Assembly: GCA_965140415.1 (NCBI GenBank)
Contig: OZ223209.1
Span: 3,264,001-3,328,000, forward strand
Source: Myxococcota bacterium
Lineage (GTDB): Bacteria; Myxococcota_A; SURF-8
Length of the DNA: 64,000 nt
Direction: 5' to 3'
A model generated the notes under the pieces. That model did not search any database, was not told the DNA's origin, and saw only the letters and a program-made list of their open reading frames with translations. Numbering within the stretch: position 1 is the stretch's first letter; each line of letters begins with the position of its first letter. Below, in pieces: positions 1-64,000 of the stretch. Made by a program: the position numbers and the translations under genes.

Positions 1-162
1 CTCATAGGCCCGAAACAAGCCCTCATCGCCATCCTTGCGAATCAACAACTCAGTGGCCACATCACCAAACAACCCCAACATCCGGGCGCCATCAACCAGA
101 TTGCCACCGTAATGCGCGTCATGAGCACTCATCCGCAAACGAAGAACTACACGCTCACCCAT
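1..162 (-). CDS. kal: 3-aminobutyryl-CoA ammonia lyase (hotdog fold, lysine fermentation); 5' part only, runs off the window
   Basis: Not in the ORF track. Manual translation from ATG at 162 gives [54 protein letters not shown], the characteristic Kal N-terminus. AGGAG RBS upstream. Confidence 0.9.
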
Positions 163-236
163 TTTCAACTCCTACACATGATGAACAAGCATAAACGTCA
201 GGCAACAATCTTACTTATCAGAAAATGGCGATTTGT

Positions 237-1259
237 CTAGTCGTCGAACGGATTATCGCGATTATTATCAAGAAACTGCATCAGTTCGGCGATGTTCTTT
301 CTACTACCAATATATAGAGGCGAGCGGGAATGCAAGCCGTTCGGAGTCAGTTCGAGAATGCGCTGCTCGCCGTTCGTTGCTGCCCCTCCGGCCTGTTCCA
401 TGATAAATGCCAGCGGATTGGCTTCATACAACAAGCGGAGTTTGCCCTCCGGCTTCTTTTTCTCCTGGGGATACAGGAAGATCCCGCCATAAAGCAGCGT
501 CCGATGAAAATCGGCCACGAGCGAACCGATGTAACGCAGCGTATAAACCTCGCCCGTTTCCTCGTCCGGCTCTTTCAAACTCGCGATGTACTGCTTCACA
601 CCTTTGGGCCAACGAGCGGAATAAGCTTCGTTCACGCTGTACACTTTTCCCTTTTCCGGGGTCTTCATATAGGGGTGCGAAAGGAGAAACTCTCCAAAAG
701 AGGGGTCCATGGTGAAACCGTGCACGCCATCCCCGGAGGAGTAAACCATCAACGTGGAAGAACCATACAGGATATATCCGGATGCAACCTGCTTGTATCC
801 AGGTTGCGAAAGATCCTCGTCCCGTCCCTGATCGCCTGGCCTCGGATGACGCAGAATCGAGAAAATCGTTCCGATCGACACATTGGCGTCGATGTTGGAA
901 GATCCATCGAGAGGATCGAAGTTCACCATGTATTCGCCGATAGTCTCTTTGGTTACCGGCACCGAGGCTTCCAGTTCTTCGGACGCCATCGCAGCCAGCA
1001 AACCGGTGCCATTCAACACGTTGATCATTACCCGATTGGCGTATTCATCCAGTTTCTGGACTTCTTCGCCCTGAATGTTGGTATCGCCAGTCATACCCAG
1101 AATATCCGCCAAACCGGCTTTACGCACTTCTGCGGAAATGACCTTCGCCGCAAAAGCAATGTCCATCAACAGCTTGGACAAATGTCCGCGTGCTTCGGGA
1201 TAGCGCTTCTGCGTTTCCATAATATGCCGGTCTATGGTGATATACGCCTGCTTCATCAT
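237..1259 (-). CDS. fbp: Fructose-1,6-bisphosphatase class 1
   Basis: Motifs GEEVQKLDE, FDPLDGSSNID, RYIGSLVAD, GKLRLLYEANP. Start placed at the ATG after a GGAGG RBS. Confidence 0.95.
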   Translation of the reverse strand: MMKQAYITIDRHIMETQKRYPEARGHLSKLLMDIAFAAKVISAEVRKAGLADILGMTGDTNIQGEEVQKLDEYANRVMINVLNGTGLLAAMASEELEASVPVTKETIGEYMVNFDPLDGSSNIDANVSIGTIFSILRHPRPGDQGRDEDLSQPGYKQVASGYILYGSSTLMVYSSGDGVHGFTMDPSFGEFLLSHPYMKTPEKGKVYSVNEAYSARWPKGVKQYIASLKEPDEETGEVYTLRYIGSLVADFHRTLLYGGIFLYPQEKKKPEGKLRLLYEANPLAFIMEQAGGAATNGEQRILELTPNGLHSRSPLYIGSRKNIAELMQFLDNNRDNPFDD

Positions 1260-1452
1260 TGAGTCTTCCTCCAAAAGAATTCCAGGCCACACATGCTAAG
1301 GAATGCCTATACCTTAACAGAAGTTTCACTCTCAAAGCAAAAAAAATCCATGCATGGCTGAATGATTGCTTTCACCAAGCAAGACAATCGCCATCCAAAG
1401 AAAATTCCCGTATCCGTTTAAGATTTCGGTTTTATTCCGTTTCGACCGCAGA

Positions 1453-4400
1453 TCAGTCCAGCCAGCCGTAAATCTGGTAGCTTCCCTGCCCCGTAACAGC
1501 CTGAACCAACAGATAGTAGCGATCCTGTGTGACTTCCCATTCAATCGACTGCATCGACTGATCTTCCATCGAGGCGACATCGTAGGTTTCCGACGTGGCA
1601 ACTTCGTCTTTTCTCAAAAAGAGGTGGAAGACGCTTTGTTGCTGGCTATCCAGAATCACGGAAAAATAGCCGCTACTCTGGAAATCGATGTAGTAAAGTT
1701 CCTGCTGAAGTTCATTCAACCTGCCTTCCACAACTTCATCCAGCGGCAAACGTATCGCCGTCTCTGTTCCGGCAAGGGAGACTGTCAGGGAAAATTCACC
1801 GGCTCCGCTATACTTGTGAACCATGATGTAATACACACCGGCCTGGGCCTGTTCGATCACGACCGTTTCATCGGCGGAGGAAGAATAGCCCCGTCCATCG
1901 TAATCTTCCGTCGTCGGCATCTCGCCAAGTCGTACATACAGATCGAAATCCGCTCCCTGTTCCGGTCCATCCAGCGAAACGGACAGATCCGCATTCGCAT
2001 CCAGCACGAACTGGTAGATCACGCTTTCTACCGCATCCGACAACGCCCCTTCCGCAGGGTCATCCGCTAGCAGCGTTTCGATTTCGGATTCACTTTCGAT
2101 TTCGATTTCAAAGCTCTTTTTATCACCGTTCATGAAGGTTTCCGCACTTCCTTCATCGGGCAGGAAAACGACCTCTACCGCATACTGCAATTCATGGATG
2201 CCGCCGCCCAGAAAGTCCAAACTGGAATAGTCAATCGCAATGCGATCCGGGTTGTCTCCATCGAAGTTGACTGCATCTTCTGCAACATCATGGTAGCTCG
2301 TGCCAATCACCGCGCCATCGTCGCCGCTCAACGGATTTCCGGAAGCATCGAATAGCCGTATTGTGGTTTGCAATTGACCACTGACCGTCCCCGGCGTGAC
2401 GCTGTAATACAGATCCCAGCGCAACGTTTTTCCGGTATCGCTTTCCGCTTCTTTATTGAAAGCGTGACCTTTGTCTTCAAACAGTGGCGACTGCGTCTCG
2501 CCTGCCGGTTGATAGGTGGTAAACACGCTCACCGATGGATCGCCGTAGAGGTTGAAGGACAGCATATTCATAAGTGTGCCATCCCCCCAGGAGAAGTAAC
2601 AGGGCTTACTGCGAACCATGGCCAAGGCACGACCGGCGCTGAAGTTTTTGGCCAGATAACTTGTGTAGTAATAGCCGAAGCTGACGTTATCCATGCGGCT
2701 GGAGTTCGGGCTGGACCAGGACGGCGAATAAAGCGTCACGCTTGTCGCTCCCATGGTGGTGACCGCCCCGCCTTTGTAAAGCAGGCTGTGGCCCAGGTTT
2801 CCGCTGCTGTCCGGTCGATGATTCAGGCAACTGACCTGGACTGTATGAGTCGGATGCTCGCTGTCGAAGCAGGAGGAAGACATGCTGCTATAGGCGAAGT
2901 CTTCCCAGTCCTTCTCGTTCATGTCGGCAATGCCATCGTTATCGGTATCTTCCAGCCAGGTTTTCCCGGCTGCGGAAGAACTGTTACCATGCGCCCACCA
3001 GGACGTAATGCCGTAACCTTTGGACCACTCATCGCACACGTTTTGGGTGCTGAAGGTACGATCCGGATCGTATTTAGACGGTTCCGCCCCACGGTTGTCA
3101 TACAGAGAGAATGGTTGCAGCTTATTGGAGGCATTCAAAAAATCACTCTTCATGCGCTCGGCGTATTTCGCGCCATCCACCGTAAAACCTCGATTGACTT
3201 CTTCTTCGCCGCCATTATCACCGTGGTCCATTTCATGGGAAAAGTCGCTGATCGGATTCGGCAATAACACCTTGCTCCGCCACTCGATATCCTGTTGTAA
3301 CTCATAATCCATCGTAAAACGCAGGATATCGTCGAGCCGATCCGTATTGTTGTTGTACACAGGAATGCGACCGACATACAGTTCCGGCGTCAGATCGACG
3401 CCGCCGTAGCCGGTATCGCCATTATTGGAGCCGTATTCACACCAGATCCCGTCACCATCCTTGTCCCAGTTGCCATTGAGATCGGCATAGTAGGCATCCG
3501 TGGCGGTCTTTTCCCAATTGTCCTTTTTCTCTTCCTTATTGTAGCGAGGCCAGCAGACGCGCATCGGCGCGCCGTTGTCGCTGCCATTGGGATCGGACAG
3601 AATCAGCAGGTATTGAATGCCTCGGCGGGCATATTCCTGCTTGAGCCAGTTTCTGGCTTTCTCTGCATTGTCCACGCCTTCCATCACACCGAAGTCATCT
3701 TCCGTGATCAACAGCACCGAGTAACCAATCGACGCTTTGTGCGCCATGAAGTCTTCTAAAACCTCACTTTTCGAAACAATAGCGTTGGTCGTCAGGATGG
3801 CATAATCGGTCTTGGCCACCATTTCCTCCTCATCCGGCGGCGGAGCAAGATAACGATTGCCCATGGTCCCGATATTGGAAAAGAGTGTTTGGGCCTGTCG
3901 ATCAAAGCTGCGATCCTGTAGCAACGTCACCTGCCGACGTCGCTCGATACTGCTTTTTTGCACGGCCACCGGCGTACTCAGATGAACGCGCAATAACGAC
4001 GTACGCAACAATTTCCCGCTTACGGGATTGTAGGAAAATGGGAAGAAGGTCGCACGTACGAACTTCCATTTGCGCATCTGCGCCGCTTCGGAAAGAAGCA
4101 AGGGAGAAGCCGGCCAGTTTTCATCCGTGTTGTAGATCTGGGTGTTTTTACCATCTACGATGTAGGGGCGCTGGGCCAGGTAGTCTTGAAACGTTGCATT
4201 CTCAAGATCGGGACGGAAATTGGCGGGACCGGCGGGAGCCAAATCGTAGGAGCCGATCACATTCACGGTTTCCTCGGAAAGCACTTCCATCGAAATCTGG
4301 CTGGTATCCGCATCCGGAGGCAGCAGTACATTGAACGAAATCGAGGGCAGATCCGGGTTTCCCGGCTCGGAAAGATTACCAAAGCCCTTTACGATGATTT

Positions 4401-4833
4401 CATCCAGCCCCTGCTCGTTCTCATTAAAGGCCAGTCGCAGGCCTTCCGTGTCGATGATGAAAGTTTGAGCGTCGGTGAAACGGATGAAGTTCTCCGGCTG
4501 GCAGACCTTGTCGGAGGCATCGGAAAATGGCAGGCAAACCTCACCGGAAAGGCAATCACTGTCTTTCGTGCAGAAATACTCACGCAGCATTTCCTCACTC
4601 TGAGCGGCTTGAGTGGGAGTCTCTTCGTCTCCCGAGAGTTCGCTGTCAATGTCACCATCGGGAAGGATGTCGCTTCCATCCCCATCGGTTTCAACGTCTC
4701 CAGCCTGTTCCTCATCGCCATCCACTAACGGGTCATCGTTGTTGTCATCGTCAGAGCAGCCGATCAGAATGGTGCAAGAAAGAAGAAAGAGAATCAGCAA
4801 GTGTATTCCGTTGGATAAACGCCCGTGCATCAT
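1453..4833 (-). CDS. Lipoprotein C25-family (gingipain-like) cysteine peptidase with propeptide and C-terminal PPC domains
   Basis: Lipobox TILIG|C, DGD linker, propeptide-like GNPDLP and FPFSYNPVSGKL, TDAYYADL, PELYVGRIP, catalytic-like WWAHG and VSC, FNLYGDP. PPC-like DFDLYVR and YYIMV motifs. Confidence 0.85.
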   Translation of the reverse strand: MMHGRLSNGIHLLILFLLSCTILIGCSDDDNNDDPLVDGDEEQAGDVETDGDGSDILPDGDIDSELSGDEETPTQAAQSEEMLREYFCTKDSDCLSGEVCLPFSDASDKVCQPENFIRFTDAQTFIIDTEGLRLAFNENEQGLDEIIVKGFGNLSEPGNPDLPSISFNVLLPPDADTSQISMEVLSEETVNVIGSYDLAPAGPANFRPDLENATFQDYLAQRPYIVDGKNTQIYNTDENWPASPLLLSEAAQMRKWKFVRATFFPFSYNPVSGKLLRTSLLRVHLSTPVAVQKSSIERRRQVTLLQDRSFDRQAQTLFSNIGTMGNRYLAPPPDEEEMVAKTDYAILTTNAIVSKSEVLEDFMAHKASIGYSVLLITEDDFGVMEGVDNAEKARNWLKQEYARRGIQYLLILSDPNGSDNGAPMRVCWPRYNKEEKKDNWEKTATDAYYADLNGNWDKDGDGIWCEYGSNNGDTGYGGVDLTPELYVGRIPVYNNNTDRLDDILRFTMDYELQQDIEWRSKVLLPNPISDFSHEMDHGDNGGEEEVNRGFTVDGAKYAERMKSDFLNASNKLQPFSLYDNRGAEPSKYDPDRTFSTQNVCDEWSKGYGITSWWAHGNSSSAAGKTWLEDTDNDGIADMNEKDWEDFAYSSMSSSCFDSEHPTHTVQVSCLNHRPDSSGNLGHSLLYKGGAVTTMGATSVTLYSPSWSSPNSSRMDNVSFGYYYTSYLAKNFSAGRALAMVRSKPCYFSWGDGTLMNMLSFNLYGDPSVSVFTTYQPAGETQSPLFEDKGHAFNKEAESDTGKTLRWDLYYSVTPGTVSGQLQTTIRLFDASGNPLSGDDGAVIGTSYHDVAEDAVNFDGDNPDRIAIDYSSLDFLGGGIHELQYAVEVVFLPDEGSAETFMNGDKKSFEIEIESESEIETLLADDPAEGALSDAVESVIYQFVLDANADLSVSLDGPEQGADFDLYVRLGEMPTTEDYDGRGYSSSADETVVIEQAQAGVYYIMVHKYSGAGEFSLTVSLAGTETAIRLPLDEVVEGRLNELQQELYYIDFQSSGYFSVILDSQQQSVFHLFLRKDEVATSETYDVASMEDQSMQSIEWEVTQDRYYLLVQAVTGQGSYQIYGWLD

Positions 4834-4978
4834 GGAGATTTCCTTCCTGGTGTTTGGTGACAGTAGTGGCCTGTACTGCTTGGCGTGGTTTTGCAATATA
4901 TGTTTTTGGTTGACTTGTCAAGCCCAGGATTGAATCAGGTATTCTTCTTGGTTCTAATGGAAAATGTGGGAAGCTTTC

Positions 4979-5183
4979 TTTTCCCTTCCCCGACGGAGCC
5001 GCCTCGCATCATGAGGTTTGAGTAACCGGGGTGTTACGGGCGGCGGTCAAGGCCGGAGCGAGAGCGACGTTCATATAGCCTTGACGGTCGCCCGCGCCAC
5101 GGTACAAGCCGAACGTGACGCAATGCGAGCGAACGAAGGCGAAGGGAAAAACCCTTCCTTGATGGTGGGTCTTGTGGATTTCT
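4979..5183 (-). repeat. ~205-bp nested-palindrome dispersed repeat, copy A
   Basis: Its reverse complement aligns with 27930-28135 and 40256-40460 (agaaatccacaagRcccaccatcaaggaaggg ... gtcaaggctatatgaacgtcgc ... gccttgac ... catgatgcgaggcggctccgtcggggaagggaaaa). Confidence 0.92.
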
Positions 5184-5217
5184 GCTTTGCTTTCCGCTTT
5201 TGGGACTCGACCCCAAT

Positions 5218-7869
5218 TCAAATCTGGTCAGGATCTCTCGTCAGGTAGGATCGGATGTTGCGCGCTATCGATTCGACGGCTTGCTTGTTGTTGTGTTCGT
5301 GCGCCAACTCCAAATAAAGCTTACGCTTTTTCATCATCTTTTCCGCTTTTTTGCGGTTGACCAACAACTTGCGCTGCACTTTCACCACAACCGTATCGTC
5401 ATATTGCACATCGGAAATCAGCACACCGCGATGCTGGAAATATTTCAATGCATTCTGGAAATTGTTTTTCGAATAGGCCTCTCCGCGTTCCAGCGCACCG
5501 ATAAGCACCATCTTCTTGCCCTCATCCAGTACGATTTTCAAAAACTTCTTTTCGGAAAGCCGCTTTTCGACCAGATAGTGCAATGAAGACGCCACCACCC
5601 AATAACTTTCCAGGAAGTTCGAAATCAGTCTCCCGAACAGGTGCAGGTTTTTATCCGTCTTTTCCGTTTTGACGAATTCATCCTCTTCAATTGCCAGAAT
5701 TCCGTGACTTGTCAGCAACTCACAGGCATGTTCGAACTGGAGATTGAAGGATTCTTTGGGAGAATGGATGATTTCGAAATCGAAGATCTCATCCAATCCT
5801 TTCGCACGCCGTTTGACTTCTTCAACGGAAACCCGTTCCTTACCCAAGGAACTGAAAGCCAGGGCCACAATCGATGTCGGCACGAAGTAATGGAGAATGT
5901 GATTCTTGTAATAATCGAGCCGCAGGCGATGATTTTCATTGAGCACGTACACGGTTTCATCCGCGACCAGATGCGTCTCGATACTTCCTTCCGTTCTCAA
6001 TAAATCCAGCGTTTCGTGCATGGTCCAGTCCGCATGTTCCAGAGATGGCGCTAAAATCGCCCCGAATTCCTTCAGGTAATGCAGAATAAACTCGACCACC
6101 CGCTGAAGATGCTTTTCTTCCACCCCTTTTCGACCGGCGGTCAAAAGAGCCAGCCCGACCACGGCGGAAGGCGTCACCGTCATCGATTCATTGATACGAT
6201 GCACCAGTTCATAACCCAGCATCTGAATGAGACTGCGCCGCTGCTTGTCGCTAATTTGCTCCGGCGTATGTCCTCGTTCCTGAACGTAATCATGCAATGA
6301 AATCGGCTTGCCGACCTGTAGATAAACGGCACCGTAATTCAACCGGAACACATCGAATACCTTCAATAAACCGGAGGTGGATTCCTTTTTCTTTTCGCCA
6401 CCGGCGCTTTCCTTGCCATGGGATTGTTCTTCAATCAGCTTGTTGTAGTTGATGGAAATCGGAATGAAGGTGATGTCGCGGCGCGGATTTCTCAGATAGG
6501 CGTCGACATAAATCGATAAAATCCCGAACTTCGGATGCAGCATCTTTCCGGAACGCGAGCGAGTACCCTCGATGAAAAACTCCTGAGAGTAACCCTCCCA
6601 CAGCATTCGAATCAGGTACTGCCGCAGGATCACGGAATACAGGCGATTGTCTTTGAATGAGCGACGAATGAAAATCGCACCCATGCGCCGGAACAGAAAT
6701 CCCATTGGCCAGAACGCCATATTTTCCCCGGCGATAATATGCGGAGCAACAATGCCGTTTTCGTACATCAACCAACTCCACAACAGGAAATCCATGTAGG
6801 ACTTGTGGCTAGGGACATAAACCACGGCATTTTGCTTGAGTTGCTCGCGAACAAGTTCCAATCCCTTGGGATCGAGTTTGATTTTGCTGAACATTCGCCC
6901 GGTAGAAACGCGCATCAAATAGCTGGCCATAATGATGAATGTAAAGCGATAGTCCGCTGCCAGAAATTCCAGTTCCTTGGCCGCTCGGGCCTGGATTTTC
7001 CGAACGGGAACATCCTCTTCCGCAGCGATCTGCGAGATGACGTCCTGAACGGCGTCGCTATTGATGACGGATTCCAGAATCCAGGTGCGAGGCTTGGTCA
7101 TCGGACCGGTAACCGCTTCCCGCTCTTCCGTGAAGAAGTGGAACAGTCGCCACCTGATTTCCTGGATGGGATTTTTGCCGTGCTGCTCGAATACGTCTGA
7201 AGTCCAGTCGTCCAGGCGCAAGGGCTGACCGCTGCGCACGAAAGCAGACTTGTAATGTCGTAGGAAAATGATGATTTTCCGCAGGCGTCCAGGCTTCAGC
7301 GAATTGCCGAAAAAGATATCCCAGATCGACCGAATCATGCTGACCGGCCGCTTGGACCAGATGGTGATTTGCGGCATCAGGAAAATCGGCGTGTCGCATT
7401 CCTTTTGCAAATCCAGCAGGCGGCGCAGTTCATCGATTTTGCGCTGAGAGCGCAGCGACAAAAAACTCCCCTTGTTTTGCAGGAAAATCACATACTGCTC
7501 ACCAGGCAACACCGATTTATGCACGCGACGTTTGAAGGCCTTGTTCTTTCGGGAAAACCAGCCGACCATTCGAGTAAACAAACCCATAAGCCAGTTTTCA
7601 TTTGGATAAAGAACCGGCGGCAGGCCATTCTTGATCAGAAAATGGGTGAAAATCAGATATTCCAGATAGCTGGAGAACTGAAATACGTGAATGACGGCGC
7701 CTTGTGAAAGATGCTTTTTGATAGCGGCTACGTTCTTTTTGAAGAACTTGACCTTATCGAACATGCCTCCCAATAACCAGAGCCAGAAGCGCGTCATCAA
7801 AGGCAGGACTCCGGCCAATGATTCACGTTTCAATTCCGTTTCGCTGATTTCACTCTGATGCTCCATCAC
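5218..7869 (-). CDS. plsB: Glycerol-3-phosphate acyltransferase (PlsB-like)
   Basis: HX4D motif PSHKSYMD, GAIFIRR, FFIEGTRSRSGK, IPISINY, LDYYKN. Confidence 0.85.
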   Translation of the reverse strand: MMEHQSEISETELKRESLAGVLPLMTRFWLWLLGGMFDKVKFFKKNVAAIKKHLSQGAVIHVFQFSSYLEYLIFTHFLIKNGLPPVLYPNENWLMGLFTRMVGWFSRKNKAFKRRVHKSVLPGEQYVIFLQNKGSFLSLRSQRKIDELRRLLDLQKECDTPIFLMPQITIWSKRPVSMIRSIWDIFFGNSLKPGRLRKIIIFLRHYKSAFVRSGQPLRLDDWTSDVFEQHGKNPIQEIRWRLFHFFTEEREAVTGPMTKPRTWILESVINSDAVQDVISQIAAEEDVPVRKIQARAAKELEFLAADYRFTFIIMASYLMRVSTGRMFSKIKLDPKGLELVREQLKQNAVVYVPSHKSYMDFLLWSWLMYENGIVAPHIIAGENMAFWPMGFLFRRMGAIFIRRSFKDNRLYSVILRQYLIRMLWEGYSQEFFIEGTRSRSGKMLHPKFGILSIYVDAYLRNPRRDITFIPISINYNKLIEEQSHGKESAGGEKKKESTSGLLKVFDVFRLNYGAVYLQVGKPISLHDYVQERGHTPEQISDKQRRSLIQMLGYELVHRINESMTVTPSAVVGLALLTAGRKGVEEKHLQRVVEFILHYLKEFGAILAPSLEHADWTMHETLDLLRTEGSIETHLVADETVYVLNENHRLRLDYYKNHILHYFVPTSIVALAFSSLGKERVSVEEVKRRAKGLDEIFDFEIIHSPKESFNLQFEHACELLTSHGILAIEEDEFVKTEKTDKNLHLFGRLISNFLESYWVVASSLHYLVEKRLSEKKFLKIVLDEGKKMVLIGALERGEAYSKNNFQNALKYFQHRGVLISDVQYDDTVVVKVQRKLLVNRKKAEKMMKKRKLYLELAHEHNNKQAVESIARNIRSYLTRDPDQI

Positions 7870-7961
7870 GCCACCCTTCCGACGAATTGCCTGAACGACA
7901 GATCCAAGTTTACAAACTTGCAGACGGGATTACAACTTACTATAACACGGTTCGTCGTTAT

Positions 7962-9080
7962 TTATTCCGGCCTTTCCGGTTTGCCACTCCACAAACGATC
8001 GGGAAGACTTTCGATATGCAGGCTTTGTGTCGGGAAAGCGAACGACAATCCCATGCTTTCGAACTTGCGCATGATGGCAAGAAGGAACTGCTGTTTAACT
8101 TCAAGATATTCCGCCCAATTGGTCGTTTTGGTAAAGCAATAGATGAAGATTTCCAAACTGGAATTTCCGAGTGCATCGAAATTGACCAGGTAGTAATCCT
8201 GTAGAATATTCTCGTCCTGCCGGATGATTTCCCGCACGGCTTCGACAGCCGCCTGCATGTGATCCGCCTTGGTGTCGTAGGTGACACCAATCGTCATCTT
8301 GATGCGCCGTTTCTGCATCCGTGACCAGTTATTGATCGAAGAGGTCGTCAAAGACGCATTCGGCAACGTGATCAGGCTGTTGGCAAAGGTACGAATGCGC
8401 GTCGTGCGTAATCCGACTTCCTCCACCGTTCCTTCCACTCCACCGACATCGATCCAGTCGCCGATTTGAAAGGGGCGATCGAAAAAGATCACCGCCGCCC
8501 CGAAGAAGTTGGACAAGGTATCTTTGGAAGCCAACGCCAGCGCCGCACCACCCAGGCCGAGTCCGGCGATTAAGCTGGTAACGGAGTAACCCATGTTGGC
8601 AAGAAAGAGGCTTACACCAAGTAAGATCAGGAATACTTTGAAGGTTCGCTGTAAGATTGGAACCGCCTGATCGTCCAAGCGGGTTTCCGTTTGCGCCGCC
8701 CGCTCTTTCCAATGTTCGAAAAGTCCATCCGACAATCGAATGGCAAACCAGATCACCAAAAGAATGCTAAGTCCCTTCCCTAAAGAAAGCGCCAGGTTAT
8801 CCAGGTCGATGGGGTCCGTCGGCAGCGGCAGGATTTGACTGGCAATGAATATTCCGGCAAAAGCCGCTCCCCATCCCAAAGGTTTGGATAGTGCAGCCAG
8901 CAGAATATTGTCGTAGGCCATCTCCGTCTTTTCGGAAGCAGCGGCCAAACGCGCCAGGATAAACTCGAAAATCCTTTTAGCAAGAAAGCCTAGTAGTACG
9001 GCAAGAAATGCAAACAGCAGTTGACGAACGGACACTCCGAAAACAAATGTCTGCATGACGTCATGTAAAGAATCCCACAT
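7962..9080 (-). CDS. MscS-family mechanosensitive ion channel
   Basis: N-terminal TM helices, GLGLGGAALALA, DRPFQIGDWI, GTVEEVGLRTTRIRT, TLPN. Start at the ATG after GGAGGAG. Confidence 0.92.
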   Translation of the reverse strand: MWDSLHDVMQTFVFGVSVRQLLFAFLAVLLGFLAKRIFEFILARLAAASEKTEMAYDNILLAALSKPLGWGAAFAGIFIASQILPLPTDPIDLDNLALSLGKGLSILLVIWFAIRLSDGLFEHWKERAAQTETRLDDQAVPILQRTFKVFLILLGVSLFLANMGYSVTSLIAGLGLGGAALALASKDTLSNFFGAAVIFFDRPFQIGDWIDVGGVEGTVEEVGLRTTRIRTFANSLITLPNASLTTSSINNWSRMQKRRIKMTIGVTYDTKADHMQAAVEAVREIIRQDENILQDYYLVNFDALGNSSLEIFIYCFTKTTNWAEYLEVKQQFLLAIMRKFESMGLSFAFPTQSLHIESLPDRLWSGKPERPE

Positions 9081-9366
9081 CTCTCCTCCCACAATGCAAT
9101 CGTTGAAATCCTTCGTCGTTCACCGATCCTACCTGCGGTACAGGAGACTGTCAACGAAACGGAAAGGATTCCAACTGGAAGCTACAAGTTAGACATGCTT
9201 GTCTAATCCCCCTGGATCATAGACAAAAAAGTTGACTTGACGTATTGATTTTGCTAAGAATATCGGGCAAACATGAGCAGGCCGAAGTGTTTTGACTTCT
9301 GCTTCAATCGCTAGGCCGACCTTCTTTTCGAGCTAAACCGGTAATTGGGAAAACATAACGTTCACG

Positions 9367-10332
9367 ATGAAACTACGGACCTTTTTCAGAAAATCCGATA
9401 GTAGTTACAACGTCATGGTCGTGCCGAGCGATTCGGCTCGAATGAAAAGTTTCCGTATCAAGCATAACACCGTTCATGCTTTGATCACGATTACGGCGGT
9501 CTTTTTCCTGGTACTCGCGGGTGTGCTGACCTACCTGATTCTGCGGCCTGGCGATATTCAAAAAGAGATGACGCTGCTTCGGGAGAACATCGAACTGAAA
9601 AACAATCTGGTCGATGTCCATACGAAACTGGCGTTATTGGAGAATACGGTTGACCGACTGGAACGCTTCGACCGCCAACTGCGCGCCATGACCAATTTCG
9701 CCGATCATCGCCGGAAAGTGGCCATCGGACCTTTGAGCGAAGAAGAGATGCTGGCCTCCTCCACCAATCCCAATCGCCGAATCAACGAAGCCCTTGCTCT
9801 GAAACTGACGGAAAATCTCGGCAAGTTGAAGAGCGCCGATTTGGGGAGCGAAGTGGATCGCCTGCTGGCCTTATCCGTGGAACGAGAGAAAGAGTTGGCG
9901 GAATTGACCAACTTCCTTGAAGATCAGCGCATGCTGCTTTCGCACATTCCGTCGATCTGGCCTTCCGACGGCTGGGTCACCAGCGGCTTCGGCTATCGAA
10001 ACAGCCCCTTCACCAATTCCAAGAAGTTCCATGAAGGTTTGGATATCGCCAACAATATCGGAACGCCGATTCATTCGCCCGCAGATGGAACGGTGATTTA
10101 TACCGGTCGTCGCGATGGCTATGGTTTGACGTTGGTGATCAATCACGGTTTCGGACTGACGACCCGCTACGGGCATTGCTCGCGTTTCGAGGTTAAAGTG
10201 GGTGACAAAGTCAAACGCGGCGATAAAGTGGCAGAAGTCGGCAACACCGGTCGATCCACCGGACCGCATCTGCACTACGAAGTCCGTTTCAACAACATTC
10301 CTCAAAACCCGCGACGCTACATCCTGGAATAA
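9367..10332 (+). CDS. M23-family metallopeptidase (peptidoglycan endopeptidase) with TM and coiled coil
   Basis: HEGLD, YGH and STGPHLHYEV motifs. Confidence 0.92.
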   Translation: MKLRTFFRKSDSSYNVMVVPSDSARMKSFRIKHNTVHALITITAVFFLVLAGVLTYLILRPGDIQKEMTLLRENIELKNNLVDVHTKLALLENTVDRLERFDRQLRAMTNFADHRRKVAIGPLSEEEMLASSTNPNRRINEALALKLTENLGKLKSADLGSEVDRLLALSVEREKELAELTNFLEDQRMLLSHIPSIWPSDGWVTSGFGYRNSPFTNSKKFHEGLDIANNIGTPIHSPADGTVIYTGRRDGYGLTLVINHGFGLTTRYGHCSRFEVKVGDKVKRGDKVAEVGNTGRSTGPHLHYEVRFNNIPQNPRRYILE

Positions 10333-10459
10333 GCACCACGTCTTTTTCTAGATCTGTCCTTTTCGAGCCACTCCGACTTGTAGCTTTTTTGCGACCGATT
10401 TAGAGGTCTGTCTAAACGTTCACCTGACAAGTGGCATTGGCGAAGCGAAGAAAAACGAC

Positions 10460-10559
10460 GCTTGCCCATGTGGATCTCTAACACGGGCAAGCCTGTGGCT
10501 TAGCCCGCGCCACCCATCCGTCGTTTGAAAGAATTTTCCGGCTTACGCTCCGTCGCTAC
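10460..10559. repeat. REP-like composite repeat (family 2, copy 1)
   Basis: Shares gcttgcccatgt..aacacgggcaa.cctg.gg.ttagcccgcgccaccc and cggctta.gc..cg.cg.tac with 21345-21500. Confidence 0.75.
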
Positions 10560-10587
10560 TGGATTGCCTGCCTTCGCAGGCAATGAC
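10559..10587 (-). repeat. Short palindrome GTCATTGCCTGCGAAGGCAGGCAATCCAG
   Basis: Hairpin attgcctgc/gcaggcaat. It resembles the widespread GTCATTCCCGCGNAGGCGGGAATCCAG-type repeats and lies between convergent genes. Confidence 0.6.
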
Positions 10588-10599
10588 CATTCATCTATT

Positions 10600-11415
10600 T
10601 CAATTTATCCTAGATGCAACAGTCGCCTTCCAGGACTCGATTTTCTCCAGTATTTCCGGTGCGGCTTTCAATCCGGCCTGATATCCAAGCTGATAAATAT
10701 CCAGCATGGCGTCCGTTTCGAAGACGCCGAAGGTATCGATTTTATCCGGGCAGATCAACACATCGCATAGTTCGCGCTTGTCGTGTCTGTCCGCGTGATA
10801 GCGCAAATCCATCACGCGCTCGATGACATCCCGAAAGCTGTCTAGATCTTCTTTTTCGATGACCTTGTGCGGCGCGACATTGACTCCAATTATCAAATCG
10901 CAATCTTTTTTCAATGGCTCTACCGGAAAGTTATCCAGAATACCGCCATCCATGTACATTTCATCTTCAACCGCTACCGGGCTGAACATGATTGGAAAAC
11001 TGGCCGACGCCACTACGATCGGCCATAAAGGGCCGGAATCGATGATTTTCAAGGTTCCGCTCAGCATGGCTGAAACCGCCACAGAAAGCTTAAGTGGAAG
11101 TTCCTCGAAGGTTTCAACTTTGACATACTTCTTGATGTCATCGACATACGCCACGCTGTTGAATAATCCGGCTTCCAAGATTCCCAGTTTGCTTACTCGA
11201 AAAGGGTCGGTTTCCGTCCAAAAATCGAGCATTTTTTGAATGCCGCAACGCGCCGCAGCCATTACGCCAACCAGCGCGCCTGCGCTGGCTCCTGAAAAAT
11301 GAGAGATTTCGATGCCGTTTTCTTTGAACGCTTGAAGAATGCCAATATGCGCCAGCCCACGTACGCCGCCGCCGGATAGCGCCATTCCAATTTTCGGTTG
11401 TGATTGTGGTGTCAT
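10600..11415 (-). CDS. Patatin-like phospholipase
   Basis: LSGGGVRG, GASAG (GxSxG) and DGG motifs. Confidence 0.92.
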   Translation of the reverse strand: MTPQSQPKIGMALSGGGVRGLAHIGILQAFKENGIEISHFSGASAGALVGVMAAARCGIQKMLDFWTETDPFRVSKLGILEAGLFNSVAYVDDIKKYVKVETFEELPLKLSVAVSAMLSGTLKIIDSGPLWPIVVASASFPIMFSPVAVEDEMYMDGGILDNFPVEPLKKDCDLIIGVNVAPHKVIEKEDLDSFRDVIERVMDLRYHADRHDKRELCDVLICPDKIDTFGVFETDAMLDIYQLGYQAGLKAAPEILEKIESWKATVASRIN

Positions 11416-11442
11416 CGTTTTCCTGAGTAATAGAATTGTACG

Positions 11443-11495
11443 TTTACGGTCATTTACTGGTCATTTACTGGTCGTTTACCGGTCGTTTCCGGTCG
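11443..11495. repeat. Five tandem 10-11-bp repeats upstream of the patatin gene
   Basis: tttac-ggtca / tttactggtca / tttactggtcg / tttaccggtcg / tttc-cggtcg. Confidence 0.8.
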
Positions 11496-11544
11496 GCTTG
11501 TGGGCAAGCAATCCGAGCTTTGCAGCTTCGAAATTGCCTGTAGA

Positions 11545-11576
11545 AAGCCGGATCGCGATTTCTCACGATCCGGCTT
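11545..11576 (-). terminator. Putative intrinsic terminator after the giant ORF
   Basis: Stem aagccggatcg / cgatccggctt about 20 nt after the stop codon. Confidence 0.55.
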
Positions 11577-11597
11577 GCTGTAGCAGACGAACCTCCG

Positions 11598-14500
11598 TTA
11601 GCGTTGAATCAGACAGGGAACGCCGGCGACGTTGATACCTACCGAAACACCATCGGGATTTTCCGGTATGGCATCCGTTTCCGGATTCGTCGCGAGTACG
11701 CCATCGTCATTCAAATCGACGTCGGGAATCGGGTCCGCCGGATCATCTCGAATCAGAATTTCCAGCGGGTTGATCATCTGGCCATCCAGATCCAATTCCA
11801 CCGCCAGATTTCCAGCCGGAACCACGCCACCCAGCAAGCTTTCATTCATGCTGACTCCGTTTGCGCCAGAAGCAAAGGTCGCGTCGATATAGGCCGGTTC
11901 CACATTCATATCCAACGCGGTTTCTCCCGTATCTAAAGAAAGGCTAAAGCGCGCTGGTTGATCCGGGTAGGTATTTAATCGTACCTGTCCGAAATCATTA
12001 ACGATTTCGACGTTTTTAAAGCGAATCATCGGCAAGCCGGTCTCTTCGTCGTAGCTGGATGGATCGATGGCGAAGGTTTCCGTTCCACTGAAATTGTCGC
12101 TGGAATCCGCATCGAGATCGACGCCGATATAACCATTGATTGTCACGACGACAGGCGGATCGCCAGGACCGGGCAACTCGGCAAGGCCGGTCAATTCCAG
12201 AATCATCAATAAGGGATCTTCAGGATCAACGATTTTATCAGCCAGAATCGGATTGGCCAGACTGCCCAAGCCAGTCAAGGCATTATCCACAGCCAGATCG
12301 CCTAAATTGCCGATCTGATCGACGTTAAATCCATCTGCCGCACCGCCGATTTGAACCACGTTCAATACGATAGCCGGGGGCGCAACGTTGGATATCGTGA
12401 TCGAATCGTCTCCCACATTTCCACGCGCATCGGTTGCACTGGCGACTAGCACGTTCTGACCTTCGACCAAGGGAACAAGCGCCGACCAGGTTGAGGTCAT
12501 GCCGCTTTCGTTATCCAGCATCACGTATACGCCATTGACGGCGAAACTCTGCAAGGTGGACAACGCCCGGTCATCCGCGATAATGCCCGTTACCTGCACT
12601 TCTCCGGCGGCAAGGCTGGCGCCGTCTTGTGGAGACGTAATCGTAACCGTTGGTGGATCGTCGGGAGCCGTGAAGGTCACGGTTACGCTTTCCTCATCGT
12701 ATCCGCCGGTGAAATCCTCGGCGCGAATGACAAGAACGTTTTCGCCATCCGCCAAAACGACACTGGCGCTGAAACTGCGGTTGAAATAATCCCAGTTGAT
12801 TGAATGAGTGTCGCCGTTCAAAGTCAGACTCAACGTAATCTGCGCCGGGTTTCCGCCTTCGGCCACCGTTCCACTGACCTCGACGGGATTCGTGTTGAAA
12901 TCCTGCCCGTTCTGAGGCGCGGTAAGCGTAATAACCGGCGGCGTGACCGGCTCGACGCGACGCACGTTAAGAGAAATCGTCGTCGTGCCACCAAGCCCAT
13001 CGGTCGCTTCGGCGCGTAGTGCATTGACGCCCATGGCCAAAGCCAGCGAGGCATCCGACTGCCAGGTTCCGGCACCTTCATCGATCGTACAAGCCACCCA
13101 GTCGCCGCTACCGATGCGCACCCGTACGGTCACATCGGAAAGCGGGCCATCGTCTGAAATCGTTCCGGTAACCACGACCGACGCTTCCGCTGTGGTCGTT
13201 CCCGGATAGGTAACAGCAAGCTCCGGGAGGTCGTTTGGCGCTTCATAGAACACCGAAACGCTGTCTTGGCCGACCTGATCATTGGTATCACGCACCGAAA
13301 GCAGCAGGCTGTTACTACCTGGCTGCAAGGTTACGGATTCCGAAATCTGTCCCGTACTTACATCGACCGTTTGCTCCTGCCCGTTGATGGAAAGCGTACC
13401 CACGCAGGTCGACAAATCCGAGTCCTGCACCGTAGCGGTAAGCGTGATATTCGGATCGGTGACGCGTGCAGGCTGCGGATCGATATCCACCACCGGGGGC
13501 AGATCGCCCAGTTGATTTTCCAAACCGCATACGCTGAAACCTTCACCGTCCGCCGTTACACCCAACAGATCCGATACGGTTTCATTGTCGATGGAAAATT
13601 CATCCTGCTCCGGCACACCCGAATCCACCGGCCAGGAGAAACGCCCGATCTCACCCGCCGTTGCGACTAAGGAAGTTCCCGCCCACAATAACTGAGGCGC
13701 ATCCTGCTGCGTGGCATGCGTATAGAAGCCATCGGCCAACGCGGAGGAAACCAGCGCATCCGCCGTGGGCGTCATCAGGTTCGCATCGCCGGAATAACTG
13801 ACGCTCATATGCGCTCCGGCAAAACTCTGCGTTCCGTCCGTACAGATCTGCAACTCTGAAAGCGTTGGCTCGGCGATCTGAATGGTGGTGCTGTCCGACA
13901 GATCGCCCGCGCTGGCAGTCACAAGCACCGCGCCTGGATCATCGTAGGAAGTAAAGGTCACCGTGACGATACCGCTTGCATCGGTCGTGGCGACACTCGA
14001 TGCGCTCAGTTCTCCCAGCGTAGTCGGGTCGAGTTCGAACTGTACTTCAGTGCCCGCCGGTACCGGCCCACCGGCATTTCGTTCCACGGTCACTGTCAGT
14101 ACCGATTGTGCGCCCTGCACCAGAATGGTTTGCGGATCGGCGCTCAGATCGATCATGGAAGGCGCATCCGGATCAATGCGCGTTACATTCAGTAGGATTT
14201 CAGTCGTCAGGCCACTTAGATCGGAAGCAAGCACCGTGATTTCATTTGCTCCCAACTCTAACTCCACCCATTGACTGAACGCCCCGCTTTCTTCGATTAC
14301 AGGCTGATACGATTCAGATCCGACGGTAATGCTTAACGGCACTGCGGCCAAGGCGATGTCGTCGGCAACCGTTCCAACGACTTCCACTCCCGTTTCCATG
14401 GTTTCCGCGCCGTTTTCAGGAGCAGTCACGGTCAAGCTCGGCGGATTCTCATCCTGCAATTCGATAACGCCCTCACTGAATGCCGCATTACCGGACAAAT

Positions 14501-17500
14501 CGGACACATCGATGCGAATCGTGTTGTCGCCAAGTTGCAAGACCATTGGCAGGTAAAAATCGTTTTCCGTGGCGTCATAAGTCGCGGCTACCGCCTCCGC
14601 AGCATTCAAGGAAACGGTCGGAGACAGCGTATCCGCCGTATCAACATCATCCGTTATTGCAAAGCGCAAGGTCTGCGCCGCTGCCGTAACAAGCGGATCC
14701 GGCGCTGTGACCTGGATAACCGGAAGTTGATTGTCTACATAGGAGATCGTCACTTCCAGTTCGCCTTCATTGCCCTGCGGATCGGCAGCGAAAATGGAAA
14801 CGGCATTGTCCCCGAGTGCAAGTGTCAACTCGCCGGTAAACGTTCCCAGCAGCGGCTCGTAGGTACAGCTAACGCGCTCCCCTTCGCCTATTGCGGCTTC
14901 AACCACAAGTTCATCGTCGCCGAAAATGTCGTGAGCGGTCCCCTTGATCGTCACTGCCGCGCGATGCACGATCAACTCATCCGGCGGGGAAACCGTCACC
15001 ACTCCATCCGTAACGGAAGTGAGAGTGATTTCAGGCGGATCGACATCGACCAGTTCCAGCGGATGTATCACCGCCTCGCTCACGTTCTCGGCCAGATCCT
15101 TGGCCTGCACCGTGATGATATTGTCTCCCAGCTTCGGTAACGTGATTTCAACTGCAAATTCGCCGTTCTCACCAAGTTCCGTTCCCAATACAGCGTACGA
15201 TTCGCCATCGGTCACCACGATTTGAACTCCGAGAATTCCTACATTGTCCGTTGCCAAGCCGGTGAGCGTCTGCACGGCTTCCGTAACTTGCGGTCCCATC
15301 GGACCGGTGACTTGCACCACGGGCGGTGTATCGTCAGTCAGCGTGACATCGCCGCTGTCGGATGCGGTCGCCCCGCGTTCATCGGTAACGGTCGCCACTA
15401 CGGTATTCAATCCCAGAGCAAGCAGAACATCCCCAGTAAACGTGCAACCGGCTTCACCGCCCGTAACGATAGCAGCGACGCCCTCCCCTTCTCTGACTCG
15501 CAAAGAAACGGTGGCCGCTTCGCAACTGCCATCGGGATCGGTAATGACACCGGAAACCGACAACAGCGGTTCCGTTACCGAATCGGGCAACGCATCCAGC
15601 TTGATGGTCGGGGCGCGATTGGCGCTTTCCTCGGAAAGATAAGCAGGCAAACCGGTCAATATGACACCGGCGGAAACGCCATCGCCGTTTTCCGTATTGT
15701 TGGTTTTATCTAACTGACCATCTTCATCCAGATCGATATCCACATCATCTTTTAACAGCGCCAAAGGAGCGATGTTCCCCAGCGCCTCCAACGGCTGGGC
15801 CAGCACCGAACAGGGAATCACACCGCCTAATAAGCCGTCTTTCAAATCGATTCCGCCCGAACGCAGGGCGCTCTGTTCGATAATGCCGGAGATCTGGGTT
15901 TCGTTGATCGTTAACGAAATCATGGCCCCTTCATCCCCCATGGGAATGGCCAAGGTAAAGACGGCAGGTCCACCTTTTAGATGAGCCACGCCATCCTCAT
16001 CCGCCCAGATATCCACACGGTCGAAATGAATCAACAGTTCCCCGTCCTCGTTAAAGGACATCGGATCGATACCGAACATTTCGGAACCACTGAAGTTATC
16101 CGTGTAATCGTCGTCCAGATCCGTGCCCATATAGCCATCCAGAGAAACCGCACCGCTTTCTCCCGGAGCAGGCAGATTGGTCAATCCGCGCAGCTTGAAC
16201 ACCAGAATCACCGATCCTTTGTCCACCGCATCTTTCAATGAGCCATTCGCCAGCGTTCCCAGCGAAGCCACGCCATTATCCGGGTCGGGATCGCCTTCCG
16301 GGCTACGCCCTTCATCGAGGTTGAAGCCTTGGGTTTCATCTCCGATCTGCACCATGTTCAGCACCAGCACCGGGTCGTCGTCGATATCCGGGCCGGTGAA
16401 GTCCGCGACGAGCGGCTCCTCTTCCTGTTCGCCATCGCCATCGGGCAGATCGCCGTCGATATCCAAATCTCCGGCGAATTCCGAATCATCGTCGCCATCC
16501 GGCACGATAAAACCGCTTTCACTATCCGAACAACCGACCGCCAGCAGCATTGGAAGCAGGAACAAGAAGAGCAGTCCCATCCAGGGCGAATCGACTCCGT
16601 GGCGACGCCGCCGCCAGAAAACTCCCAGCAGCGCAAAGGCGGCGGTCAACAACAGCAAGGAACCATCCGTATCCTGGCTCTGACAACCCAGACAACCGGA
16701 TAAATCCCCGAAAGCATCGAAAATCGAACCACCGGTCGGTTCACTCGCACCGCTAAGCACCGTACTTTCACCGGTCAGTGCATCGTATTGAATCTTCATC
16801 GTGGCGTAGCTGACGTGCGGTTCGTTATTGCCATCCAGGAAATTGTAATCGGTCACGAAAACCCGCAGCATGTTTTCACCATCGGTCAACAGGCTTTGCG
16901 CAATCGTTCCCTCCCAGTAAAGCCCTTCGGCATTGGGCAGAGCGGAAACCGTGATGGAACTGAACTCCACCAGAGGAGTAGCCGGGTCGGTCACCGGGCC
17001 GATGAAGGTTTGAATGCTCGCATTGACGGCATTGGCGGATACGCCCAGACCATTCACGATCCCGGAGAAGGGCAAATCGCCGCTATGGACGTCGTTTGGC
17101 GCGGTGATATAGATACTCGCCTGCAAGTCGCCCATCATGTCGATGAATTCGGCATTCGGATCGATTACGCTCAGTTCCGCAATACGCATGCCGCTGCCAG
17201 GCAGATCGATGGAACCGTAAGAGGACATGAACATCGGCAATACCAGATCGATCAAGGTCGGCACCGCCGCGCGTAAGGTCGTTTCATTCAACACGAAGGC
17301 CGACCAGAGCAGATCCGTATACACTTCCGGATCGGCGAGTTCCACTTCGACCTTATCCACTTCCGGGATGCCTTCGGAAGCCACATAACGAAGCGTGGCA
17401 TCGGCATACAATTCGATGGCGATATCGAACATGGCGGTTTCATACTCGCCATCACCATTGGTGTCGCCGTAGAAAGACATGACCATGTCGCCCGCACGCG

Positions 17501-20500
17501 CACGAATGCCATCCGGGTCCTGGATGCCCTCGACCGTGATCGGCAGCATAGGATGAAGCTGGATGATCATCGGCGTTCCGGTCGGAACGATTTGCTGAAC
17601 ATCCGTGCGATTCGGATTGGCCAATTCAGGAATAAAGATAGAGAAGGACGCCGTATCCAAGGAAAGCGCATCCCCCACGGTTTCCTGATCGATCGTCATT
17701 TCCAGGGTTCCCTGTGCCCATTCGCTGTAAATCAGGTAGTTGACCAGATCGTCGTTCAGCGCCACTTCCAAGGTTCGCGCCAAGCCATTCTGATCGACCA
17801 TGACCAGTTGCGGGCGACTGGCCGCATCGGGATTGGGGGTGATCAACGAACCCGGGGAATCGTAGATATCCTGTGCTGGAGGATAAGTGACCGGGTCCAG
17901 ACAGGGCAGGAAGTCATCCGGGTCTTCGGTTTCATCATCCGACTTGTCGGTAAACGCCGTCGGATCGGGACAGGGATTGCCGTAGAAATCGAGCCAGAAC
18001 TTCAACCCACTGACATCATTACTGATACTGGCGATATACAGTGCAAAGCTCGTATTTTCCTCTTCCATAAGTGGCGCAGCCAGGGCATCGCCCAGGTTGC
18101 CAAGTATGGAATCGATTTCGTTCGTAAAGGCATCGACCATGGCGTCGCGAATGGCGTCCATGGCCAAATCTAGAACCCATTCCGCGAAATCGCAATCTTC
18201 CAGTTCAAGAGTGAAATCACTTAACGTGACAGTGACCGATCCCGGTATCGAAACCAAAGCCGGACCGTCGGTACCATCCACGAAGTCCGCTTTCAAAGAG
18301 ATGGTCGCCGGGCGCGCCCTGGCATAGGCTTCACTGCCGAACCAGCAGGCCCAGTTCGAATTCATGTACATATCGACGTGCAGGTAATGGATGACCATCG
18401 TGATATCGACGTGCCCATCATTATCGATGCCCATCAATACAGTCACGCTCTGATCGCAGTTATAACGGCAACGGGGCGGATTCATGACACCGGAAGGACC
18501 ATCATAGCGGTGACCGCTACCAGGATCGCAAAACGCGAGGCCGGTTGCATCCATCGAAATGCCCGCCTCGGAAACCGATTCGTCGATCATTTCCGATCCG
18601 TCCATGGCTTCCACCTCCGTTTCCACCATGGCGGTGAAATAGCTGAGTACAGACTCCGCCAGCCCCATACCGGCTCCGTTTTTGCCGATATCGCCTCGCA
18701 GCAGGTAGTCGCCGGTCAACGCACCCTGAATGTTCAGGTTGTCGTTGGCCAATTCATCCGTGGCTGTAACACGCAACAACTGCAAACCGCCGGTATTGAA
18801 CGCCTCCTGTGGGATAGTGAACTCGAAGTCTGCATAATCGTTGCTCGTGGTAACGGGCAGATCCTGACCGTCGAATTGCACGGTTACAGCCGAAGTACCG
18901 GTGTATAAATCGGTTGCCTGCCCCGTAACCAGAATGCTGCTCGTTCCATCGTAGTTTCCCAACTCGGGAGCATTGAACTGGCCGGAACTGGAAACGTGCG
19001 CTCCGCGCCGGAATCCGTTCAAGCTGATTTCCGGTCCTTCTACATCCTGATGCACCGTGATGGCATGCTGCGCCTCATTACCTGCGCCATCTCGGGCGCT
19101 GGCGGTAACGCCATTGGCTCGCGGAATCAGCGGCAACGGTCCAAGCTGGAAGCTGCCGTCTGTGACAGTTGCCTCATAGCCGTTTACCCAGACGCCTTCG
19201 ATACCGCTTACGGCATCGGAAACCGTACCGGAGATAATCACCGTGGGAGCGTTAGTCACCACGCCATCCACGCCATCTTCCGGCAGGAAGACATAGCCAT
19301 CCCGGAAAACACGAGTGATTTCAATGACTGGAGCAACTGTATCCATCGTCACCACCAAATCGACGGTTACCAGGTTACCTGCGGTATCCTGAGCGACGAC
19401 TTGAAGCGTGTTTTCTCCTTCCGCCAGTTCCCAGTCGGGCACGGAGAAGGAGTCACCCTGTTGCAGGCTTCCATCGGGTACGCCGTTCAAACTGACAATG
19501 CGAACGGTTTCGCTGATGCCGATGATCCAAGTGTATGGAGACGTGTTGACAAACGGATCGGAAAGCAGAGTCAAGACGGGATCGATGAAATCCCCCACGA
19601 TAGTCACGGGGCCGGCGTCGGTGGTATTTCCCGCCAGATCGACCGCCTGAGCACTAAAGGTATTCTCTCCTTGCTCAATCGTGACTTCGATCTGCCAAGT
19701 TCCGGCTGAACTGTCGTAGCTCGCCGTTTCACCATTGACGCTTACGCTCTCTATGCCGTATCCATCCGAAGCCGTTCCACCGATAACTACGGTGGATTGA
19801 TTGGTCGGACTCGCTACCGGATCGATGGCAATGGCCGGAGCAGTCGCATCGTAAGTTACTGAAATCTGAACGGCTTCACTGATATTTCCCGCCAGATCCC
19901 GGGCCGTTGCACTTACGGAATGCACCCCTTCACCGGAGAACGTAACATCCGCGCCCCACAGCCATTGCCCGCTTCCCATATCGATTAGCTGGGCGGCATT
20001 GCCCTGCACCAGCACTTCCACGACATCATGAAGATCCGTAGCCGTTCCCGAGAATTGAGTCGGGCTTTGGTTCAGGTAGTCTCCTTCCAAGGGACTGTCG
20101 AAAACGATTTCCGGAGATATCGTATCCAGAGTAATCGTTGCCGGTTCGCTGAATGCACCGATTCGGCCCAAGGCATCGGCAGCACGTGCAGTAAACGAAT
20201 TCTCGCCCTCCTGGAGTTGAACGAGAGCAGCGAAACTACCATCGGGGTAGACATTGACATCGGCTGCGATCAGTTGATCCTGTAACCAGATTTCGACCAC
20301 GCAATCGTCGAGGGACTGGTCATCGGCCACTACACCACTGATGGCAAAGGTACTGTCGTTCGTAAGAACACCATCGTCATCGAGCGTCACCACCGGAGAC
20401 GCATTCAAGCCATCGAAAACGATGTGCCCGGCAGCGCGTCTGGCTGCCAATACGGCATCGCCAATCGTGAAATCGGCATTGGGTTGCGGGTTCGGGCGCA

Positions 20501-20756
20501 CCCGATGCGGATATGGATCGGCAGGATCGGACAGTAACTCTCCCGGCGCGACATCTCCTCGGGAGACATCCTGTTCCGTCGCTTCCGTTTCACCGGCAAT
20601 CAATTCAAATGCCCGTTGCACGTCCAGTTCATCAACCCCAACTGGATCGACGAGATCGGTCAGTTCATCTGCCGTAGGATCTTCCGCCAACACTGGAAAG
20701 GCCCCAAGCATAAACCAACCCAATAGAATCGCGATTACAGATAGATTCCGGACCAT
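11598..20756 (-). CDS. Giant (~3052 aa) surface protein with dockerin-like, multiple Ig-like, BPI/LBP-like, internal MYXO-CTERM plus lipoprotein signal, duplicated unknown domain and cohesin-like module
   Basis: AAGGAGG RBS before MVRNLS. Sec signal ending VLA|E. Many 'L.EGENT...A.D.AGN...D..AP.I' Ig repeats. Internal GCLGCQ..hydrophobic..RRRR followed by hydrophobic LLAVG|C. Confidence 0.8.
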   Translation of the reverse strand: MVRNLSVIAILLGWFMLGAFPVLAEDPTADELTDLVDPVGVDELDVQRAFELIAGETEATEQDVSRGDVAPGELLSDPADPYPHRVRPNPQPNADFTIGDAVLAARRAAGHIVFDGLNASPVVTLDDDGVLTNDSTFAISGVVADDQSLDDCVVEIWLQDQLIAADVNVYPDGSFAALVQLQEGENSFTARAADALGRIGAFSEPATITLDTISPEIVFDSPLEGDYLNQSPTQFSGTATDLHDVVEVLVQGNAAQLIDMGSGQWLWGADVTFSGEGVHSVSATARDLAGNISEAVQISVTYDATAPAIAIDPVASPTNQSTVVIGGTASDGYGIESVSVNGETASYDSSAGTWQIEVTIEQGENTFSAQAVDLAGNTTDAGPVTIVGDFIDPVLTLLSDPFVNTSPYTWIIGISETVRIVSLNGVPDGSLQQGDSFSVPDWELAEGENTLQVVAQDTAGNLVTVDLVVTMDTVAPVIEITRVFRDGYVFLPEDGVDGVVTNAPTVIISGTVSDAVSGIEGVWVNGYEATVTDGSFQLGPLPLIPRANGVTASARDGAGNEAQHAITVHQDVEGPEISLNGFRRGAHVSSSGQFNAPELGNYDGTSSILVTGQATDLYTGTSAVTVQFDGQDLPVTTSNDYADFEFTIPQEAFNTGGLQLLRVTATDELANDNLNIQGALTGDYLLRGDIGKNGAGMGLAESVLSYFTAMVETEVEAMDGSEMIDESVSEAGISMDATGLAFCDPGSGHRYDGPSGVMNPPRCRYNCDQSVTVLMGIDNDGHVDITMVIHYLHVDMYMNSNWACWFGSEAYARARPATISLKADFVDGTDGPALVSIPGSVTVTLSDFTLELEDCDFAEWVLDLAMDAIRDAMVDAFTNEIDSILGNLGDALAAPLMEEENTSFALYIASISNDVSGLKFWLDFYGNPCPDPTAFTDKSDDETEDPDDFLPCLDPVTYPPAQDIYDSPGSLITPNPDAASRPQLVMVDQNGLARTLEVALNDDLVNYLIYSEWAQGTLEMTIDQETVGDALSLDTASFSIFIPELANPNRTDVQQIVPTGTPMIIQLHPMLPITVEGIQDPDGIRARAGDMVMSFYGDTNGDGEYETAMFDIAIELYADATLRYVASEGIPEVDKVEVELADPEVYTDLLWSAFVLNETTLRAAVPTLIDLVLPMFMSSYGSIDLPGSGMRIAELSVIDPNAEFIDMMGDLQASIYITAPNDVHSGDLPFSGIVNGLGVSANAVNASIQTFIGPVTDPATPLVEFSSITVSALPNAEGLYWEGTIAQSLLTDGENMLRVFVTDYNFLDGNNEPHVSYATMKIQYDALTGESTVLSGASEPTGGSIFDAFGDLSGCLGCQSQDTDGSLLLLTAAFALLGVFWRRRRHGVDSPWMGLLFLFLLPMLLAVGCSDSESGFIVPDGDDDSEFAGDLDIDGDLPDGDGEQEEEPLVADFTGPDIDDDPVLVLNMVQIGDETQGFNLDEGRSPEGDPDPDNGVASLGTLANGSLKDAVDKGSVILVFKLRGLTNLPAPGESGAVSLDGYMGTDLDDDYTDNFSGSEMFGIDPMSFNEDGELLIHFDRVDIWADEDGVAHLKGGPAVFTLAIPMGDEGAMISLTINETQISGIIEQSALRSGGIDLKDGLLGGVIPCSVLAQPLEALGNIAPLALLKDDVDIDLDEDGQLDKTNNTENGDGVSAGVILTGLPAYLSEESANRAPTIKLDALPDSVTEPLLSVSGVITDPDGSCEAATVSLRVREGEGVAAIVTGGEAGCTFTGDVLLALGLNTVVATVTDERGATASDSGDVTLTDDTPPVVQVTGPMGPQVTEAVQTLTGLATDNVGILGVQIVVTDGESYAVLGTELGENGEFAVEITLPKLGDNIITVQAKDLAENVSEAVIHPLELVDVDPPEITLTSVTDGVVTVSPPDELIVHRAAVTIKGTAHDIFGDDELVVEAAIGEGERVSCTYEPLLGTFTGELTLALGDNAVSIFAADPQGNEGELEVTISYVDNQLPVIQVTAPDPLVTAAAQTLRFAITDDVDTADTLSPTVSLNAAEAVAATYDATENDFYLPMVLQLGDNTIRIDVSDLSGNAAFSEGVIELQDENPPSLTVTAPENGAETMETGVEVVGTVADDIALAAVPLSITVGSESYQPVIEESGAFSQWVELELGANEITVLASDLSGLTTEILLNVTRIDPDAPSMIDLSADPQTILVQGAQSVLTVTVERNAGGPVPAGTEVQFELDPTTLGELSASSVATTDASGIVTVTFTSYDDPGAVLVTASAGDLSDSTTIQIAEPTLSELQICTDGTQSFAGAHMSVSYSGDANLMTPTADALVSSALADGFYTHATQQDAPQLLWAGTSLVATAGEIGRFSWPVDSGVPEQDEFSIDNETVSDLLGVTADGEGFSVCGLENQLGDLPPVVDIDPQPARVTDPNITLTATVQDSDLSTCVGTLSINGQEQTVDVSTGQISESVTLQPGSNSLLLSVRDTNDQVGQDSVSVFYEAPNDLPELAVTYPGTTTAEASVVVTGTISDDGPLSDVTVRVRIGSGDWVACTIDEGAGTWQSDASLALAMGVNALRAEATDGLGGTTTISLNVRRVEPVTPPVITLTAPQNGQDFNTNPVEVSGTVAEGGNPAQITLSLTLNGDTHSINWDYFNRSFSASVVLADGENVLVIRAEDFTGGYDEESVTVTFTAPDDPPTVTITSPQDGASLAAGEVQVTGIIADDRALSTLQSFAVNGVYVMLDNESGMTSTWSALVPLVEGQNVLVASATDARGNVGDDSITISNVAPPAIVLNVVQIGGAADGFNVDQIGNLGDLAVDNALTGLGSLANPILADKIVDPEDPLLMILELTGLAELPGPGDPPVVVTINGYIGVDLDADSSDNFSGTETFAIDPSSYDEETGLPMIRFKNVEIVNDFGQVRLNTYPDQPARFSLSLDTGETALDMNVEPAYIDATFASGANGVSMNESLLGGVVPAGNLAVELDLDGQMINPLEILIRDDPADPIPDVDLNDDGVLATNPETDAIPENPDGVSVGINVAGVPCLIQR

Positions 20757-20914
20757 CAGTCGCCTCCTTGCAATGAAGACCGATTGCATTTTGTGTTACC
20801 GATAAAACGATTGCAGTCTCTTACCACTATATCGAAGAGAACGTGCTTTTCAACCGGAAATCGAGCTTCTTTGTAGTTTTACGGCAAGTAGACAGAAAAA
20901 AGGTGTGGACTGGG

Positions 20915-21259
20915 TCAGTCATCCATACCCGGAGTACGTCGCAACCGCTTTTTCTGTCCGTGTAATTGCTTGGCTGCCAGTCGGCGACGAATTGAATTTC
21001 TTGTGGGATTTGTGGCTTTGCGGGTTTTACGAGGGCGATTCAACTGCTTGAGTCGAACGATCAGACGCTGAAAGGCCATTTCCAGATTCTGGTTTTGAGA
21101 ACGGCGCTCCACCGCGATTACCGTCAACCCCGAAGGCGGATGAAACAAGCGTACGCCGGTTTCACTGGTATTGCGATGCTGCCCACCCGGACCGCTGGCC
21201 CGGAAAAAGCTTACCTCGCATTCGCGTTGCAGGGTTTCACGATCCGTACTGTAACTCAT
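20915..21259 (-). CDS. Peptidyl-tRNA hydrolase / release-factor-like protein (ArfB-like)
   Basis: ASGPGGQHRN (GGQ), RSQ and a basic C-terminal tail. Confidence 0.85.
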   Translation of the reverse strand: MSYSTDRETLQRECEVSFFRASGPGGQHRNTSETGVRLFHPPSGLTVIAVERRSQNQNLEMAFQRLIVRLKQLNRPRKTRKATNPTRNSIRRRLAAKQLHGQKKRLRRTPGMDD

Positions 21260-21344
21260 GGCGACACTTTCAACATTCTGTTTTTACTTGCCTTTTTCAG
21301 ATTAGTTCCCAATCAATTTTCGCGATATGTCCTTTTTTGATTTC

Positions 21345-21500
21345 TGTAGCGGCGGAGCGTCCGCTCGCCGACGCGTAGCATGGGTCAAGCGGAGGGAAAC
21401 GAAGCTTGCCCATGTAGCCCTCGAACACGGGCAAACCTGCGGTTTAGCCCGCGCCACCCGGAAATCAACTAGTTTTTTCGGCTTATGCCTCGCCGTTACA
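21345..21500. repeat. REP-like composite repeat (family 2, copy 2)
   Basis: Begins GTAG + palindrome (gtag cggcggagc..gctcgccg). Has a minus-strand GTGG + palindrome unit. Ends cgccgttaca, an imperfect inverted repeat of the start. Confidence 0.75.
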
Positions 21501-21558
21501 AAAAGACGTTGCTAATGATGAATGATGACTCCTCACCTTCTTCATTCTTCTGGGCAAC

Positions 21559-21999
21559 CTAACTCCGATCAAATTCGGGAGCGATGGGAACCGTCGTGGG
21601 CGCGAAGGTGCCCGCGCCGGTTGCGACAAGCCTCCCGGAAGCGGTATGGACCTGCATCTCGGCAGTAGCAATGCGTTTTCCAAGCCGCACCAGTTTGCCG
21701 GTAGAAATCAACTTCTCCTGCTTGACATGCTCCAACAATCGCACCTGAAACTCCACCGTGGCAATCCAGGTGTCATAGTGTGGCGCAACGGTAAACCAGC
21801 CGGCATTATCGAGCAAGGTGGCGAATACTCCCCCATGCACCCCATTCAAGGCATGATCGAAGTTTTCATTATATGGCAACTCGAAACAGGCGTTGCCATC
21901 GGCATCATAAGAGATTTCCATTCCAAACGCCTTTTTGATGGGCGCTCGATTGAAAAGCGCAACAAATTGCTCCCGTCGCTGTTTTAGATCCTGCACCAT
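21559..21999 (-). CDS. PaaI-family thioesterase
   Basis: NGVHGGVFATLLD motif and hotdog-fold size. Confidence 0.9.
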   Translation of the reverse strand: MVQDLKQRREQFVALFNRAPIKKAFGMEISYDADGNACFELPYNENFDHALNGVHGGVFATLLDNAGWFTVAPHYDTWIATVEFQVRLLEHVKQEKLISTGKLVRLGKRIATAEMQVHTASGRLVATGAGTFAPTTVPIAPEFDRS

Positions 22000-22141
22000 C
22001 CCAAAACAACCTTTCCAAAGTCGATGTACTTGCCGAATCGCTCCCTACCATGCCGACGGGCAGCAGCCGATGTCAAGCAAATCCTGCCTGATTGCCGGGT
22101 TTTCGTCATCACCAATTCACCTATTTTCTGCTACACGGCAG

Positions 22142-22999
22142 TTTTCCACAATCAATATCCAGGTAATAGAAAGGACATTTTATTGTCTATTTTCTATCAG
22201 TTAAATTAACTATCCACGAGTTATCCACATTCTCCACAAGGGTTTTTCACACAGCTTATCCACAAGTTATCCACAATTCAAGAAATCGAAATTCCTACAT
22301 TCATGACAGATTCGTTCTTTCTAGCCCACATCCACTTAAAAGAACTGTTTCCATTTTCACTTTTACTCACACAACCAGGATAAGGAATCCAATCAAATGC
22401 AATCGTGAAAAACGTTCTTTTTTCCACCTGATAAGCAGTTATTTATAATCTTTGTTGTTTTCCATAAACCAGCAAAAGGGATGCAACCTTGTATTACACG
22501 TAATACATAACACGTTTTTCCATTTGATTTTACTAGAGAAGCGATACCCCGATCCCGCCACAGGCCTATATTTGATGCGGAACAAATCAAACTTCGACAA
22601 TCGGTATCAATCAAATTGAACCGATGTATCATATCTGTATCATGAATGCGATTACATTGAAGAGATCGACCTGCTTCATGCAGTTGATTCCATCCCTAAA
22701 AGCAAATCAGGACAATCATACTCTGAATAGAATATTCTTATTATCACAATCTGGCCAGAACAGACCACCCATATTTGCGACATTCATAGTCCGTTTTTCC
22801 TGTTGAATTCACCTCCTACCAGCTCACAAAACGAAGTGCCTCAAATCCCCTCTTTTGGGAAACTCAAACTCTATAGATTAAAACTTAATTGTGGATAACT
22901 TGTGGATATCGTCATTTTAACAATTGTGAATAACGAATCTATAGACTTGTAATCACAAATGATTTCAGCACACTAAACCAGTATATCATCTGTGAATAA
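22142..22999. promoter_or_regulatory. DnaA-box clusters; candidate replication origin (oriC)
   Basis: TTWTNCACA matches on + at 22142, 22221, 22243, 22256, 22267 (near matches at 22210, 22230). On - at 22890, 22925, 22991 (near match at 22901). They lie in a ~1-kb AT-rich intergenic gap. Confidence 0.7.
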
Positions 23000-23076
23000 C
23001 GATTACAAATAGAAGGTTTTCCATAATTGACCGAGGATTTCCGCTGCCAGAATCCTCTAAGCATCTGAATGAACAA

Positions 23077-24141
23077 TCATTTTTTCTTTTTGGAATTTTT
23101 CGATGGCGTGGACTTTCGCTTGCGCCAACTGGCCACAGCTCGACTGGATTTCATTTCATACGGACGCTCCAGCAACTCCAGTTCTTTCTTCTGTTTGCGG
23201 TAGCTTTCCATGCGACTCGCGTCCAGTTCTCCAGCCTCAATTGCCGCCAATACGGCACAGCCCGGCTCTTTTTCATGGCTACAGTCGCGAAACTGGCATT
23301 TCGCCGCAATCTCTGCGATATCGCTGAAAGCCAGCCTTAAAACCTCCTGATCGCCCCACAGCTGCACTTCACGCATGCCGGGGGTATCGATGACCAAGGC
23401 TCCAGAATGCAGCAGGATCAACTCACGATGCGTCGTGGTGTGACGCCCCCGGTCGTCGTATTCGCGCACCGGACCGGTAAGCTGGCGCTCTTCCCCAAGT
23501 AAACGATTGATAATAGAGGATTTTCCTACTCCGGAAGACCCAAGCAGGGCAACGCTTTCGCCTTCTTTCAGATAGCTCTCCAATTGTGGAAAACCTTCTC
23601 CCGTTTGAGCGCTGAGCGCCAGCACGGGCAAGTCGAGCGCCAGTTGCCGAGTCTGCTCGATACGGCTGGCCACATCCTCGCAGATATCCAGTTTATTCAA
23701 TAAAACCACCGGTTCAGCGCCACTTTCCCAGGCCATCGTAAGAAAGCGCTCGATCCGGCGCGGATTGAACTCGCCATCCAGCCCGCTCACTAAAAATACG
23801 GTGTCGATATTGGCGGCTACAACCTGGGCATCCAGTTCCATACCCGAGGCGCGCCGTGAAAAGGCACTGAAACGCGGCAGCAGATCGTAAATTACGGCGC
23901 GAGAATCGTTTTTTCGCGCTTTGACCGCAACCCAATCACCGACTACCGGAAAATCGGCCAGCGTTTGGGTTTCGTGGCGAAATTTCCCCAATACGCGCGC
24001 CAAACAGACGCGATCGTCCAGCGCAATGGAATAGGAAGTTCGAAAAGCGCGAAGAACGCGGGCCGGTTGCAGCCCTTTTCGGCGATAGGGTCGGAACTGT
24101 CGTTCCCATTCATCATTCCAACCCAGTTGTCGAAGGTTCAT
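23077..24141 (-). CDS. rsgA: Ribosome small subunit-dependent GTPase A
   Basis: VVGDWV, AANID, NKLD, GSSGVGKS, GRHTTT, DTPG and CQFRDCSHEKEPGC. Confidence 0.95.
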   Translation of the reverse strand: MNLRQLGWNDEWERQFRPYRRKGLQPARVLRAFRTSYSIALDDRVCLARVLGKFRHETQTLADFPVVGDWVAVKARKNDSRAVIYDLLPRFSAFSRRASGMELDAQVVAANIDTVFLVSGLDGEFNPRRIERFLTMAWESGAEPVVLLNKLDICEDVASRIEQTRQLALDLPVLALSAQTGEGFPQLESYLKEGESVALLGSSGVGKSSIINRLLGEERQLTGPVREYDDRGRHTTTHRELILLHSGALVIDTPGMREVQLWGDQEVLRLAFSDIAEIAAKCQFRDCSHEKEPGCAVLAAIEAGELDASRMESYRKQKKELELLERPYEMKSSRAVASWRKRKSTPSKNSKKKK

Positions 24142-24459
24142 CCTTTTCCCTTTTCCTGTGATCGCCGCTGCAACAAAACTACTTTTTTATGTCGACGGAT
24201 CTGTCCGACAGCATAACCAACAAAAAAACAAAGTCAATATCAGCCGTAAAGATTATCATCCTCCCTTTTCAGTGCCGATTTCAACACAAGCAAACACCCA
24301 CGAATCCCACTGTTTTTACACACCTTTTTAAAACACTCACATTCAATACCTATTATTTTTTCTTTTTTTTAACATATACCCCTTGCTTTTTTTTCATTTC
24401 CATTTATTTTTTTGTCCGGTTATTGGAGGTGAACGCAGCAGCTATCTGGAGCGAAGATC

Positions 24460-24879
24460 ATGCCGATTTACGAGTATCAATGCGAGAAATGCAACAAAGT
24501 TATCGAAGTGATGCAGAAAATCACAGAAGAACCTTTGCAGGAGTGCGAGTGTGGAGAACATGGTAAGGTCCATCGCTTGATCTCCAGAACATCCTTCGTA
24601 CTCAAAGGCACCGGCTGGTACGAAACCGATTTCAAAGATAAAGGCAAAAGCAAATCCGGCAGCTCTCACGCCTCATCCCCCTCCAATGGTTCGAACGACT
24701 CCAGCCAATCCGCCGCCTCAGATACCTCCAGCGGCTCCAATGGTGACAGCAGCAACTCCACGACTTCCGAAAGCAAAAGCAACGGCGACAGCACGAAGTC
24801 GGAAGCCAGCACGACCACCGCGACTCCGAGTTCCTCTGCTTCTTCGGAGAGCAAAGCCAGCACCAGCAAAGCATCCTGA
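24460..24879 (+). CDS. FmdB-family zinc-ribbon protein with Ser-rich tail
   Basis: [11 protein letters not shown]...CECG...[12 protein letters not shown]. Confidence 0.9.
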
Positions 24880-25163
24880 AGCACGACTCTGACACTTATT
24901 GCGATTCTCAATCATTTTCAGCCACAGATTCTGTGATTTTGTGCCATCGTCTTATGCGATCGAAGATCGTGGAAGGCAGTGTGTCTTCAATAAGTTACGC
25001 ACGGCCTCCCGGAATTCTCATTCCGTGATACCATGGCACATCATGATTACTCGATGGACAAAACTGATAATGCATAATGATTTCTATAAGGGATTTGTTA
25101 TTTGACGCCCCCAGCCGACTCCGCTACACTGGATTTCAAGCTTTCTTTAAACTGGCGGACGTG

Positions 25164-26783
25164 ATGCAGAGGCTACTACTTCCCTTACTCATATTCATTC
25201 TCCACACCTCATTGGCGTGGGCAGGCGACGACCTGGAAAAACTGGATCGCGAAGTCGATATTGCCAGCAGCCCCTGGCAAACACCCGTTCCTCCATTTTC
25301 AGACTGGTCCCTGCTGGATACAAGCCGAACGGCGGGAGAGATTACTCTTCATCTGAAACATATCCAGAGCGCACTGCCTCTCGATCTGATCCTGACCAAA
25401 CGCGATGACGACCAGGCGCACTACTCTCAAACTCGCCTTTACAATCTGCTTTATCGCGAACCGCAGAACCAGCAGATTGACCCGTCGGCACTTAAAGCAC
25501 TGCTTGAGGCATGGCGATCTAACCTATTGGAGTTCGAAGAACCTAAAACGTTTTTACTTGGTCATCAACAACTGGATCGCACTGCCCGGCAGCAAGCCAC
25601 CCAAAAACGAATCGACCGGCGCAACAAGGCGATCAAAGCCGAACAACGCCGCAAGCAACTGGGAGTGGAACAGTTCCTTGGCCAAGGTCAACGTCTAAAA
25701 CTCAGTGAAACGGAACTTCAAGTCTGGATGGGACTGCTATTGCTATCCGTTCTGGTCTTTCTGTACCCGCCTGTCAATTGTCTTAGGGTTGGAAATGGAA
25801 GCCCGATCATTCCCAGTGGACACTTCACCTCAGCCATGCTAGCCTTGGCATTTGCGCTCGGCACAACAAGCACTTTACAAACGTATCTTCATGGTGTTAC
25901 GACAGACACCTCAAGCAGCTTCGAGCAAACAACAGCCACATTACTGAACATACTGCCATCCATCTTTCTTGAATTCGACCAATGGTTTAACGACTTCTCC
26001 GGCATGGGTTGGTCGCTTTTACTTGGGGCACTGATCTACATCAATCTGTTCTTCATCCAGCGCATCGCATATGTCCTGTATGCGCAACGACAGATCGGCC
26101 TGATTACCGCCCTGCTTTATGTACTTTTCCGCTTTCTCAGCGCCGATACAACGGCTTTACTGCCTACTTTGATTGCAGACTGCGGTATCGGCTTGTCACT
26201 CTTGGGACTGACGAACGCAACGCTATCCAAGAGGAACCGCTGGCAGATCTTCTTCGCCGTCACCGGCTCGACGCTGGCAATATGGCAAGTCCCCTGCCTG
26301 ATCGGCCTGCTTCCATTATTATGGATCTACCCGCTTATCATCAGCCCGGACTGGAAAGCGACGCTGGCCTCTCCGCTTAGCTGGACACCTCCCCTTTTAA
26401 CCGCCCTGGCTGCTGCACCGCTTTTCGCATGGACTTCCTCTACTCCTGCCGACTTGCTATTGCCGACTTTGTTTCTTGGAGGATTTTCGGATTTCTCCCT
26501 AGCCGGCCTGACAACGATGTCCCCTTCCTGGATTTTCGGCATTCTTGCCATAGTTGGGATCGTCATGTCGATCGGCATCTGGCTGCAACCCACCGGAGTG
26601 CGCCTCACCTCTTTGGCACTGCTTTTAAGCCTGCTTTTCTGTCTGATCTTCAAGATCGGATTTACAGGAGATTTAGCCAAAGCCTGCAAACTCGAACAAC
26701 TCTTCCTGCTGCCATTATTGCTTCTGGCATCGATGATCTTTGCCGCCTATCTTCGATTGCGTGGCAAAACAAGCGAATTGTAG
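25164..26783 (+). CDS. Hypothetical polytopic membrane protein with N-terminal exported domain
   Basis: Signal-peptide-like MQRLLLPLLIFILHTSLAWA and many hydrophobic segments in the C-terminal two thirds. Start uncertain (the ORF is open from 25077). Confidence 0.6.
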   Translation: MQRLLLPLLIFILHTSLAWAGDDLEKLDREVDIASSPWQTPVPPFSDWSLLDTSRTAGEITLHLKHIQSALPLDLILTKRDDDQAHYSQTRLYNLLYREPQNQQIDPSALKALLEAWRSNLLEFEEPKTFLLGHQQLDRTARQQATQKRIDRRNKAIKAEQRRKQLGVEQFLGQGQRLKLSETELQVWMGLLLLSVLVFLYPPVNCLRVGNGSPIIPSGHFTSAMLALAFALGTTSTLQTYLHGVTTDTSSSFEQTTATLLNILPSIFLEFDQWFNDFSGMGWSLLLGALIYINLFFIQRIAYVLYAQRQIGLITALLYVLFRFLSADTTALLPTLIADCGIGLSLLGLTNATLSKRNRWQIFFAVTGSTLAIWQVPCLIGLLPLLWIYPLIISPDWKATLASPLSWTPPLLTALAAAPLFAWTSSTPADLLLPTLFLGGFSDFSLAGLTTMSPSWIFGILAIVGIVMSIGIWLQPTGVRLTSLALLLSLLFCLIFKIGFTGDLAKACKLEQLFLLPLLLLASMIFAAYLRLRGKTSEL

Positions 26784-26910
26784 CCCTTGCAATCAATAAA
26801 TTCGGTTCAGAATGAAAATCAGCAAAAAAACGGCAGGCACAATCTTGACAGAAAGATGAAAGAAAGGGATGGTAAACTCGTTCTGTATTGAACCGACCCC
26901 GTTTCTTTAA

Positions 26911-27876
26911 ATGGGTTCACGTGCTTTAACGGGAATGGTAAAGGCGGATAGTATGTTCGGAATGGGTACACCATTGGAATGGGGCGTTTTCGGCGGCATC
27001 GTACTCGGTCTGCTGGCCCTGGATCTTTTCCTGTTCAACCGGGAGGCGCACCAGGTTTCCGTACGCGAAGCAGCCATTTGGAGCGCCGTTTGGGTTGGCC
27101 TGTCGTTACTGTTCAACGTCTTTGTCTATTTCGATCACGGCTACGAGCCGGCAATCAACTTTCTCACCGCCTATTTAGTCGAGAAGTCGCTCTCCGTCGA
27201 CAACTTGTTCGTATTCCTGGCGTTATTCAACTACTTTAAAATACCGAGTAAATACCAACATCGGGTGTTGTTCTGGGGAGTAATCGGCGCACTGCTGATG
27301 CGTATCCTGTTCATCGGCGCAGGTGCCGCACTGTTGTCCACTTTCGACTGGATGATGTATGTTTTTGGAGCCTTCTTGATTTACACCGGTGTCAAACTCG
27401 GCGTTTCCGGAGATCACGACATCGACCCGGCGCATTCGCCGATCATGAAAATCACGACTCGCTTTTTCCGCATTTCAAAGCAATTGCATGGCAGCCGCTT
27501 TTTCATCCGCGAAAACGGTGTGCGCATGGCGACTCCGCTGTTTCTGGTGCTCGTGATTATCGAGTTTACAGATGTGCTGTTCGCCTTCGATTCCGTTCCT
27601 GCCGTACTGGCAATCTCGAACGATCTGTTTATCGTGTATACTTCCAATATTTTCGCGATTTTAGGACTGCGCGCCCTGTACTTTCTGCTGGCAGGAGTTA
27701 TTGAAAAGCTACGTTTCTTGGACACCGGTTTGGCCATCATCCTGTGCTTTATCGGCGTTAAAATGGTGATTGCGGAGTGGATTCACATTCCGGCATTGAC
27801 CAGTTTCGGCGTGATCTGCGGCGTCCTGACCGTCACCATCATCGCCTCGATCCTTATTCCCAAAAAACAGGATTAG
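26911..27876 (+). CDS. TerC/Alx-family membrane protein
   Basis: EKSLSVDNLFVF, QHRVLFWG, DVLFAFDSVPA, SNIFAILGLRALYF. The true start may be one of the downstream ATGs. Confidence 0.93.
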   Translation: MGSRALTGMVKADSMFGMGTPLEWGVFGGIVLGLLALDLFLFNREAHQVSVREAAIWSAVWVGLSLLFNVFVYFDHGYEPAINFLTAYLVEKSLSVDNLFVFLALFNYFKIPSKYQHRVLFWGVIGALLMRILFIGAGAALLSTFDWMMYVFGAFLIYTGVKLGVSGDHDIDPAHSPIMKITTRFFRISKQLHGSRFFIRENGVRMATPLFLVLVIIEFTDVLFAFDSVPAVLAISNDLFIVYTSNIFAILGLRALYFLLAGVIEKLRFLDTGLAIILCFIGVKMVIAEWIHIPALTSFGVICGVLTVTIIASILIPKKQD

Positions 27877-27929
27877 CCCGTTTTGAAACAAGGTTCCACG
27901 TCTTCAACCGGACAGCAGAACAGACAGGT

Positions 27930-28135
27930 AGAAATCCACAAGACCCACCATCAAGGAAGGGGTTTCCCTTCCCTCTACCGTCACTCGCCACGCATCATTT
28001 AGCGGCTTGTACCGGGGCGCGAGCCGCCGTCAAGGCTATATGAACGTCGCGTTGCTCCGGCCTTGACTACTGCCCGCTAGTACCCCGGTTATTCAAGCCT
28101 CATGATGCGAGGCGGCTCCGTCGGGGAAGGGAAAA
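27930..28135 (+). repeat. ~205-bp nested-palindrome dispersed repeat, copy B
   Basis: Aligns with copies A and C. Confidence 0.92.
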
Positions 28136-28315
28136 TCAAGCTACCTGCGCTATTCGTTCGAATCGAGTAAGCTCCCCGGAAAGGGACGCTGAACCATATT
28201 TTGTAATCCACACAGATATGATGAAATAAATCAGACAGTTGAAACACTCCTATCATTAGGTGCTAAAACCATTGAGTAGAACCTATATTGCGACTGCAAA
28301 CAAAGGAGGGTACGA

Positions 28316-28771
28316 ATGTCGAAACATGTGATGATTGTGGACGATGACATCAACAACCTGGATTTCTTGACCACCGTATTGAAAAAGCACGGCTATGAAT
28401 CCTCGACGGCTAAAGATGGGCGTGAGGGCCTTGAAAAACTGAAAGGTTTCAAGCCCGATCTGCTGGTGCTGGATGTCATGATGCCGAAGAAAACCGGATT
28501 CGCGCTGTTCAAGCAGATGAAAGCGGATGCGGACCTGTGTGATATTCCAGTCGTTATGCTGACCGCCATTGCCGGTGTCATCGACGAAAACAAAGAAGCC
28601 GCCGCTGAAGAAACAATCAGTGAGATCGGCGATGCATTCCATGACAAAATGGAAAAGATGGTGCAATTCTTCCGCAGCGAAGGAGAAATTCGACCGGAAG
28701 CCTTTGTCGACAAACCCATTCAGCCGGATATCTTCGTCGCGACCATTGAGAAGTTCATCGGCAAGCCATAG
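28316..28771 (+). CDS. Single-domain response regulator
   Basis: IVDDD, LLVLDVMMP, MLTA, DKP. GGAGG RBS. Confidence 0.92.
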   Translation: MSKHVMIVDDDINNLDFLTTVLKKHGYESSTAKDGREGLEKLKGFKPDLLVLDVMMPKKTGFALFKQMKADADLCDIPVVMLTAIAGVIDENKEAAAEETISEIGDAFHDKMEKMVQFFRSEGEIRPEAFVDKPIQPDIFVATIEKFIGKP

Positions 28772-28905
28772 CTCCGATTCCACTGGATGCTACAGAAATG
28801 TTGTGGTGGAAAAGGAAGTTACTGTCATTCGTTGGGATAATCGAAATCTGACAGAACGATGGCAGGGAGCGGAATCGCTCCAAACGAAAAGAATGGCAAC
28901 AATCG

Positions 28906-30786
28906 ATGGAAGCGGCAAAACGTCCACAAAAAGCGGTGTTGGTCGGAGGCGGAAAGGCGAGCCGTGAGATCCTGGAACTAGTTGTATCCGGGAAACTCAA
29001 AGTCTTTTCCCTTGAAATCATGGCCGTCGTCGATCCAAACCTGGAAGCCCCTGGCGTAATATACGCCGATGAGCATTACTGGCCGACCTTGCAGAGCATT
29101 GAAGAAGCATTGCATCTGCCAGGATTGGAAGTTGTCATCGAACTGACCAACGATCCACGAGTGACCGAACAACTGTATCGCCAAGTCCCAAAAGGGGTGC
29201 GCATTATCGACCATATGACCGCGCGCCTCTTTTGGGATATCTTTGAATTCGATCAGCAGTTGGTGGCTCAATTCAAGGAAAAACAACAACTTCAGAAACA
29301 GGTCGAAACCGAACGCAAGAACCTGCAACAGATTCTGGACAGCCTGCCGCATGTCGTCATGGTAGTCGACCCGGACTTGCGTATTACCTGGTCGAACCGG
29401 CGTTTCAACCAGGTCACCGGTATTCCAACAGCACAGGCAGTCGGAGAACACTGCTATAAAGCCTTTTGCAGAAAACTGGACCGGTACGAAATCGGTGAAG
29501 ACCAGTGCCCCTGCCGCAAGGTGATGAAAACCGGCGAGCAGGTTACGCTGACCAAAGAACGCATCAGCGGTGGGACCAAGCGTTACTATGAAATCACGGC
29601 TAGTCCGATCAAGGACGAAAGCGGAAAGATCGTTCAGATTGTTGAAACTTCTCAGGAAATCACGACTCTGAAAGAGATGATCCAGACGACCCAGGAGCAA
29701 CAGCAGCTGTTCGAAAACTTCATGCAGACTGCGAGCGATTTCTTTGCGATAAAGGACATGCAGGGTCGCTACTTGGTGATCAACAACAGCTTTGCCCAAT
29801 TCTTCGGCAAAACCCCCAATGAATTCATTGGACGCGATGACCAGGAAGTCTTGCCGCAGGATATCGCCCTTATGATGGAATACGGCGATCAGCAAGTGAA
29901 ACGCTTACAGGCGGATCTCTGCTATACCGATACGTTCCTGCATCAAGGGAAAGAGTGCACCCTGCTGACGACGCGCTTCCCGCTACGCGACTACGAAGGC
30001 ACCATGACCGGTGTTTGCTCGATTTCACGAGACGTCACGGAAGAGCGTCGCCTGCAAAATCAATTGCTGCAATCGGAACGACTGGCGGCAGTCGGTCGCG
30101 CCATTGGCGGGCTGGCCCATGATATCAAGAACATATTGAACGGTTTGCAAGGTGGCCAATACGTGCTGGATTACGGCGTCGAGAATGAAGATATCGGAGA
30201 TATTAAAAAAGGAAAGCGGATGCTGGAACGCAACATCTCGCGTATTTCCGATATGATTCGCAATATGCTGGCCTATTCAAAAGATCGTAAACCCGTTTTT
30301 TCATTGGTGAATCCGCGAGATCTGGTTTCCGAACTTTGCGAAACCGTTTCCGCCAATCTCGACGATCACGGGATTACATTTGTTTGTGATAACCACTGTC
30401 TGGACCAGGAACTCTACCTCGATGGCACCCAGCTTTATCGGGTACTGACGAACTTCGTCAGCAATGCCATCGATGCCTGTAACGAAAAAGTCTATACCGA
30501 TGAAGATGGTCCGATCATCACGATCAGCGCCTGCCCCGATACCCACGATCAACGGAATCTGATGATCACCGTGATGGACAACGGCATCGGCATGACGGAA
30601 AAAGTCAAGAAGCAGATGTTCGAAGGCTTTTTCAGCACAAAAGGATCGCGAGGCACCGGCTTCGGCATGCCGGTCAGTAGAAAACTGGTGCAGGAGATGG
30701 GAGGCCGGATGGAAGTCGAATCCGAATTCGGCAAGGGTACGACCTTGCGTGTGATTCTACCTGCCCATACGGAAAAACCCGCCTGA
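28906..30786 (+). CDS. PAS-domain sensor histidine kinase
   Basis: N-terminal Rossmann-like VLVGGG, two PAS-like segments, H-box LAHDIKN, NAIDA, DNGIG, FFSTK, GTGFG. Confidence 0.92.
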   Translation: MEAAKRPQKAVLVGGGKASREILELVVSGKLKVFSLEIMAVVDPNLEAPGVIYADEHYWPTLQSIEEALHLPGLEVVIELTNDPRVTEQLYRQVPKGVRIIDHMTARLFWDIFEFDQQLVAQFKEKQQLQKQVETERKNLQQILDSLPHVVMVVDPDLRITWSNRRFNQVTGIPTAQAVGEHCYKAFCRKLDRYEIGEDQCPCRKVMKTGEQVTLTKERISGGTKRYYEITASPIKDESGKIVQIVETSQEITTLKEMIQTTQEQQQLFENFMQTASDFFAIKDMQGRYLVINNSFAQFFGKTPNEFIGRDDQEVLPQDIALMMEYGDQQVKRLQADLCYTDTFLHQGKECTLLTTRFPLRDYEGTMTGVCSISRDVTEERRLQNQLLQSERLAAVGRAIGGLAHDIKNILNGLQGGQYVLDYGVENEDIGDIKKGKRMLERNISRISDMIRNMLAYSKDRKPVFSLVNPRDLVSELCETVSANLDDHGITFVCDNHCLDQELYLDGTQLYRVLTNFVSNAIDACNEKVYTDEDGPIITISACPDTHDQRNLMITVMDNGIGMTEKVKKQMFEGFFSTKGSRGTGFGMPVSRKLVQEMGGRMEVESEFGKGTTLRVILPAHTEKPA

Positions 30787-30799
30787 TTATCCTGTTTTA

Positions 30800-32173
30800 T
30801 CAAGGACTGCTTTCTTCCGATTGCACTTCGGGTTCATCCACTGTCGAATCCGGTTGCGGACTGGGTATCTCCTCCGAGTTGCTGCTGCGATCGAAATGAT
30901 AGCCTATAGACAACGTCGCAACGTGCCGGAAGGTGTGAAAGGTTCCCGGAAGCGGGGCTTCCGTAGAGAGCTCGTGGGGAATCATATAACTGAACATATA
31001 CGCGACATCAACGTAAACGATGTCGTTGGCCACCGAATCCCATTGACCGCCGAAACCGACACCAACATTCAAGCGCTGGCTATCCGGCTGCAAAGGATCC
31101 ACGGCTTTGTCGGGCTGCACGTCGCTGTCGTATGAAACACCAAGACGCGCCACGAAGTTGTCGGTAGCCCAGCCTTCAACGCCAAGGGCGATCTGGAAAC
31201 CGTCACTTAAATCCTGCTCGATGATCTCGGCCATCCGGCGTTCTTCCGGGCCTTCATACATGCCATATTCAAAATCGACCTGCCGCGTTTCGTACAGGGA
31301 CCAGGAGAAGTACCAGAGATCCAGTTCCAGTGAGACGCGCTCGTGCGGCCAGAATCGTGCTCCAAGGGAAAGCTGGTGCGGAGCCTGAATGCGGAAATCG
31401 TAATTCTGCTCCTGAAAACGCCAGGCCCAAGGAGAACTGACATCGAACGACATCTTCCCGTCGAACTTCAGATCGTAGGTGCTGCGGTAGCCCAGACCCA
31501 CACGCGCCCAATCGACAGGCTGATACGCGATTCCGAAGTTGCCGCCAAAGCCCCAACCGCTTCCTTCCAGTTTCATCTGGTTTTCCGCCTGCTCCTGCCC
31601 ACTTGGAATTACACCAAGTGTCAAGCTGCGAGTCGTCAAAAACGACGCCCAGATCGCGTCGAAACCGGCTGCAAGATGCAGGTTTTTACATGGAGTAAAC
31701 GAAATGTTCGGATTGACCGTCATGCTTTTGATTTCATTGCGAATGGCGATGTGCGAACCTTCCCACTGCTCCGGCCAACTCAGTTTGATGCCATAGTTGG
31801 GAAAAACAGCCAGCCCTAAGCTCAGGATGTCGTTGATTTTAAAGGAAGTAAACAAATGCGGGCCGAATTCCGGCTTGATATTGCTTTCCGTTTTGACACC
31901 CTGCGGGTTTTCATAGGTGCTGTCCGCGATATACACGGTCAAACCCAATTCCAACGCCTGCCCTTCGATAAAGGAGATGTTGGCGGCGTTGTGATACTGC
32001 GAGGAAGGTCGTTGCCCGCTGGCAGTCAACGCATTCGCCTGCCCGACCGATTCTCCGGACACATCCTGAACCATCAGAAAACCGGCCCAGGCCGGAGAAG
32101 ATAGCAGGCAAAGCAAAATCGCGAGCAAGTATGGAGAAATCACTTTCGGCATGTCGATACGTACTGATTTCAT
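30800..32173 (-). CDS. FadL/OmpP1-family outer-membrane transport protein
   Basis: Signal peptide ending AWA|G, then GF.VQ..S...GQANA, YHNAA, beta-strand pattern and PDSQR. Confidence 0.85.
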   Translation of the reverse strand: MKSVRIDMPKVISPYLLAILLCLLSSPAWAGFLMVQDVSGESVGQANALTASGQRPSSQYHNAANISFIEGQALELGLTVYIADSTYENPQGVKTESNIKPEFGPHLFTSFKINDILSLGLAVFPNYGIKLSWPEQWEGSHIAIRNEIKSMTVNPNISFTPCKNLHLAAGFDAIWASFLTTRSLTLGVIPSGQEQAENQMKLEGSGWGFGGNFGIAYQPVDWARVGLGYRSTYDLKFDGKMSFDVSSPWAWRFQEQNYDFRIQAPHQLSLGARFWPHERVSLELDLWYFSWSLYETRQVDFEYGMYEGPEERRMAEIIEQDLSDGFQIALGVEGWATDNFVARLGVSYDSDVQPDKAVDPLQPDSQRLNVGVGFGGQWDSVANDIVYVDVAYMFSYMIPHELSTEAPLPGTFHTFRHVATLSIGYHFDRSSNSEEIPSPQPDSTVDEPEVQSEESSP

Positions 32174-32186
32174 GATTTTTCCTCCT

Positions 32187-34313
32187 TTACCAGCCACGAC
32201 GACGGCCATAGAAAACGCCGCTCATGGGCATGTTCTCCACCACGCCGACGCCTTCTATGTTCGCCCCCTTTACGTTTGCATCCGCGCTTCCAGCAATGCC
32301 ATCGGAGTTGTATATCGTTCCATGAAGCACCACATCCGCCACGGTATCGTCCAATAGCAGCGTTGAAATCGTAGATGGAATGGGGAAATCATTGAGGGTA
32401 ATGGTGAACGTTCCATCGGTCGCAATCGCTCCCGGTTCCACCGGGCTAACACCGGAGTGCGAACTATCACCGTTTAAAAAGAGTTCGCCATCTATAAATG
32501 CGTTGCCGTCCAGTATCACCCCCTGCTGCTCCAGAATGCCGACCAGACTCAATTCCATCGGCGTGTCGGGATTGAGTGGATCGTTAAAGCTGGCCGCCAT
32601 ATCCCAGTTTCCGGTGATATCCGCCTCGACCAGATTCTTTTCTCCCAAGTCGTTTTCACCCAACTGGCATTCTTCATCGGAAACCGGTTCACATTCCGAA
32701 GTCGTAAAGGTGTACATCACCGCAAGTTCAATGCGACTTTCTATAAATCCGGTTTGAATCAGCGCGTCGATGGGAGCCTGATAATAGACGCGCAGCCGTT
32801 CAAGCATGGAGAGAATGCTGATGAGCATGTCCGTGGCTTCACTAAGGTTCTTCTCATTTAGCTTTTCCGCACGCCCCGCACCGATCAGGGTATCGACACG
32901 GCTGTCGATGAAAGGAGAAAGCCACTGATCGCCTGCGATCAGCGCCTGATCCGAGCGCACCATACCGAAGTAAACATCCGCATTGGCACAACGCCCATTC
33001 GTGCCTTGCAGCTTCGTATTGGCGGCGACGAGGTAGGTGGCGTTTTCTTTCAAGCCAGCGCTCGGAGTCAGTGTGACGGTAGCGGTATCCTCCAGATTAT
33101 CAACCGATGCGGTAACGGACTCTACACGAGTCAAGGAGCCATCCTCTTCGAAGAGGAACAGCCCTAACGATTCTTCCGTCGCACTGGCTTCATCTAAAGG
33201 CTGATTGGTTTCGAAACTGGGTTTGAAGTCCGTTTCCGCCTGCTGACAAACCGGTAGAACCTCTCCCTTGCAATTGTAGCGATATCCCAGTGAATAAGGA
33301 GGCAGCATCGGATTCTTCGAAAAAACGATGCGCTCCGGGTTGACGGTTTGAGCGAGGGGATTGGTTGCAATGCTGAAGTGAAATGCGCTGATCACTTCGT
33401 TGCGGCTGCGTCCCATCTCCGAAAACAAGCCCTCCCAGATCTTCAAGCCGTAATTGGTCGTCTGGCGAGCGTTTTCAAGTTCCTGGATATACTCGACATC
33501 GGTAAACAGGTTGTTGCGAGGGGAACCATCTGCCGCGATATAGGCTTGCTCATCCTCGGCAGCAAAGAGCAGGAATGGTGCATCTGGCAAAAACGCCTGA
33601 CCATCGACATCTTTAATTCCTTTTTCGTTCAGACCGGTCATTACCACAAGATAGCTATGACCGGAATCGAACAACTCCGGCATCAAACTATCCACCGGTT
33701 TGAAGCGAATGGTCATGTTATAGGGGTAACTTTCCCGCAAGTCGATATTGAACAGTAGATAGTAACTATCTGGATCGATGGCAACCGGCTGCTCCGGGTC
33801 GGTGATATCCAACAAAAAGAAATTGGCTTCTTCCGGATTGCTTTGCTCGCTTTTTTCGGAATAACGAACGATGCTATCCATATCCACAAGCTTTGAAAAC
33901 GGGATTTCAGGAACGAAGTTAGGAACATAGCCATCCAACTCGTTCATACTGGTTTTCAAATCGACGGTCAGATCCGAATCCATATCCAACTCGTAGCCCA
34001 GATCCTGGGATCGATTCGCCTCAACCGCGTCGATAATCGGAACTTGCAAGGTGTCGGTTTCAGCATCCAAGGGAGTATCACCAACCACCATGACTCCGAT
34101 CCGTGCCTGAGCGGCAGGATTCATCAGGTTATTTGGCAAAGGGAGAATCGTCCAATCCGGGTTGGTAATCGCCACCGGTTGAGTGTCGTAATTGGTAACG
34201 ATTGTATCTGGATCGGGTGAATCGGCGCTTGGACCAGGGCATCCAGCCAAGACAAACATGAAGCAGCTAAGAACAATGATTGATCCGATTCGCCAGCATA
34301 GACGATGCAGCAT
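32187..34313 (-). CDS. Hypothetical lipoprotein with Ig-like segments, likely co-transcribed with the FadL gene
   Basis: Lipobox VLAG|C, LPLPNNL motif, 'LTPSAGLKENATYLV' Ig-like segment. No catalytic motif recognised. Confidence 0.7.
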   Translation of the reverse strand: MLHRLCWRIGSIIVLSCFMFVLAGCPGPSADSPDPDTIVTNYDTQPVAITNPDWTILPLPNNLMNPAAQARIGVMVVGDTPLDAETDTLQVPIIDAVEANRSQDLGYELDMDSDLTVDLKTSMNELDGYVPNFVPEIPFSKLVDMDSIVRYSEKSEQSNPEEANFFLLDITDPEQPVAIDPDSYYLLFNIDLRESYPYNMTIRFKPVDSLMPELFDSGHSYLVVMTGLNEKGIKDVDGQAFLPDAPFLLFAAEDEQAYIAADGSPRNNLFTDVEYIQELENARQTTNYGLKIWEGLFSEMGRSRNEVISAFHFSIATNPLAQTVNPERIVFSKNPMLPPYSLGYRYNCKGEVLPVCQQAETDFKPSFETNQPLDEASATEESLGLFLFEEDGSLTRVESVTASVDNLEDTATVTLTPSAGLKENATYLVAANTKLQGTNGRCANADVYFGMVRSDQALIAGDQWLSPFIDSRVDTLIGAGRAEKLNEKNLSEATDMLISILSMLERLRVYYQAPIDALIQTGFIESRIELAVMYTFTTSECEPVSDEECQLGENDLGEKNLVEADITGNWDMAASFNDPLNPDTPMELSLVGILEQQGVILDGNAFIDGELFLNGDSSHSGVSPVEPGAIATDGTFTITLNDFPIPSTISTLLLDDTVADVVLHGTIYNSDGIAGSADANVKGANIEGVGVVENMPMSGVFYGRRRGW

Positions 34314-34583
34314 GGCTCCCTCCTAAACGTCGGATGGCCTATTGACAAGGTCTCACAAAGCAAAAGTCGAAATACAATGACTTTGCCGAAGAGACACATG
34401 GCGAGAATATTCAACAGGTTGTATCATGGAATTGCATTCTCGACAATCTTTTCCTGTTCATATGAAGTTGAATAGGGTATCACTACATGAAACAGTACGA
34501 AGTTACATAAAGTTTTCTTGACATAGATCTATACCAAGACTTAAATTGACATGATTCCAATTTGGAGCCGGAAAGGTAAAATA

Positions 34584-35921
34584 ATGGATCCCGTTCTTCT
34601 TGCACGCATTCAATTCGCTTTCACCGCTGGATTCCACTTCCTGTTTCCTCCTATTACCATCGGCATGGCCTGGATTATCGTCTGGATGTTGGGAAAATAC
34701 CGATCCACAGGTGAAGAATTCTGGAAACAGACCAGCCGCTTCTGGATCCGCATGTTTACACTCACTTTCGGTGTGGGCGTTGCAACTGGTATCACGATGG
34801 AATTCGAATTCGGCACCAACTGGGCCGAGTATTCTCGCTTTGTCGGAGACATCTTCGGTGCGCCGCTGGCTGCCGAAGCGATTTTCTCTTTCTTTTTGGA
34901 ATCCACGTTTTTAGCCGTACTCATTTTCGGCTGGAACAAGGTCAGCAAAAATACTTTATGGTTTGCGGCATTGATGGTTGCCATCGGTTCAACGCTGTCC
35001 GCATTCTGGATTATCGTAGCCAACTCCTGGATGCAAACACCTGCTGGCTTTGAGATTCTTGAAGGTCGCGCGGTGCTGACGGACTTCTGGGCGGCATTAT
35101 TCAACCCCTCTACCCTGCCCCGTTACTTCCATACAGTCTGCGCATCAATTACGACCGGCGCTTTCCTGGTGATGGGCGTCAGTGCCTGGTATCTACTCAA
35201 ACACAGGCACTTTGAATTCGCTGACAAGTCGATCCGCATCGCGCTGCTGGTTGCGTTGGCGACATCCTTGATCCAATTAGGACTGGGTCACTGGCACGGT
35301 GTGCAAATCACGAAACTGCAACCGGAAAAACTGGCAGCGATGGAAGGTCACTTCGAAACGACGACCCATGCTCCTTTGAAATTGTTCGGAATTCCAGATG
35401 TTGAAAACGAGCGTTTTTATTTTGCAATCGAAATGCCGCCACTGCTTTCAGTTCTGGCCCATGGCAAGATCGACAGCGAAGTCAAAGGCTTGAAAGCCTT
35501 CCCCAAGGACGAACGTCCTCCCGTAATTCTGCCTTTTTATTCGTTCCACTTCATGGTGATGATCGGCATGGGATTTATCTTGTTCACCTTATGGGGAGGC
35601 TATCTGCACATCAGAAACATCCTGCCCAACGCAAAAACTTATTTGAAACTTTCGATGTTGATGTTTCCCTTGGCGACATTGACAAACCAACTCGGCTGGA
35701 TTACCGCCGAAGTGGGTCGGCAACCCTGGGCAGTGTATAAAGTGATTCGCACCGCCGATGCAATCAGCCCCAAGGTGTCATCCGGAGAAATCCTCTTCTC
35801 GCTCTTCATGTTCGGCACGATTTACGCGCTGCTGCTGTTTGTATGGCTCTATGCCCTGAAAAAACTGATTGTTACCGGTCCGCCACTTCCTACCGATGAC
35901 GGAAAGGAGGTGACAGCCTGA
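34584..35921 (+). CDS. cydA: Cytochrome bd ubiquinol oxidase subunit I
   Basis: LARIQFAFT..FHFLF, GVATG, EFEFGTNW, NSWMQTP, QPEKLAAMEG, EVGRQPW. Confidence 0.97.
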   Translation: MDPVLLARIQFAFTAGFHFLFPPITIGMAWIIVWMLGKYRSTGEEFWKQTSRFWIRMFTLTFGVGVATGITMEFEFGTNWAEYSRFVGDIFGAPLAAEAIFSFFLESTFLAVLIFGWNKVSKNTLWFAALMVAIGSTLSAFWIIVANSWMQTPAGFEILEGRAVLTDFWAALFNPSTLPRYFHTVCASITTGAFLVMGVSAWYLLKHRHFEFADKSIRIALLVALATSLIQLGLGHWHGVQITKLQPEKLAAMEGHFETTTHAPLKLFGIPDVENERFYFAIEMPPLLSVLAHGKIDSEVKGLKAFPKDERPPVILPFYSFHFMVMIGMGFILFTLWGGYLHIRNILPNAKTYLKLSMLMFPLATLTNQLGWITAEVGRQPWAVYKVIRTADAISPKVSSGEILFSLFMFGTIYALLLFVWLYALKKLIVTGPPLPTDDGKEVTA

Positions 35922-36943
35922 TGGAAACCTTACAAATCATCTGGTACGTGCTGGTATTGGTTCTTTTAATCGGATACGCCATTCTAGACGGTTTCGATCT
36001 GGGAGTGGGCTTCTGGCATCTCTTTGTAAAGAAGGATGAAGAACGACGCCTGCTGCTGCGCTCCATCGGTCCTTTCTGGGACGGCAACGAAGTTTGGCTG
36101 ATCACCGGTGGAGGCGCTCTATTCGCCGCGTTCCCGGCGGTCTATGCTTCGGTTTTCAGCGGTTTTTATTTGGCATTGATGCTGGTGCTGTTAGCGCTGA
36201 TCTTCCGCGCCGTTGCAATGGAATTCCGCTCGCTCGAAGAAGGCTCTCGCTGGCGTAAAGGATGGGATTTCGCATTTTCAGTGGGTAGTTCTCTTGCTGC
36301 ACTGTTATTCGGAGTTGCATTGGGCAACCTGCTTAACGGCATGGAACTGGACGCCGACGGCAATTACGTTGCCGGATTCCTGGCGCTATTGAACCCCTTC
36401 AGCCTGCTGATCGGTCTGACCGGACTGGCGATGCTCGCAACACAGGGCGCGTTATACCTGGGCTTTAAAACAAGGGGAGACGTGCAGGCACGCGCGCAGA
36501 ACTGGGCGAAAATCTCCTGGCCGGTCTTCCTGGTCCTGTTCATTCTGTCAAGCGTGCTTTCATTTGTCTGGCATCCGGGTCACCTTAGCAATTACAACGC
36601 AGCCCCGGCACTTTGGCTGATACCGGTATTGGCTCTGACCGCGATCGTATTGACAGGATGGTTCACCATGAGACGCAACTCATTCCCGGCGTTTCTTACG
36701 AACAGTCTGACCATCGCGGCATCATTTATGCTCGTTGCGGCGGCGACATTCCCCAGTTTCGTTCCGGCAACGAATCCCGATTTAAGCCTGACGCTGTTCA
36801 ATTCCTCCTCTTCCAAGTTGACTCTGAGCTGGATGCTTGGAATCACGCTGCTCGGTTTCCCCTTTGTATTGGGCTATACGTTCTGGATTTACCGCACCTT
36901 CCGAGGACCAGTGACTCTGGATGACGACGACTACGGCCACTGA
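35921..36943 (+). CDS. cydB: Cytochrome bd ubiquinol oxidase subunit II
   Basis: LDGFDLGVG, GPFWDGNEVW, FAAFP. TGATG overlap with cydA. Confidence 0.97.
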   Translation: METLQIIWYVLVLVLLIGYAILDGFDLGVGFWHLFVKKDEERRLLLRSIGPFWDGNEVWLITGGGALFAAFPAVYASVFSGFYLALMLVLLALIFRAVAMEFRSLEEGSRWRKGWDFAFSVGSSLAALLFGVALGNLLNGMELDADGNYVAGFLALLNPFSLLIGLTGLAMLATQGALYLGFKTRGDVQARAQNWAKISWPVFLVLFILSSVLSFVWHPGHLSNYNAAPALWLIPVLALTAIVLTGWFTMRRNSFPAFLTNSLTIAASFMLVAAATFPSFVPATNPDLSLTLFNSSSSKLTLSWMLGITLLGFPFVLGYTFWIYRTFRGPVTLDDDDYGH

Positions 36944-36981
36944 ACATCCTGCGGCTTTCAGTCGTCTCGATAAAATCGCTT

Positions 36982-37006
36982 ACCCGCCGAATCCGGCGGG
37001 TTTTTT
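36982..37006 (+). terminator. Intrinsic terminator after cydB
   Basis: acccgccg-aatc-cggcgggt followed by a T-tract. Confidence 0.8.
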
Positions 37007-37122
37007 ATTGCAAATTTGAAAAAGACAAAGCCAGGCTAACGACTAACGAAGAGAATCATGAGAAATGTCGTTCCAAAACGACAAAATCCCCGCCAACTAG
37101 CGAGGACAATGCCATCAAACGA

Positions 37123-37150
37123 ACGACCGCCCCAAAACAGGGGCGGTCGT
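37123..37150 (-). terminator. Putative terminator after the EF-G paralogue
   Basis: Stem acgaccgcccc / ggggcggtcgt. Confidence 0.65.
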
Positions 37151-37173
37151 GTAATATCGAAAACTGGAAGAAT

Positions 37174-39261
37174 TTATTCTTCTTCTTTGGATTTGCGGTA
37201 TTCCGCAGCGATTTTCTCGGCGATTGCTGCGGGGACTTCCTCGTAATGATCGAAGTTCGCAGTAAAGAACGCCTTATCCTGCGTCATGGCACGCAGATCG
37301 GGAGACAACGTATGCATCTCGGACTGAGGAATCTCGGCGTGGATAACGGTTAACTTAGCTTCATCTTCACTACCCTGCACCTTACCGCGTCGGGAGGAGA
37401 TATTGCCGTACACATCACCCATGTACTCAGACGGCACCGTAATGGCTACCTTCATGATCGGTTCCAAAATAACAGGCTTGGCTTCGAGCATACATTTTTT
37501 CCACGCCATCGAACCGGCAACCTTGAATGCCATTTCAGAGGAATCGACGTTGTGGTAGGAACCGAAGAAGAGTTCGACTTTCACGTCCTGCACCGGGTTA
37601 CCGGTGAGTTCGCCCTTCACCATGGCTTCTACGATACCTTTTTCAACGGCAGGAATGAACTGTCTTGGAATGACACCACCCACAATGGCATCGACGAATT
37701 CGAAACCGCCACCGGGGAACGGCTCCACGCGGATGTGACAGTCACCATATTGTCCACGACCACCGGTCTGTTTCTTGTATTTTCCTTGCGCTTCCGCTTT
37801 ACCGCGAATTGTTTCGCGATAAGGAATCTTGGGCTCGCTCAATTCGACTTCGACGCTGAACTTGCGATTCATGCGTTCCATGGCAACGTCGATCTGCGAC
37901 TGACCCATACCCGAAAGGATGAAGTCCTTGGTTTGTTCTTCTCGCCAGAAAGACAGGTTCGGGTCTTCTTCGAGGATGCGAGTGAGAGCTGCCGCCATCT
38001 TTTCTTCTTCGCCCTGAGTCTTGGGGCGAATGGCCAGATTGACCATGGGAGCGACCTTGGGTAATTCCGGGAACTTGACACCATTGGCTTCCTTGATGCA
38101 AAGCGAATCGCCGGTCGCGATGTCTTTGACTTTAAGAACGGCACAGATTTCACCGGTGGAAGCGCCTTCGATTCCTTCCTGTTTTTTGCCACGCACGTAG
38201 AACAGTTTACCCGGCTTATCTTTGCTGCTTTGATTCAGATTGTAGAATTGCTCATCGGGAGCCAAAGAACCGCGGTAGACACGGAAAATGGAAACTTTTC
38301 CCGCAAACGGATCGGATAAGGTTTTGATGACCTGAGCCGCGAATTCACCGTCTTCGGAAATGGTCAGCGATTCTTCTTCACCGCTGCTCAGATTCACCAC
38401 GGTGCGCGGGCGCTCTTCCGTCGGGTTCGGGAAGGTTTGGCAGATCAAGTCCAGCAGCAAGTCAACACCGATATTTTTAAGCGCCGAAGCACACAAGACC
38501 GGGCAGAATTGCAGGTTCAACAGGCCGTTTTTCAGGCACTGCTGAAGTTCTTCATCGGTAACTTCCTCGCCCTCCAGGTATTTCATCATGATCTCATCAT
38601 CGCCTTCGACTAGACGTTCGATCATGGTGCTGCGCATCTCTTCCACCTGATCTGCCATATCGGCTGGAATATCGATGGCTTTACCGATACCACCGTTGCC
38701 ATCGTAAGTGTACGCCTTGTTCGCCAGCAGATCGACCACTCCGGAGAAGCCATCTTCTTTTCCGATCGGCAGGTGAATCAGCACCGGCTCGACAGGCAAC
38801 GATTCTTTAATGCTTTGCACGGCTTTATCGAAATCACTGTGCTCTTTATCCAGGCGATTGATGACTGCCACGAACGGAAGCTTTTCCGCCTGGGCACGTT
38901 GTGCCATGATTTCACTTTGGAACTTCACGCCTTCCAGCGCGTCGACCGGCAAAACGGCAGCGCCCATAACCGGCAACATGGCGTATCCTTCGGGAATGAA
39001 GTTCGAGTTTCCGGGAGTGTCGAGCATGAAGATCTGATGATCTTTGCGCATCACATCGAAGAAAGCCGTGGAAACGGAATATTGCCGTTTCTGCTCTTCC
39101 GGTTCGAAATCCATAACGGACTGACCGGCATCGACGGCTCCCAGACGCTCGTTCGCTTTGCAAAGGTAGAGAATCGCTTCACAAATCGATGTCTTACCCG
39201 CACCAGCGTGACCGATGAAGCCAACCACGCGCTTGTGGTTTGTGTCAACTTTCTTCGCCAT
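37174..39261 (-). CDS. fusA: Elongation factor G paralogue (EF-G2 type, outside the str operon)
   Basis: GHAGAGKT, DTPG, NRLD, KKQTGGRGQYG, GSYHNVDSSEMAF. It lacks the canonical RGITI effector motif. Confidence 0.9.
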   Translation of the reverse strand: MAKKVDTNHKRVVGFIGHAGAGKTSICEAILYLCKANERLGAVDAGQSVMDFEPEEQKRQYSVSTAFFDVMRKDHQIFMLDTPGNSNFIPEGYAMLPVMGAAVLPVDALEGVKFQSEIMAQRAQAEKLPFVAVINRLDKEHSDFDKAVQSIKESLPVEPVLIHLPIGKEDGFSGVVDLLANKAYTYDGNGGIGKAIDIPADMADQVEEMRSTMIERLVEGDDEIMMKYLEGEEVTDEELQQCLKNGLLNLQFCPVLCASALKNIGVDLLLDLICQTFPNPTEERPRTVVNLSSGEEESLTISEDGEFAAQVIKTLSDPFAGKVSIFRVYRGSLAPDEQFYNLNQSSKDKPGKLFYVRGKKQEGIEGASTGEICAVLKVKDIATGDSLCIKEANGVKFPELPKVAPMVNLAIRPKTQGEEEKMAAALTRILEEDPNLSFWREEQTKDFILSGMGQSQIDVAMERMNRKFSVEVELSEPKIPYRETIRGKAEAQGKYKKQTGGRGQYGDCHIRVEPFPGGGFEFVDAIVGGVIPRQFIPAVEKGIVEAMVKGELTGNPVQDVKVELFFGSYHNVDSSEMAFKVAGSMAWKKCMLEAKPVILEPIMKVAITVPSEYMGDVYGNISSRRGKVQGSEDEAKLTVIHAEIPQSEMHTLSPDLRAMTQDKAFFTANFDHYEEVPAAIAEKIAAEYRKSKEEE

Positions 39262-39700
39262 GAAACTCTCCCTTCTTCAGAAAAATAACCGTAAACACCG
39301 TCATTTATATTGCGCGTCTAAATGTCGCGTACATGTGAATGATAGGGATATTCCCAGATCATAAGGGTCCGGAATATAGCACACCATATATGGTTGTCAA
39401 ACAAAAAAGCAGTGACAAACCAAGCCTTATTTATGCCCGTTTGTGTTTATCAAGACCGAACGATGCTTCTTACCGACAGCAGCTATCCATCTGCGATTGT
39501 GCGTTCATCTCTTTAACTGGACATCGCGTTTGAGGTGATGACCTTCATAGTGATCACCCAAGCGAATCGATTAGGAACTAGAGATTTTTAAATCTTGAAA
39601 ATATTCAATAATTGAATTGCATATTTTGCTTTATTATGACATAATGATAGCATAATTAAGTGACACTTAAACCACTTAGACTCACAAACAACAAAGGCGA

Positions 39701-39919
39701 ATGAACGAAATGTCTCGTATGCATACCAGCGAAGTATTGGATTATCACAATCAAGCAACAGCCGCTACTAATGTGGTGATTCCCGTTCAGTACAAGGAAA
39801 TGCTGCGCTTCTTGAGCAACAAGACTCGAATTCGTCAAAGCGAATACATTCGCGAAGCGCTTCGCGATGTTTTGATCAAGTATCGAAAGGAGTTTGTGGG
39901 CTCCTCGTTTGAATTTTAA
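39701..39919 (+). CDS. Small ribbon-helix-helix DNA-binding protein
   Basis: TNVVIP..YKEMLRFLSNKTRIRQSEYIREALRDVLIKY fits the RHH beta-alpha-alpha pattern. Start uncertain. Confidence 0.75.
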   Translation: MNEMSRMHTSEVLDYHNQATAATNVVIPVQYKEMLRFLSNKTRIRQSEYIREALRDVLIKYRKEFVGSSFEF

Positions 39920-39973
39920 CCACAAGCTATCGATCTGTTATTCGTTCCCTCATTTTCTATTTCCCATTCCCAG

Positions 39974-40009
39974 GCCCGGAGGTCTCCCACCTCCGGGCGC
40001 GTTTCTTTT
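39974..40009 (+). terminator. Putative intrinsic terminator after the RHH gene
   Basis: gcccggaggt / acctccgggc followed by a T-rich tract. Confidence 0.7.
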
Positions 40010-40037
40010 ATGGACCTGAGTTTTTAAAATAGGGCGC

Positions 40038-40224
40038 TAGAGCAGGTATTACTCATTTCTGTCCATCGAGTAATCGGGATGTGCCATGGTCTCACGGAAT
40101 GGAAAATTCCGGGAGGCCGTGTGTAACTTATTGAAGACACACAGCCTTCCACGATCTTCGATCGCGTAAGACTATGCCACGAACTTACAGAATCTGTAGC
40201 TGAAAATGATTAAGAACCGGTCTA
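40038..40224. mobile_element. Putative MITE (~187 bp)
   Basis: Imperfect terminal inverted repeats tagagcaggtattactcatttc / gaaaatgattaagaaccggtcta, flanked by CTAG/CTAA. Internal hairpin gtgtgt..acacac. No ORF. Confidence 0.55.
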
Positions 40225-40255
40225 ATCCCAAAACAGAAAAACAAAACAGACAGAA

Positions 40256-40460
40256 AGAAATCCACAAGGCCCACCATCAAGGAAGGGGTTCCCTTCCGCC
40301 TTCCGTCACCTGCCACGCATCATCAGTGGCTTGTACCGGGGCGCGAACCGCCGTCAAGGCTATATGAACGTCGCTGTCGCTCCGGCCTTGACTGCCGCCC
40401 GCTAATACCCCGGTTCTTCAAGCCTCATGATGCGAGGCGGCTCCGTCGGGGAAGGGAAAA
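40256..40460 (+). repeat. ~205-bp nested-palindrome dispersed repeat, copy C
   Basis: Aligns with copies A and B. Confidence 0.92.
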
Positions 40461-40526
40461 GAAAGCCAGCCGCACCGTTCGTTCGAATCGGCAAGGCTGC
40501 CAGGAATCGGAATTGGAAGTTGAAAC

Positions 40527-40565
40527 AAAAAAAACGCCCTACAGCCAATACCGTAGAGCGTTTTT
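40527..40565 (-). terminator. Terminator after dnaK
   Basis: aaaaacgccctac / gtagagcgttttt with an A-tract (U-tail on the minus strand). Confidence 0.7.
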
Positions 40566-40599
40566 ATGATGAGTTTTTAGATTACTTCACGATTCGGTA

Positions 40600-42522
40600 C
40601 TAATCCACTTTGGTGAAGTCAGCATCGATGACATCGTCATCAGAACCTTTGTCTTGTGAAGCACCCTCCTCAGGAGCGCCATTACCGCCAGGAGCCGCAC
40701 CCTCTTGTTGTTGTTGCTGAGCAGCCTGTTGATAAGCCACCTGCGAGATACGCTGCAACACCTGCTCCAACTCGCCTTTCAACCTGTCGATTTCAGGCTT
40801 ATCGGCGTTTTCCTTGACGGCGGTACGAATCGCCTCGATCTTTTCCGTAGCTTCCTTACGATCGGCTTCCGGAACAGCTTCGCCCAACTCATTCAACTGG
40901 CGCTCAACCGAGTATGCCAGGTGATCCGCCTGGTTACGGGCATCGATCGCTTCGCGATTTTTCTTGTCCTCTTCCGCATGCGCTTCGGCATCCTGAACCA
41001 TTTTATCAATTTCGGCATCGTTCAGGTTTGAAGAAGCCGTAATGGTGATCTTCTGTTCTTTCTGCGTCTCAAGATCCTTGGCCGAAACATTCAAAATTCC
41101 GTTTGCGTCGATGTCGAATGCAACTTCGATTTGCGGCACGCCGCGCGGCGCCAAACGAATGCCTTCCAGGTTGAACTGACCCAGCAAACGATTGCTGGAG
41201 GCCATTTCGCGCTCACCCTGAAGTACGCGAACGGTTACGGCGGTTTGATTGTCATCCGCGGTCGAGAAAACTTCCTGCTTGCGAACGGGAATCGTGGTGT
41301 TGCGTTCGATGAGCTTGGTCATTACGCCACCCAGCGTTTCGATTCCCAAAGACAACGGAGTAACATCAAGCAGCACGACGTCTTTCACATCACCCTGCAA
41401 CACACCGGCCTGCACGGCAGCGCCCATCGCCACGACTTCATCTGGGTTCACGGACTGGTTCGGTTCCTTGTTGATGATACTCTTGACGAGTGCCTTGACA
41501 GCCGGAATACGAGTGGAACCACCGACCAGAATGACCTCATTGATTTCACCGGGCTGCAAACCGGCATCGGACAACGCCTGATTTACCGGTCCTCGCGTAC
41601 GCTCGACCAGATCATGGGTCAACTCATCGAATTTGGCCCGATTGATGCGCATTTCCAAATGCTTGGGACCGCTGGCATCCGCTGTAATGAACGGCAGGGA
41701 AACTGTGGCTTCACTCATTGTGGACAGCTCGCATTTGGCTTTTTCCGCACCCTCGGTCAAGCGCTGCAACGCCTGCTTATCGGAGCGCAGGTCAATGCCC
41801 TGCTCTTTTTTGAATTCATCGGCGATATAATCGACCAGTTTTCTGTCGAAATCGTCTCCACCCAGATGGGTGTCGCCGTTGGTGGCCATAACTTCCACCA
41901 CATTGTCGCCGATATCCAGAATCGACACATCGAATGTTCCACCACCCAAATCGAAAACCAGGATTTTTTCGTCTTTGCGTCGATTCAGACCGTAGGCCAA
42001 AGCTGCCGCCGTCGGCTCGTTGACAATACGCTGCACGTTCAAGCCCGCGATCTTACCGGCATCTTTTGTTGCCTGGCGCTGGGAATCGTTGAAGTATGCG
42101 GGGACGGTCACGACGACGTCCGTGACCTTTTCACCCAGATACGCTTCGGCATCATTTACCAGTTTGCGCAAAACCTGAGCGGAAATCTCTTCCGGTGCAA
42201 CCTGCTTGCCACCCACATTGAAACGAATCGTATCGTTATCGGAGCGAACGACTTCATAAGGCACCTGGCGAGATTCTTCATCGACCTCACCCCATTTGCG
42301 CCCTACAAAACGCTTGGCGGAAAAGACGGTATCCTGCGGATTCATGACCGCTTGTCGTTTTCCCAATGCGCCTACAAGTCGTTCTCCTTCTTTCGTATAC
42401 CCCACCACAGAGGGAGTGGTGCGGGCACCTTCTGCATTCGCGATTACCGTCGCATTATCGCCTTCCATAACCGCGATGACAGAGTTCGTCGTTCCTAAGT
42501 CAATTCCTACTGTTTTTGCCAT
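40600..42522 (-). CDS. dnaK: Chaperone DnaK (Hsp70)
   Basis: [43 protein letters not shown]. Confidence 0.98.
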
Positions 42523-42645
42523 CGTTTTCTCCTTCTCTATATTGGAGTCTCATGTAATTGTTTAACGCTTCGCTTTCACTAAGCTTTCTAATTTTCCAAA
42601 CGACCGTTCGATCGGCGTTTATCGTTTCATCTAAGCTAAACTAAG

Positions 42646-42666
42646 ATTGATCTGGCACTTGTCAAG
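42646..42666 (-). promoter_or_regulatory. dnaK promoter -35 overlapped by a HAIR-like (TTGA-N11-TCAA) inverted repeat
   Basis: attgatc-tggcact-tgtcaag has the spacing of CTTGAGT-N7-ACTCAAG. The minus strand reads TTGACA. Confidence 0.45.
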
Positions 42667-42851
42667 TGACGAAAAACTTTTTCCGACATTAAGTCGTGAA
42701 GATTCCTATGTTCTTCCCCTTTCATCACGAACAAGCGCCATTCCAATAAATATACCCGGCTGAAAACTTGACATTATGGCAAGCGCTCTTATTTTACTAC
42801 CGACACGAGTTAGCAATTTGAACTGAACACTAGGGCAGGTGAGACGTTACG

Positions 42852-43475
42852 ATGATCAAGAACATTCCAATTGAAACAGACGATCCGAAAACTCCGGCAG
42901 AAGAAGAGGAGTTGGATTCTCAAAGTTCCGTGGCGGCAGAAAAAGCAGCGAGCGAAGCAGAGCCGAACTCAACGGATCAGCCTATCGAAGAGGAATCTGC
43001 AAACGCGCAGGATCCCTCCTTTGAGGACAATGAAAAAGCCGAGAAAACAAAGGAAGAAAATATCGATTGGAAAGACCGCTGCCTGCGCAGCATGGCGGAA
43101 CTGGACAACGCCACAAGAACGATCCCCAAGCGGATACAGGAAGGGATTTCCCGTTTCAAACGAGCTCATTTCGTTGAATTGCTGGAACTTTCCGATGCAT
43201 TGGATCGCGCCCTCTCCCAACTTCCTGGTCAGGATGACAGTTGGCGACAGGGATTAGAAACGATGCAACGCATGATGACCGATATCTTGGCAAAACAAGG
43301 GGTTACAAGAATCGAAACCGCGGGTAAAGTATTCGATCCCGCGCTGCACGAAGTCGTTAGCACGCAAAACAATCCCGAGTTCGAAGAGGGAATGATCATT
43401 GCGGAATTGCGCTCCGGCTGGATGATGGATGGCAACCTGCTAAGAGCTTCGATGGTCGTTGTGGCAAGCAGCTGA
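42852..43475 (+). CDS. grpE: Nucleotide exchange factor GrpE
   Basis: LRSMAELDN, DALDRAL, FDPALHEVV, LLRASMVVVA. Confidence 0.92.
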   Translation: MIKNIPIETDDPKTPAEEEELDSQSSVAAEKAASEAEPNSTDQPIEEESANAQDPSFEDNEKAEKTKEENIDWKDRCLRSMAELDNATRTIPKRIQEGISRFKRAHFVELLELSDALDRALSQLPGQDDSWRQGLETMQRMMTDILAKQGVTRIETAGKVFDPALHEVVSTQNNPEFEEGMIIAELRSGWMMDGNLLRASMVVVASS

Positions 43476-43506
43476 AAGCATTCTCCACTGAAAGAGATGA
43501 TTGTTA

Positions 43507-44484
43507 ATGGAATACATCGACTATTACAACGTACTGGGCATTGACCGTAAGGCGTCAAAAGAACAAATCACGAAAGCCTTTCGCGCATTGGCGAAGAAAT
43601 ATCACCCGGATATCAACAAAGCCCCGGAAGCGGAAACCAAATTCAAACAGGTGAATGAAGCTTACGAGGTTTTAAAAGATCCGGAAAAGCGGAAGAAATA
43701 CGACACATTAGGCGCGAACTGGAAAAATGGCGAACGCTTCCGACCACCTCCCGGCTGGGGCAACGTGCATATGGATTTCGAACAGGGAGGCGGCGCTGGC
43801 GGCTTTTCCGACTTCTTTAATTCGATTTTCGGAAATTTCGGAGGTGGAGGCGCGGGTCGTTCGGCAGGCGGCTTCGGTGGCTTTGAAGATCTGTTCTCGA
43901 ATTTTGGCGGAGCGAGCCACTCCCATCCCGGCGCCAGGCAACGCCCGATGCGAGGATCGGATCTGGAAGCGGACATCGAAATCAGCCTGGAAGACGCCTA
44001 TCGCGGAACGAGCAAGACGATTCAGCTTCAAACCGCATCCGGCGAGGTCATGACCTACCAGATCAGCATTCCGGCTGGTATCCGCAACGGTCAAAAGATC
44101 CGCCTTGCCGGTCAAGGAGCCAATGGCACTGCCGGGCCGCGTGGCGATCTGCTGATCACCGTTCGAATCACACCACATCCCCGTTTCAATGTCAAAGGGG
44201 ACGATCTTGTGCTTGAGCTTCCGATCACCCCTTGGGAAGCGGCTTTGGGAACGGTATTGCGCATTGAAACGCTGGCTGGTGAAATTGAAACCAAAATTCC
44301 GGCAGGGATGCAGTCTGGAAAACAACTGCGCCTGAAAGAGCGCGGCATGCCGATCAAAGGTGGAAAGAAAGGTGACTTATACATCAAGGTAAAAATCGTC
44401 ATTCCAACGTCATTGACGGAAGACGAGCGCAAGCTCTTTGAAGAATTGAGCGAGGTTTCCTCTTTTTCTCCGAGAAAGGCATAG
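43507..44484 (+). CDS. DnaJ-class co-chaperone without zinc finger (CbpA-like)
   Basis: DYYNVLG, KYHPD, G/F-rich linker, C-terminal DnaJ_C (PWEAALG). No CxxCxGxG repeats. Confidence 0.93.
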
Positions 44485-44487
44485 AAA

Positions 44488-45621
44488 TCAGGAAACAATT
44501 ACACGGGCTCCATGAGGCTCGATTCGTGTAACGACTTCATAATTGATCGTGCCCAGCCACGAGGCCATCATTTCGGCGGAAATGCGGTCATCTCCCTGGT
44601 TACCAAGCAGGATGACTTCATCTCCGACTTGAGCGCGGGGAATATCGGTTACATCCGCCATGCACATGTTCATCGAAACACGCCCCAGAATCCTGGCTCT
44701 TCCACCGTGAATCAGCACGAACGCATCGTTGGACAACCCCCGATCGTAGCCATTGGCATAACCGACCGGCAATACGGCCATGCGAGTTTCCCGCGTGGTT
44801 CTGAACGTGCGCCCGTACCCGATGTATTCTCCGATACGCAGTCGCTTGACCTGGGCGATGCGTGTTTTCCACGTCATCACCGGCTTTAACTCAAGCGTTT
44901 CTCTACCCAAGTGTTGCGCAGACACAAAGGTTTCTTTGCTTGGCCAAAGCCCATACGTTCCAATTCCCACTCTTACCAGATCGAAATAGGTTTGCGGGAA
45001 CAATAATGTCGCCGCCGTACAGGCGGTATGTCGCAACTGAGGCCGCAACTGGAGTTCCTCCAGTTTGTGCAACACTTCCTTAAAGCGCTCAAGCTGCTGT
45101 TCTGCAAAACGATGATCCGTGGTGTCTTCGATATCGGCGAAATGAGTATAAATACCGGCAATATCGACACCAGGCTTTCGCCCAAGCTTTGCCGCCAGAG
45201 CCAACTCATCAGCGCATAATCCCTGTCGATTCGTACCGGTTTCAATTTTAAGGTGAACGTGTAGCGAGGAGCACTCGGCTTTCAATACCTCTTGCACAGC
45301 CTCTGTAGAAGCGATGGTAAGATGAATTCCCAGGCGGTCAGCATCCTCCAAGCATTCCGCCGGAGTGGGTCCATACACCAGGATGGGGACAGTAATGCCG
45401 CAACGACGTAACTGCAAGGCTTCCCAGATATTGAAAACTCCCAGCCATTGCGCGCCATGATTCAACACGATACGGGCAACAAGCTCCAGTCCATGACCGT
45501 AGGCGCCACTCTTAACGACCGAAAGCAGTTGCCGCTCTTCACCAATCAACCGTTTGAATTGACGTACATTGTGCGCCAGAGCGGATTCACTGACTTCAAC
45601 CCATGACAGAGCATCCAACAA
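44488..45621 (-). CDS. alr: Alanine racemase
   Basis: VVKSGAYGHG, HLKIETG..RQG, YTHFA, VRVGI, GYANG, GRVSM, TINYEV. Confidence 0.95.
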   Translation of the reverse strand: MLDALSWVEVSESALAHNVRQFKRLIGEERQLLSVVKSGAYGHGLELVARIVLNHGAQWLGVFNIWEALQLRRCGITVPILVYGPTPAECLEDADRLGIHLTIASTEAVQEVLKAECSSLHVHLKIETGTNRQGLCADELALAAKLGRKPGVDIAGIYTHFADIEDTTDHRFAEQQLERFKEVLHKLEELQLRPQLRHTACTAATLLFPQTYFDLVRVGIGTYGLWPSKETFVSAQHLGRETLELKPVMTWKTRIAQVKRLRIGEYIGYGRTFRTTRETRMAVLPVGYANGYDRGLSNDAFVLIHGGRARILGRVSMNMCMADVTDIPRAQVGDEVILLGNQGDDRISAEMMASWLGTINYEVVTRIEPHGARVIVS

Positions 45622-45763
45622 ACCACTTCTCCCTATTGTGTATCAAGCTTACCGAGGACAAAAAGACAGGACATACTTTACCAGGAAATTGAAATTCCAC
45701 AAGACTCACGATTCGATAAAAAGGTGAGTGTCGTTCAGGTTTCAAAACACAGAAAGACAGGGA

Positions 45764-48541
45764 TCAAGGATGGCGTACGCTGATTTCGTCCAGAGCTTCT
45801 TTTGCCCGTTGAGACAAGATCGGATCTTTTTCTTTTTGTGCACGATTCAAGACGCCTTTCACCCGGCGACCCGATCCGATTTTGCCTAGCGTGGTACAAA
45901 CCGCCAGTTTCACACCGTCCGAAACGGAAATCGCACCTGTCGATTTCTTGAACAGGGTTTTCCAACCTCCGCCATATACGGTTTCCAGCAATTCCACCAA
46001 CAGGTTTTCAATCGCTTTCCTGCGCGGCTCGTCGAGATCATCCAGATTGCCTACAGCCCGAATGACCTGGACTCGCATGGAATCGTCATTGTTTTCACCC
46101 CGCCCTTCCAGAACATCCATATAGAAGCGCATCACGCGGTCATTGTGGCTTTTCAGATTGCCCAATCCAAAGATCGCTTTTTCCCGGACTTTGGCTTCTT
46201 GATCGTCCAACGCCTTGATCAAGTGGGTTTCCGCCACATCCGGCGCAAGCTTGACCAATGCATTGATGGTTTCCTCGCGAACGGATGAATTCTCATGGTA
46301 CAACAGCAGTGTCAGTTTCCCGACAACCTTCTTGTCCCCAACAACACTTAGGATATTAATGACGTTACGCAGGAAATACCAGGGATTGCCCTCTCGGTAC
46401 AATTCAGTAATGAGGTAAGGCACACCATTGGGACCGATATCGGTAATGGCTCTGATCAGTTGCTTGCGCACCCATTTGTCATCGTGATCTTTCAACAAGG
46501 TCAACAACATGGGAACGGATTTGGAACCGAAAGTCACAAACACTCCGGTAGCCAACGCGCGCAGATCTTTGTCGTCCGACTCGAATGCTTCGCGCAATTG
46601 GTCCAGGACATTGGTACTTGCTATATAATCAAACAATCTGCGTGTTTTGCTTTTTCGGCGTACGTCGCGATCATCCAAGTGCTTGCGAGCCGCATCGATG
46701 ATACGACCGACAAGTAGAAATTCTTTTTTCTCCGACAGTAACGGAACAACTCGCTGGAACCGATTCAAGAATTCAGAGAAATCACGATCTCCCAGGTGGG
46801 AATCGAAACGCTCCAGAATTTCATCGGCGTGTTCCAAGAAGGCTTCCATCAATTTCTTATTGGTGATTCGCTCCTGAATACGCACAGGCAAGGTCTGGAA
46901 GGCAATCATTTTGTGTCCGAAAAACACTTCCAATGCTTCATCTGCATTCGGATCTTTTTCTTCAAGGAAACGATCGGCGATATGCTTGAAAATACGAACT
47001 AAAACTTTTTCCTGTTCGCTGGCCTTCTGTCGCTGTACTTCCAAAGGTGCCTTGCGCTGCAGTTCGCGAACGCCATCCAGTTCCTTAAGCAGCACATAAG
47101 ACGTTTCTGCCAGGAATTTCATGTCCGCACCACGGATCATGAACTGCTCGACATCGATGTCTTTTGTAACGGTACTACCTTCAATGGCATCCATAATCAA
47201 ATCGGCATTGAGCAACACCGCAATCATAAAGGATGGGTTGCGCAGCGGCTTGATTGTATCCGAGAAGATGCGAATCTTGATTTTGGCAAGCTCGTCTTCG
47301 GTCGCATTTTTCAACAGAGGAACCGTTTTCAAATCTTTTTTCAGGCGGGAGAGCGTCAACTCCGCCTGCCAAGGGAGCTTTCGCCCACTGGAAATGATAT
47401 CTTCATCGAAAATGGCGCTGATCTCGAAAATACCGCTTTCAACCAATGTCTTTGTAAAGCGCTCACCCTCTTTTCGACTATCCTCGCGGAATTCCGGAGA
47501 ATACATACTAAGCAAATCGATAAAGCGGTTGAACTTGTCTTCGTTGATTCCGCGCTTGATCGACAATGAAATCAAGCAACGCCTTTCCAGGTATTCTAAA
47601 AAGCGTGGGATGTACAATTCCGCCATACCGTGAGGCATGATCTCACGCAATCCCAGCATTTCATCTAGCACGCCGTCGACCAGAACGTCTTTTTCATCAC
47701 CGATGGCCTTGCGGATAAAGTTGACTTCGCGCCGTTTTCCAATGATCTTTCGCAGCAGAGCGTACAATCCCTTCTTGGCCTTAACGGCTTCGGGATGGTT
47801 CGAGTCCGCATAGTATCCGGAACGCTGCACGGATTTTGTAAAGGCTAGAATATAGGCAACGACATATTTCTTTTGTTCAAGGTAGGGATCGTCCTCGGCG
47901 CTCATCCCCTCCTTTTTAGGCATGATCAGATCACCGGAAACACCCTTCAGTTCTTCAGGTAATTCAGCCTCAATAAGATCTTCATCGTCGGGAGAATCTT
48001 CCGCTAACATCGCAGCAACGGCAGCGCGATCCTCCTCACTGCGCTCAGCAGGAGCAGCAGGTTTTGGTTTCTTTTCCGCTTTGGCTTTACTGGGCGTTGA
48101 CGTTGAGGGAGAAGGCTTGGCTTCAGGAGTTGGCAGAGAAGTTGGGAGATCATCTTCCAACCCACCTAAATCGATCGTAAGATCGGAATCTGAAATGTCG
48201 ATGTCCGCTTTATCTTCCGAAAGCGCATCCATCACCAGTTGCTTGTGTTCCGCAGAAAAATCAACCAGTTTAAACAAAGATATCGAGTAGGGTTTTTCCC
48301 CCTGCTCCTTAACTTTTTCCACATCAGCCTGAATCTCGAACGATTGGCCATTTGGGAGGACAAACACAAGTTGCTTGCTATCCCCCGGTCGTGCCTCGGA
48401 AGAAGTACGCACAACTGCGCGACTGGACTTAAGATATTTGTCGAAGTTCTTTTCCAGTTCGTCCTTGGAATCGAACGTGATTTCAATCTTGGATTCCCCA
48501 GCCCAGTCCGTCCCATCCTTTGTGGGTCCCGTGAATATCAT
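45764..48541 (-). CDS. HEAT-repeat protein with N-terminal PilZ-like domain and acidic/Pro-rich linker
   Basis: C-terminal HEAT-like repeats (WVRKQ, WYFLRN, SVREE, KVREKA). N-terminal beta-rich segment resembling myxobacterial PilZ-like domains. Confidence 0.7.
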   Translation of the reverse strand: MIFTGPTKDGTDWAGESKIEITFDSKDELEKNFDKYLKSSRAVVRTSSEARPGDSKQLVFVLPNGQSFEIQADVEKVKEQGEKPYSISLFKLVDFSAEHKQLVMDALSEDKADIDISDSDLTIDLGGLEDDLPTSLPTPEAKPSPSTSTPSKAKAEKKPKPAAPAERSEEDRAAVAAMLAEDSPDDEDLIEAELPEELKGVSGDLIMPKKEGMSAEDDPYLEQKKYVVAYILAFTKSVQRSGYYADSNHPEAVKAKKGLYALLRKIIGKRREVNFIRKAIGDEKDVLVDGVLDEMLGLREIMPHGMAELYIPRFLEYLERRCLISLSIKRGINEDKFNRFIDLLSMYSPEFREDSRKEGERFTKTLVESGIFEISAIFDEDIISSGRKLPWQAELTLSRLKKDLKTVPLLKNATEDELAKIKIRIFSDTIKPLRNPSFMIAVLLNADLIMDAIEGSTVTKDIDVEQFMIRGADMKFLAETSYVLLKELDGVRELQRKAPLEVQRQKASEQEKVLVRIFKHIADRFLEEKDPNADEALEVFFGHKMIAFQTLPVRIQERITNKKLMEAFLEHADEILERFDSHLGDRDFSEFLNRFQRVVPLLSEKKEFLLVGRIIDAARKHLDDRDVRRKSKTRRLFDYIASTNVLDQLREAFESDDKDLRALATGVFVTFGSKSVPMLLTLLKDHDDKWVRKQLIRAITDIGPNGVPYLITELYREGNPWYFLRNVINILSVVGDKKVVGKLTLLLYHENSSVREETINALVKLAPDVAETHLIKALDDQEAKVREKAIFGLGNLKSHNDRVMRFYMDVLEGRGENNDDSMRVQVIRAVGNLDDLDEPRRKAIENLLVELLETVYGGGWKTLFKKSTGAISVSDGVKLAVCTTLGKIGSGRRVKGVLNRAQKEKDPILSQRAKEALDEISVRHP

Positions 48542-48891
48542 CAGAGATCGTCTCCACGTGATAGGTTCCGCTTCATGTATTGATCACTTGCCCCAACATT
48601 AAAATTAACATAAAAAGCTAAAATTAGCAAACAATTACTAATCTTGAAGAAGAACGCAAGATTAAAATCCCACCATATCATTCTTCCTAGGCCCCACCCA
48701 ATCCGAATGAAAATAAATTCTATCGAAAACCAAGTGCCATTGACAATAATGTCAGGAATTCAACCCAGCCACACCCACTATGACATATTCATCAATGACA
48801 TGACATTGATGTCACACAGAAAACCACTGAAAGGAAAGAACAGTAACCCTGATTTTTCCTATAACACTGTTTTCTCAGGCTATTTTATTAT

Positions 48892-48907
48892 TGGCACAGA
48901 GGGTGCA
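48892..48907 (+). promoter_or_regulatory. Putative sigma-54 promoter of the VWA lipoprotein gene
   Basis: TGGCACAGAGGGTGCA has correct -24 GG / -12 GC spacing. A palindrome catcaatg-N6-cattgatg lies at 48790-48811. Confidence 0.55.
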
Positions 48908-48959
48908 TACAATACTTAACGTTAATGAAGTCACATCACATCTCGAACAGGAGGGTGTC

Positions 48960-50867
48960 ATGCCGAAATATTTGTCAGTATGGTTTCTTATGATCTTGAT
49001 GTCACTAACGCTATCCGCCTGCGATTTCGGCGATGATGATCCCATCGATTCCGGCAACGATGACACCACAGACGGCGATAGCACAGATGGAGACAGTTCT
49101 GGAAATTCCAATTCCGGCAACACTTGGACCACCGATGGCGATGCCACCGACGGCGATGCTTCAATCGATGGAGATGGCTACAAACAGCAATGTCAAAGCA
49201 ATGCGGACTGTGGCAGTGACGCCTATTGCCACAATGGACAATGCTACGCCAACAACACGGTAGATGGCGACTCTGTGGCGGATGGCGACTGGAACGGGCC
49301 GCTAACCGATGGTGATGCCTCAGAAAGCGAAGGCACCCATCTTCCAGATGGTGATTACCCTGTTGACGGTGATTACCCTGTTGATGGAGATGAGTTGATT
49401 GACGGCGACTCGTCCCCCGATGGAGATGCCTTGATCGACGGTGATGCGGAAATGGCAGCCGATCAGGACTTTGGAATCGATGGCGATGAAGATGGCACAG
49501 AAGGAGTAGAAGAAGAAATTCAGGAACTGGTCTGCCCGGATAATCAAGATCCGATGGTTCTTTACCTCTCTTCCGATGACTCCAACTCGCAGGCTTCACC
49601 TATTTTTGCTCGTGCGGCAATCCACGCGAATTCAATTGTGTATCCAGCAAACGTGCGCATCTACGAATTTCTGAACTACTATGACTTGTCTTATGATGGC
49701 CCCAGTGACCGCCCTGCCAGCGTGGGAATGCAGATGCGCTGGAAAGACCAGGAAATCGGGGAATATTCGTTACTGGCATACGCCCAAGGCCGTAAAGTAC
49801 AAGCTGAAAATCGACGCCCGTTAAACATCGTCTTTTCTCTGGACACATCCGGCTCCATGAGTGGACATCCCATTACCATGATGAAGTATATCCTGCGAGC
49901 CATGGCAAGTGTGCTTGACGAAGGCGATGTCATCTCCCTGGTGAAATGGAGTAGCAGTCAAACCGTGCTTCTGGATGGATACAACGTCCAACAGAAAAAC
50001 GACCCTACCCTGCTTCAAATTGCAAACAGCTTGTCCGCTGGCGGTTCAACCGATTTGAACTCGGGTTTGGCCACCGCCTATCGCCTCGCTCGTGAAAACT
50101 TCTCTGCGTCACGTATTAATCGAGTGGTGATGATCTCCGATGGCGGCGCGAATGTCGGAGTTACAAGCGCGGACCTGATTGCCAATTCGGCTCAAGATCA
50201 GGATGGCGAAGGCATTTACCTGGTCGGCGTTGGTGTCAGCGAATATGGCGGTTATCGCGAGGATCTGATGAATACCGTCACCGACAAAGGCAAAGGCGCC
50301 TACTTGTTTATCGATTCGCAAGCGGAAGCCGAAAAGATGTTCGGCAACCCGACCCGCTTCCTGGCCAATATGGAAGTGGCCGCAAGAAACGTGAGAATGG
50401 AATTGACCATGCCCTGGTATTTCCGTATGGCGGAATTCCATGGCGAAGAATATTCCGAAAACCCGGAAGAAGTGGAACCGCAACATCTTGCGCCTAACGA
50501 TGCCATGAGCTTCCACCAGATCATTCAAGCATGCGATCCGGAACTACCCGCCACCACGGACATCTTTAAAGCACGCGTGGATTACGAAGATCCGATTACC
50601 CGTCAGCCGATGTACGAAGAGATCGAAATGTCGATCAGCGAACTGTTCAGTTCGAGCGCCTCTCAATTGAAAAAAGCCGACATCATTGTCATGTACGCTC
50701 AAGGTCTGATCGATATCGGAAACCTGTGGTATCGCGGACATTGGAATGAGGCCAGAGACCTCGCCGACGAGTTGGCAGAAGACCTGCTTCAAGCTGCCGG
50801 ACAACTGAATGATCCGGAGATTCTGGAGATCGTGGAGTTGATGGAAACCTACGCAGACCATTTATAG
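48960..50867 (+). CDS. VWA-domain lipoprotein with DGD-repeat linker
   Basis: Lipobox LSA|C, DGD repeats, EFLNYY, MIDAS LDTSGSM, GGSTD, ISDGGANVG. Confidence 0.88.
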   Translation: MPKYLSVWFLMILMSLTLSACDFGDDDPIDSGNDDTTDGDSTDGDSSGNSNSGNTWTTDGDATDGDASIDGDGYKQQCQSNADCGSDAYCHNGQCYANNTVDGDSVADGDWNGPLTDGDASESEGTHLPDGDYPVDGDYPVDGDELIDGDSSPDGDALIDGDAEMAADQDFGIDGDEDGTEGVEEEIQELVCPDNQDPMVLYLSSDDSNSQASPIFARAAIHANSIVYPANVRIYEFLNYYDLSYDGPSDRPASVGMQMRWKDQEIGEYSLLAYAQGRKVQAENRRPLNIVFSLDTSGSMSGHPITMMKYILRAMASVLDEGDVISLVKWSSSQTVLLDGYNVQQKNDPTLLQIANSLSAGGSTDLNSGLATAYRLARENFSASRINRVVMISDGGANVGVTSADLIANSAQDQDGEGIYLVGVGVSEYGGYREDLMNTVTDKGKGAYLFIDSQAEAEKMFGNPTRFLANMEVAARNVRMELTMPWYFRMAEFHGEEYSENPEEVEPQHLAPNDAMSFHQIIQACDPELPATTDIFKARVDYEDPITRQPMYEEIEMSISELFSSSASQLKKADIIVMYAQGLIDIGNLWYRGHWNEARDLADELAEDLLQAAGQLNDPEILEIVELMETYADHL

Positions 50868-51155
50868 GGGTTGGGTTGTCGCCACCCACCCCGACCGTCG
50901 CTTGCATGGTATATGTCCAACCCTCTCCTCCCAAGCCCTACTAGGATGGTCAGACATGCAAGCGATGGTGTTTTAATATGAATTCAATTGACGAAGTGAA
51001 AAGGAACAAGTATTATGCTGAACCGTCACGTAACCAACAACATGCAGGGACATCTCAGCACAGGAAATCCGAATGTTTTCATTGGAGAGGCGCCGGAGTC
51101 TTGTTGTGTAACAACGGCACCTCAGAACCTTTGTTGTCTTGAAAAAGGAGGTATC

Positions 51156-52445
51156 ATGAAACCGCTAAGAAAACTACTCATTTTACTAACCCTGGTGTTA
51201 TTCACCTTTCCTGCCTGGGCAGACTCGGTCGACGGCGACATCATTGCAGATGGAGACGTGACATTGGACGGTGACATCGCGTCCGTCACCTGTCAAGGCG
51301 AGCGTGGCAATTGTGAAGTAATGCCGACCCTGGTAAACTGCGAATGCGCAGACGGATCTGGTTCCGGACTCGGCGGGCCTGGATTTGAGATGACCGAAGC
51401 TGCCTGTCTGGAAATCCTCGAATCCTCTTGCGCGCTTCCGCCCGAAATCTGTGGAACGGAAAAAGGCATCTGTGAAGTCCATGAAGACGGTCGCTTTTCC
51501 TGCATTTGTGCAGACGGCAGCACGGTCCCCGATCTGGATGGTGACATCGACAGCGACTGGATTGTTCCCGATGGGGACGCTCCGGTCGACGGCGATGATG
51601 GCCCAATACCTGTCGATGGCGATGCAATCCCTCAAAGTCTCGCCCCTGTCGTTGATGGCGATGTCGCAATTGACGGTGATGAGGAACAAACCACCTTGGC
51701 GTGCACAGCCGTTCTTACGGACAACTGCCCGAACGACCCACCCAATCCCGCCGATTCTTGTAGCACGGAAGCATTGACCTTATGCAACAGCATTGTCGAT
51801 TTCGTTGGAGATTGCACTTCGGAACCCTCCTTGGCCTTCCGCGTCATTCTCTGTTGCGGCATGCATGCTGAAGATGCACAAGCCTTAGAGGACATGTGGA
51901 CCTGCATACAACAAGAAGGTTGCGATAACTTCCAGACCTGTTTTGGTGGCGGAGAAGATGGCGATGCGATTGCAGACGGCGATGTAGTGAGCGTGGATGG
52001 AGACAGCGGTCAAACCACGGACGGCGATGCGATCATGGATGGAGACATCACCGACGGCGATATTCTTGTCGATGGCGATGCAATTGCCGATGGCGACACA
52101 GCCTCCCCCGATGGCGACGATGTCACAACTGATGGCGACACAGTTTCTCCCGACGGCGATGATGCCACCACCGATGGCGACACAGCTTCTCCCGATGGCG
52201 ACACAGCCTCCCCCGATGGCGACGATGTTACACCCGATGGAGACACAGCCTCCCCTGATGGTGACGATGCCACCGTCGATGGCGATGATGCCACTACCGA
52301 CGGCGATGATTCCACAACCGACGGCGACACCAATGAAGACGACGATGACGATGGTTGCCAGCACAGTGGCAATCCCGCAGGTTTGATGCTGCTGTTCAGC
52401 TTCGGTCTGCTCGCGCTGCAACGCCGCCGCCGCTTCACTCTCTAA
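51156..52445 (+). CDS. Secreted Cys-rich, DGD-repeat protein with C-terminal MYXO-CTERM-like sorting signal
   Basis: AGGAGG RBS, signal peptide AWA|D, Cys-rich modules, C-terminus DDGCQHSGNPAGLMLLFSFGLLALQRRRRFTL. Confidence 0.82.
   Translation: MKPLRKLLILLTLVLFTFPAWADSVDGDIIADGDVTLDGDIASVTCQGERGNCEVMPTLVNCECADGSGSGLGGPGFEMTEAACLEILESSCALPPEICGTEKGICEVHEDGRFSCICADGSTVPDLDGDIDSDWIVPDGDAPVDGDDGPIPVDGDAIPQSLAPVVDGDVAIDGDEEQTTLACTAVLTDNCPNDPPNPADSCSTEALTLCNSIVDFVGDCTSEPSLAFRVILCCGMHAEDAQALEDMWTCIQQEGCDNFQTCFGGGEDGDAIADGDVVSVDGDSGQTTDGDAIMDGDITDGDILVDGDAIADGDTASPDGDDVTTDGDTVSPDGDDATTDGDTASPDGDTASPDGDDVTPDGDTASPDGDDATVDGDDATTDGDDSTTDGDTNEDDDDDGCQHSGNPAGLMLLFSFGLLALQRRRRFTL
52089..52340 (+). repeat. 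12 x 21-bp coding tandem repeat (DGDxxxx heptads)
   Basis: DGDTASP DGDDVTT DGDTVSP DGDDATT DGDTASP DGDTASP DGDDVTP ... Confidence 0.9.
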
Positions 52446-52470
52446 TCTGAATCAACCATTCAGTTCTCTT

Positions 52471-52496
52471 CGGCCCGGAGCAATCCGGGCCGTTTT
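52471..52496 (+). terminator. Intrinsic terminator
   Basis: cggcccgga-gcaa-tccgggccg-tttt. Confidence 0.8.
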
Positions 52497-52581
52497 CGTT
52501 ACACCATGAAAAGCGCTTGACCCTGCACCACTTCACCCCTAGGATGAATTCCGTTGTGATTATGTAGAAAACGGGGAACTG

Positions 52582-55266
52582 ATGAACGAATCTAAAATCG
52601 TATATCTTGTCGATGTCAGCGGCTACATCTTCCGCGCCTATCACGCCATTCGTGGTGGACTGACAACCGCAAGCGGTCTGCCAACCAACGCCGTCTACGG
52701 CTTCACGCAGATGTTGATCAAACTGATCAAGGACGAGCAGCCGAGCCACTTGGTGCCGGTCTTCGATGTATCCCGTATTTCTTTCCGACAGGATCTTTAT
52801 CCTGCTTACAAGGCGAATCGCCCCGATCCGCCAGAGGATCTGGCTCCGCAATTTCCCTTGGTGCGAGAAGTCGTTCGAGCATTCCGCCTGCCCCCAGTGG
52901 AAAAAGAAGGATTTGAAGCGGATGACGTCATCGGCACATTGTGTAAGCTCCTTACCAAGGAAGGCCATCAGGTCAAAGTCGTCACCAGCGATAAAGACAT
53001 GATGCAATTGGTAAATGATTCCGTAAGTTTATTGGACACATGGAAAAACAAGCGAATTTCGTTTGCAGAAGTGGAAAAACGTTTCGGAGTTAGCCCGGAC
53101 AAAGTAATCGATGTACTGGGGCTTGCAGGCGACACCAGCGACAACGTCCCTGGCGTTCCGGGAGTCGGAGAAAAGACAGCCAGTAGCTTGATTCAGCAAT
53201 TCGGTTCAGTAGAGGCCGTTTTGGAAAACATAGATGCCATTTCCGGCAAGAAACGCAAGGAGAACCTGACCGAGTTTGCCGATCAAGCTCGCTTAAGCAA
53301 ACAACTGGTGACGATCCGCACCGATGTACCGCTCGATTTCAATCTGGACAATTACCTTGTACAGGCTCCGGATCCGGAACTGGCGACCGAATTGTTCGAG
53401 AGGCTGGAATTCAGCTCGCTATTACAAGCCTTCGAGCTGGCCACACCTAAGAAAACGTTAGAAACGGACAACTACATCCTCGTCGATGACGAAACGAAGC
53501 TTCATAAGATGGTACAATACTTCGAAAAGCAATCGTTGATCGCTTTCGACACCGAAACCAACACCACAGACACCCTCGCCGACTCTCCACTGGTCGGATT
53601 ATCCTTTTCCGTTGAAAAAGGGAATACCTATTACGTGCCGGTAGCTCACAGTCTTCCCAACGTGAAGCAAGTAAACAAAAACCAGGCATTGCAATCGCTA
53701 ACCAATCTTTTCGCAGATCCTGACAAAACCTGGATCATGCAGAACGCCAAATTCGATATTGAAATCATGCGAACGGAGGGAGTTGAATTCGCCGGGACGG
53801 TAGAGGACACCATGCTGTTGTCCTACGTGCTAAACCCTGCGAGACGCGGACATGGCCTGGATGCACTTGCACAGGAATGGCTGAACCACCAGATGATCAG
53901 CTATCAACAAGTCGCGGGCAAAGGAAAAGACCAGGTCACATTCGACCAGGTGGACACCAAGACCGCCTGTCGTTACTCCGGCGAAGACGCCGATGCCACC
54001 GCTCGCCTATTCGGTCTTCTCAGCAAACAGGTAAAAGAGGCCAAACTCTGGTCGTTATATGAAGACATCGAGCGACCTCTTGTAACGGTGCTGGCAAAAA
54101 TGGAGCGAACCGGAGTTCTTGTAGACAAGCAGGCACTTGAAAAGCTTACGAATGAGTTCGATCATTTGATTGCCGGTATGGAAACGGAAATTTACGATCT
54201 GGCGGGAGAAACATTCAACATCAACAGTACACAGCAATTGGGTGTTATTTTATTTGAGCGGCTCGGTCTACCCAAAGGCCGAAAAACCAAAACGGGTTAC
54301 TCTACGGATTCAACGGTTTTGGAAAAGCTTGCAGGCAAGCATCCCCTACCCCGCCTGATTCTCGATTATCGCCAGGCCGCCAAACTGCGTAGTACCTACA
54401 CAGACGCGCTGGTAAAATTGATCAACCCCAAAACCGGACGCATTCACAGCTCTTTCAACCAGACGGTAGCCATGACAGGCAGACTCAGTTCTTCCGATCC
54501 CAATCTCCAGAACATCCCCGTACGCACGGAGAGCGGACGTATGATCCGCCGGGCCTTCATCCCCCAGCCAGGCTTTACCATGCTCAGTGCCGATTACTCA
54601 CAAATTGAACTGCGCATCCTTGCACACCTGAGTAAAGATGAAATCCTGCTGCGCTCTTTCAATCACGACGAAGACGTGCATACCCGTACCGCCGCAGAAG
54701 TTTTCGACACCATGGCTCCCATGGTAGATCGCGAAATGCGTCGTCGAGCCAAAGCGGTCAATTTCGGCATCGTGTACGGTCAGAGTCCGTATGGCTTAAG
54801 CGAATCACTGGGAATTCCACTGCGCGAAGCCAAGACGATCATTGATAACTACTTTGAACGCTATAGTGGGGTGAAGGACTACATCGAGGAACATCAACAA
54901 CAAGCACGCAAAGAAAAAGTGGTTCAGACGCTTTTCGGTCGCCGAATTCCTCTGCTCGACATCGACTCGTCCAACGCCTCCCAACGCGCCTATGCGGAAC
55001 GAGTCGCCATCAACGCTCCCATTCAGGGCAGCGCAGCCGATATCATCAAAATCGCGATGTTGCGTATCGACAGCGAATTATCCAGGCAAAAACTGCAAAG
55101 CAGGATGTTGATGCAAGTTCATGATGAACTGATCTTCGAAATACTGGAAAACGAACTGGAGAGCATGAAGGAACTGGTGGTTCGGGAAATGATGCAAGCC
55201 GCCCAGTTGGATGTCCCACTTAAAGTGGATGTCGGCCTGGGAAACAACTGGGACGAAGCCCATTGA
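52582..55266 (+). CDS. polA: DNA polymerase I
   Basis: 5'-3' exonuclease (EADDVIGT, GDTSDNVPGVPG), 3'-5' exonuclease (FDTET), polymerase motifs DYSQIELR, KAVNFGIVYG, QVHDE. Confidence 0.98.
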   Translation: MNESKIVYLVDVSGYIFRAYHAIRGGLTTASGLPTNAVYGFTQMLIKLIKDEQPSHLVPVFDVSRISFRQDLYPAYKANRPDPPEDLAPQFPLVREVVRAFRLPPVEKEGFEADDVIGTLCKLLTKEGHQVKVVTSDKDMMQLVNDSVSLLDTWKNKRISFAEVEKRFGVSPDKVIDVLGLAGDTSDNVPGVPGVGEKTASSLIQQFGSVEAVLENIDAISGKKRKENLTEFADQARLSKQLVTIRTDVPLDFNLDNYLVQAPDPELATELFERLEFSSLLQAFELATPKKTLETDNYILVDDETKLHKMVQYFEKQSLIAFDTETNTTDTLADSPLVGLSFSVEKGNTYYVPVAHSLPNVKQVNKNQALQSLTNLFADPDKTWIMQNAKFDIEIMRTEGVEFAGTVEDTMLLSYVLNPARRGHGLDALAQEWLNHQMISYQQVAGKGKDQVTFDQVDTKTACRYSGEDADATARLFGLLSKQVKEAKLWSLYEDIERPLVTVLAKMERTGVLVDKQALEKLTNEFDHLIAGMETEIYDLAGETFNINSTQQLGVILFERLGLPKGRKTKTGYSTDSTVLEKLAGKHPLPRLILDYRQAAKLRSTYTDALVKLINPKTGRIHSSFNQTVAMTGRLSSSDPNLQNIPVRTESGRMIRRAFIPQPGFTMLSADYSQIELRILAHLSKDEILLRSFNHDEDVHTRTAAEVFDTMAPMVDREMRRRAKAVNFGIVYGQSPYGLSESLGIPLREAKTIIDNYFERYSGVKDYIEEHQQQARKEKVVQTLFGRRIPLLDIDSSNASQRAYAERVAINAPIQGSAADIIKIAMLRIDSELSRQKLQSRMLMQVHDELIFEILENELESMKELVVREMMQAAQLDVPLKVDVGLGNNWDEAH

Positions 55267-55414
55267 TTGCTTGATGGTTACACCAGCCCCACGTGGTAAA
55301 TCCTCTTGCCAGAAGTTTATGTAGCGATTACCTTCAGAACCAACTTTGCCCTGCCCCCCGAAAACTGGACAACTGATGTGTTAGAATCCCTGTACGATTC
55401 AAGGAGGGATTCTG

Positions 55415-55684
55415 ATGAAGGGAAAGCGATTTTCGGACGAGCAGATAGTAACGATCTTGAAGGAAGCGGAGTGTAAGACCTCGACGGTGCAGGAGATCTG
55501 CCGCAAGCATGGAGTGTCGGAGCAATCGTTCTATCGTTGGCACAAGAAATTCGGCGGCCTGTCGGTTTCGGAGACGAAGCGGCTCAAGGATCTTGAAAAG
55601 GAAAATGCCCGCTTGAAACGGCTTCTGGCCGAGCGGGATCTGGAACTCGACGTGGCTAAGGAACTCTTGGAAAAAAACTGGTGA
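55415..55684 (+). CDS. IS3-family transposase OrfA (HTH)
   Basis: KRFSDEQI..ILKEAE..ICRKHGVSEQSFYRW..RLKDLEKENARLK. Ends in GAAAAAAACTGGTGA. Confidence 0.93.
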   Translation: MKGKRFSDEQIVTILKEAECKTSTVQEICRKHGVSEQSFYRWHKKFGGLSVSETKRLKDLEKENARLKRLLAERDLELDVAKELLEKNW

Positions 55685-56535
55685 AGGCGGCGCATCGCCG
55701 GTGCGCGGTGGATCACGCGGTCTCACGTGGTCTGTCCGTACGGCGGGGGGCTGCCTTGGTTCATTTGCAACGATCCACGTACTATTACAAGGCCCATCCG
55801 CGTGACGATTCGGCCCTGGCGGCCCGACTGAAAGCGATTTCAGAAGACGAGCCGCGCTTCGGTTATCGCCGGGCCTGGGGCGTGATGTATCGAAGGGAAA
55901 TCGTCAATCTGAAACGGGTCTATCGGGTGTGGCGGGATCTGGAGCTTTGCCTGCCGAGGCACAAGCCGCGCAAGAAAAAGAAAACGAAGTCGGCGGGCCT
56001 GCCGGTCAAGGCAGAGTGTCCGAACCACGTATGGACCTACGATTTCATGTTCGATTCGCTTAGCAACGGCAGGCGGATCAAGCTGTTGACGGTGGAGGAC
56101 GAGTACACGCGGGAAGGCTTGGCGATCCATGTGGATCGTGGCATCAAGTCGGACGATCTGATCTGCATTCTGGATGACCTGTTCAATCAATACGGGAATC
56201 CCGCCTTTATCCGTAGCGACAATGGTCCTGAATTCATTGCCGAGAAGTTGAAGACGTGGCTTACCAAACGCGGGACGGACATGCTGCACATCGACGCGGG
56301 CAGTCCCTGGCAAAACGGTTTCATCGAAAGTTTCAAATCGAAGGTGCGCGACGAACATTTGAACATGGAGATTTTCCTGACCTTACGCGAGGCGCAGGTG
56401 AAAACGGAAATGTGGCGCAGAAAATACAACACGTACCGCCCGCACAGCAGTATGGCGTATCGAACGCCGCAGGAGGAACGGCAGCGTTTCTTCTCGGGGG
56501 CTCTGCCCCCTAACCCCCGGAGTTTAGCGCTTTAA
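55681..56535 (+). CDS. IS3-family transposase OrfB (DDE), -1 frame relative to OrfA
   Basis: PRFGYRR, WTYDF, RSDNGPEF, PWQNGFIES, YNTYRPHSS. A7 slippery run at the junction. Confidence 0.93.
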   Translation: MKAAHRRCAVDHAVSRGLSVRRGAALVHLQRSTYYYKAHPRDDSALAARLKAISEDEPRFGYRRAWGVMYRREIVNLKRVYRVWRDLELCLPRHKPRKKKKTKSAGLPVKAECPNHVWTYDFMFDSLSNGRRIKLLTVEDEYTREGLAIHVDRGIKSDDLICILDDLFNQYGNPAFIRSDNGPEFIAEKLKTWLTKRGTDMLHIDAGSPWQNGFIESFKSKVRDEHLNMEIFLTLREAQVKTEMWRRKYNTYRPHSSMAYRTPQEERQRFFSGALPPNPRSLAL

Positions 56536-57065
56536 CGGACTCCGAAGGAACAGAAAAAAGAAAGGACAGACCTCAATCGTCTGTCCCTCCGTCGTCCACC
56601 CGTCCGGCGCTCGGGTCGCTCTCCAGCGGAGCCCTATCCTCCGGGCGGGGATGGCCAGTGTACCACGAAAAAGATGATTGGAAAGGCAACTTGTGCTACG
56701 ATTCAAACAGTCGAGCCGCATGGCTCATTCTCAACCCGGATTCTAACTCGTCAAGTGGTCCATACAACGGGGAGCAAAGCAGATCGGGAGGCACCCTCTT
56801 ACATTTTTCATATCACCAAAATCTATACCCGCATGGGAAGGGGTTCCGGCTTTCTGGGAGACGGGAAACAGAAAAGCTTTGGTAGGAGAAGGTTCATCCA
56901 TGACTCGATACGGGCCACTGAGGGGCAGGTCCAGCGATAAGGGAGAGGATGCACAGAATACTGACTCTTCCTAATTATATTTCTTGTTAATTCCCTCCCC
57001 TGTGCTAATCTACTTTCACCTTCACATGTATTTGTCTAAATCATTTCGCGCCAAGGAAGTGAACG

Positions 57066-57599
57066 ATGATGCGTACAAGTCGTATTTTGATGTTGTGTGC
57101 CCTGCTTTCAGTATTAGTGTTGACCGGTTGTAGCTCAGAAGGCAGTTCTGTTTCCGATGCGGATGGAGATCAGGAGTCCATGGACGCTGATACTGTTGGT
57201 GGCGACGCGCCCGATGGTGATGAGATTGACGGAGATACGACCGACAGTGATCTACCCGAAGCAGACATTACCGATGGTGATGATATCGACGGAGATATGG
57301 CCGATGGCGACATTACCGATGGTGATCTTACCGATGGCGATGCGCTTGACGGTGACGAACCCACCGACGGGGACATGAGCGACGGGGATGTGGAAATGGA
57401 TGGAGACGGAGCCGAATGCGATATAGAAACGACTTCTGCGCAAGCCGCCCCGTCCTTCAGCGGTTTTGCGGCGTCCGGCGGTTCCGCTGCGAATGCCGAT
57501 TACCACCTGACCTTCCGGCTGGCTCCGGCTGCCTTGACGATAAAAGCCGCAAACAGCGACTTCCGTTTGGATGCCACGATTACACCGAAATCGAATTGA
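57066..57599 (+). CDS. Small DGD-repeat lipoprotein
   Basis: Lipobox VLTG|C, many DGD pentamer-like repeats and a short beta-rich C-terminus. Confidence 0.78.
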   Translation: MMRTSRILMLCALLSVLVLTGCSSEGSSVSDADGDQESMDADTVGGDAPDGDEIDGDTTDSDLPEADITDGDDIDGDMADGDITDGDLTDGDALDGDEPTDGDMSDGDVEMDGDGAECDIETTSAQAAPSFSGFAASGGSAANADYHLTFRLAPAALTIKAANSDFRLDATITPKSN

Positions 57600-57619
57600 T
57601 CGAGAAGGGATAGAACGCC

Positions 57620-59437
57620 ATGAATAAGGCTCTTGTTTTTGTGCTAAGTGCATTCATTCTGTTTTCGTCCGTTCCGGCATTGGCCGACGTGCCCACGTCG
57701 ATGCAGTTTCAGGGTTTCCTGACGGACGCCGAAGGCGATCCACTGAATGGGATGTTCCCCATCACCATCACCTTGTACGGCTCGACCGATGGCGATGATG
57801 CGGTCTGGACGGACACGCAGAATGTGGCGCTCGAACAAGGAGCATTTACCGCGACCCTGGGCGGTATACAAAACCCGCTGGACTCCAACATCTTCGGTGA
57901 CGCTCCGCTGTGGCTAGGTGTAACCGTGGGTGATGGTGAAGAACTCTCCCCCCGCTCACCGATATCAAGCATGCCGTATGCCACGAAAGCGGCGGTGGCG
58001 GACAATGCCACGGGCGACATCACCCCCAATTCGGTAACAGTAGGCGATTCGACCATCATCGATGAAAGCGGTGCCTGGGTTGGCGAAATTGCAGGCTTGC
58101 AGGGAGTTCAGGGTGAACAAGGAGTTCAAGGCGAACAGGGCGAGCAGGGGCCTCAAGGGGATGCAGGTCAAAGCGTTACCGGCATGTCACTTGGATTAGA
58201 CGATCCGAACTGCCCATACGGCGGAGTCGCCTACGCATCTGCTTCGGGCACCGATCATGTCTGCAATGGTGAACCGGGTGCTGAAGGCCCCACCGGTTCA
58301 AAAGGTGATAAAGGCGATCAAGGCGATACCGGGCCTCGTGGGTTTCCGGCCATGCCGTCTACACAGATACCGCGGAATAATATTGTTACTATTCTGTACA
58401 ATGCAAATATAGAGGCAACATCAATTACCATCGGCTCTGATGGGTTGCCGGTCATTTCATTCGTGAATGACGATAGACAGCTTTTCGTCACCCATTGCGA
58501 CGATATCGACTGCACGACAAGTACAACAAGCACACTGGATGACCGTAGTGTAAGTGGGTATTATACGTCCATCGCCATCGGTACGAACGGATATCCTGTG
58601 GTTGCCCAGTATATCAAAGAATATGGCAATGTTGCTGTCCGTCTATGTCATGATGTGGCCTGTGAAACATCTACAAATAAGAATTTGAACACTGGTGGCG
58701 ATGATGTCGGAGCATATCTATCTCTGGCCATTGGTGTGGATGGCAAGCCTATTGCTTCTTATTACAATGCAACCGACGGAAGCCTTCAGGTTTCCCATTG
58801 CGATGACTCAAACTGCGAAAGTTTCACCAGCACCGTCATCGACAATACGGCAGCGGAAGTCGGGAAGGGGACATCAATCACTATCGGAATCGATGGATTG
58901 CCCATTATTGCGTATCTTGACAAAACAAATGGGTACCTAAAAACAGTCCATTGCTCGAATGTCGAATGCAATAGCAGCCTGTTCATTCGTACGTTGTCCA
59001 CCAGTGCAATCAGTGACCCCGCTATTACGATCGCTGCGGATGGTCTACCCATAGTCACAATGGTCAGCAGTCATACTGGATATGATAGAAGTTTGGGGCT
59101 TATTAAATGTAATTACATTTCCTGCAATGAAAGCGATGAAACAACTTGGACTAGCGGAACAGCTTCGGGACATGCCATCACAATCGGTGCGGATGGTTTG
59201 CCTATTGTTTCACTTTATCGCGCTTCTACAAACACATTGTCGGTCGCACATTTTGGTAATTCCGATACAATCAGCTACAGTTTCCCAACCGGTTCGGAAA
59301 ACGACGGCTATCACAGTTCTATAACAATCGGCGTGGATGGCTTGCCGGTTATATCGTATTTCAGTGCGTTGGCTCATAGGCTATGTGTCGTCAAGTGCGC
59401 CAATGCGTTTTGCGTGCCAAACTGGACTAGGCGGTAG
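57620..59437 (+). CDS. Secreted protein with collagen-like G-X-Y stalk and C-terminal ~six-repeat (probable beta-propeller) domain
   Basis: Signal peptide ALA|D, VPTSMQFQGFLTD N-domain, GVQGEQ and GDKGDQ repeats, recurring SITIGxDGLPxIS..C...C repeats. Confidence 0.78.
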   Translation: MNKALVFVLSAFILFSSVPALADVPTSMQFQGFLTDAEGDPLNGMFPITITLYGSTDGDDAVWTDTQNVALEQGAFTATLGGIQNPLDSNIFGDAPLWLGVTVGDGEELSPRSPISSMPYATKAAVADNATGDITPNSVTVGDSTIIDESGAWVGEIAGLQGVQGEQGVQGEQGEQGPQGDAGQSVTGMSLGLDDPNCPYGGVAYASASGTDHVCNGEPGAEGPTGSKGDKGDQGDTGPRGFPAMPSTQIPRNNIVTILYNANIEATSITIGSDGLPVISFVNDDRQLFVTHCDDIDCTTSTTSTLDDRSVSGYYTSIAIGTNGYPVVAQYIKEYGNVAVRLCHDVACETSTNKNLNTGGDDVGAYLSLAIGVDGKPIASYYNATDGSLQVSHCDDSNCESFTSTVIDNTAAEVGKGTSITIGIDGLPIIAYLDKTNGYLKTVHCSNVECNSSLFIRTLSTSAISDPAITIAADGLPIVTMVSSHTGYDRSLGLIKCNYISCNESDETTWTSGTASGHAITIGADGLPIVSLYRASTNTLSVAHFGNSDTISYSFPTGSENDGYHSSITIGVDGLPVISYFSALAHRLCVVKCANAFCVPNWTRR

Positions 59438-60047
59438 AAAATAAAATGCATAATGGCTCCTGCGCCGGGCTGGCATCGGCTTGGTCAACCTCACCTTCGA
59501 GATGCCCTATATGTGCCTGGGCAAGATCGAAAGAGAAGTTCTTGAGCGGAAATGAGAAATCGGTATCGCGATTTTGTAGTTTCTCAAGGCGCATCAAGGT
59601 GACTTCCGCCTGTGCGCTGAAATCGCCGAGTAGGTTGTTGATGGCTTTGCGTTCGATAAGCCCAACTATCTCACTTGCGTCATTCTCCAACTCATCTTCA
59701 GCATCGGTATCGGCATCACCATCCTCCGCCTCATCCCCACCAAGCAATCCTAGCAGGGAATTGATCGTACCGAGCCAGTCCTGGAACTGGATCAATACGA
59801 GACCCATCAAGGCTTGTGGGTGTTCAGAGTCACGAGACAGAAGGGTCAAAAAGGTATTCTGGGCCTCTCCGTAACTGGCGGAATCCATTTCTTCCAGCGC
59901 TTGTCTGGCCAGTTCCTCTATTGTCGGCTCGTTTGTATCCATATCTCCGTCGAGAGTTTCATTTTTGTCACTGGAACAGGAAGCAACAAGACTGATAAGA
60001 CAGGAAAGAAATAGAAAACGAATCAGGACGGTCAGTTTCGACGGCAT
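59427..60047 (-). CDS. Hypothetical lipoprotein with TPR-like helices, possibly 3'-truncated
   Basis: Lipobox LVAS|C, DGD motifs, helical TPR-like segment. Overlaps the convergent gene by 11 nt. Confidence 0.6.
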   Translation of the reverse strand: MPSKLTVLIRFLFLSCLISLVASCSSDKNETLDGDMDTNEPTIEELARQALEEMDSASYGEAQNTFLTLLSRDSEHPQALMGLVLIQFQDWLGTINSLLGLLGGDEAEDGDADTDAEDELENDASEIVGLIERKAINNLLGDFSAQAEVTLMRLEKLQNRDTDFSFPLKNFSFDLAQAHIGHLEGEVDQADASPAQEPLCILFSTA

Positions 60048-60259
60048 TTTGCATCCTTTAAGGAGGTGATTGCTGGAAGTTCAAATTACAATATTTGAAT
60101 ATCATGAACTCGCCGGAGGTTCAAGTTCGTATTAGATTATGCCTGATCTTGCAGCTCTCACATTCGTATTATGCGTAGATTATTCAGACTAAGGTATTGG
60201 GTAGAATGGTGAGCAAACAGGGAAAAATTCACGTGACCGATACGTGACCGCAACAAGAA

Positions 60260-60291
60260 ACAGCCACTCACGAAAAATCGTAAGTGGCTGT
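60260..60291 (-). terminator. Hairpin downstream of the tRNA 3' fragment
   Basis: acagccactcacg / cgtaagtggctgt. Confidence 0.55.
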
Positions 60292-60297
60292 AATTAC

Positions 60298-60345
60298 TGG
60301 TCGGGGCGACTGGATTTGAACCAGCGACCACCTGAACCCCATTCA
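60298..60345 (-). mobile_element. att site: 3' 48 nt of tRNA-Pro(GGG), not a complete tRNA
   Basis: The minus strand reads tga atGGGgt tcagg tggtc gctgg ttcaaat ccagt cgccccg a CCA (anticodon loop, T arm, 3' acceptor strand). The 5' half is absent and an integrase is adjacent. Confidence 0.9.
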
Positions 60346-60523
60346 TGAAAACAACCTGTCACCAAGTGCTATGTAGTTGTATATACAGCTAATATCACTT
60401 GACTTCTGAAAAGTCAAATGATACCTATTGCTATGGAATTCGATGAAACGACTTGACTTATACTTGACTCAGATTGCCCGGACACCCCAAAATCGCCGAT
60501 TTGAGTCAAGTGGAGGTTGGCAG

Positions 60524-61753
60524 ATGAAGAAAGAAGCGAAAAGGGTAAAGTTAACAGAGGGTTTGATCCGCAACTGCACCTATGAAGGTGAAGGCGGGGA
60601 GAAGAATCGTAAGGTCATCCTCTGGGATACCGAACTCAACGGGCTGGGACTTCGACTGTACCCGTCTGGCCGAAAAAGCTTCATCCTGCGTTATCCGAAG
60701 CCGGGGAAGGCCACTCAGAGCTCCCTGATGACCCTGGGCGAATGGACGCAGGGGCACAAGTCCCTATCGCTATATCAGGCAAGGGAGATCGCCGGTCGGA
60801 TTCGGACGCAGGTATTCGCCGGTGAGGACCCTAAAAAGAAGGTTGAGCAAGGAAAACCTTTCAAGGAATTGTCGGCAAAGTTCATTGAGGATTATGCTAA
60901 GGAGCGAAAGAGATCCTGGAAGGACGATCAGTATCGTCTCGATAAGTACATCCTGCCAGCCCTAGGAGAGAAGCCGATTGCCGAGATCACTGATGACGAC
61001 GTGGACAAGTTAATCACGGACGTCGGAAAGCAGCATAAGACCGTCGCCAATCGGATCCTGGCGCTTCTCTCGGTAATGTTCAACAAGGCTCGCCTCTGGA
61101 AGATGGTGGATTCCACCCACCGAAACCCTTGTGAATTCATTGAACCTTTCACCGAGAAGGTGCGCGAACGGGTGCTTACCGAGGATGAACTGCTGCGTCT
61201 CTTCGAGGCGGCGGACAAGCACTTCGACCCGTACATTGGTCCTTTTCTGCGCCTCGTCTTTCTTACGGGAGCCCGGAAGAACGAAATCCTGCGGATGAAG
61301 TGGGAGCAGGTGGACTTCAAGGCCAACCGGATCCGGTTTGTCAATACCAAGAACAACCGGGACCACGTGATGCGGCCCGCTCCATTGGCCATGGCGATCC
61401 TGGAGCGCCTCGCGACGTTCCGTACGTCCGATCACCCATACATCTTTCCCGGCAAACTGCCAAACAAGCCGAGAACCAGCATCCAGAAGGCATGGCGAAC
61501 GATCTTGAAGGACGCCAAACTTGTAGATGTACGCACGCACGATCTTCGCCGAACCATGGCGACCTGGCTTTCCGAGCATGGCGCGACACCTTTCGATATC
61601 CAAGCCGTGTTGAATCAGAAGGATCCTTCCGTGATGCGGCACTACGTCCATCTTTCAGGTAACTCCACCGCGGCGCCGTTGTCCAAGATTGCTGAACGGT
61701 TGATGCAGATTGAGGGAAACGATGAGAACGGTGAAAATGGTAATGGGAGCTAA
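60524..61753 (+). CDS. Tyrosine integrase with N-terminal arm-binding domain (P4-like)
   Basis: LWDTELNGLGLRLYPSGRKSF arm domain, TGARKNE, TKN, HDLRR, RHY. GGAGG RBS. Confidence 0.93.
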   Translation: MKKEAKRVKLTEGLIRNCTYEGEGGEKNRKVILWDTELNGLGLRLYPSGRKSFILRYPKPGKATQSSLMTLGEWTQGHKSLSLYQAREIAGRIRTQVFAGEDPKKKVEQGKPFKELSAKFIEDYAKERKRSWKDDQYRLDKYILPALGEKPIAEITDDDVDKLITDVGKQHKTVANRILALLSVMFNKARLWKMVDSTHRNPCEFIEPFTEKVRERVLTEDELLRLFEAADKHFDPYIGPFLRLVFLTGARKNEILRMKWEQVDFKANRIRFVNTKNNRDHVMRPAPLAMAILERLATFRTSDHPYIFPGKLPNKPRTSIQKAWRTILKDAKLVDVRTHDLRRTMATWLSEHGATPFDIQAVLNQKDPSVMRHYVHLSGNSTAAPLSKIAERLMQIEGNDENGENGNGS

Positions 61754-61909
61754 GTTCCCGTATTGATAAGCAAATGCCACTGAATAAATTTATTCAATGG
61801 CCAATGAATAAACTAAGATTACGGCCAATTCCAGTGTCAGTGTTTATTATAAAAACATGCAATTATGCATTTGAAATGCATGATTGCAAGGCGAGCATCC
61901 GGGTTACAA

Positions 61910-62788
61910 TCAGTCAACCGTGTCCAATTTTTCAACGTATCCCCTGAGAATCTTAATAGCAGTGCCAATATCGATGGCCAAGCTACATTCGTTGGCAAGT
62001 CGCTCGTAGACGGGCCGCCATTGCTCCGGCGGAGACAATAGCGGAGCGGGAAGCTCATGCGTATTACGCCTTCCGAACGTAGCTGTGATCGATTCCTTGA
62101 CACGAGCAATATCCATATCGCCGCGCTCGATCAGAATAAGCATGTCGACAAGATCTTTGACTCTCGAATTGGGAGCCTGTCGATTCGGGAGTGTGTACGC
62201 GTGAAGCTTCTCGGAAAACTGCTGTTCCTTGGAGAGCATGGCGATTACCGGTGGTTTGATCTCCGCGTAGGCCAACCAGTCTTGCGCTTCAATCGTTTCT
62301 ACTGGCGACAGTACGAAATCGCCGACACCAACATCGAGATGGAATTTGACAAAGCTGCGTCCGTCCATCCGGGCATCCACCGGGTATCGGGCTCCGCCAT
62401 ACGGCGCGGCGTCGATATCCATCATTGGCTCCCCAATCAGGAATTCGAAATAGTCCCCGGGATCAGCGGCGGTCTGCTCCTGGAGTTCTTCTCTCAGACG
62501 CTTGTTGATGGGGCCATCTCCCGCGACAAGGTTCTTCGGGTTTTCAAGCGTCAGATCGATGTCCTTGGTAGTCCGCGCCTGATTCATTCGCAGTTCAAGA
62601 GCATATCCGCCTTTCAGCACCCATGGTGTTTCCCGGTGCTGAAACAGTCGAGCCAGCAGGCGATCGAAAGCAACCTGGCGGCGCAGACGCTGCAGATCCG
62701 TCCCCTTCTCTTTGGCGATGGCTTTCAGGCGTGTTTCAAGGGCGATCCGAAAAGCACTCGCTGTTGCGTAGGTGCGTGGTCCGGTCAT
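61910..62788 (-). CDS. AbiEii/AbiGii-family nucleotidyltransferase toxin (type IV TA)
   Basis: DRLLARL, WVLKGG, RTTKDID, SEKLHAY, SRVKDLVD. Confidence 0.92.
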   Translation of the reverse strand: MTGPRTYATASAFRIALETRLKAIAKEKGTDLQRLRRQVAFDRLLARLFQHRETPWVLKGGYALELRMNQARTTKDIDLTLENPKNLVAGDGPINKRLREELQEQTAADPGDYFEFLIGEPMMDIDAAPYGGARYPVDARMDGRSFVKFHLDVGVGDFVLSPVETIEAQDWLAYAEIKPPVIAMLSKEQQFSEKLHAYTLPNRQAPNSRVKDLVDMLILIERGDMDIARVKESITATFGRRNTHELPAPLLSPPEQWRPVYERLANECSLAIDIGTAIKILRGYVEKLDTVD

Positions 62789-63387
62789 ATCGAAAGTCCT
62801 TTTACCGCATCCGCAAACGCGATGTGGTTGGTGTCGACCTCCCGGATCTGACGACGGGTTATCAGACCTCGTGTAAGTGCTTCGGAAATAGCCTGTTTAA
62901 GAAGATCCCTGGGAAATGCCTCATCACTGGTGATATCCAGGATCGTCCGCATGGGGCGGGTGACGGCGACTCCGTGAATCTGCTGGGCGTCGGATGGTGA
63001 AAGATCGGCCACATGGAGATGGAGGATATCCGGGATCTCGCTGTTGCGTCGAAATCCCTTCGGTACGGTCATGTGGAGCCGGTCGGGATTGATATCACTG
63101 AGATCGTGCAGCGCGAGGGCTGTGTCATGCGAGTAAACCCCCTGGGGTTCCTCGTTCCGGTTGCGGGACCAGAGATACCAGAGCATCAGGTCAGGGCGCT
63201 CAGTCTGCGGGTAGTTTGCCAGTCGGTAAATCCCTCGGTGCTCCCGGATCCAGTTACCCATTTCGACATGGTAGCCGATGGATTGCTCAAAGTATCCCAC
63301 GTCTTTGGCCTGTTTGGCCGTAAAGAATCCCTGCTGGGCGTCGGCGAGGTCGAACAGGCGTTTTGCTGTTTCAGTACTATCTCTCAT
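62785..63387 (-). CDS. AbiEi-family antitoxin / transcriptional regulator (type IV TA)
   Basis: QQGFFT..QA, RGIYRL, SHDTAL.LH, VTRPMRTILD. ATGA overlap with the toxin. Confidence 0.9.
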   Translation of the reverse strand: MRDSTETAKRLFDLADAQQGFFTAKQAKDVGYFEQSIGYHVEMGNWIREHRGIYRLANYPQTERPDLMLWYLWSRNRNEEPQGVYSHDTALALHDLSDINPDRLHMTVPKGFRRNSEIPDILHLHVADLSPSDAQQIHGVAVTRPMRTILDITSDEAFPRDLLKQAISEALTRGLITRRQIREVDTNHIAFADAVKGLSI

Positions 63388-63393
63388 TGCATG

Positions 63394-63474
63394 ATCCTCA
63401 AACTATCTTTGAGTATTGTGCAGACTCGGCGGGGGAAAGTCAAGCATAATTCTCAAACTATCTTTGAGGATTAT
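63394..63474 (-). promoter_or_regulatory. abiE promoter with two inverted-repeat operators
   Basis: Identical cores ctcaaactatctttgag at 63397-63413 and 63452-63468 flank minus-strand TTGACT-N17-CACAAT. Confidence 0.8.
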
Positions 63475-64000
63475 ACCCGAACAATCAACCGATCTTTGAA
63501 ATGCGGGTTCTCCTGATGGTCAGGATAGCCCAGAGGATTACAGATAATCCTCGTTTCACCATATGTGTAATCGAAGGAATCGTGGGTGTGGCCGTGAATC
63601 CAGAGTTTCGGTCTGCGCTCCTCTATCAGGTCATCCAGCGGCGCGTAGAAAAATGCGTTGGTCGGGTCGTTCTCCCACTGTTTGGATGTGCTGAGTTTGC
63701 AGGGATAATGATGCGTTACAACGATATCGCCCGGTTGCATTTCATCGGAGAAGAAGCGAGCTGTCGTCCCGTTCTCCTCATACACAGCCGGATCGAAATT
63801 CCTGATGTAGGTGAAATCGGAGAGCCGGTAGCGATGGGGATGGCTTTCGGCATTATACGGAAACCAAAGTGTCGCTCCAACGAATCGATGCCCGGCAATT
63901 TCAATCGAGTCGTTATCGAGCACATGTAGATTATCGGGTAGGGTAGAAGAAGCCAAAGGCTTATCATGAAAGTCAGCGCCGTAGAATTCGTGATTGCCAT
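63471..64000 (-). CDS. Calcineurin-like metallophosphoesterase; 3' part, start outside the window
   Basis: The frame stays open to the window edge and gives GNHEFY, then GATLW, VVTHH and WIHGHTH, CNPLGY. Confidence 0.88.
   Translation of the reverse strand, partial: GNHEFYGADFHDKPLASSTLPDNLHVLDNDSIEIAGHRFVGATLWFPYNAESHPHRYRLSDFTYIRNFDPAVYEENGTTARFFSDEMQPGDIVVTHHYPCKLSTSKQWENDPTNAFFYAPLDDLIEERRPKLWIHGHTHDSFDYTYGETRIICNPLGYPDHQENPHFKDRLIVRV

Follow-up and report, generated by a model that had tools for sequence, protein, structure and literature searches.

The window analysed here, a stretch of 64,000 nucleotides from a Myxococcota bacterium (contig OZ223209.1, positions 3,264,001 to 3,328,000), carries on its minus strand a single open reading frame of 3063 aa (window positions 11598..20789). 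In the middle of this giant ORF, a sorting tag of the C-terminal MYXO-CTERM type is directly followed by a signal of the lipoprotein type, and the junction contains neither a stop nor a frame break. The features of the frame, in order of translation, are as follows.

11598..20789, minus strand: whole ORF (P0001), 3063 codons plus stop
20688..20789, minus strand: N-terminal Sec signal peptide of signal-peptidase-I type, aa 1-34, ...VLA then EDP, as read from the sequence and a hydropathy peak
18951..20426, minus strand: N-half Ig-like array, aa about 122-613, with Big_13 and OmpL47-type repeats
16710..18872, minus strand: domain N, probable tandem BPI/LBP/CETP-like (TULIP) domain, aa 640-1360, directly upstream of the sorting tag
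16602..16700, minus strand: internal MYXO-CTERM, aa 1364-1396, with C-L-G-C (Cys1366, Cys1369), spacer, transmembrane (TM) helix 1376-1392 and RRRR 1393-1396
16581..16613, minus strand: predicted cytoplasmic loop, aa 1393-1403, topology from the positive-inside rule
16530..16580, minus strand: putative internal lipoprotein signal, h-region aa 1404-1416 and lipobox L-A-V-G-C ending in Cys1420
16374..16529, minus strand: acidic Asp/Gly-rich tether of the predicted mature lipoprotein, aa 1421-1472
15630..16373, minus strand: domain X copy 1, predicted beta-barrel, aa 1473-1720, with an EF-hand-like D-x-D-L-N-x-D-G loop
12378..15629, minus strand: C-half Ig-like array, aa 1721-2804, with 11 Glucodextran_B stretches, Big_1 and Big_7
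11601..12377, minus strand: domain X copy 2, aa 2805-3063, with no C-terminal sorting tag after it

The public gene call for this locus (P0003) starts 11 codons downstream of the P0001 start. [quoted passage not shown]

The frame and its translation bear out the initial annotation, which had read through the junction without a stop and had placed the key Cys and Arg codons as we find them: Cys1366 at 16692-16694, Cys1369 at 16683-16685, Met1404 at 16578-16580, and Cys1420 at 16530-16532. A hydropathy scan of the whole protein revealed three strongly hydrophobic stretches only, namely, the N-terminal signal, aa 1376-1392, and aa 1401-1422. Residues 1393-1420 comprise an Arg-rich n-region and a 16-residue hydrophobic core followed by the lipobox ending in Cys1420. 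With a net positive loop between two acidic outer flanks, the arrangement fits a cytoplasmic loop between two helices. A GGAG stands 14 nt upstream of Met1404, inside the loop codons.

The first part of the junction had been likened to the C-terminal signal of a window protein at 51156-52445, and this comparison holds, as that protein (full frame 51015-52445) ends in a true C-terminal MYXO-CTERM. On the giant protein itself, the MYXO-CTERM model TIGR03901 matches aa 1364-1396 along profile positions 2-34 of 34, with 24.7 bits in the whole protein, 27 to 29.5 bits in fragments, and 30.3 bits in a six-frame search, against a curated cut-off of 20 bits. The junction tag is the second best of the 18 matches above cut-off in the genome, and the same six-frame search gave no match in any of 14 control genomes. 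When junction segments were scanned singly, 6 of 11 matched at an E value of at most 0.01. The order of Cys, TM helix, and Arg-rich cluster is the usual one; the tag, however, is not C-terminal, with 1667 residues following the Arg cluster. In a local search of the 8645 genome frames of at least 150 aa, the full junction was matched in two frames only (62.4 and 60.7 bits), and the other matches among the best 40 covered one half of it. Within these best 40, tag-half matches lie at most 9 residues from the frame end and signal-peptide-half matches within the first 113 residues of the stop-to-stop frame.

The second part had been compared with the starts of other lipoproteins in the window, and this likeness also stands: five window ORFs pass the lipoprotein rule, four of them with an acidic Asp/Gly-rich stretch after the Cys. 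This rule, a PROSITE-like pattern, is permissive (about 700 candidates in crude six-frame ORFs of the genome); with the chain started at the Arg cluster, it is passed by all six junctions tested, the Cys falling at virtual position 24-30. Under the same permissive rule, SDS is the commonest +2 to +4 triplet among the lipoprotein candidates of the genome. The putative signal is not N-terminal, its first residue being number 1393 in one open frame. Judged by sequence, both predicted junction signals score like genuine terminal ones.

Neither an error of assembly nor the recent loss of a stop explains the junction. The independently assembled contig of public run X1, possibly the source sample itself, shows 0 differences over window positions 15900-17300 at a depth of 40.8 and spans the whole junction. 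A contig from run X2 likewise shows 0 differences over 16584-16765, positions 16418-16583, which hold the lipobox, being outside its coverage. The missed stop or indel that the initial annotation had considered appears in neither contig.

The fusion is conserved as well. It recurs at the same position in the orthologues of four other genomes of the order and in all 11 database homologues, where the read-through frame is open, and metagenome proteins at 33-57% identity also carry the open junction. Across the five orthologous genomes, the flanks of the junction are 36-50% identical, and its invariant columns are the first Cys, a Gly, an Arg pair, one Leu, and the lipobox Cys. The Cys motif precedes the basic cluster by 21-26 residues in all nine near-length database proteins (in P0009, by 8 if counted from an extra Cys); in all nine, the lipobox Cys follows the cluster by 17-25 residues, and a lipobox-like box is present. 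Deviations occur in the orthologue G006, which keeps the first Cys of the tag motif and has lost the second, and in the distant homologue P0012, whose loop runs to about 57 residues and whose box is non-canonical, ending in Q-C. An exhaustive HMMER search of 1.84 billion representatives added five further full-length fused proteins, two more distant giants with a junction of their own, and one 132-aa fragment spanning the junction; N-half-only proteins were absent from it, except for one uninformative 59-aa fragment. To the question of whether relatives are fused or split, our searches thus answer that relatives of the giant ORF are fused at the same junction, and they found no split form of this family. 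All checks by computation that the initial annotation had suggested, on the tag, the second signal, the contigs, and the relatives, turned out as it predicted. Shorter homologues were also absent at E values of at most 0.001 among the best 8000 candidates, a weak negative, and a 500-aa junction query against genome contigs gave 25 pattern matches, none of them confirmed. Around the gene, none of eight window neighbor genes recurred within the 20-kb loci of three orthologues, and Rfam gave no match in the 2.5 kb upstream of the ORF.

The same layout exists in a second family. In the same genome, a protein encoded at 845600-850612 of contig C1 (genome G000) has the same tag-plus-signal junction, and of 401 genomes of the phylum, 93 have a member of its family, in most cases fused; none of the 101 matches listed contains a stop. 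Three orthologues of this second family (in G309, G018, and G219) are split exactly at the junction: gene 1 ends a few residues past the basic cluster of the tag, and gene 2 opens with its own lipoprotein signal. Hence, the halves can work as separate exported proteins. A BLASTP comparison of the whole giant protein with the second-family protein gave nothing significant, the best E value being 0.19 at the junction itself. Profile comparison by hhalign, however, aligned the core of domain N with the N-half of the second family (A5) over 398 columns (probability 94.2, E value 1.2e-7), a homology seen by profiles only. The junctions of the two families are not independent inventions, since the domain preceding the tag is homologous between them. 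Elsewhere in the phylum, six other genomes have a signal-peptidase-I-like second signal after an internal tag, and tight tag-stop-signal gene pairs also occur, e.g., in G014, with one codon between them.

The domains on either side of the junction differ in how well they can be named. Domain N is probably a tandem BPI/LBP/CETP-like lipid-binding domain of the TULIP type, as suggested by its structure model: the top Foldseek matches are BPI (4.9e-14), CETP (1.1e-12), and LBP (1.3e-12), with other TULIP proteins below them. These top ranks reach E values of 4.9e-14 to 1.1e-11 at a probability of 1.00, yet with a pLDDT of 62, a pTM of 0.42, and TM-scores of only 0.19-0.37. Neither of the family models PF02886 and PF01273 reaches its gathering score, PF02886 giving 20.4 bits for the fragment and 17.9 for the full chain against 23; the ESM Atlas has the BPI family at rank 12 with a score of 0.82, a lead only; and a PDB sequence search with domain N found nothing. 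The two copies of domain X are 36% identical in piecewise BLAST, and a self-BLAST of the whole giant protein showed the diagonal only. Domain X is also found elsewhere directly behind a lipobox, in the form of small stand-alone lipoproteins. For its fold, Foldseek gave no match at an E value of at most 0.001; the best VIA-align Z, 7.2, was to small beta-barrels of a generic kind and lies within background; the PDB sequence search yielded nothing beyond an EF-hand at an E value of 0.064; and the ESM Atlas gave unnamed clusters only. A complex prediction of domain N with domain X scored 0.00 against a mark of 0.32 and counts neither way. Profile searches found no OmpA or barrel family in the C-half.

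The idea of an internal MYXO-CTERM is not wholly new. The only published precedent that we found is a short remark on MXAN_5598 of Myxococcus xanthus, given as an example of what happens "in rare cases"; its authors suggest that two genes have fused there, and they propose processing and surface anchoring of the N-part (Guo, Haft and Wall, mBio 2025, PMC11980579). The same work reports that MrtX cleaves MYXO-CTERM in M. xanthus and in E. coli (PMC11980579). Like the giant ORF, MXAN_5598 has the tag in mid-frame after an adhesin-like N-part. Its C-part, in contrast, is an outer-membrane beta-barrel with an OmpA domain, whereas that of the giant ORF is a predicted lipoprotein of 1644 residues, and the remark mentions no lipoprotein signal after the tag, where the giant ORF has a lipobox signal (PMC11980579). 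Moreover, that remark is a single, untested one with no family survey alongside it, whereas the layout of the giant ORF is conserved family-wide (PMC11980579). With a lipobox in its second signal and a C-half free of OmpA or barrel matches, the giant ORF is not of the MXAN_5598 type, taken as an OmpA-bearing outer-membrane barrel behind a second signal of signal-peptidase-I type. A second comparison is offered by HVO_0405 of the archaeon Haloferax volcanii, in which a central PGF-CTERM/archaeosortase site is cut in vivo, showing that a tripartite C-terminal-type tag works inside a fusion (PMC7157517). The tag and the enzyme are different ones, the fusion is strain-specific and not a conserved family, and the account of it, which followed the N-terminal product only, reports no second export signal after the tag (PMC7157517).

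The model NF058595, a "lipo-invert putative C-terminal anchoring domain," has true members above cut-off in 4 of the 401 genomes. As in the giant ORF, a TM helix and a basic cluster (RRGRR in these members) stand in mid-chain ahead of a helix that resembles a signal and carries a lipobox Cys, so that a hairpin leads to a lipoprotein signal inside the chain. They have no Cys motif before the first helix and hence are not MYXO-CTERM, and with only about 40-45 residues from the Cys to the stop, they would anchor one protein and yield no second large product. The giant-ORF junction was rejected as a member, scoring 16.4-17.8 bits against a cut-off of 37 and having 1643 residues after the Cys. In its own genome, 99 weak matches to NF058595 were found, none above cut-off; such matches are non-specific, as 14 of 14 controls also match at an E value of at most 1. 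The term "lipo-invert" was not found in the literature searched.

A parallel in principle comes from the structural polyproteins of flaviviruses and alphaviruses, in which alternating stop-transfer sequences and internal signals thread the chain through the membrane and membrane-bound peptidases cut it. Those are eukaryotic viruses relying on endoplasmic reticulum cuts of the signal peptidase I type, whereas for the giant ORF we propose LspA and a CPBP-type myxosortase, with both products lipid-anchored. A literature search for internal signal peptides in bacterial lipoprotein polyproteins found nothing relevant.

The genome encodes the enzymes that such processing would call upon. A myxosortase-family CPBP protease is present (NF040914 Mrt_core, 126 bits against a cut-off of 100), the best myxosortase equivalog being MrtP at 192.6, below its cut-off of 250; Lgt, LspA, and Lnt are each encoded above their curated cut-offs; and two GspD type II secretins score above cut-off. 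We consider it fairly likely that one precursor is cut into two separately lipid-anchored envelope proteins by way of a membrane hairpin, and we infer from the sequence the following topology, cleavages, lipidations, and final locations. The N-terminal signal peptide would lead the N-half, with its Ig-like array and BPI-like domain, through Sec. The TM helix of the internal MYXO-CTERM would then act as a stop-transfer while the Arg cluster remains in the cytoplasm, where it could serve part 1 as a stop-transfer and at the same time supply part 2 with its n-region. The second hydrophobic stretch would re-insert as an internal lipoprotein signal and bring about the export of the C-half, resulting in a hairpin of two helices, the two large parts both lying beyond the inner membrane. 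At Cys1420, Lgt would lipidate, LspA would cut before the residue, and Lnt would acylate, freeing an N-terminally lipid-anchored protein of 1644 residues made of the tether, domain X, the Ig array, and domain X. On the other side, the Cys motif 1366/1369 would be lipidated and the myxosortase-family protease would cut after it, thus freeing a C-terminally lipid-anchored adhesin of about 1330 residues that could reach the cell surface via type II secretion, and a hairpin peptide of about 50 residues would be discarded. Against this reading, LspA and Lgt are not known to accept a signal without a free N terminus in bacteria; the permissiveness of the lipoprotein rule, the tag match in only 6 of 11 single segments, the deviations in G006 and P0012, and the shared origin of the two families also weigh against it.

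It could be argued that only one of the two cuts takes place, so that either LspA frees the C-half and the N-half stays in the inner membrane or myxosortase frees the N-half and leaves the C-half on an uncleaved signal-anchor. Both signals do stand out of their normal context, the tag not being C-terminal and the signal peptide not being N-terminal, and the non-canonical box of P0012 and the missing second motif Cys of G006 would agree with one dispensable signal. The published account of MrtX describes the sorting defect of the mrtX mutant as not absolute and the lipidating enzyme as unknown (PMC11980579). However, the tag Cys and the lipobox Cys are both invariant in the five orthologues and present in the nine near-length homologues, which is hard to square with one signal being idle, and in the split orthologues of the second family each half has a full signal to itself. 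We regard a single cut as unlikely.

The chain might also stay uncut, as a giant adhesin held by a two-helix hairpin in the inner membrane whose likeness to signals would be the relic of an old gene fusion. A hairpin alone would suffice as an anchor, and the fusion is indeed old and stable, with no split member of the giant-ORF family found. Nevertheless, a plain anchor needs neither an invariant, properly spaced pair of tag Cys and lipobox Cys across proteins that are 36-50% identical nor a TIGR03901 match above cut-off, and it would trap the Ig arrays, the acidic tethers, and the BPI-like domain far from the cell surface, where they are expected to act. The position of the other tag-half matches of the genome, all within 9 residues of a frame end among the best 40, also argues against a mere relic, and we find an uncut chain quite improbable.

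Separate translation of two proteins in one frame, with the C-half starting at Met1404 and the upstream frame merely lacking a stop, appears very unlikely. ATG1404 does open the second hydrophobic stretch with the GGAG upstream of it in the loop codons, and tight tag-stop-signal gene pairs such as that of G014 exist; but only two of the five orthologues have a Met where the second hydrophobic stretch begins, and the read-through frame is open in all 11 database homologues. A product from Met1404 would, moreover, have no charged n-region: since the n-region charges lie upstream of this residue, the second signal needs read-through translation. An artefact of sequencing or assembly, or a stop codon lost very recently in this strain, has only the prior oddity of the layout in its favor; the identical contig of run X1 across the junction and the open junctions of the four other genomes and of the metagenome proteins leave it practically no chance.

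The processing of one precursor into two lipid-anchored proteins would depart from how the export of bacterial proteins is taught, namely, as one signal and one product. Secreted polyproteins threaded by alternating stop-transfer and signal sequences are textbook knowledge for eukaryotic viruses and not for bacteria. Our findings on the giant gene, its relatives, and the phylum-wide second family suggest that the making of two envelope proteins, each with a lipid anchor, from a single chain is routine in Myxococcota. If this is true, LspA and Lgt would be able to act on internal signals, and myxosortase would have natural internal substrates, with a size shift that is easy to follow. Genome annotation should then count such ORFs as two mature proteins, and the junction would offer a natural tool to co-export two surface proteins in a fixed ratio.

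The BPI-like domain beside the anchor points to lipid handling at the cell surface, and bacteria of this kind are known for exchanging outer-membrane material. As a tentative extension, possible though on balance doubtful, the tag-plus-signal hairpin could be a dedicated bacterial polyprotein linker, cut by myxosortase and LspA to give two lipoproteins of opposite polarity at a fixed 1:1 ratio. The pair would then consist of a BPI-like lipid-handling adhesin and a partner lipoprotein acting jointly at the cell surface, and the homologous BPI-like domain that precedes the tag in both families may mark an ancient two-component surface module of the Myxococcota.

The internal junction noticed in the initial annotation, where a MYXO-CTERM tag runs without a stop into a lipoprotein signal, is confirmed in the giant ORF, which is one open frame over its entire length and reads, mid-chain at residues 1361 to 1440, GDLSGCLGCQSQDTDGSLLLLTAAFALLGVFWRRRRHGVDSPWMGLLFLFLLPMLLAVGCSDSESGFIVPDGDDDSEFAG. 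The coordinates given for the junction were correct, the lipobox Cys1420 lying at window 16530-16532.

Features of the window
1453-4896, minus strand: C25 peptidase (gingipain family) of lipoprotein type, having a propeptide, a PPC domain and the same acidic tether past its lipobox
11598..20789, minus strand: giant ORF, a single open frame of 3063 codons in the 64-kb window
20790-23076, upstream of the giant ORF: region of reduced G+C (45%) with no Rfam match and with small ORFs, two of which resemble, on inspection by eye, ArfB (114 aa, with a GGQ motif) and a hotdog thioesterase (146 aa)
51015-52445, plus strand: protein rich in Cys and extremely acidic, in which D-G-D is repeated dozens of times and a true MYXO-CTERM forms the C terminus, its likely start being an internal Met before the signal peptide and not the frame's first ATG

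A hydropathy scan of the giant protein found only three strongly hydrophobic stretches, namely, the N-terminal signal peptide, residues 1376-1392, and residues 1401-1422. The MYXO-CTERM profile TIGR03901 is matched over its whole length on residues 1364-1396, with 24.7 bits on the whole protein, 27-29.5 bits on fragments, and 30.3 bits in a six-frame search, all above the curated cut-off of 20 bits. When begun at the Arg cluster, the sequence passes a permissive, PROSITE-like lipoprotein-signal rule, and the S-D-S that follows the lipobox Cys is the commonest +2 to +4 triplet among ~700 crude lipoprotein candidates of the source genome. The proposed likeness to the other lipoproteins of the window holds as well: five window ORFs pass the rule, four of them with an acidic Asp/Gly-rich stretch after the Cys, and the protein at 51015-52445, to which the internal tag had been likened, does bear such a tag at its C terminus.

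In the source genome (G000; 5.98 Mb, single contig), the giant-ORF tag ranks second among the 18 TIGR03901 matches over the cut-off, the same search returning matches in none of 14 control genomes. Sixteen of these 18 meet a stop a few codons further on, and two, the giant ORF and a frame at G000:C1:848102, read on in frame to a second hydrophobic stretch ending in a lipobox. Similarly, a junction profile searched against the 8645 frames of at least 150 aa was matched end to end in two frames only (62.4 and 60.7 bits); the remaining matches among the best 40 rows were single halves, with tag halves at most 9 residues from the frame end and signal-peptide halves within the first 113 residues of the stop-to-stop frame. 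A missed stop or indel can be dismissed, and the junction is not an artefact: a Logan contig of sequencing run X1, possibly the source sample, shows no difference over window 15900-17300 at a depth of 40.8, and a contig of run X2 shows none over 16584-16765, with 16418-16583 uncovered by X2.

Relatives of the giant ORF are fused at the same junction. When the nine other genomes of the order were searched with a 500-residue query across it, four, one from the same taxonomic family and three from other families, gave stop-free, full-span matches, and the giant-ORF family was not found in the remaining five. The open frames of these orthologues are 3094-3151 aa long (one more is cut by a contig end) with 36-50% identity, and all four have an N-terminal signal of signal-peptidase-I type, the same C-terminal end, and the succession of Cys motif, helix, Arg cluster, short basic loop, second helix, and lipobox Cys at about residue 1400-1470. 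Aligned across five orthologues, the junction has as invariant columns the first Cys, a Gly, an Arg pair, one Leu, and the lipobox Cys. A word-indexed protein search retrieved nine near-length homologues including the window's own (2481-3134 aa), and the junction is present in all nine. In these, the basic cluster follows the Cys motif at a distance of 21-26 residues (8 in P0009, where the count starts at an additional Cys) and is itself followed, 17-25 residues on, by the lipobox Cys; limited to shorter proteins, this search gave no homologue among the best candidates listed. Moreover, an exhaustive HMMER search with residues 1061-1760 against 1.84 billion representative proteins gave 54 matches: five full-length fused proteins, one of which (P0012) deviates in its loop, which is ~57 residues long, and in its box, which ends in Q-C; two more distant giants, each with its own junction (P0013 and P0014); a 132-aa fragment across the junction; a 59-aa N-side fragment; and, for the rest, a domain of the C-terminal half alone (domain X). 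No protein ending after the tag was found among these representatives, and thus no split form of the giant-ORF family was found. The genes around the giant ORF are unrelated (patatin, M23 peptidase, MscS, PlsB, C25 peptidase, and RsgA), and none of its neighbours recurs beside the three orthologues examined.

A second gene family has the same type of junction. Its member in the source genome, outside the window at C1:845600-850612 on the plus strand (locus L031, 5601-10610), is a 1670-aa protein with, in order, a lipoprotein-like N terminus, a homologue of the domain preceding the tag of the giant protein (domain N), an internal MYXO-CTERM, a lipobox, a Cys-rich module, Asp/Gly repeats, and a large C-terminal part; of six members read, two have an N terminus that passes the lipobox rule. 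The junction is fused in the orthologues of eight genomes (G001, G002, G003, G004, G006, G007, G008, and G009). A 500-residue query across its junction detected the family in 93 of the 401 phylum genomes sampled, in frames mostly of 1380-1800 aa, and none of the 101 matches listed has an internal stop. Six short frames were fetched for inspection, and three of them (genomes G309, G018, and G219) are split: gene 1 ends a few residues past the basic cluster of the tag, and from that point a lipoprotein gene with a separate start and signal runs in another frame. The short frame of G144 stops at the tag, and the 110 codons beyond it contain no lipoprotein gene; the other two are fused but truncated by contig ends. 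The split orthologues show that each half can occur as an exported protein in its own right, and they are the strongest argument from comparison that the fused form would give the same two products. The domains upstream of the tag are homologous between the two families (profile comparison, probability 94.2, E 1.2e-7, 398 columns; plain BLAST between the proteins returned nothing), and hence the families are not independent evidence; their junctions may share one origin.

Across the phylum, a profile built from eleven junctions gave matches at E<=0.001 in 180 of the 401 genomes, mostly on ordinary C-terminal tags; by hand count of the 150 matches listed, ~60 span both halves stop-free and 8 span them with a stop. 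Among 23 loci outside the seed set read at sequence level, 14 carry a lipobox downstream of the internal tag, 3 show just an ordinary C-terminal tag, and 6 have an in-frame second signal of signal-peptidase-I type followed by outer-membrane-like sequence (L051 in G126, L057 in G183, L060 in G155, L062 in G035, L063 in G149, and L065 in G283), the latter probably belonging to the MXAN_5598/TraAB-like class. Gene pairs with tag, stop, and signal in the same frame also occur (L070, G014:C1:536923-537096; L072 in G276; L073 in G331), in which, taking the likely start codons, the two genes lie one codon apart in G014 and directly adjoin at the stop in G276 and G331; a single point mutation in such a stop would create a fused junction.

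The N-terminal half comprises a dockerin-like start, Ig-like repeats, and the 720-residue domain N (residues 640-1360), which is probably a BPI-like lipid-binding domain: it scores 20.4 bits against Pfam LBP/BPI/CETP, below the threshold of 23, and an AlphaFold model built on five sequences, though of modest quality (pLDDT 62, pTM 0.42), places BPI, CETP, and LBP at the top of the Foldseek ranks (E 4.9e-14 to 1.1e-11) and further TULIP-fold proteins after them, with low TM-scores. The C-terminal half consists of an acidic tether, domain X, an array with 11 Glucodextran_B-type Ig stretches, and a second domain X, the two copies sharing 36% identity. The model of domain X, a confident one (pLDDT 84.4, pTM 0.81), is a beta-barrel with an EF-hand-like loop, for which structure comparison found no specific relative; the Pfam copy searched has no family for it, and a public index assigns PF27332 to the giant proteins. 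Domain X also stands alone in small proteins of 230-500 aa from many metagenomes (P0018, P0019, P0045, P0046, and P0050 among others), and 22 of the 50 HMMER-matched proteins listed (P0012-P0061) have their own N-terminal lipobox signal, e.g., P0045, P0046, and P0050.

We propose that the N-terminal half would be exported by Sec, the tag helix acting as stop-transfer and the Arg cluster staying in the cytoplasm, and that the second helix would re-insert as an internal lipoprotein signal, leading to export of the C-terminal half. Cys1420 would then be acted on by Lgt, LspA, and Lnt, the Cys motif would be lipidated and cleaved by a myxosortase, and the hairpin of ~50 residues would be lost. In all five aligned orthologues the loop between the helices is net positive and the outer flanks are acidic, a charge pattern that fits the proposed topology. 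That the C-terminal half is instead begun at a separate internal start, the Met at the second helix, is unlikely because this Met is present in only two of the five orthologues and a chain begun there would have no n-region. As to the machinery for the proposed double processing, the source genome encodes a 230-aa CPBP protease of the myxosortase family (NF040914, 126 bits versus a cut-off of 100; best equivalog MrtP, 192.6, under its cut-off of 250), LspA, Lnt, two GspD secretins, and Lgt-like proteins at four loci (G000:C1:3699576-3701033 on the plus strand, 4253002, 3967149, and 144530), of which two score above the curated cut-off; lspA is directly upstream of the lgt paralogue at 3699576-3701033. 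Since PMC11980579 considers Lgt the likeliest enzyme to lipidate the MYXO-CTERM Cys, the extra paralogues could be specialised for this lipidation.

MYXO-CTERM is cleaved by MrtX according to the same paper (mBio 2025), which describes MXAN_5598, a protein with an adhesin part, the tag, and then an outer-membrane barrel with OmpA as a likely gene fusion whose N-terminal part should be processed, and which cites work on LPXTG and on HVO_0405, a protein with a centrally located archaeosortase site cleaved in vivo (PMC7157517). The 'lipo-invert' tail (NCBIfam NF058595), a term we did not find in the literature, resembles the giant-ORF junction in being a hairpin with an internal lipobox but differs in lying near a C terminus, and its true members lack the Cys tag and end shortly after the lipobox Cys; the giant-ORF junction scores far below its cut-off. 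In four true members (L084-L087, from G257, G292, G382, and G249), the C-terminal hairpin is a helix, RRGRR, and a signal-like helix with the lipobox Cys, followed by a Gly-rich run (poly-Gly in three), a beta-strand tail of ~30-35 residues, and the stop. For a MYXO-CTERM followed by a lipoprotein signal, nothing was found in print among titles and the beginnings of abstracts, and the Haft preprint has none of the words 'internal', 'lipobox', and 'polyprotein'.

Altogether, the two-product interpretation of the initial annotation, with its predicted cleavage, is supported as far as sequence comparison goes. An internal sorting tag is already known; here it is coupled to a lipoprotein signal, and the arrangement is conserved in a family.
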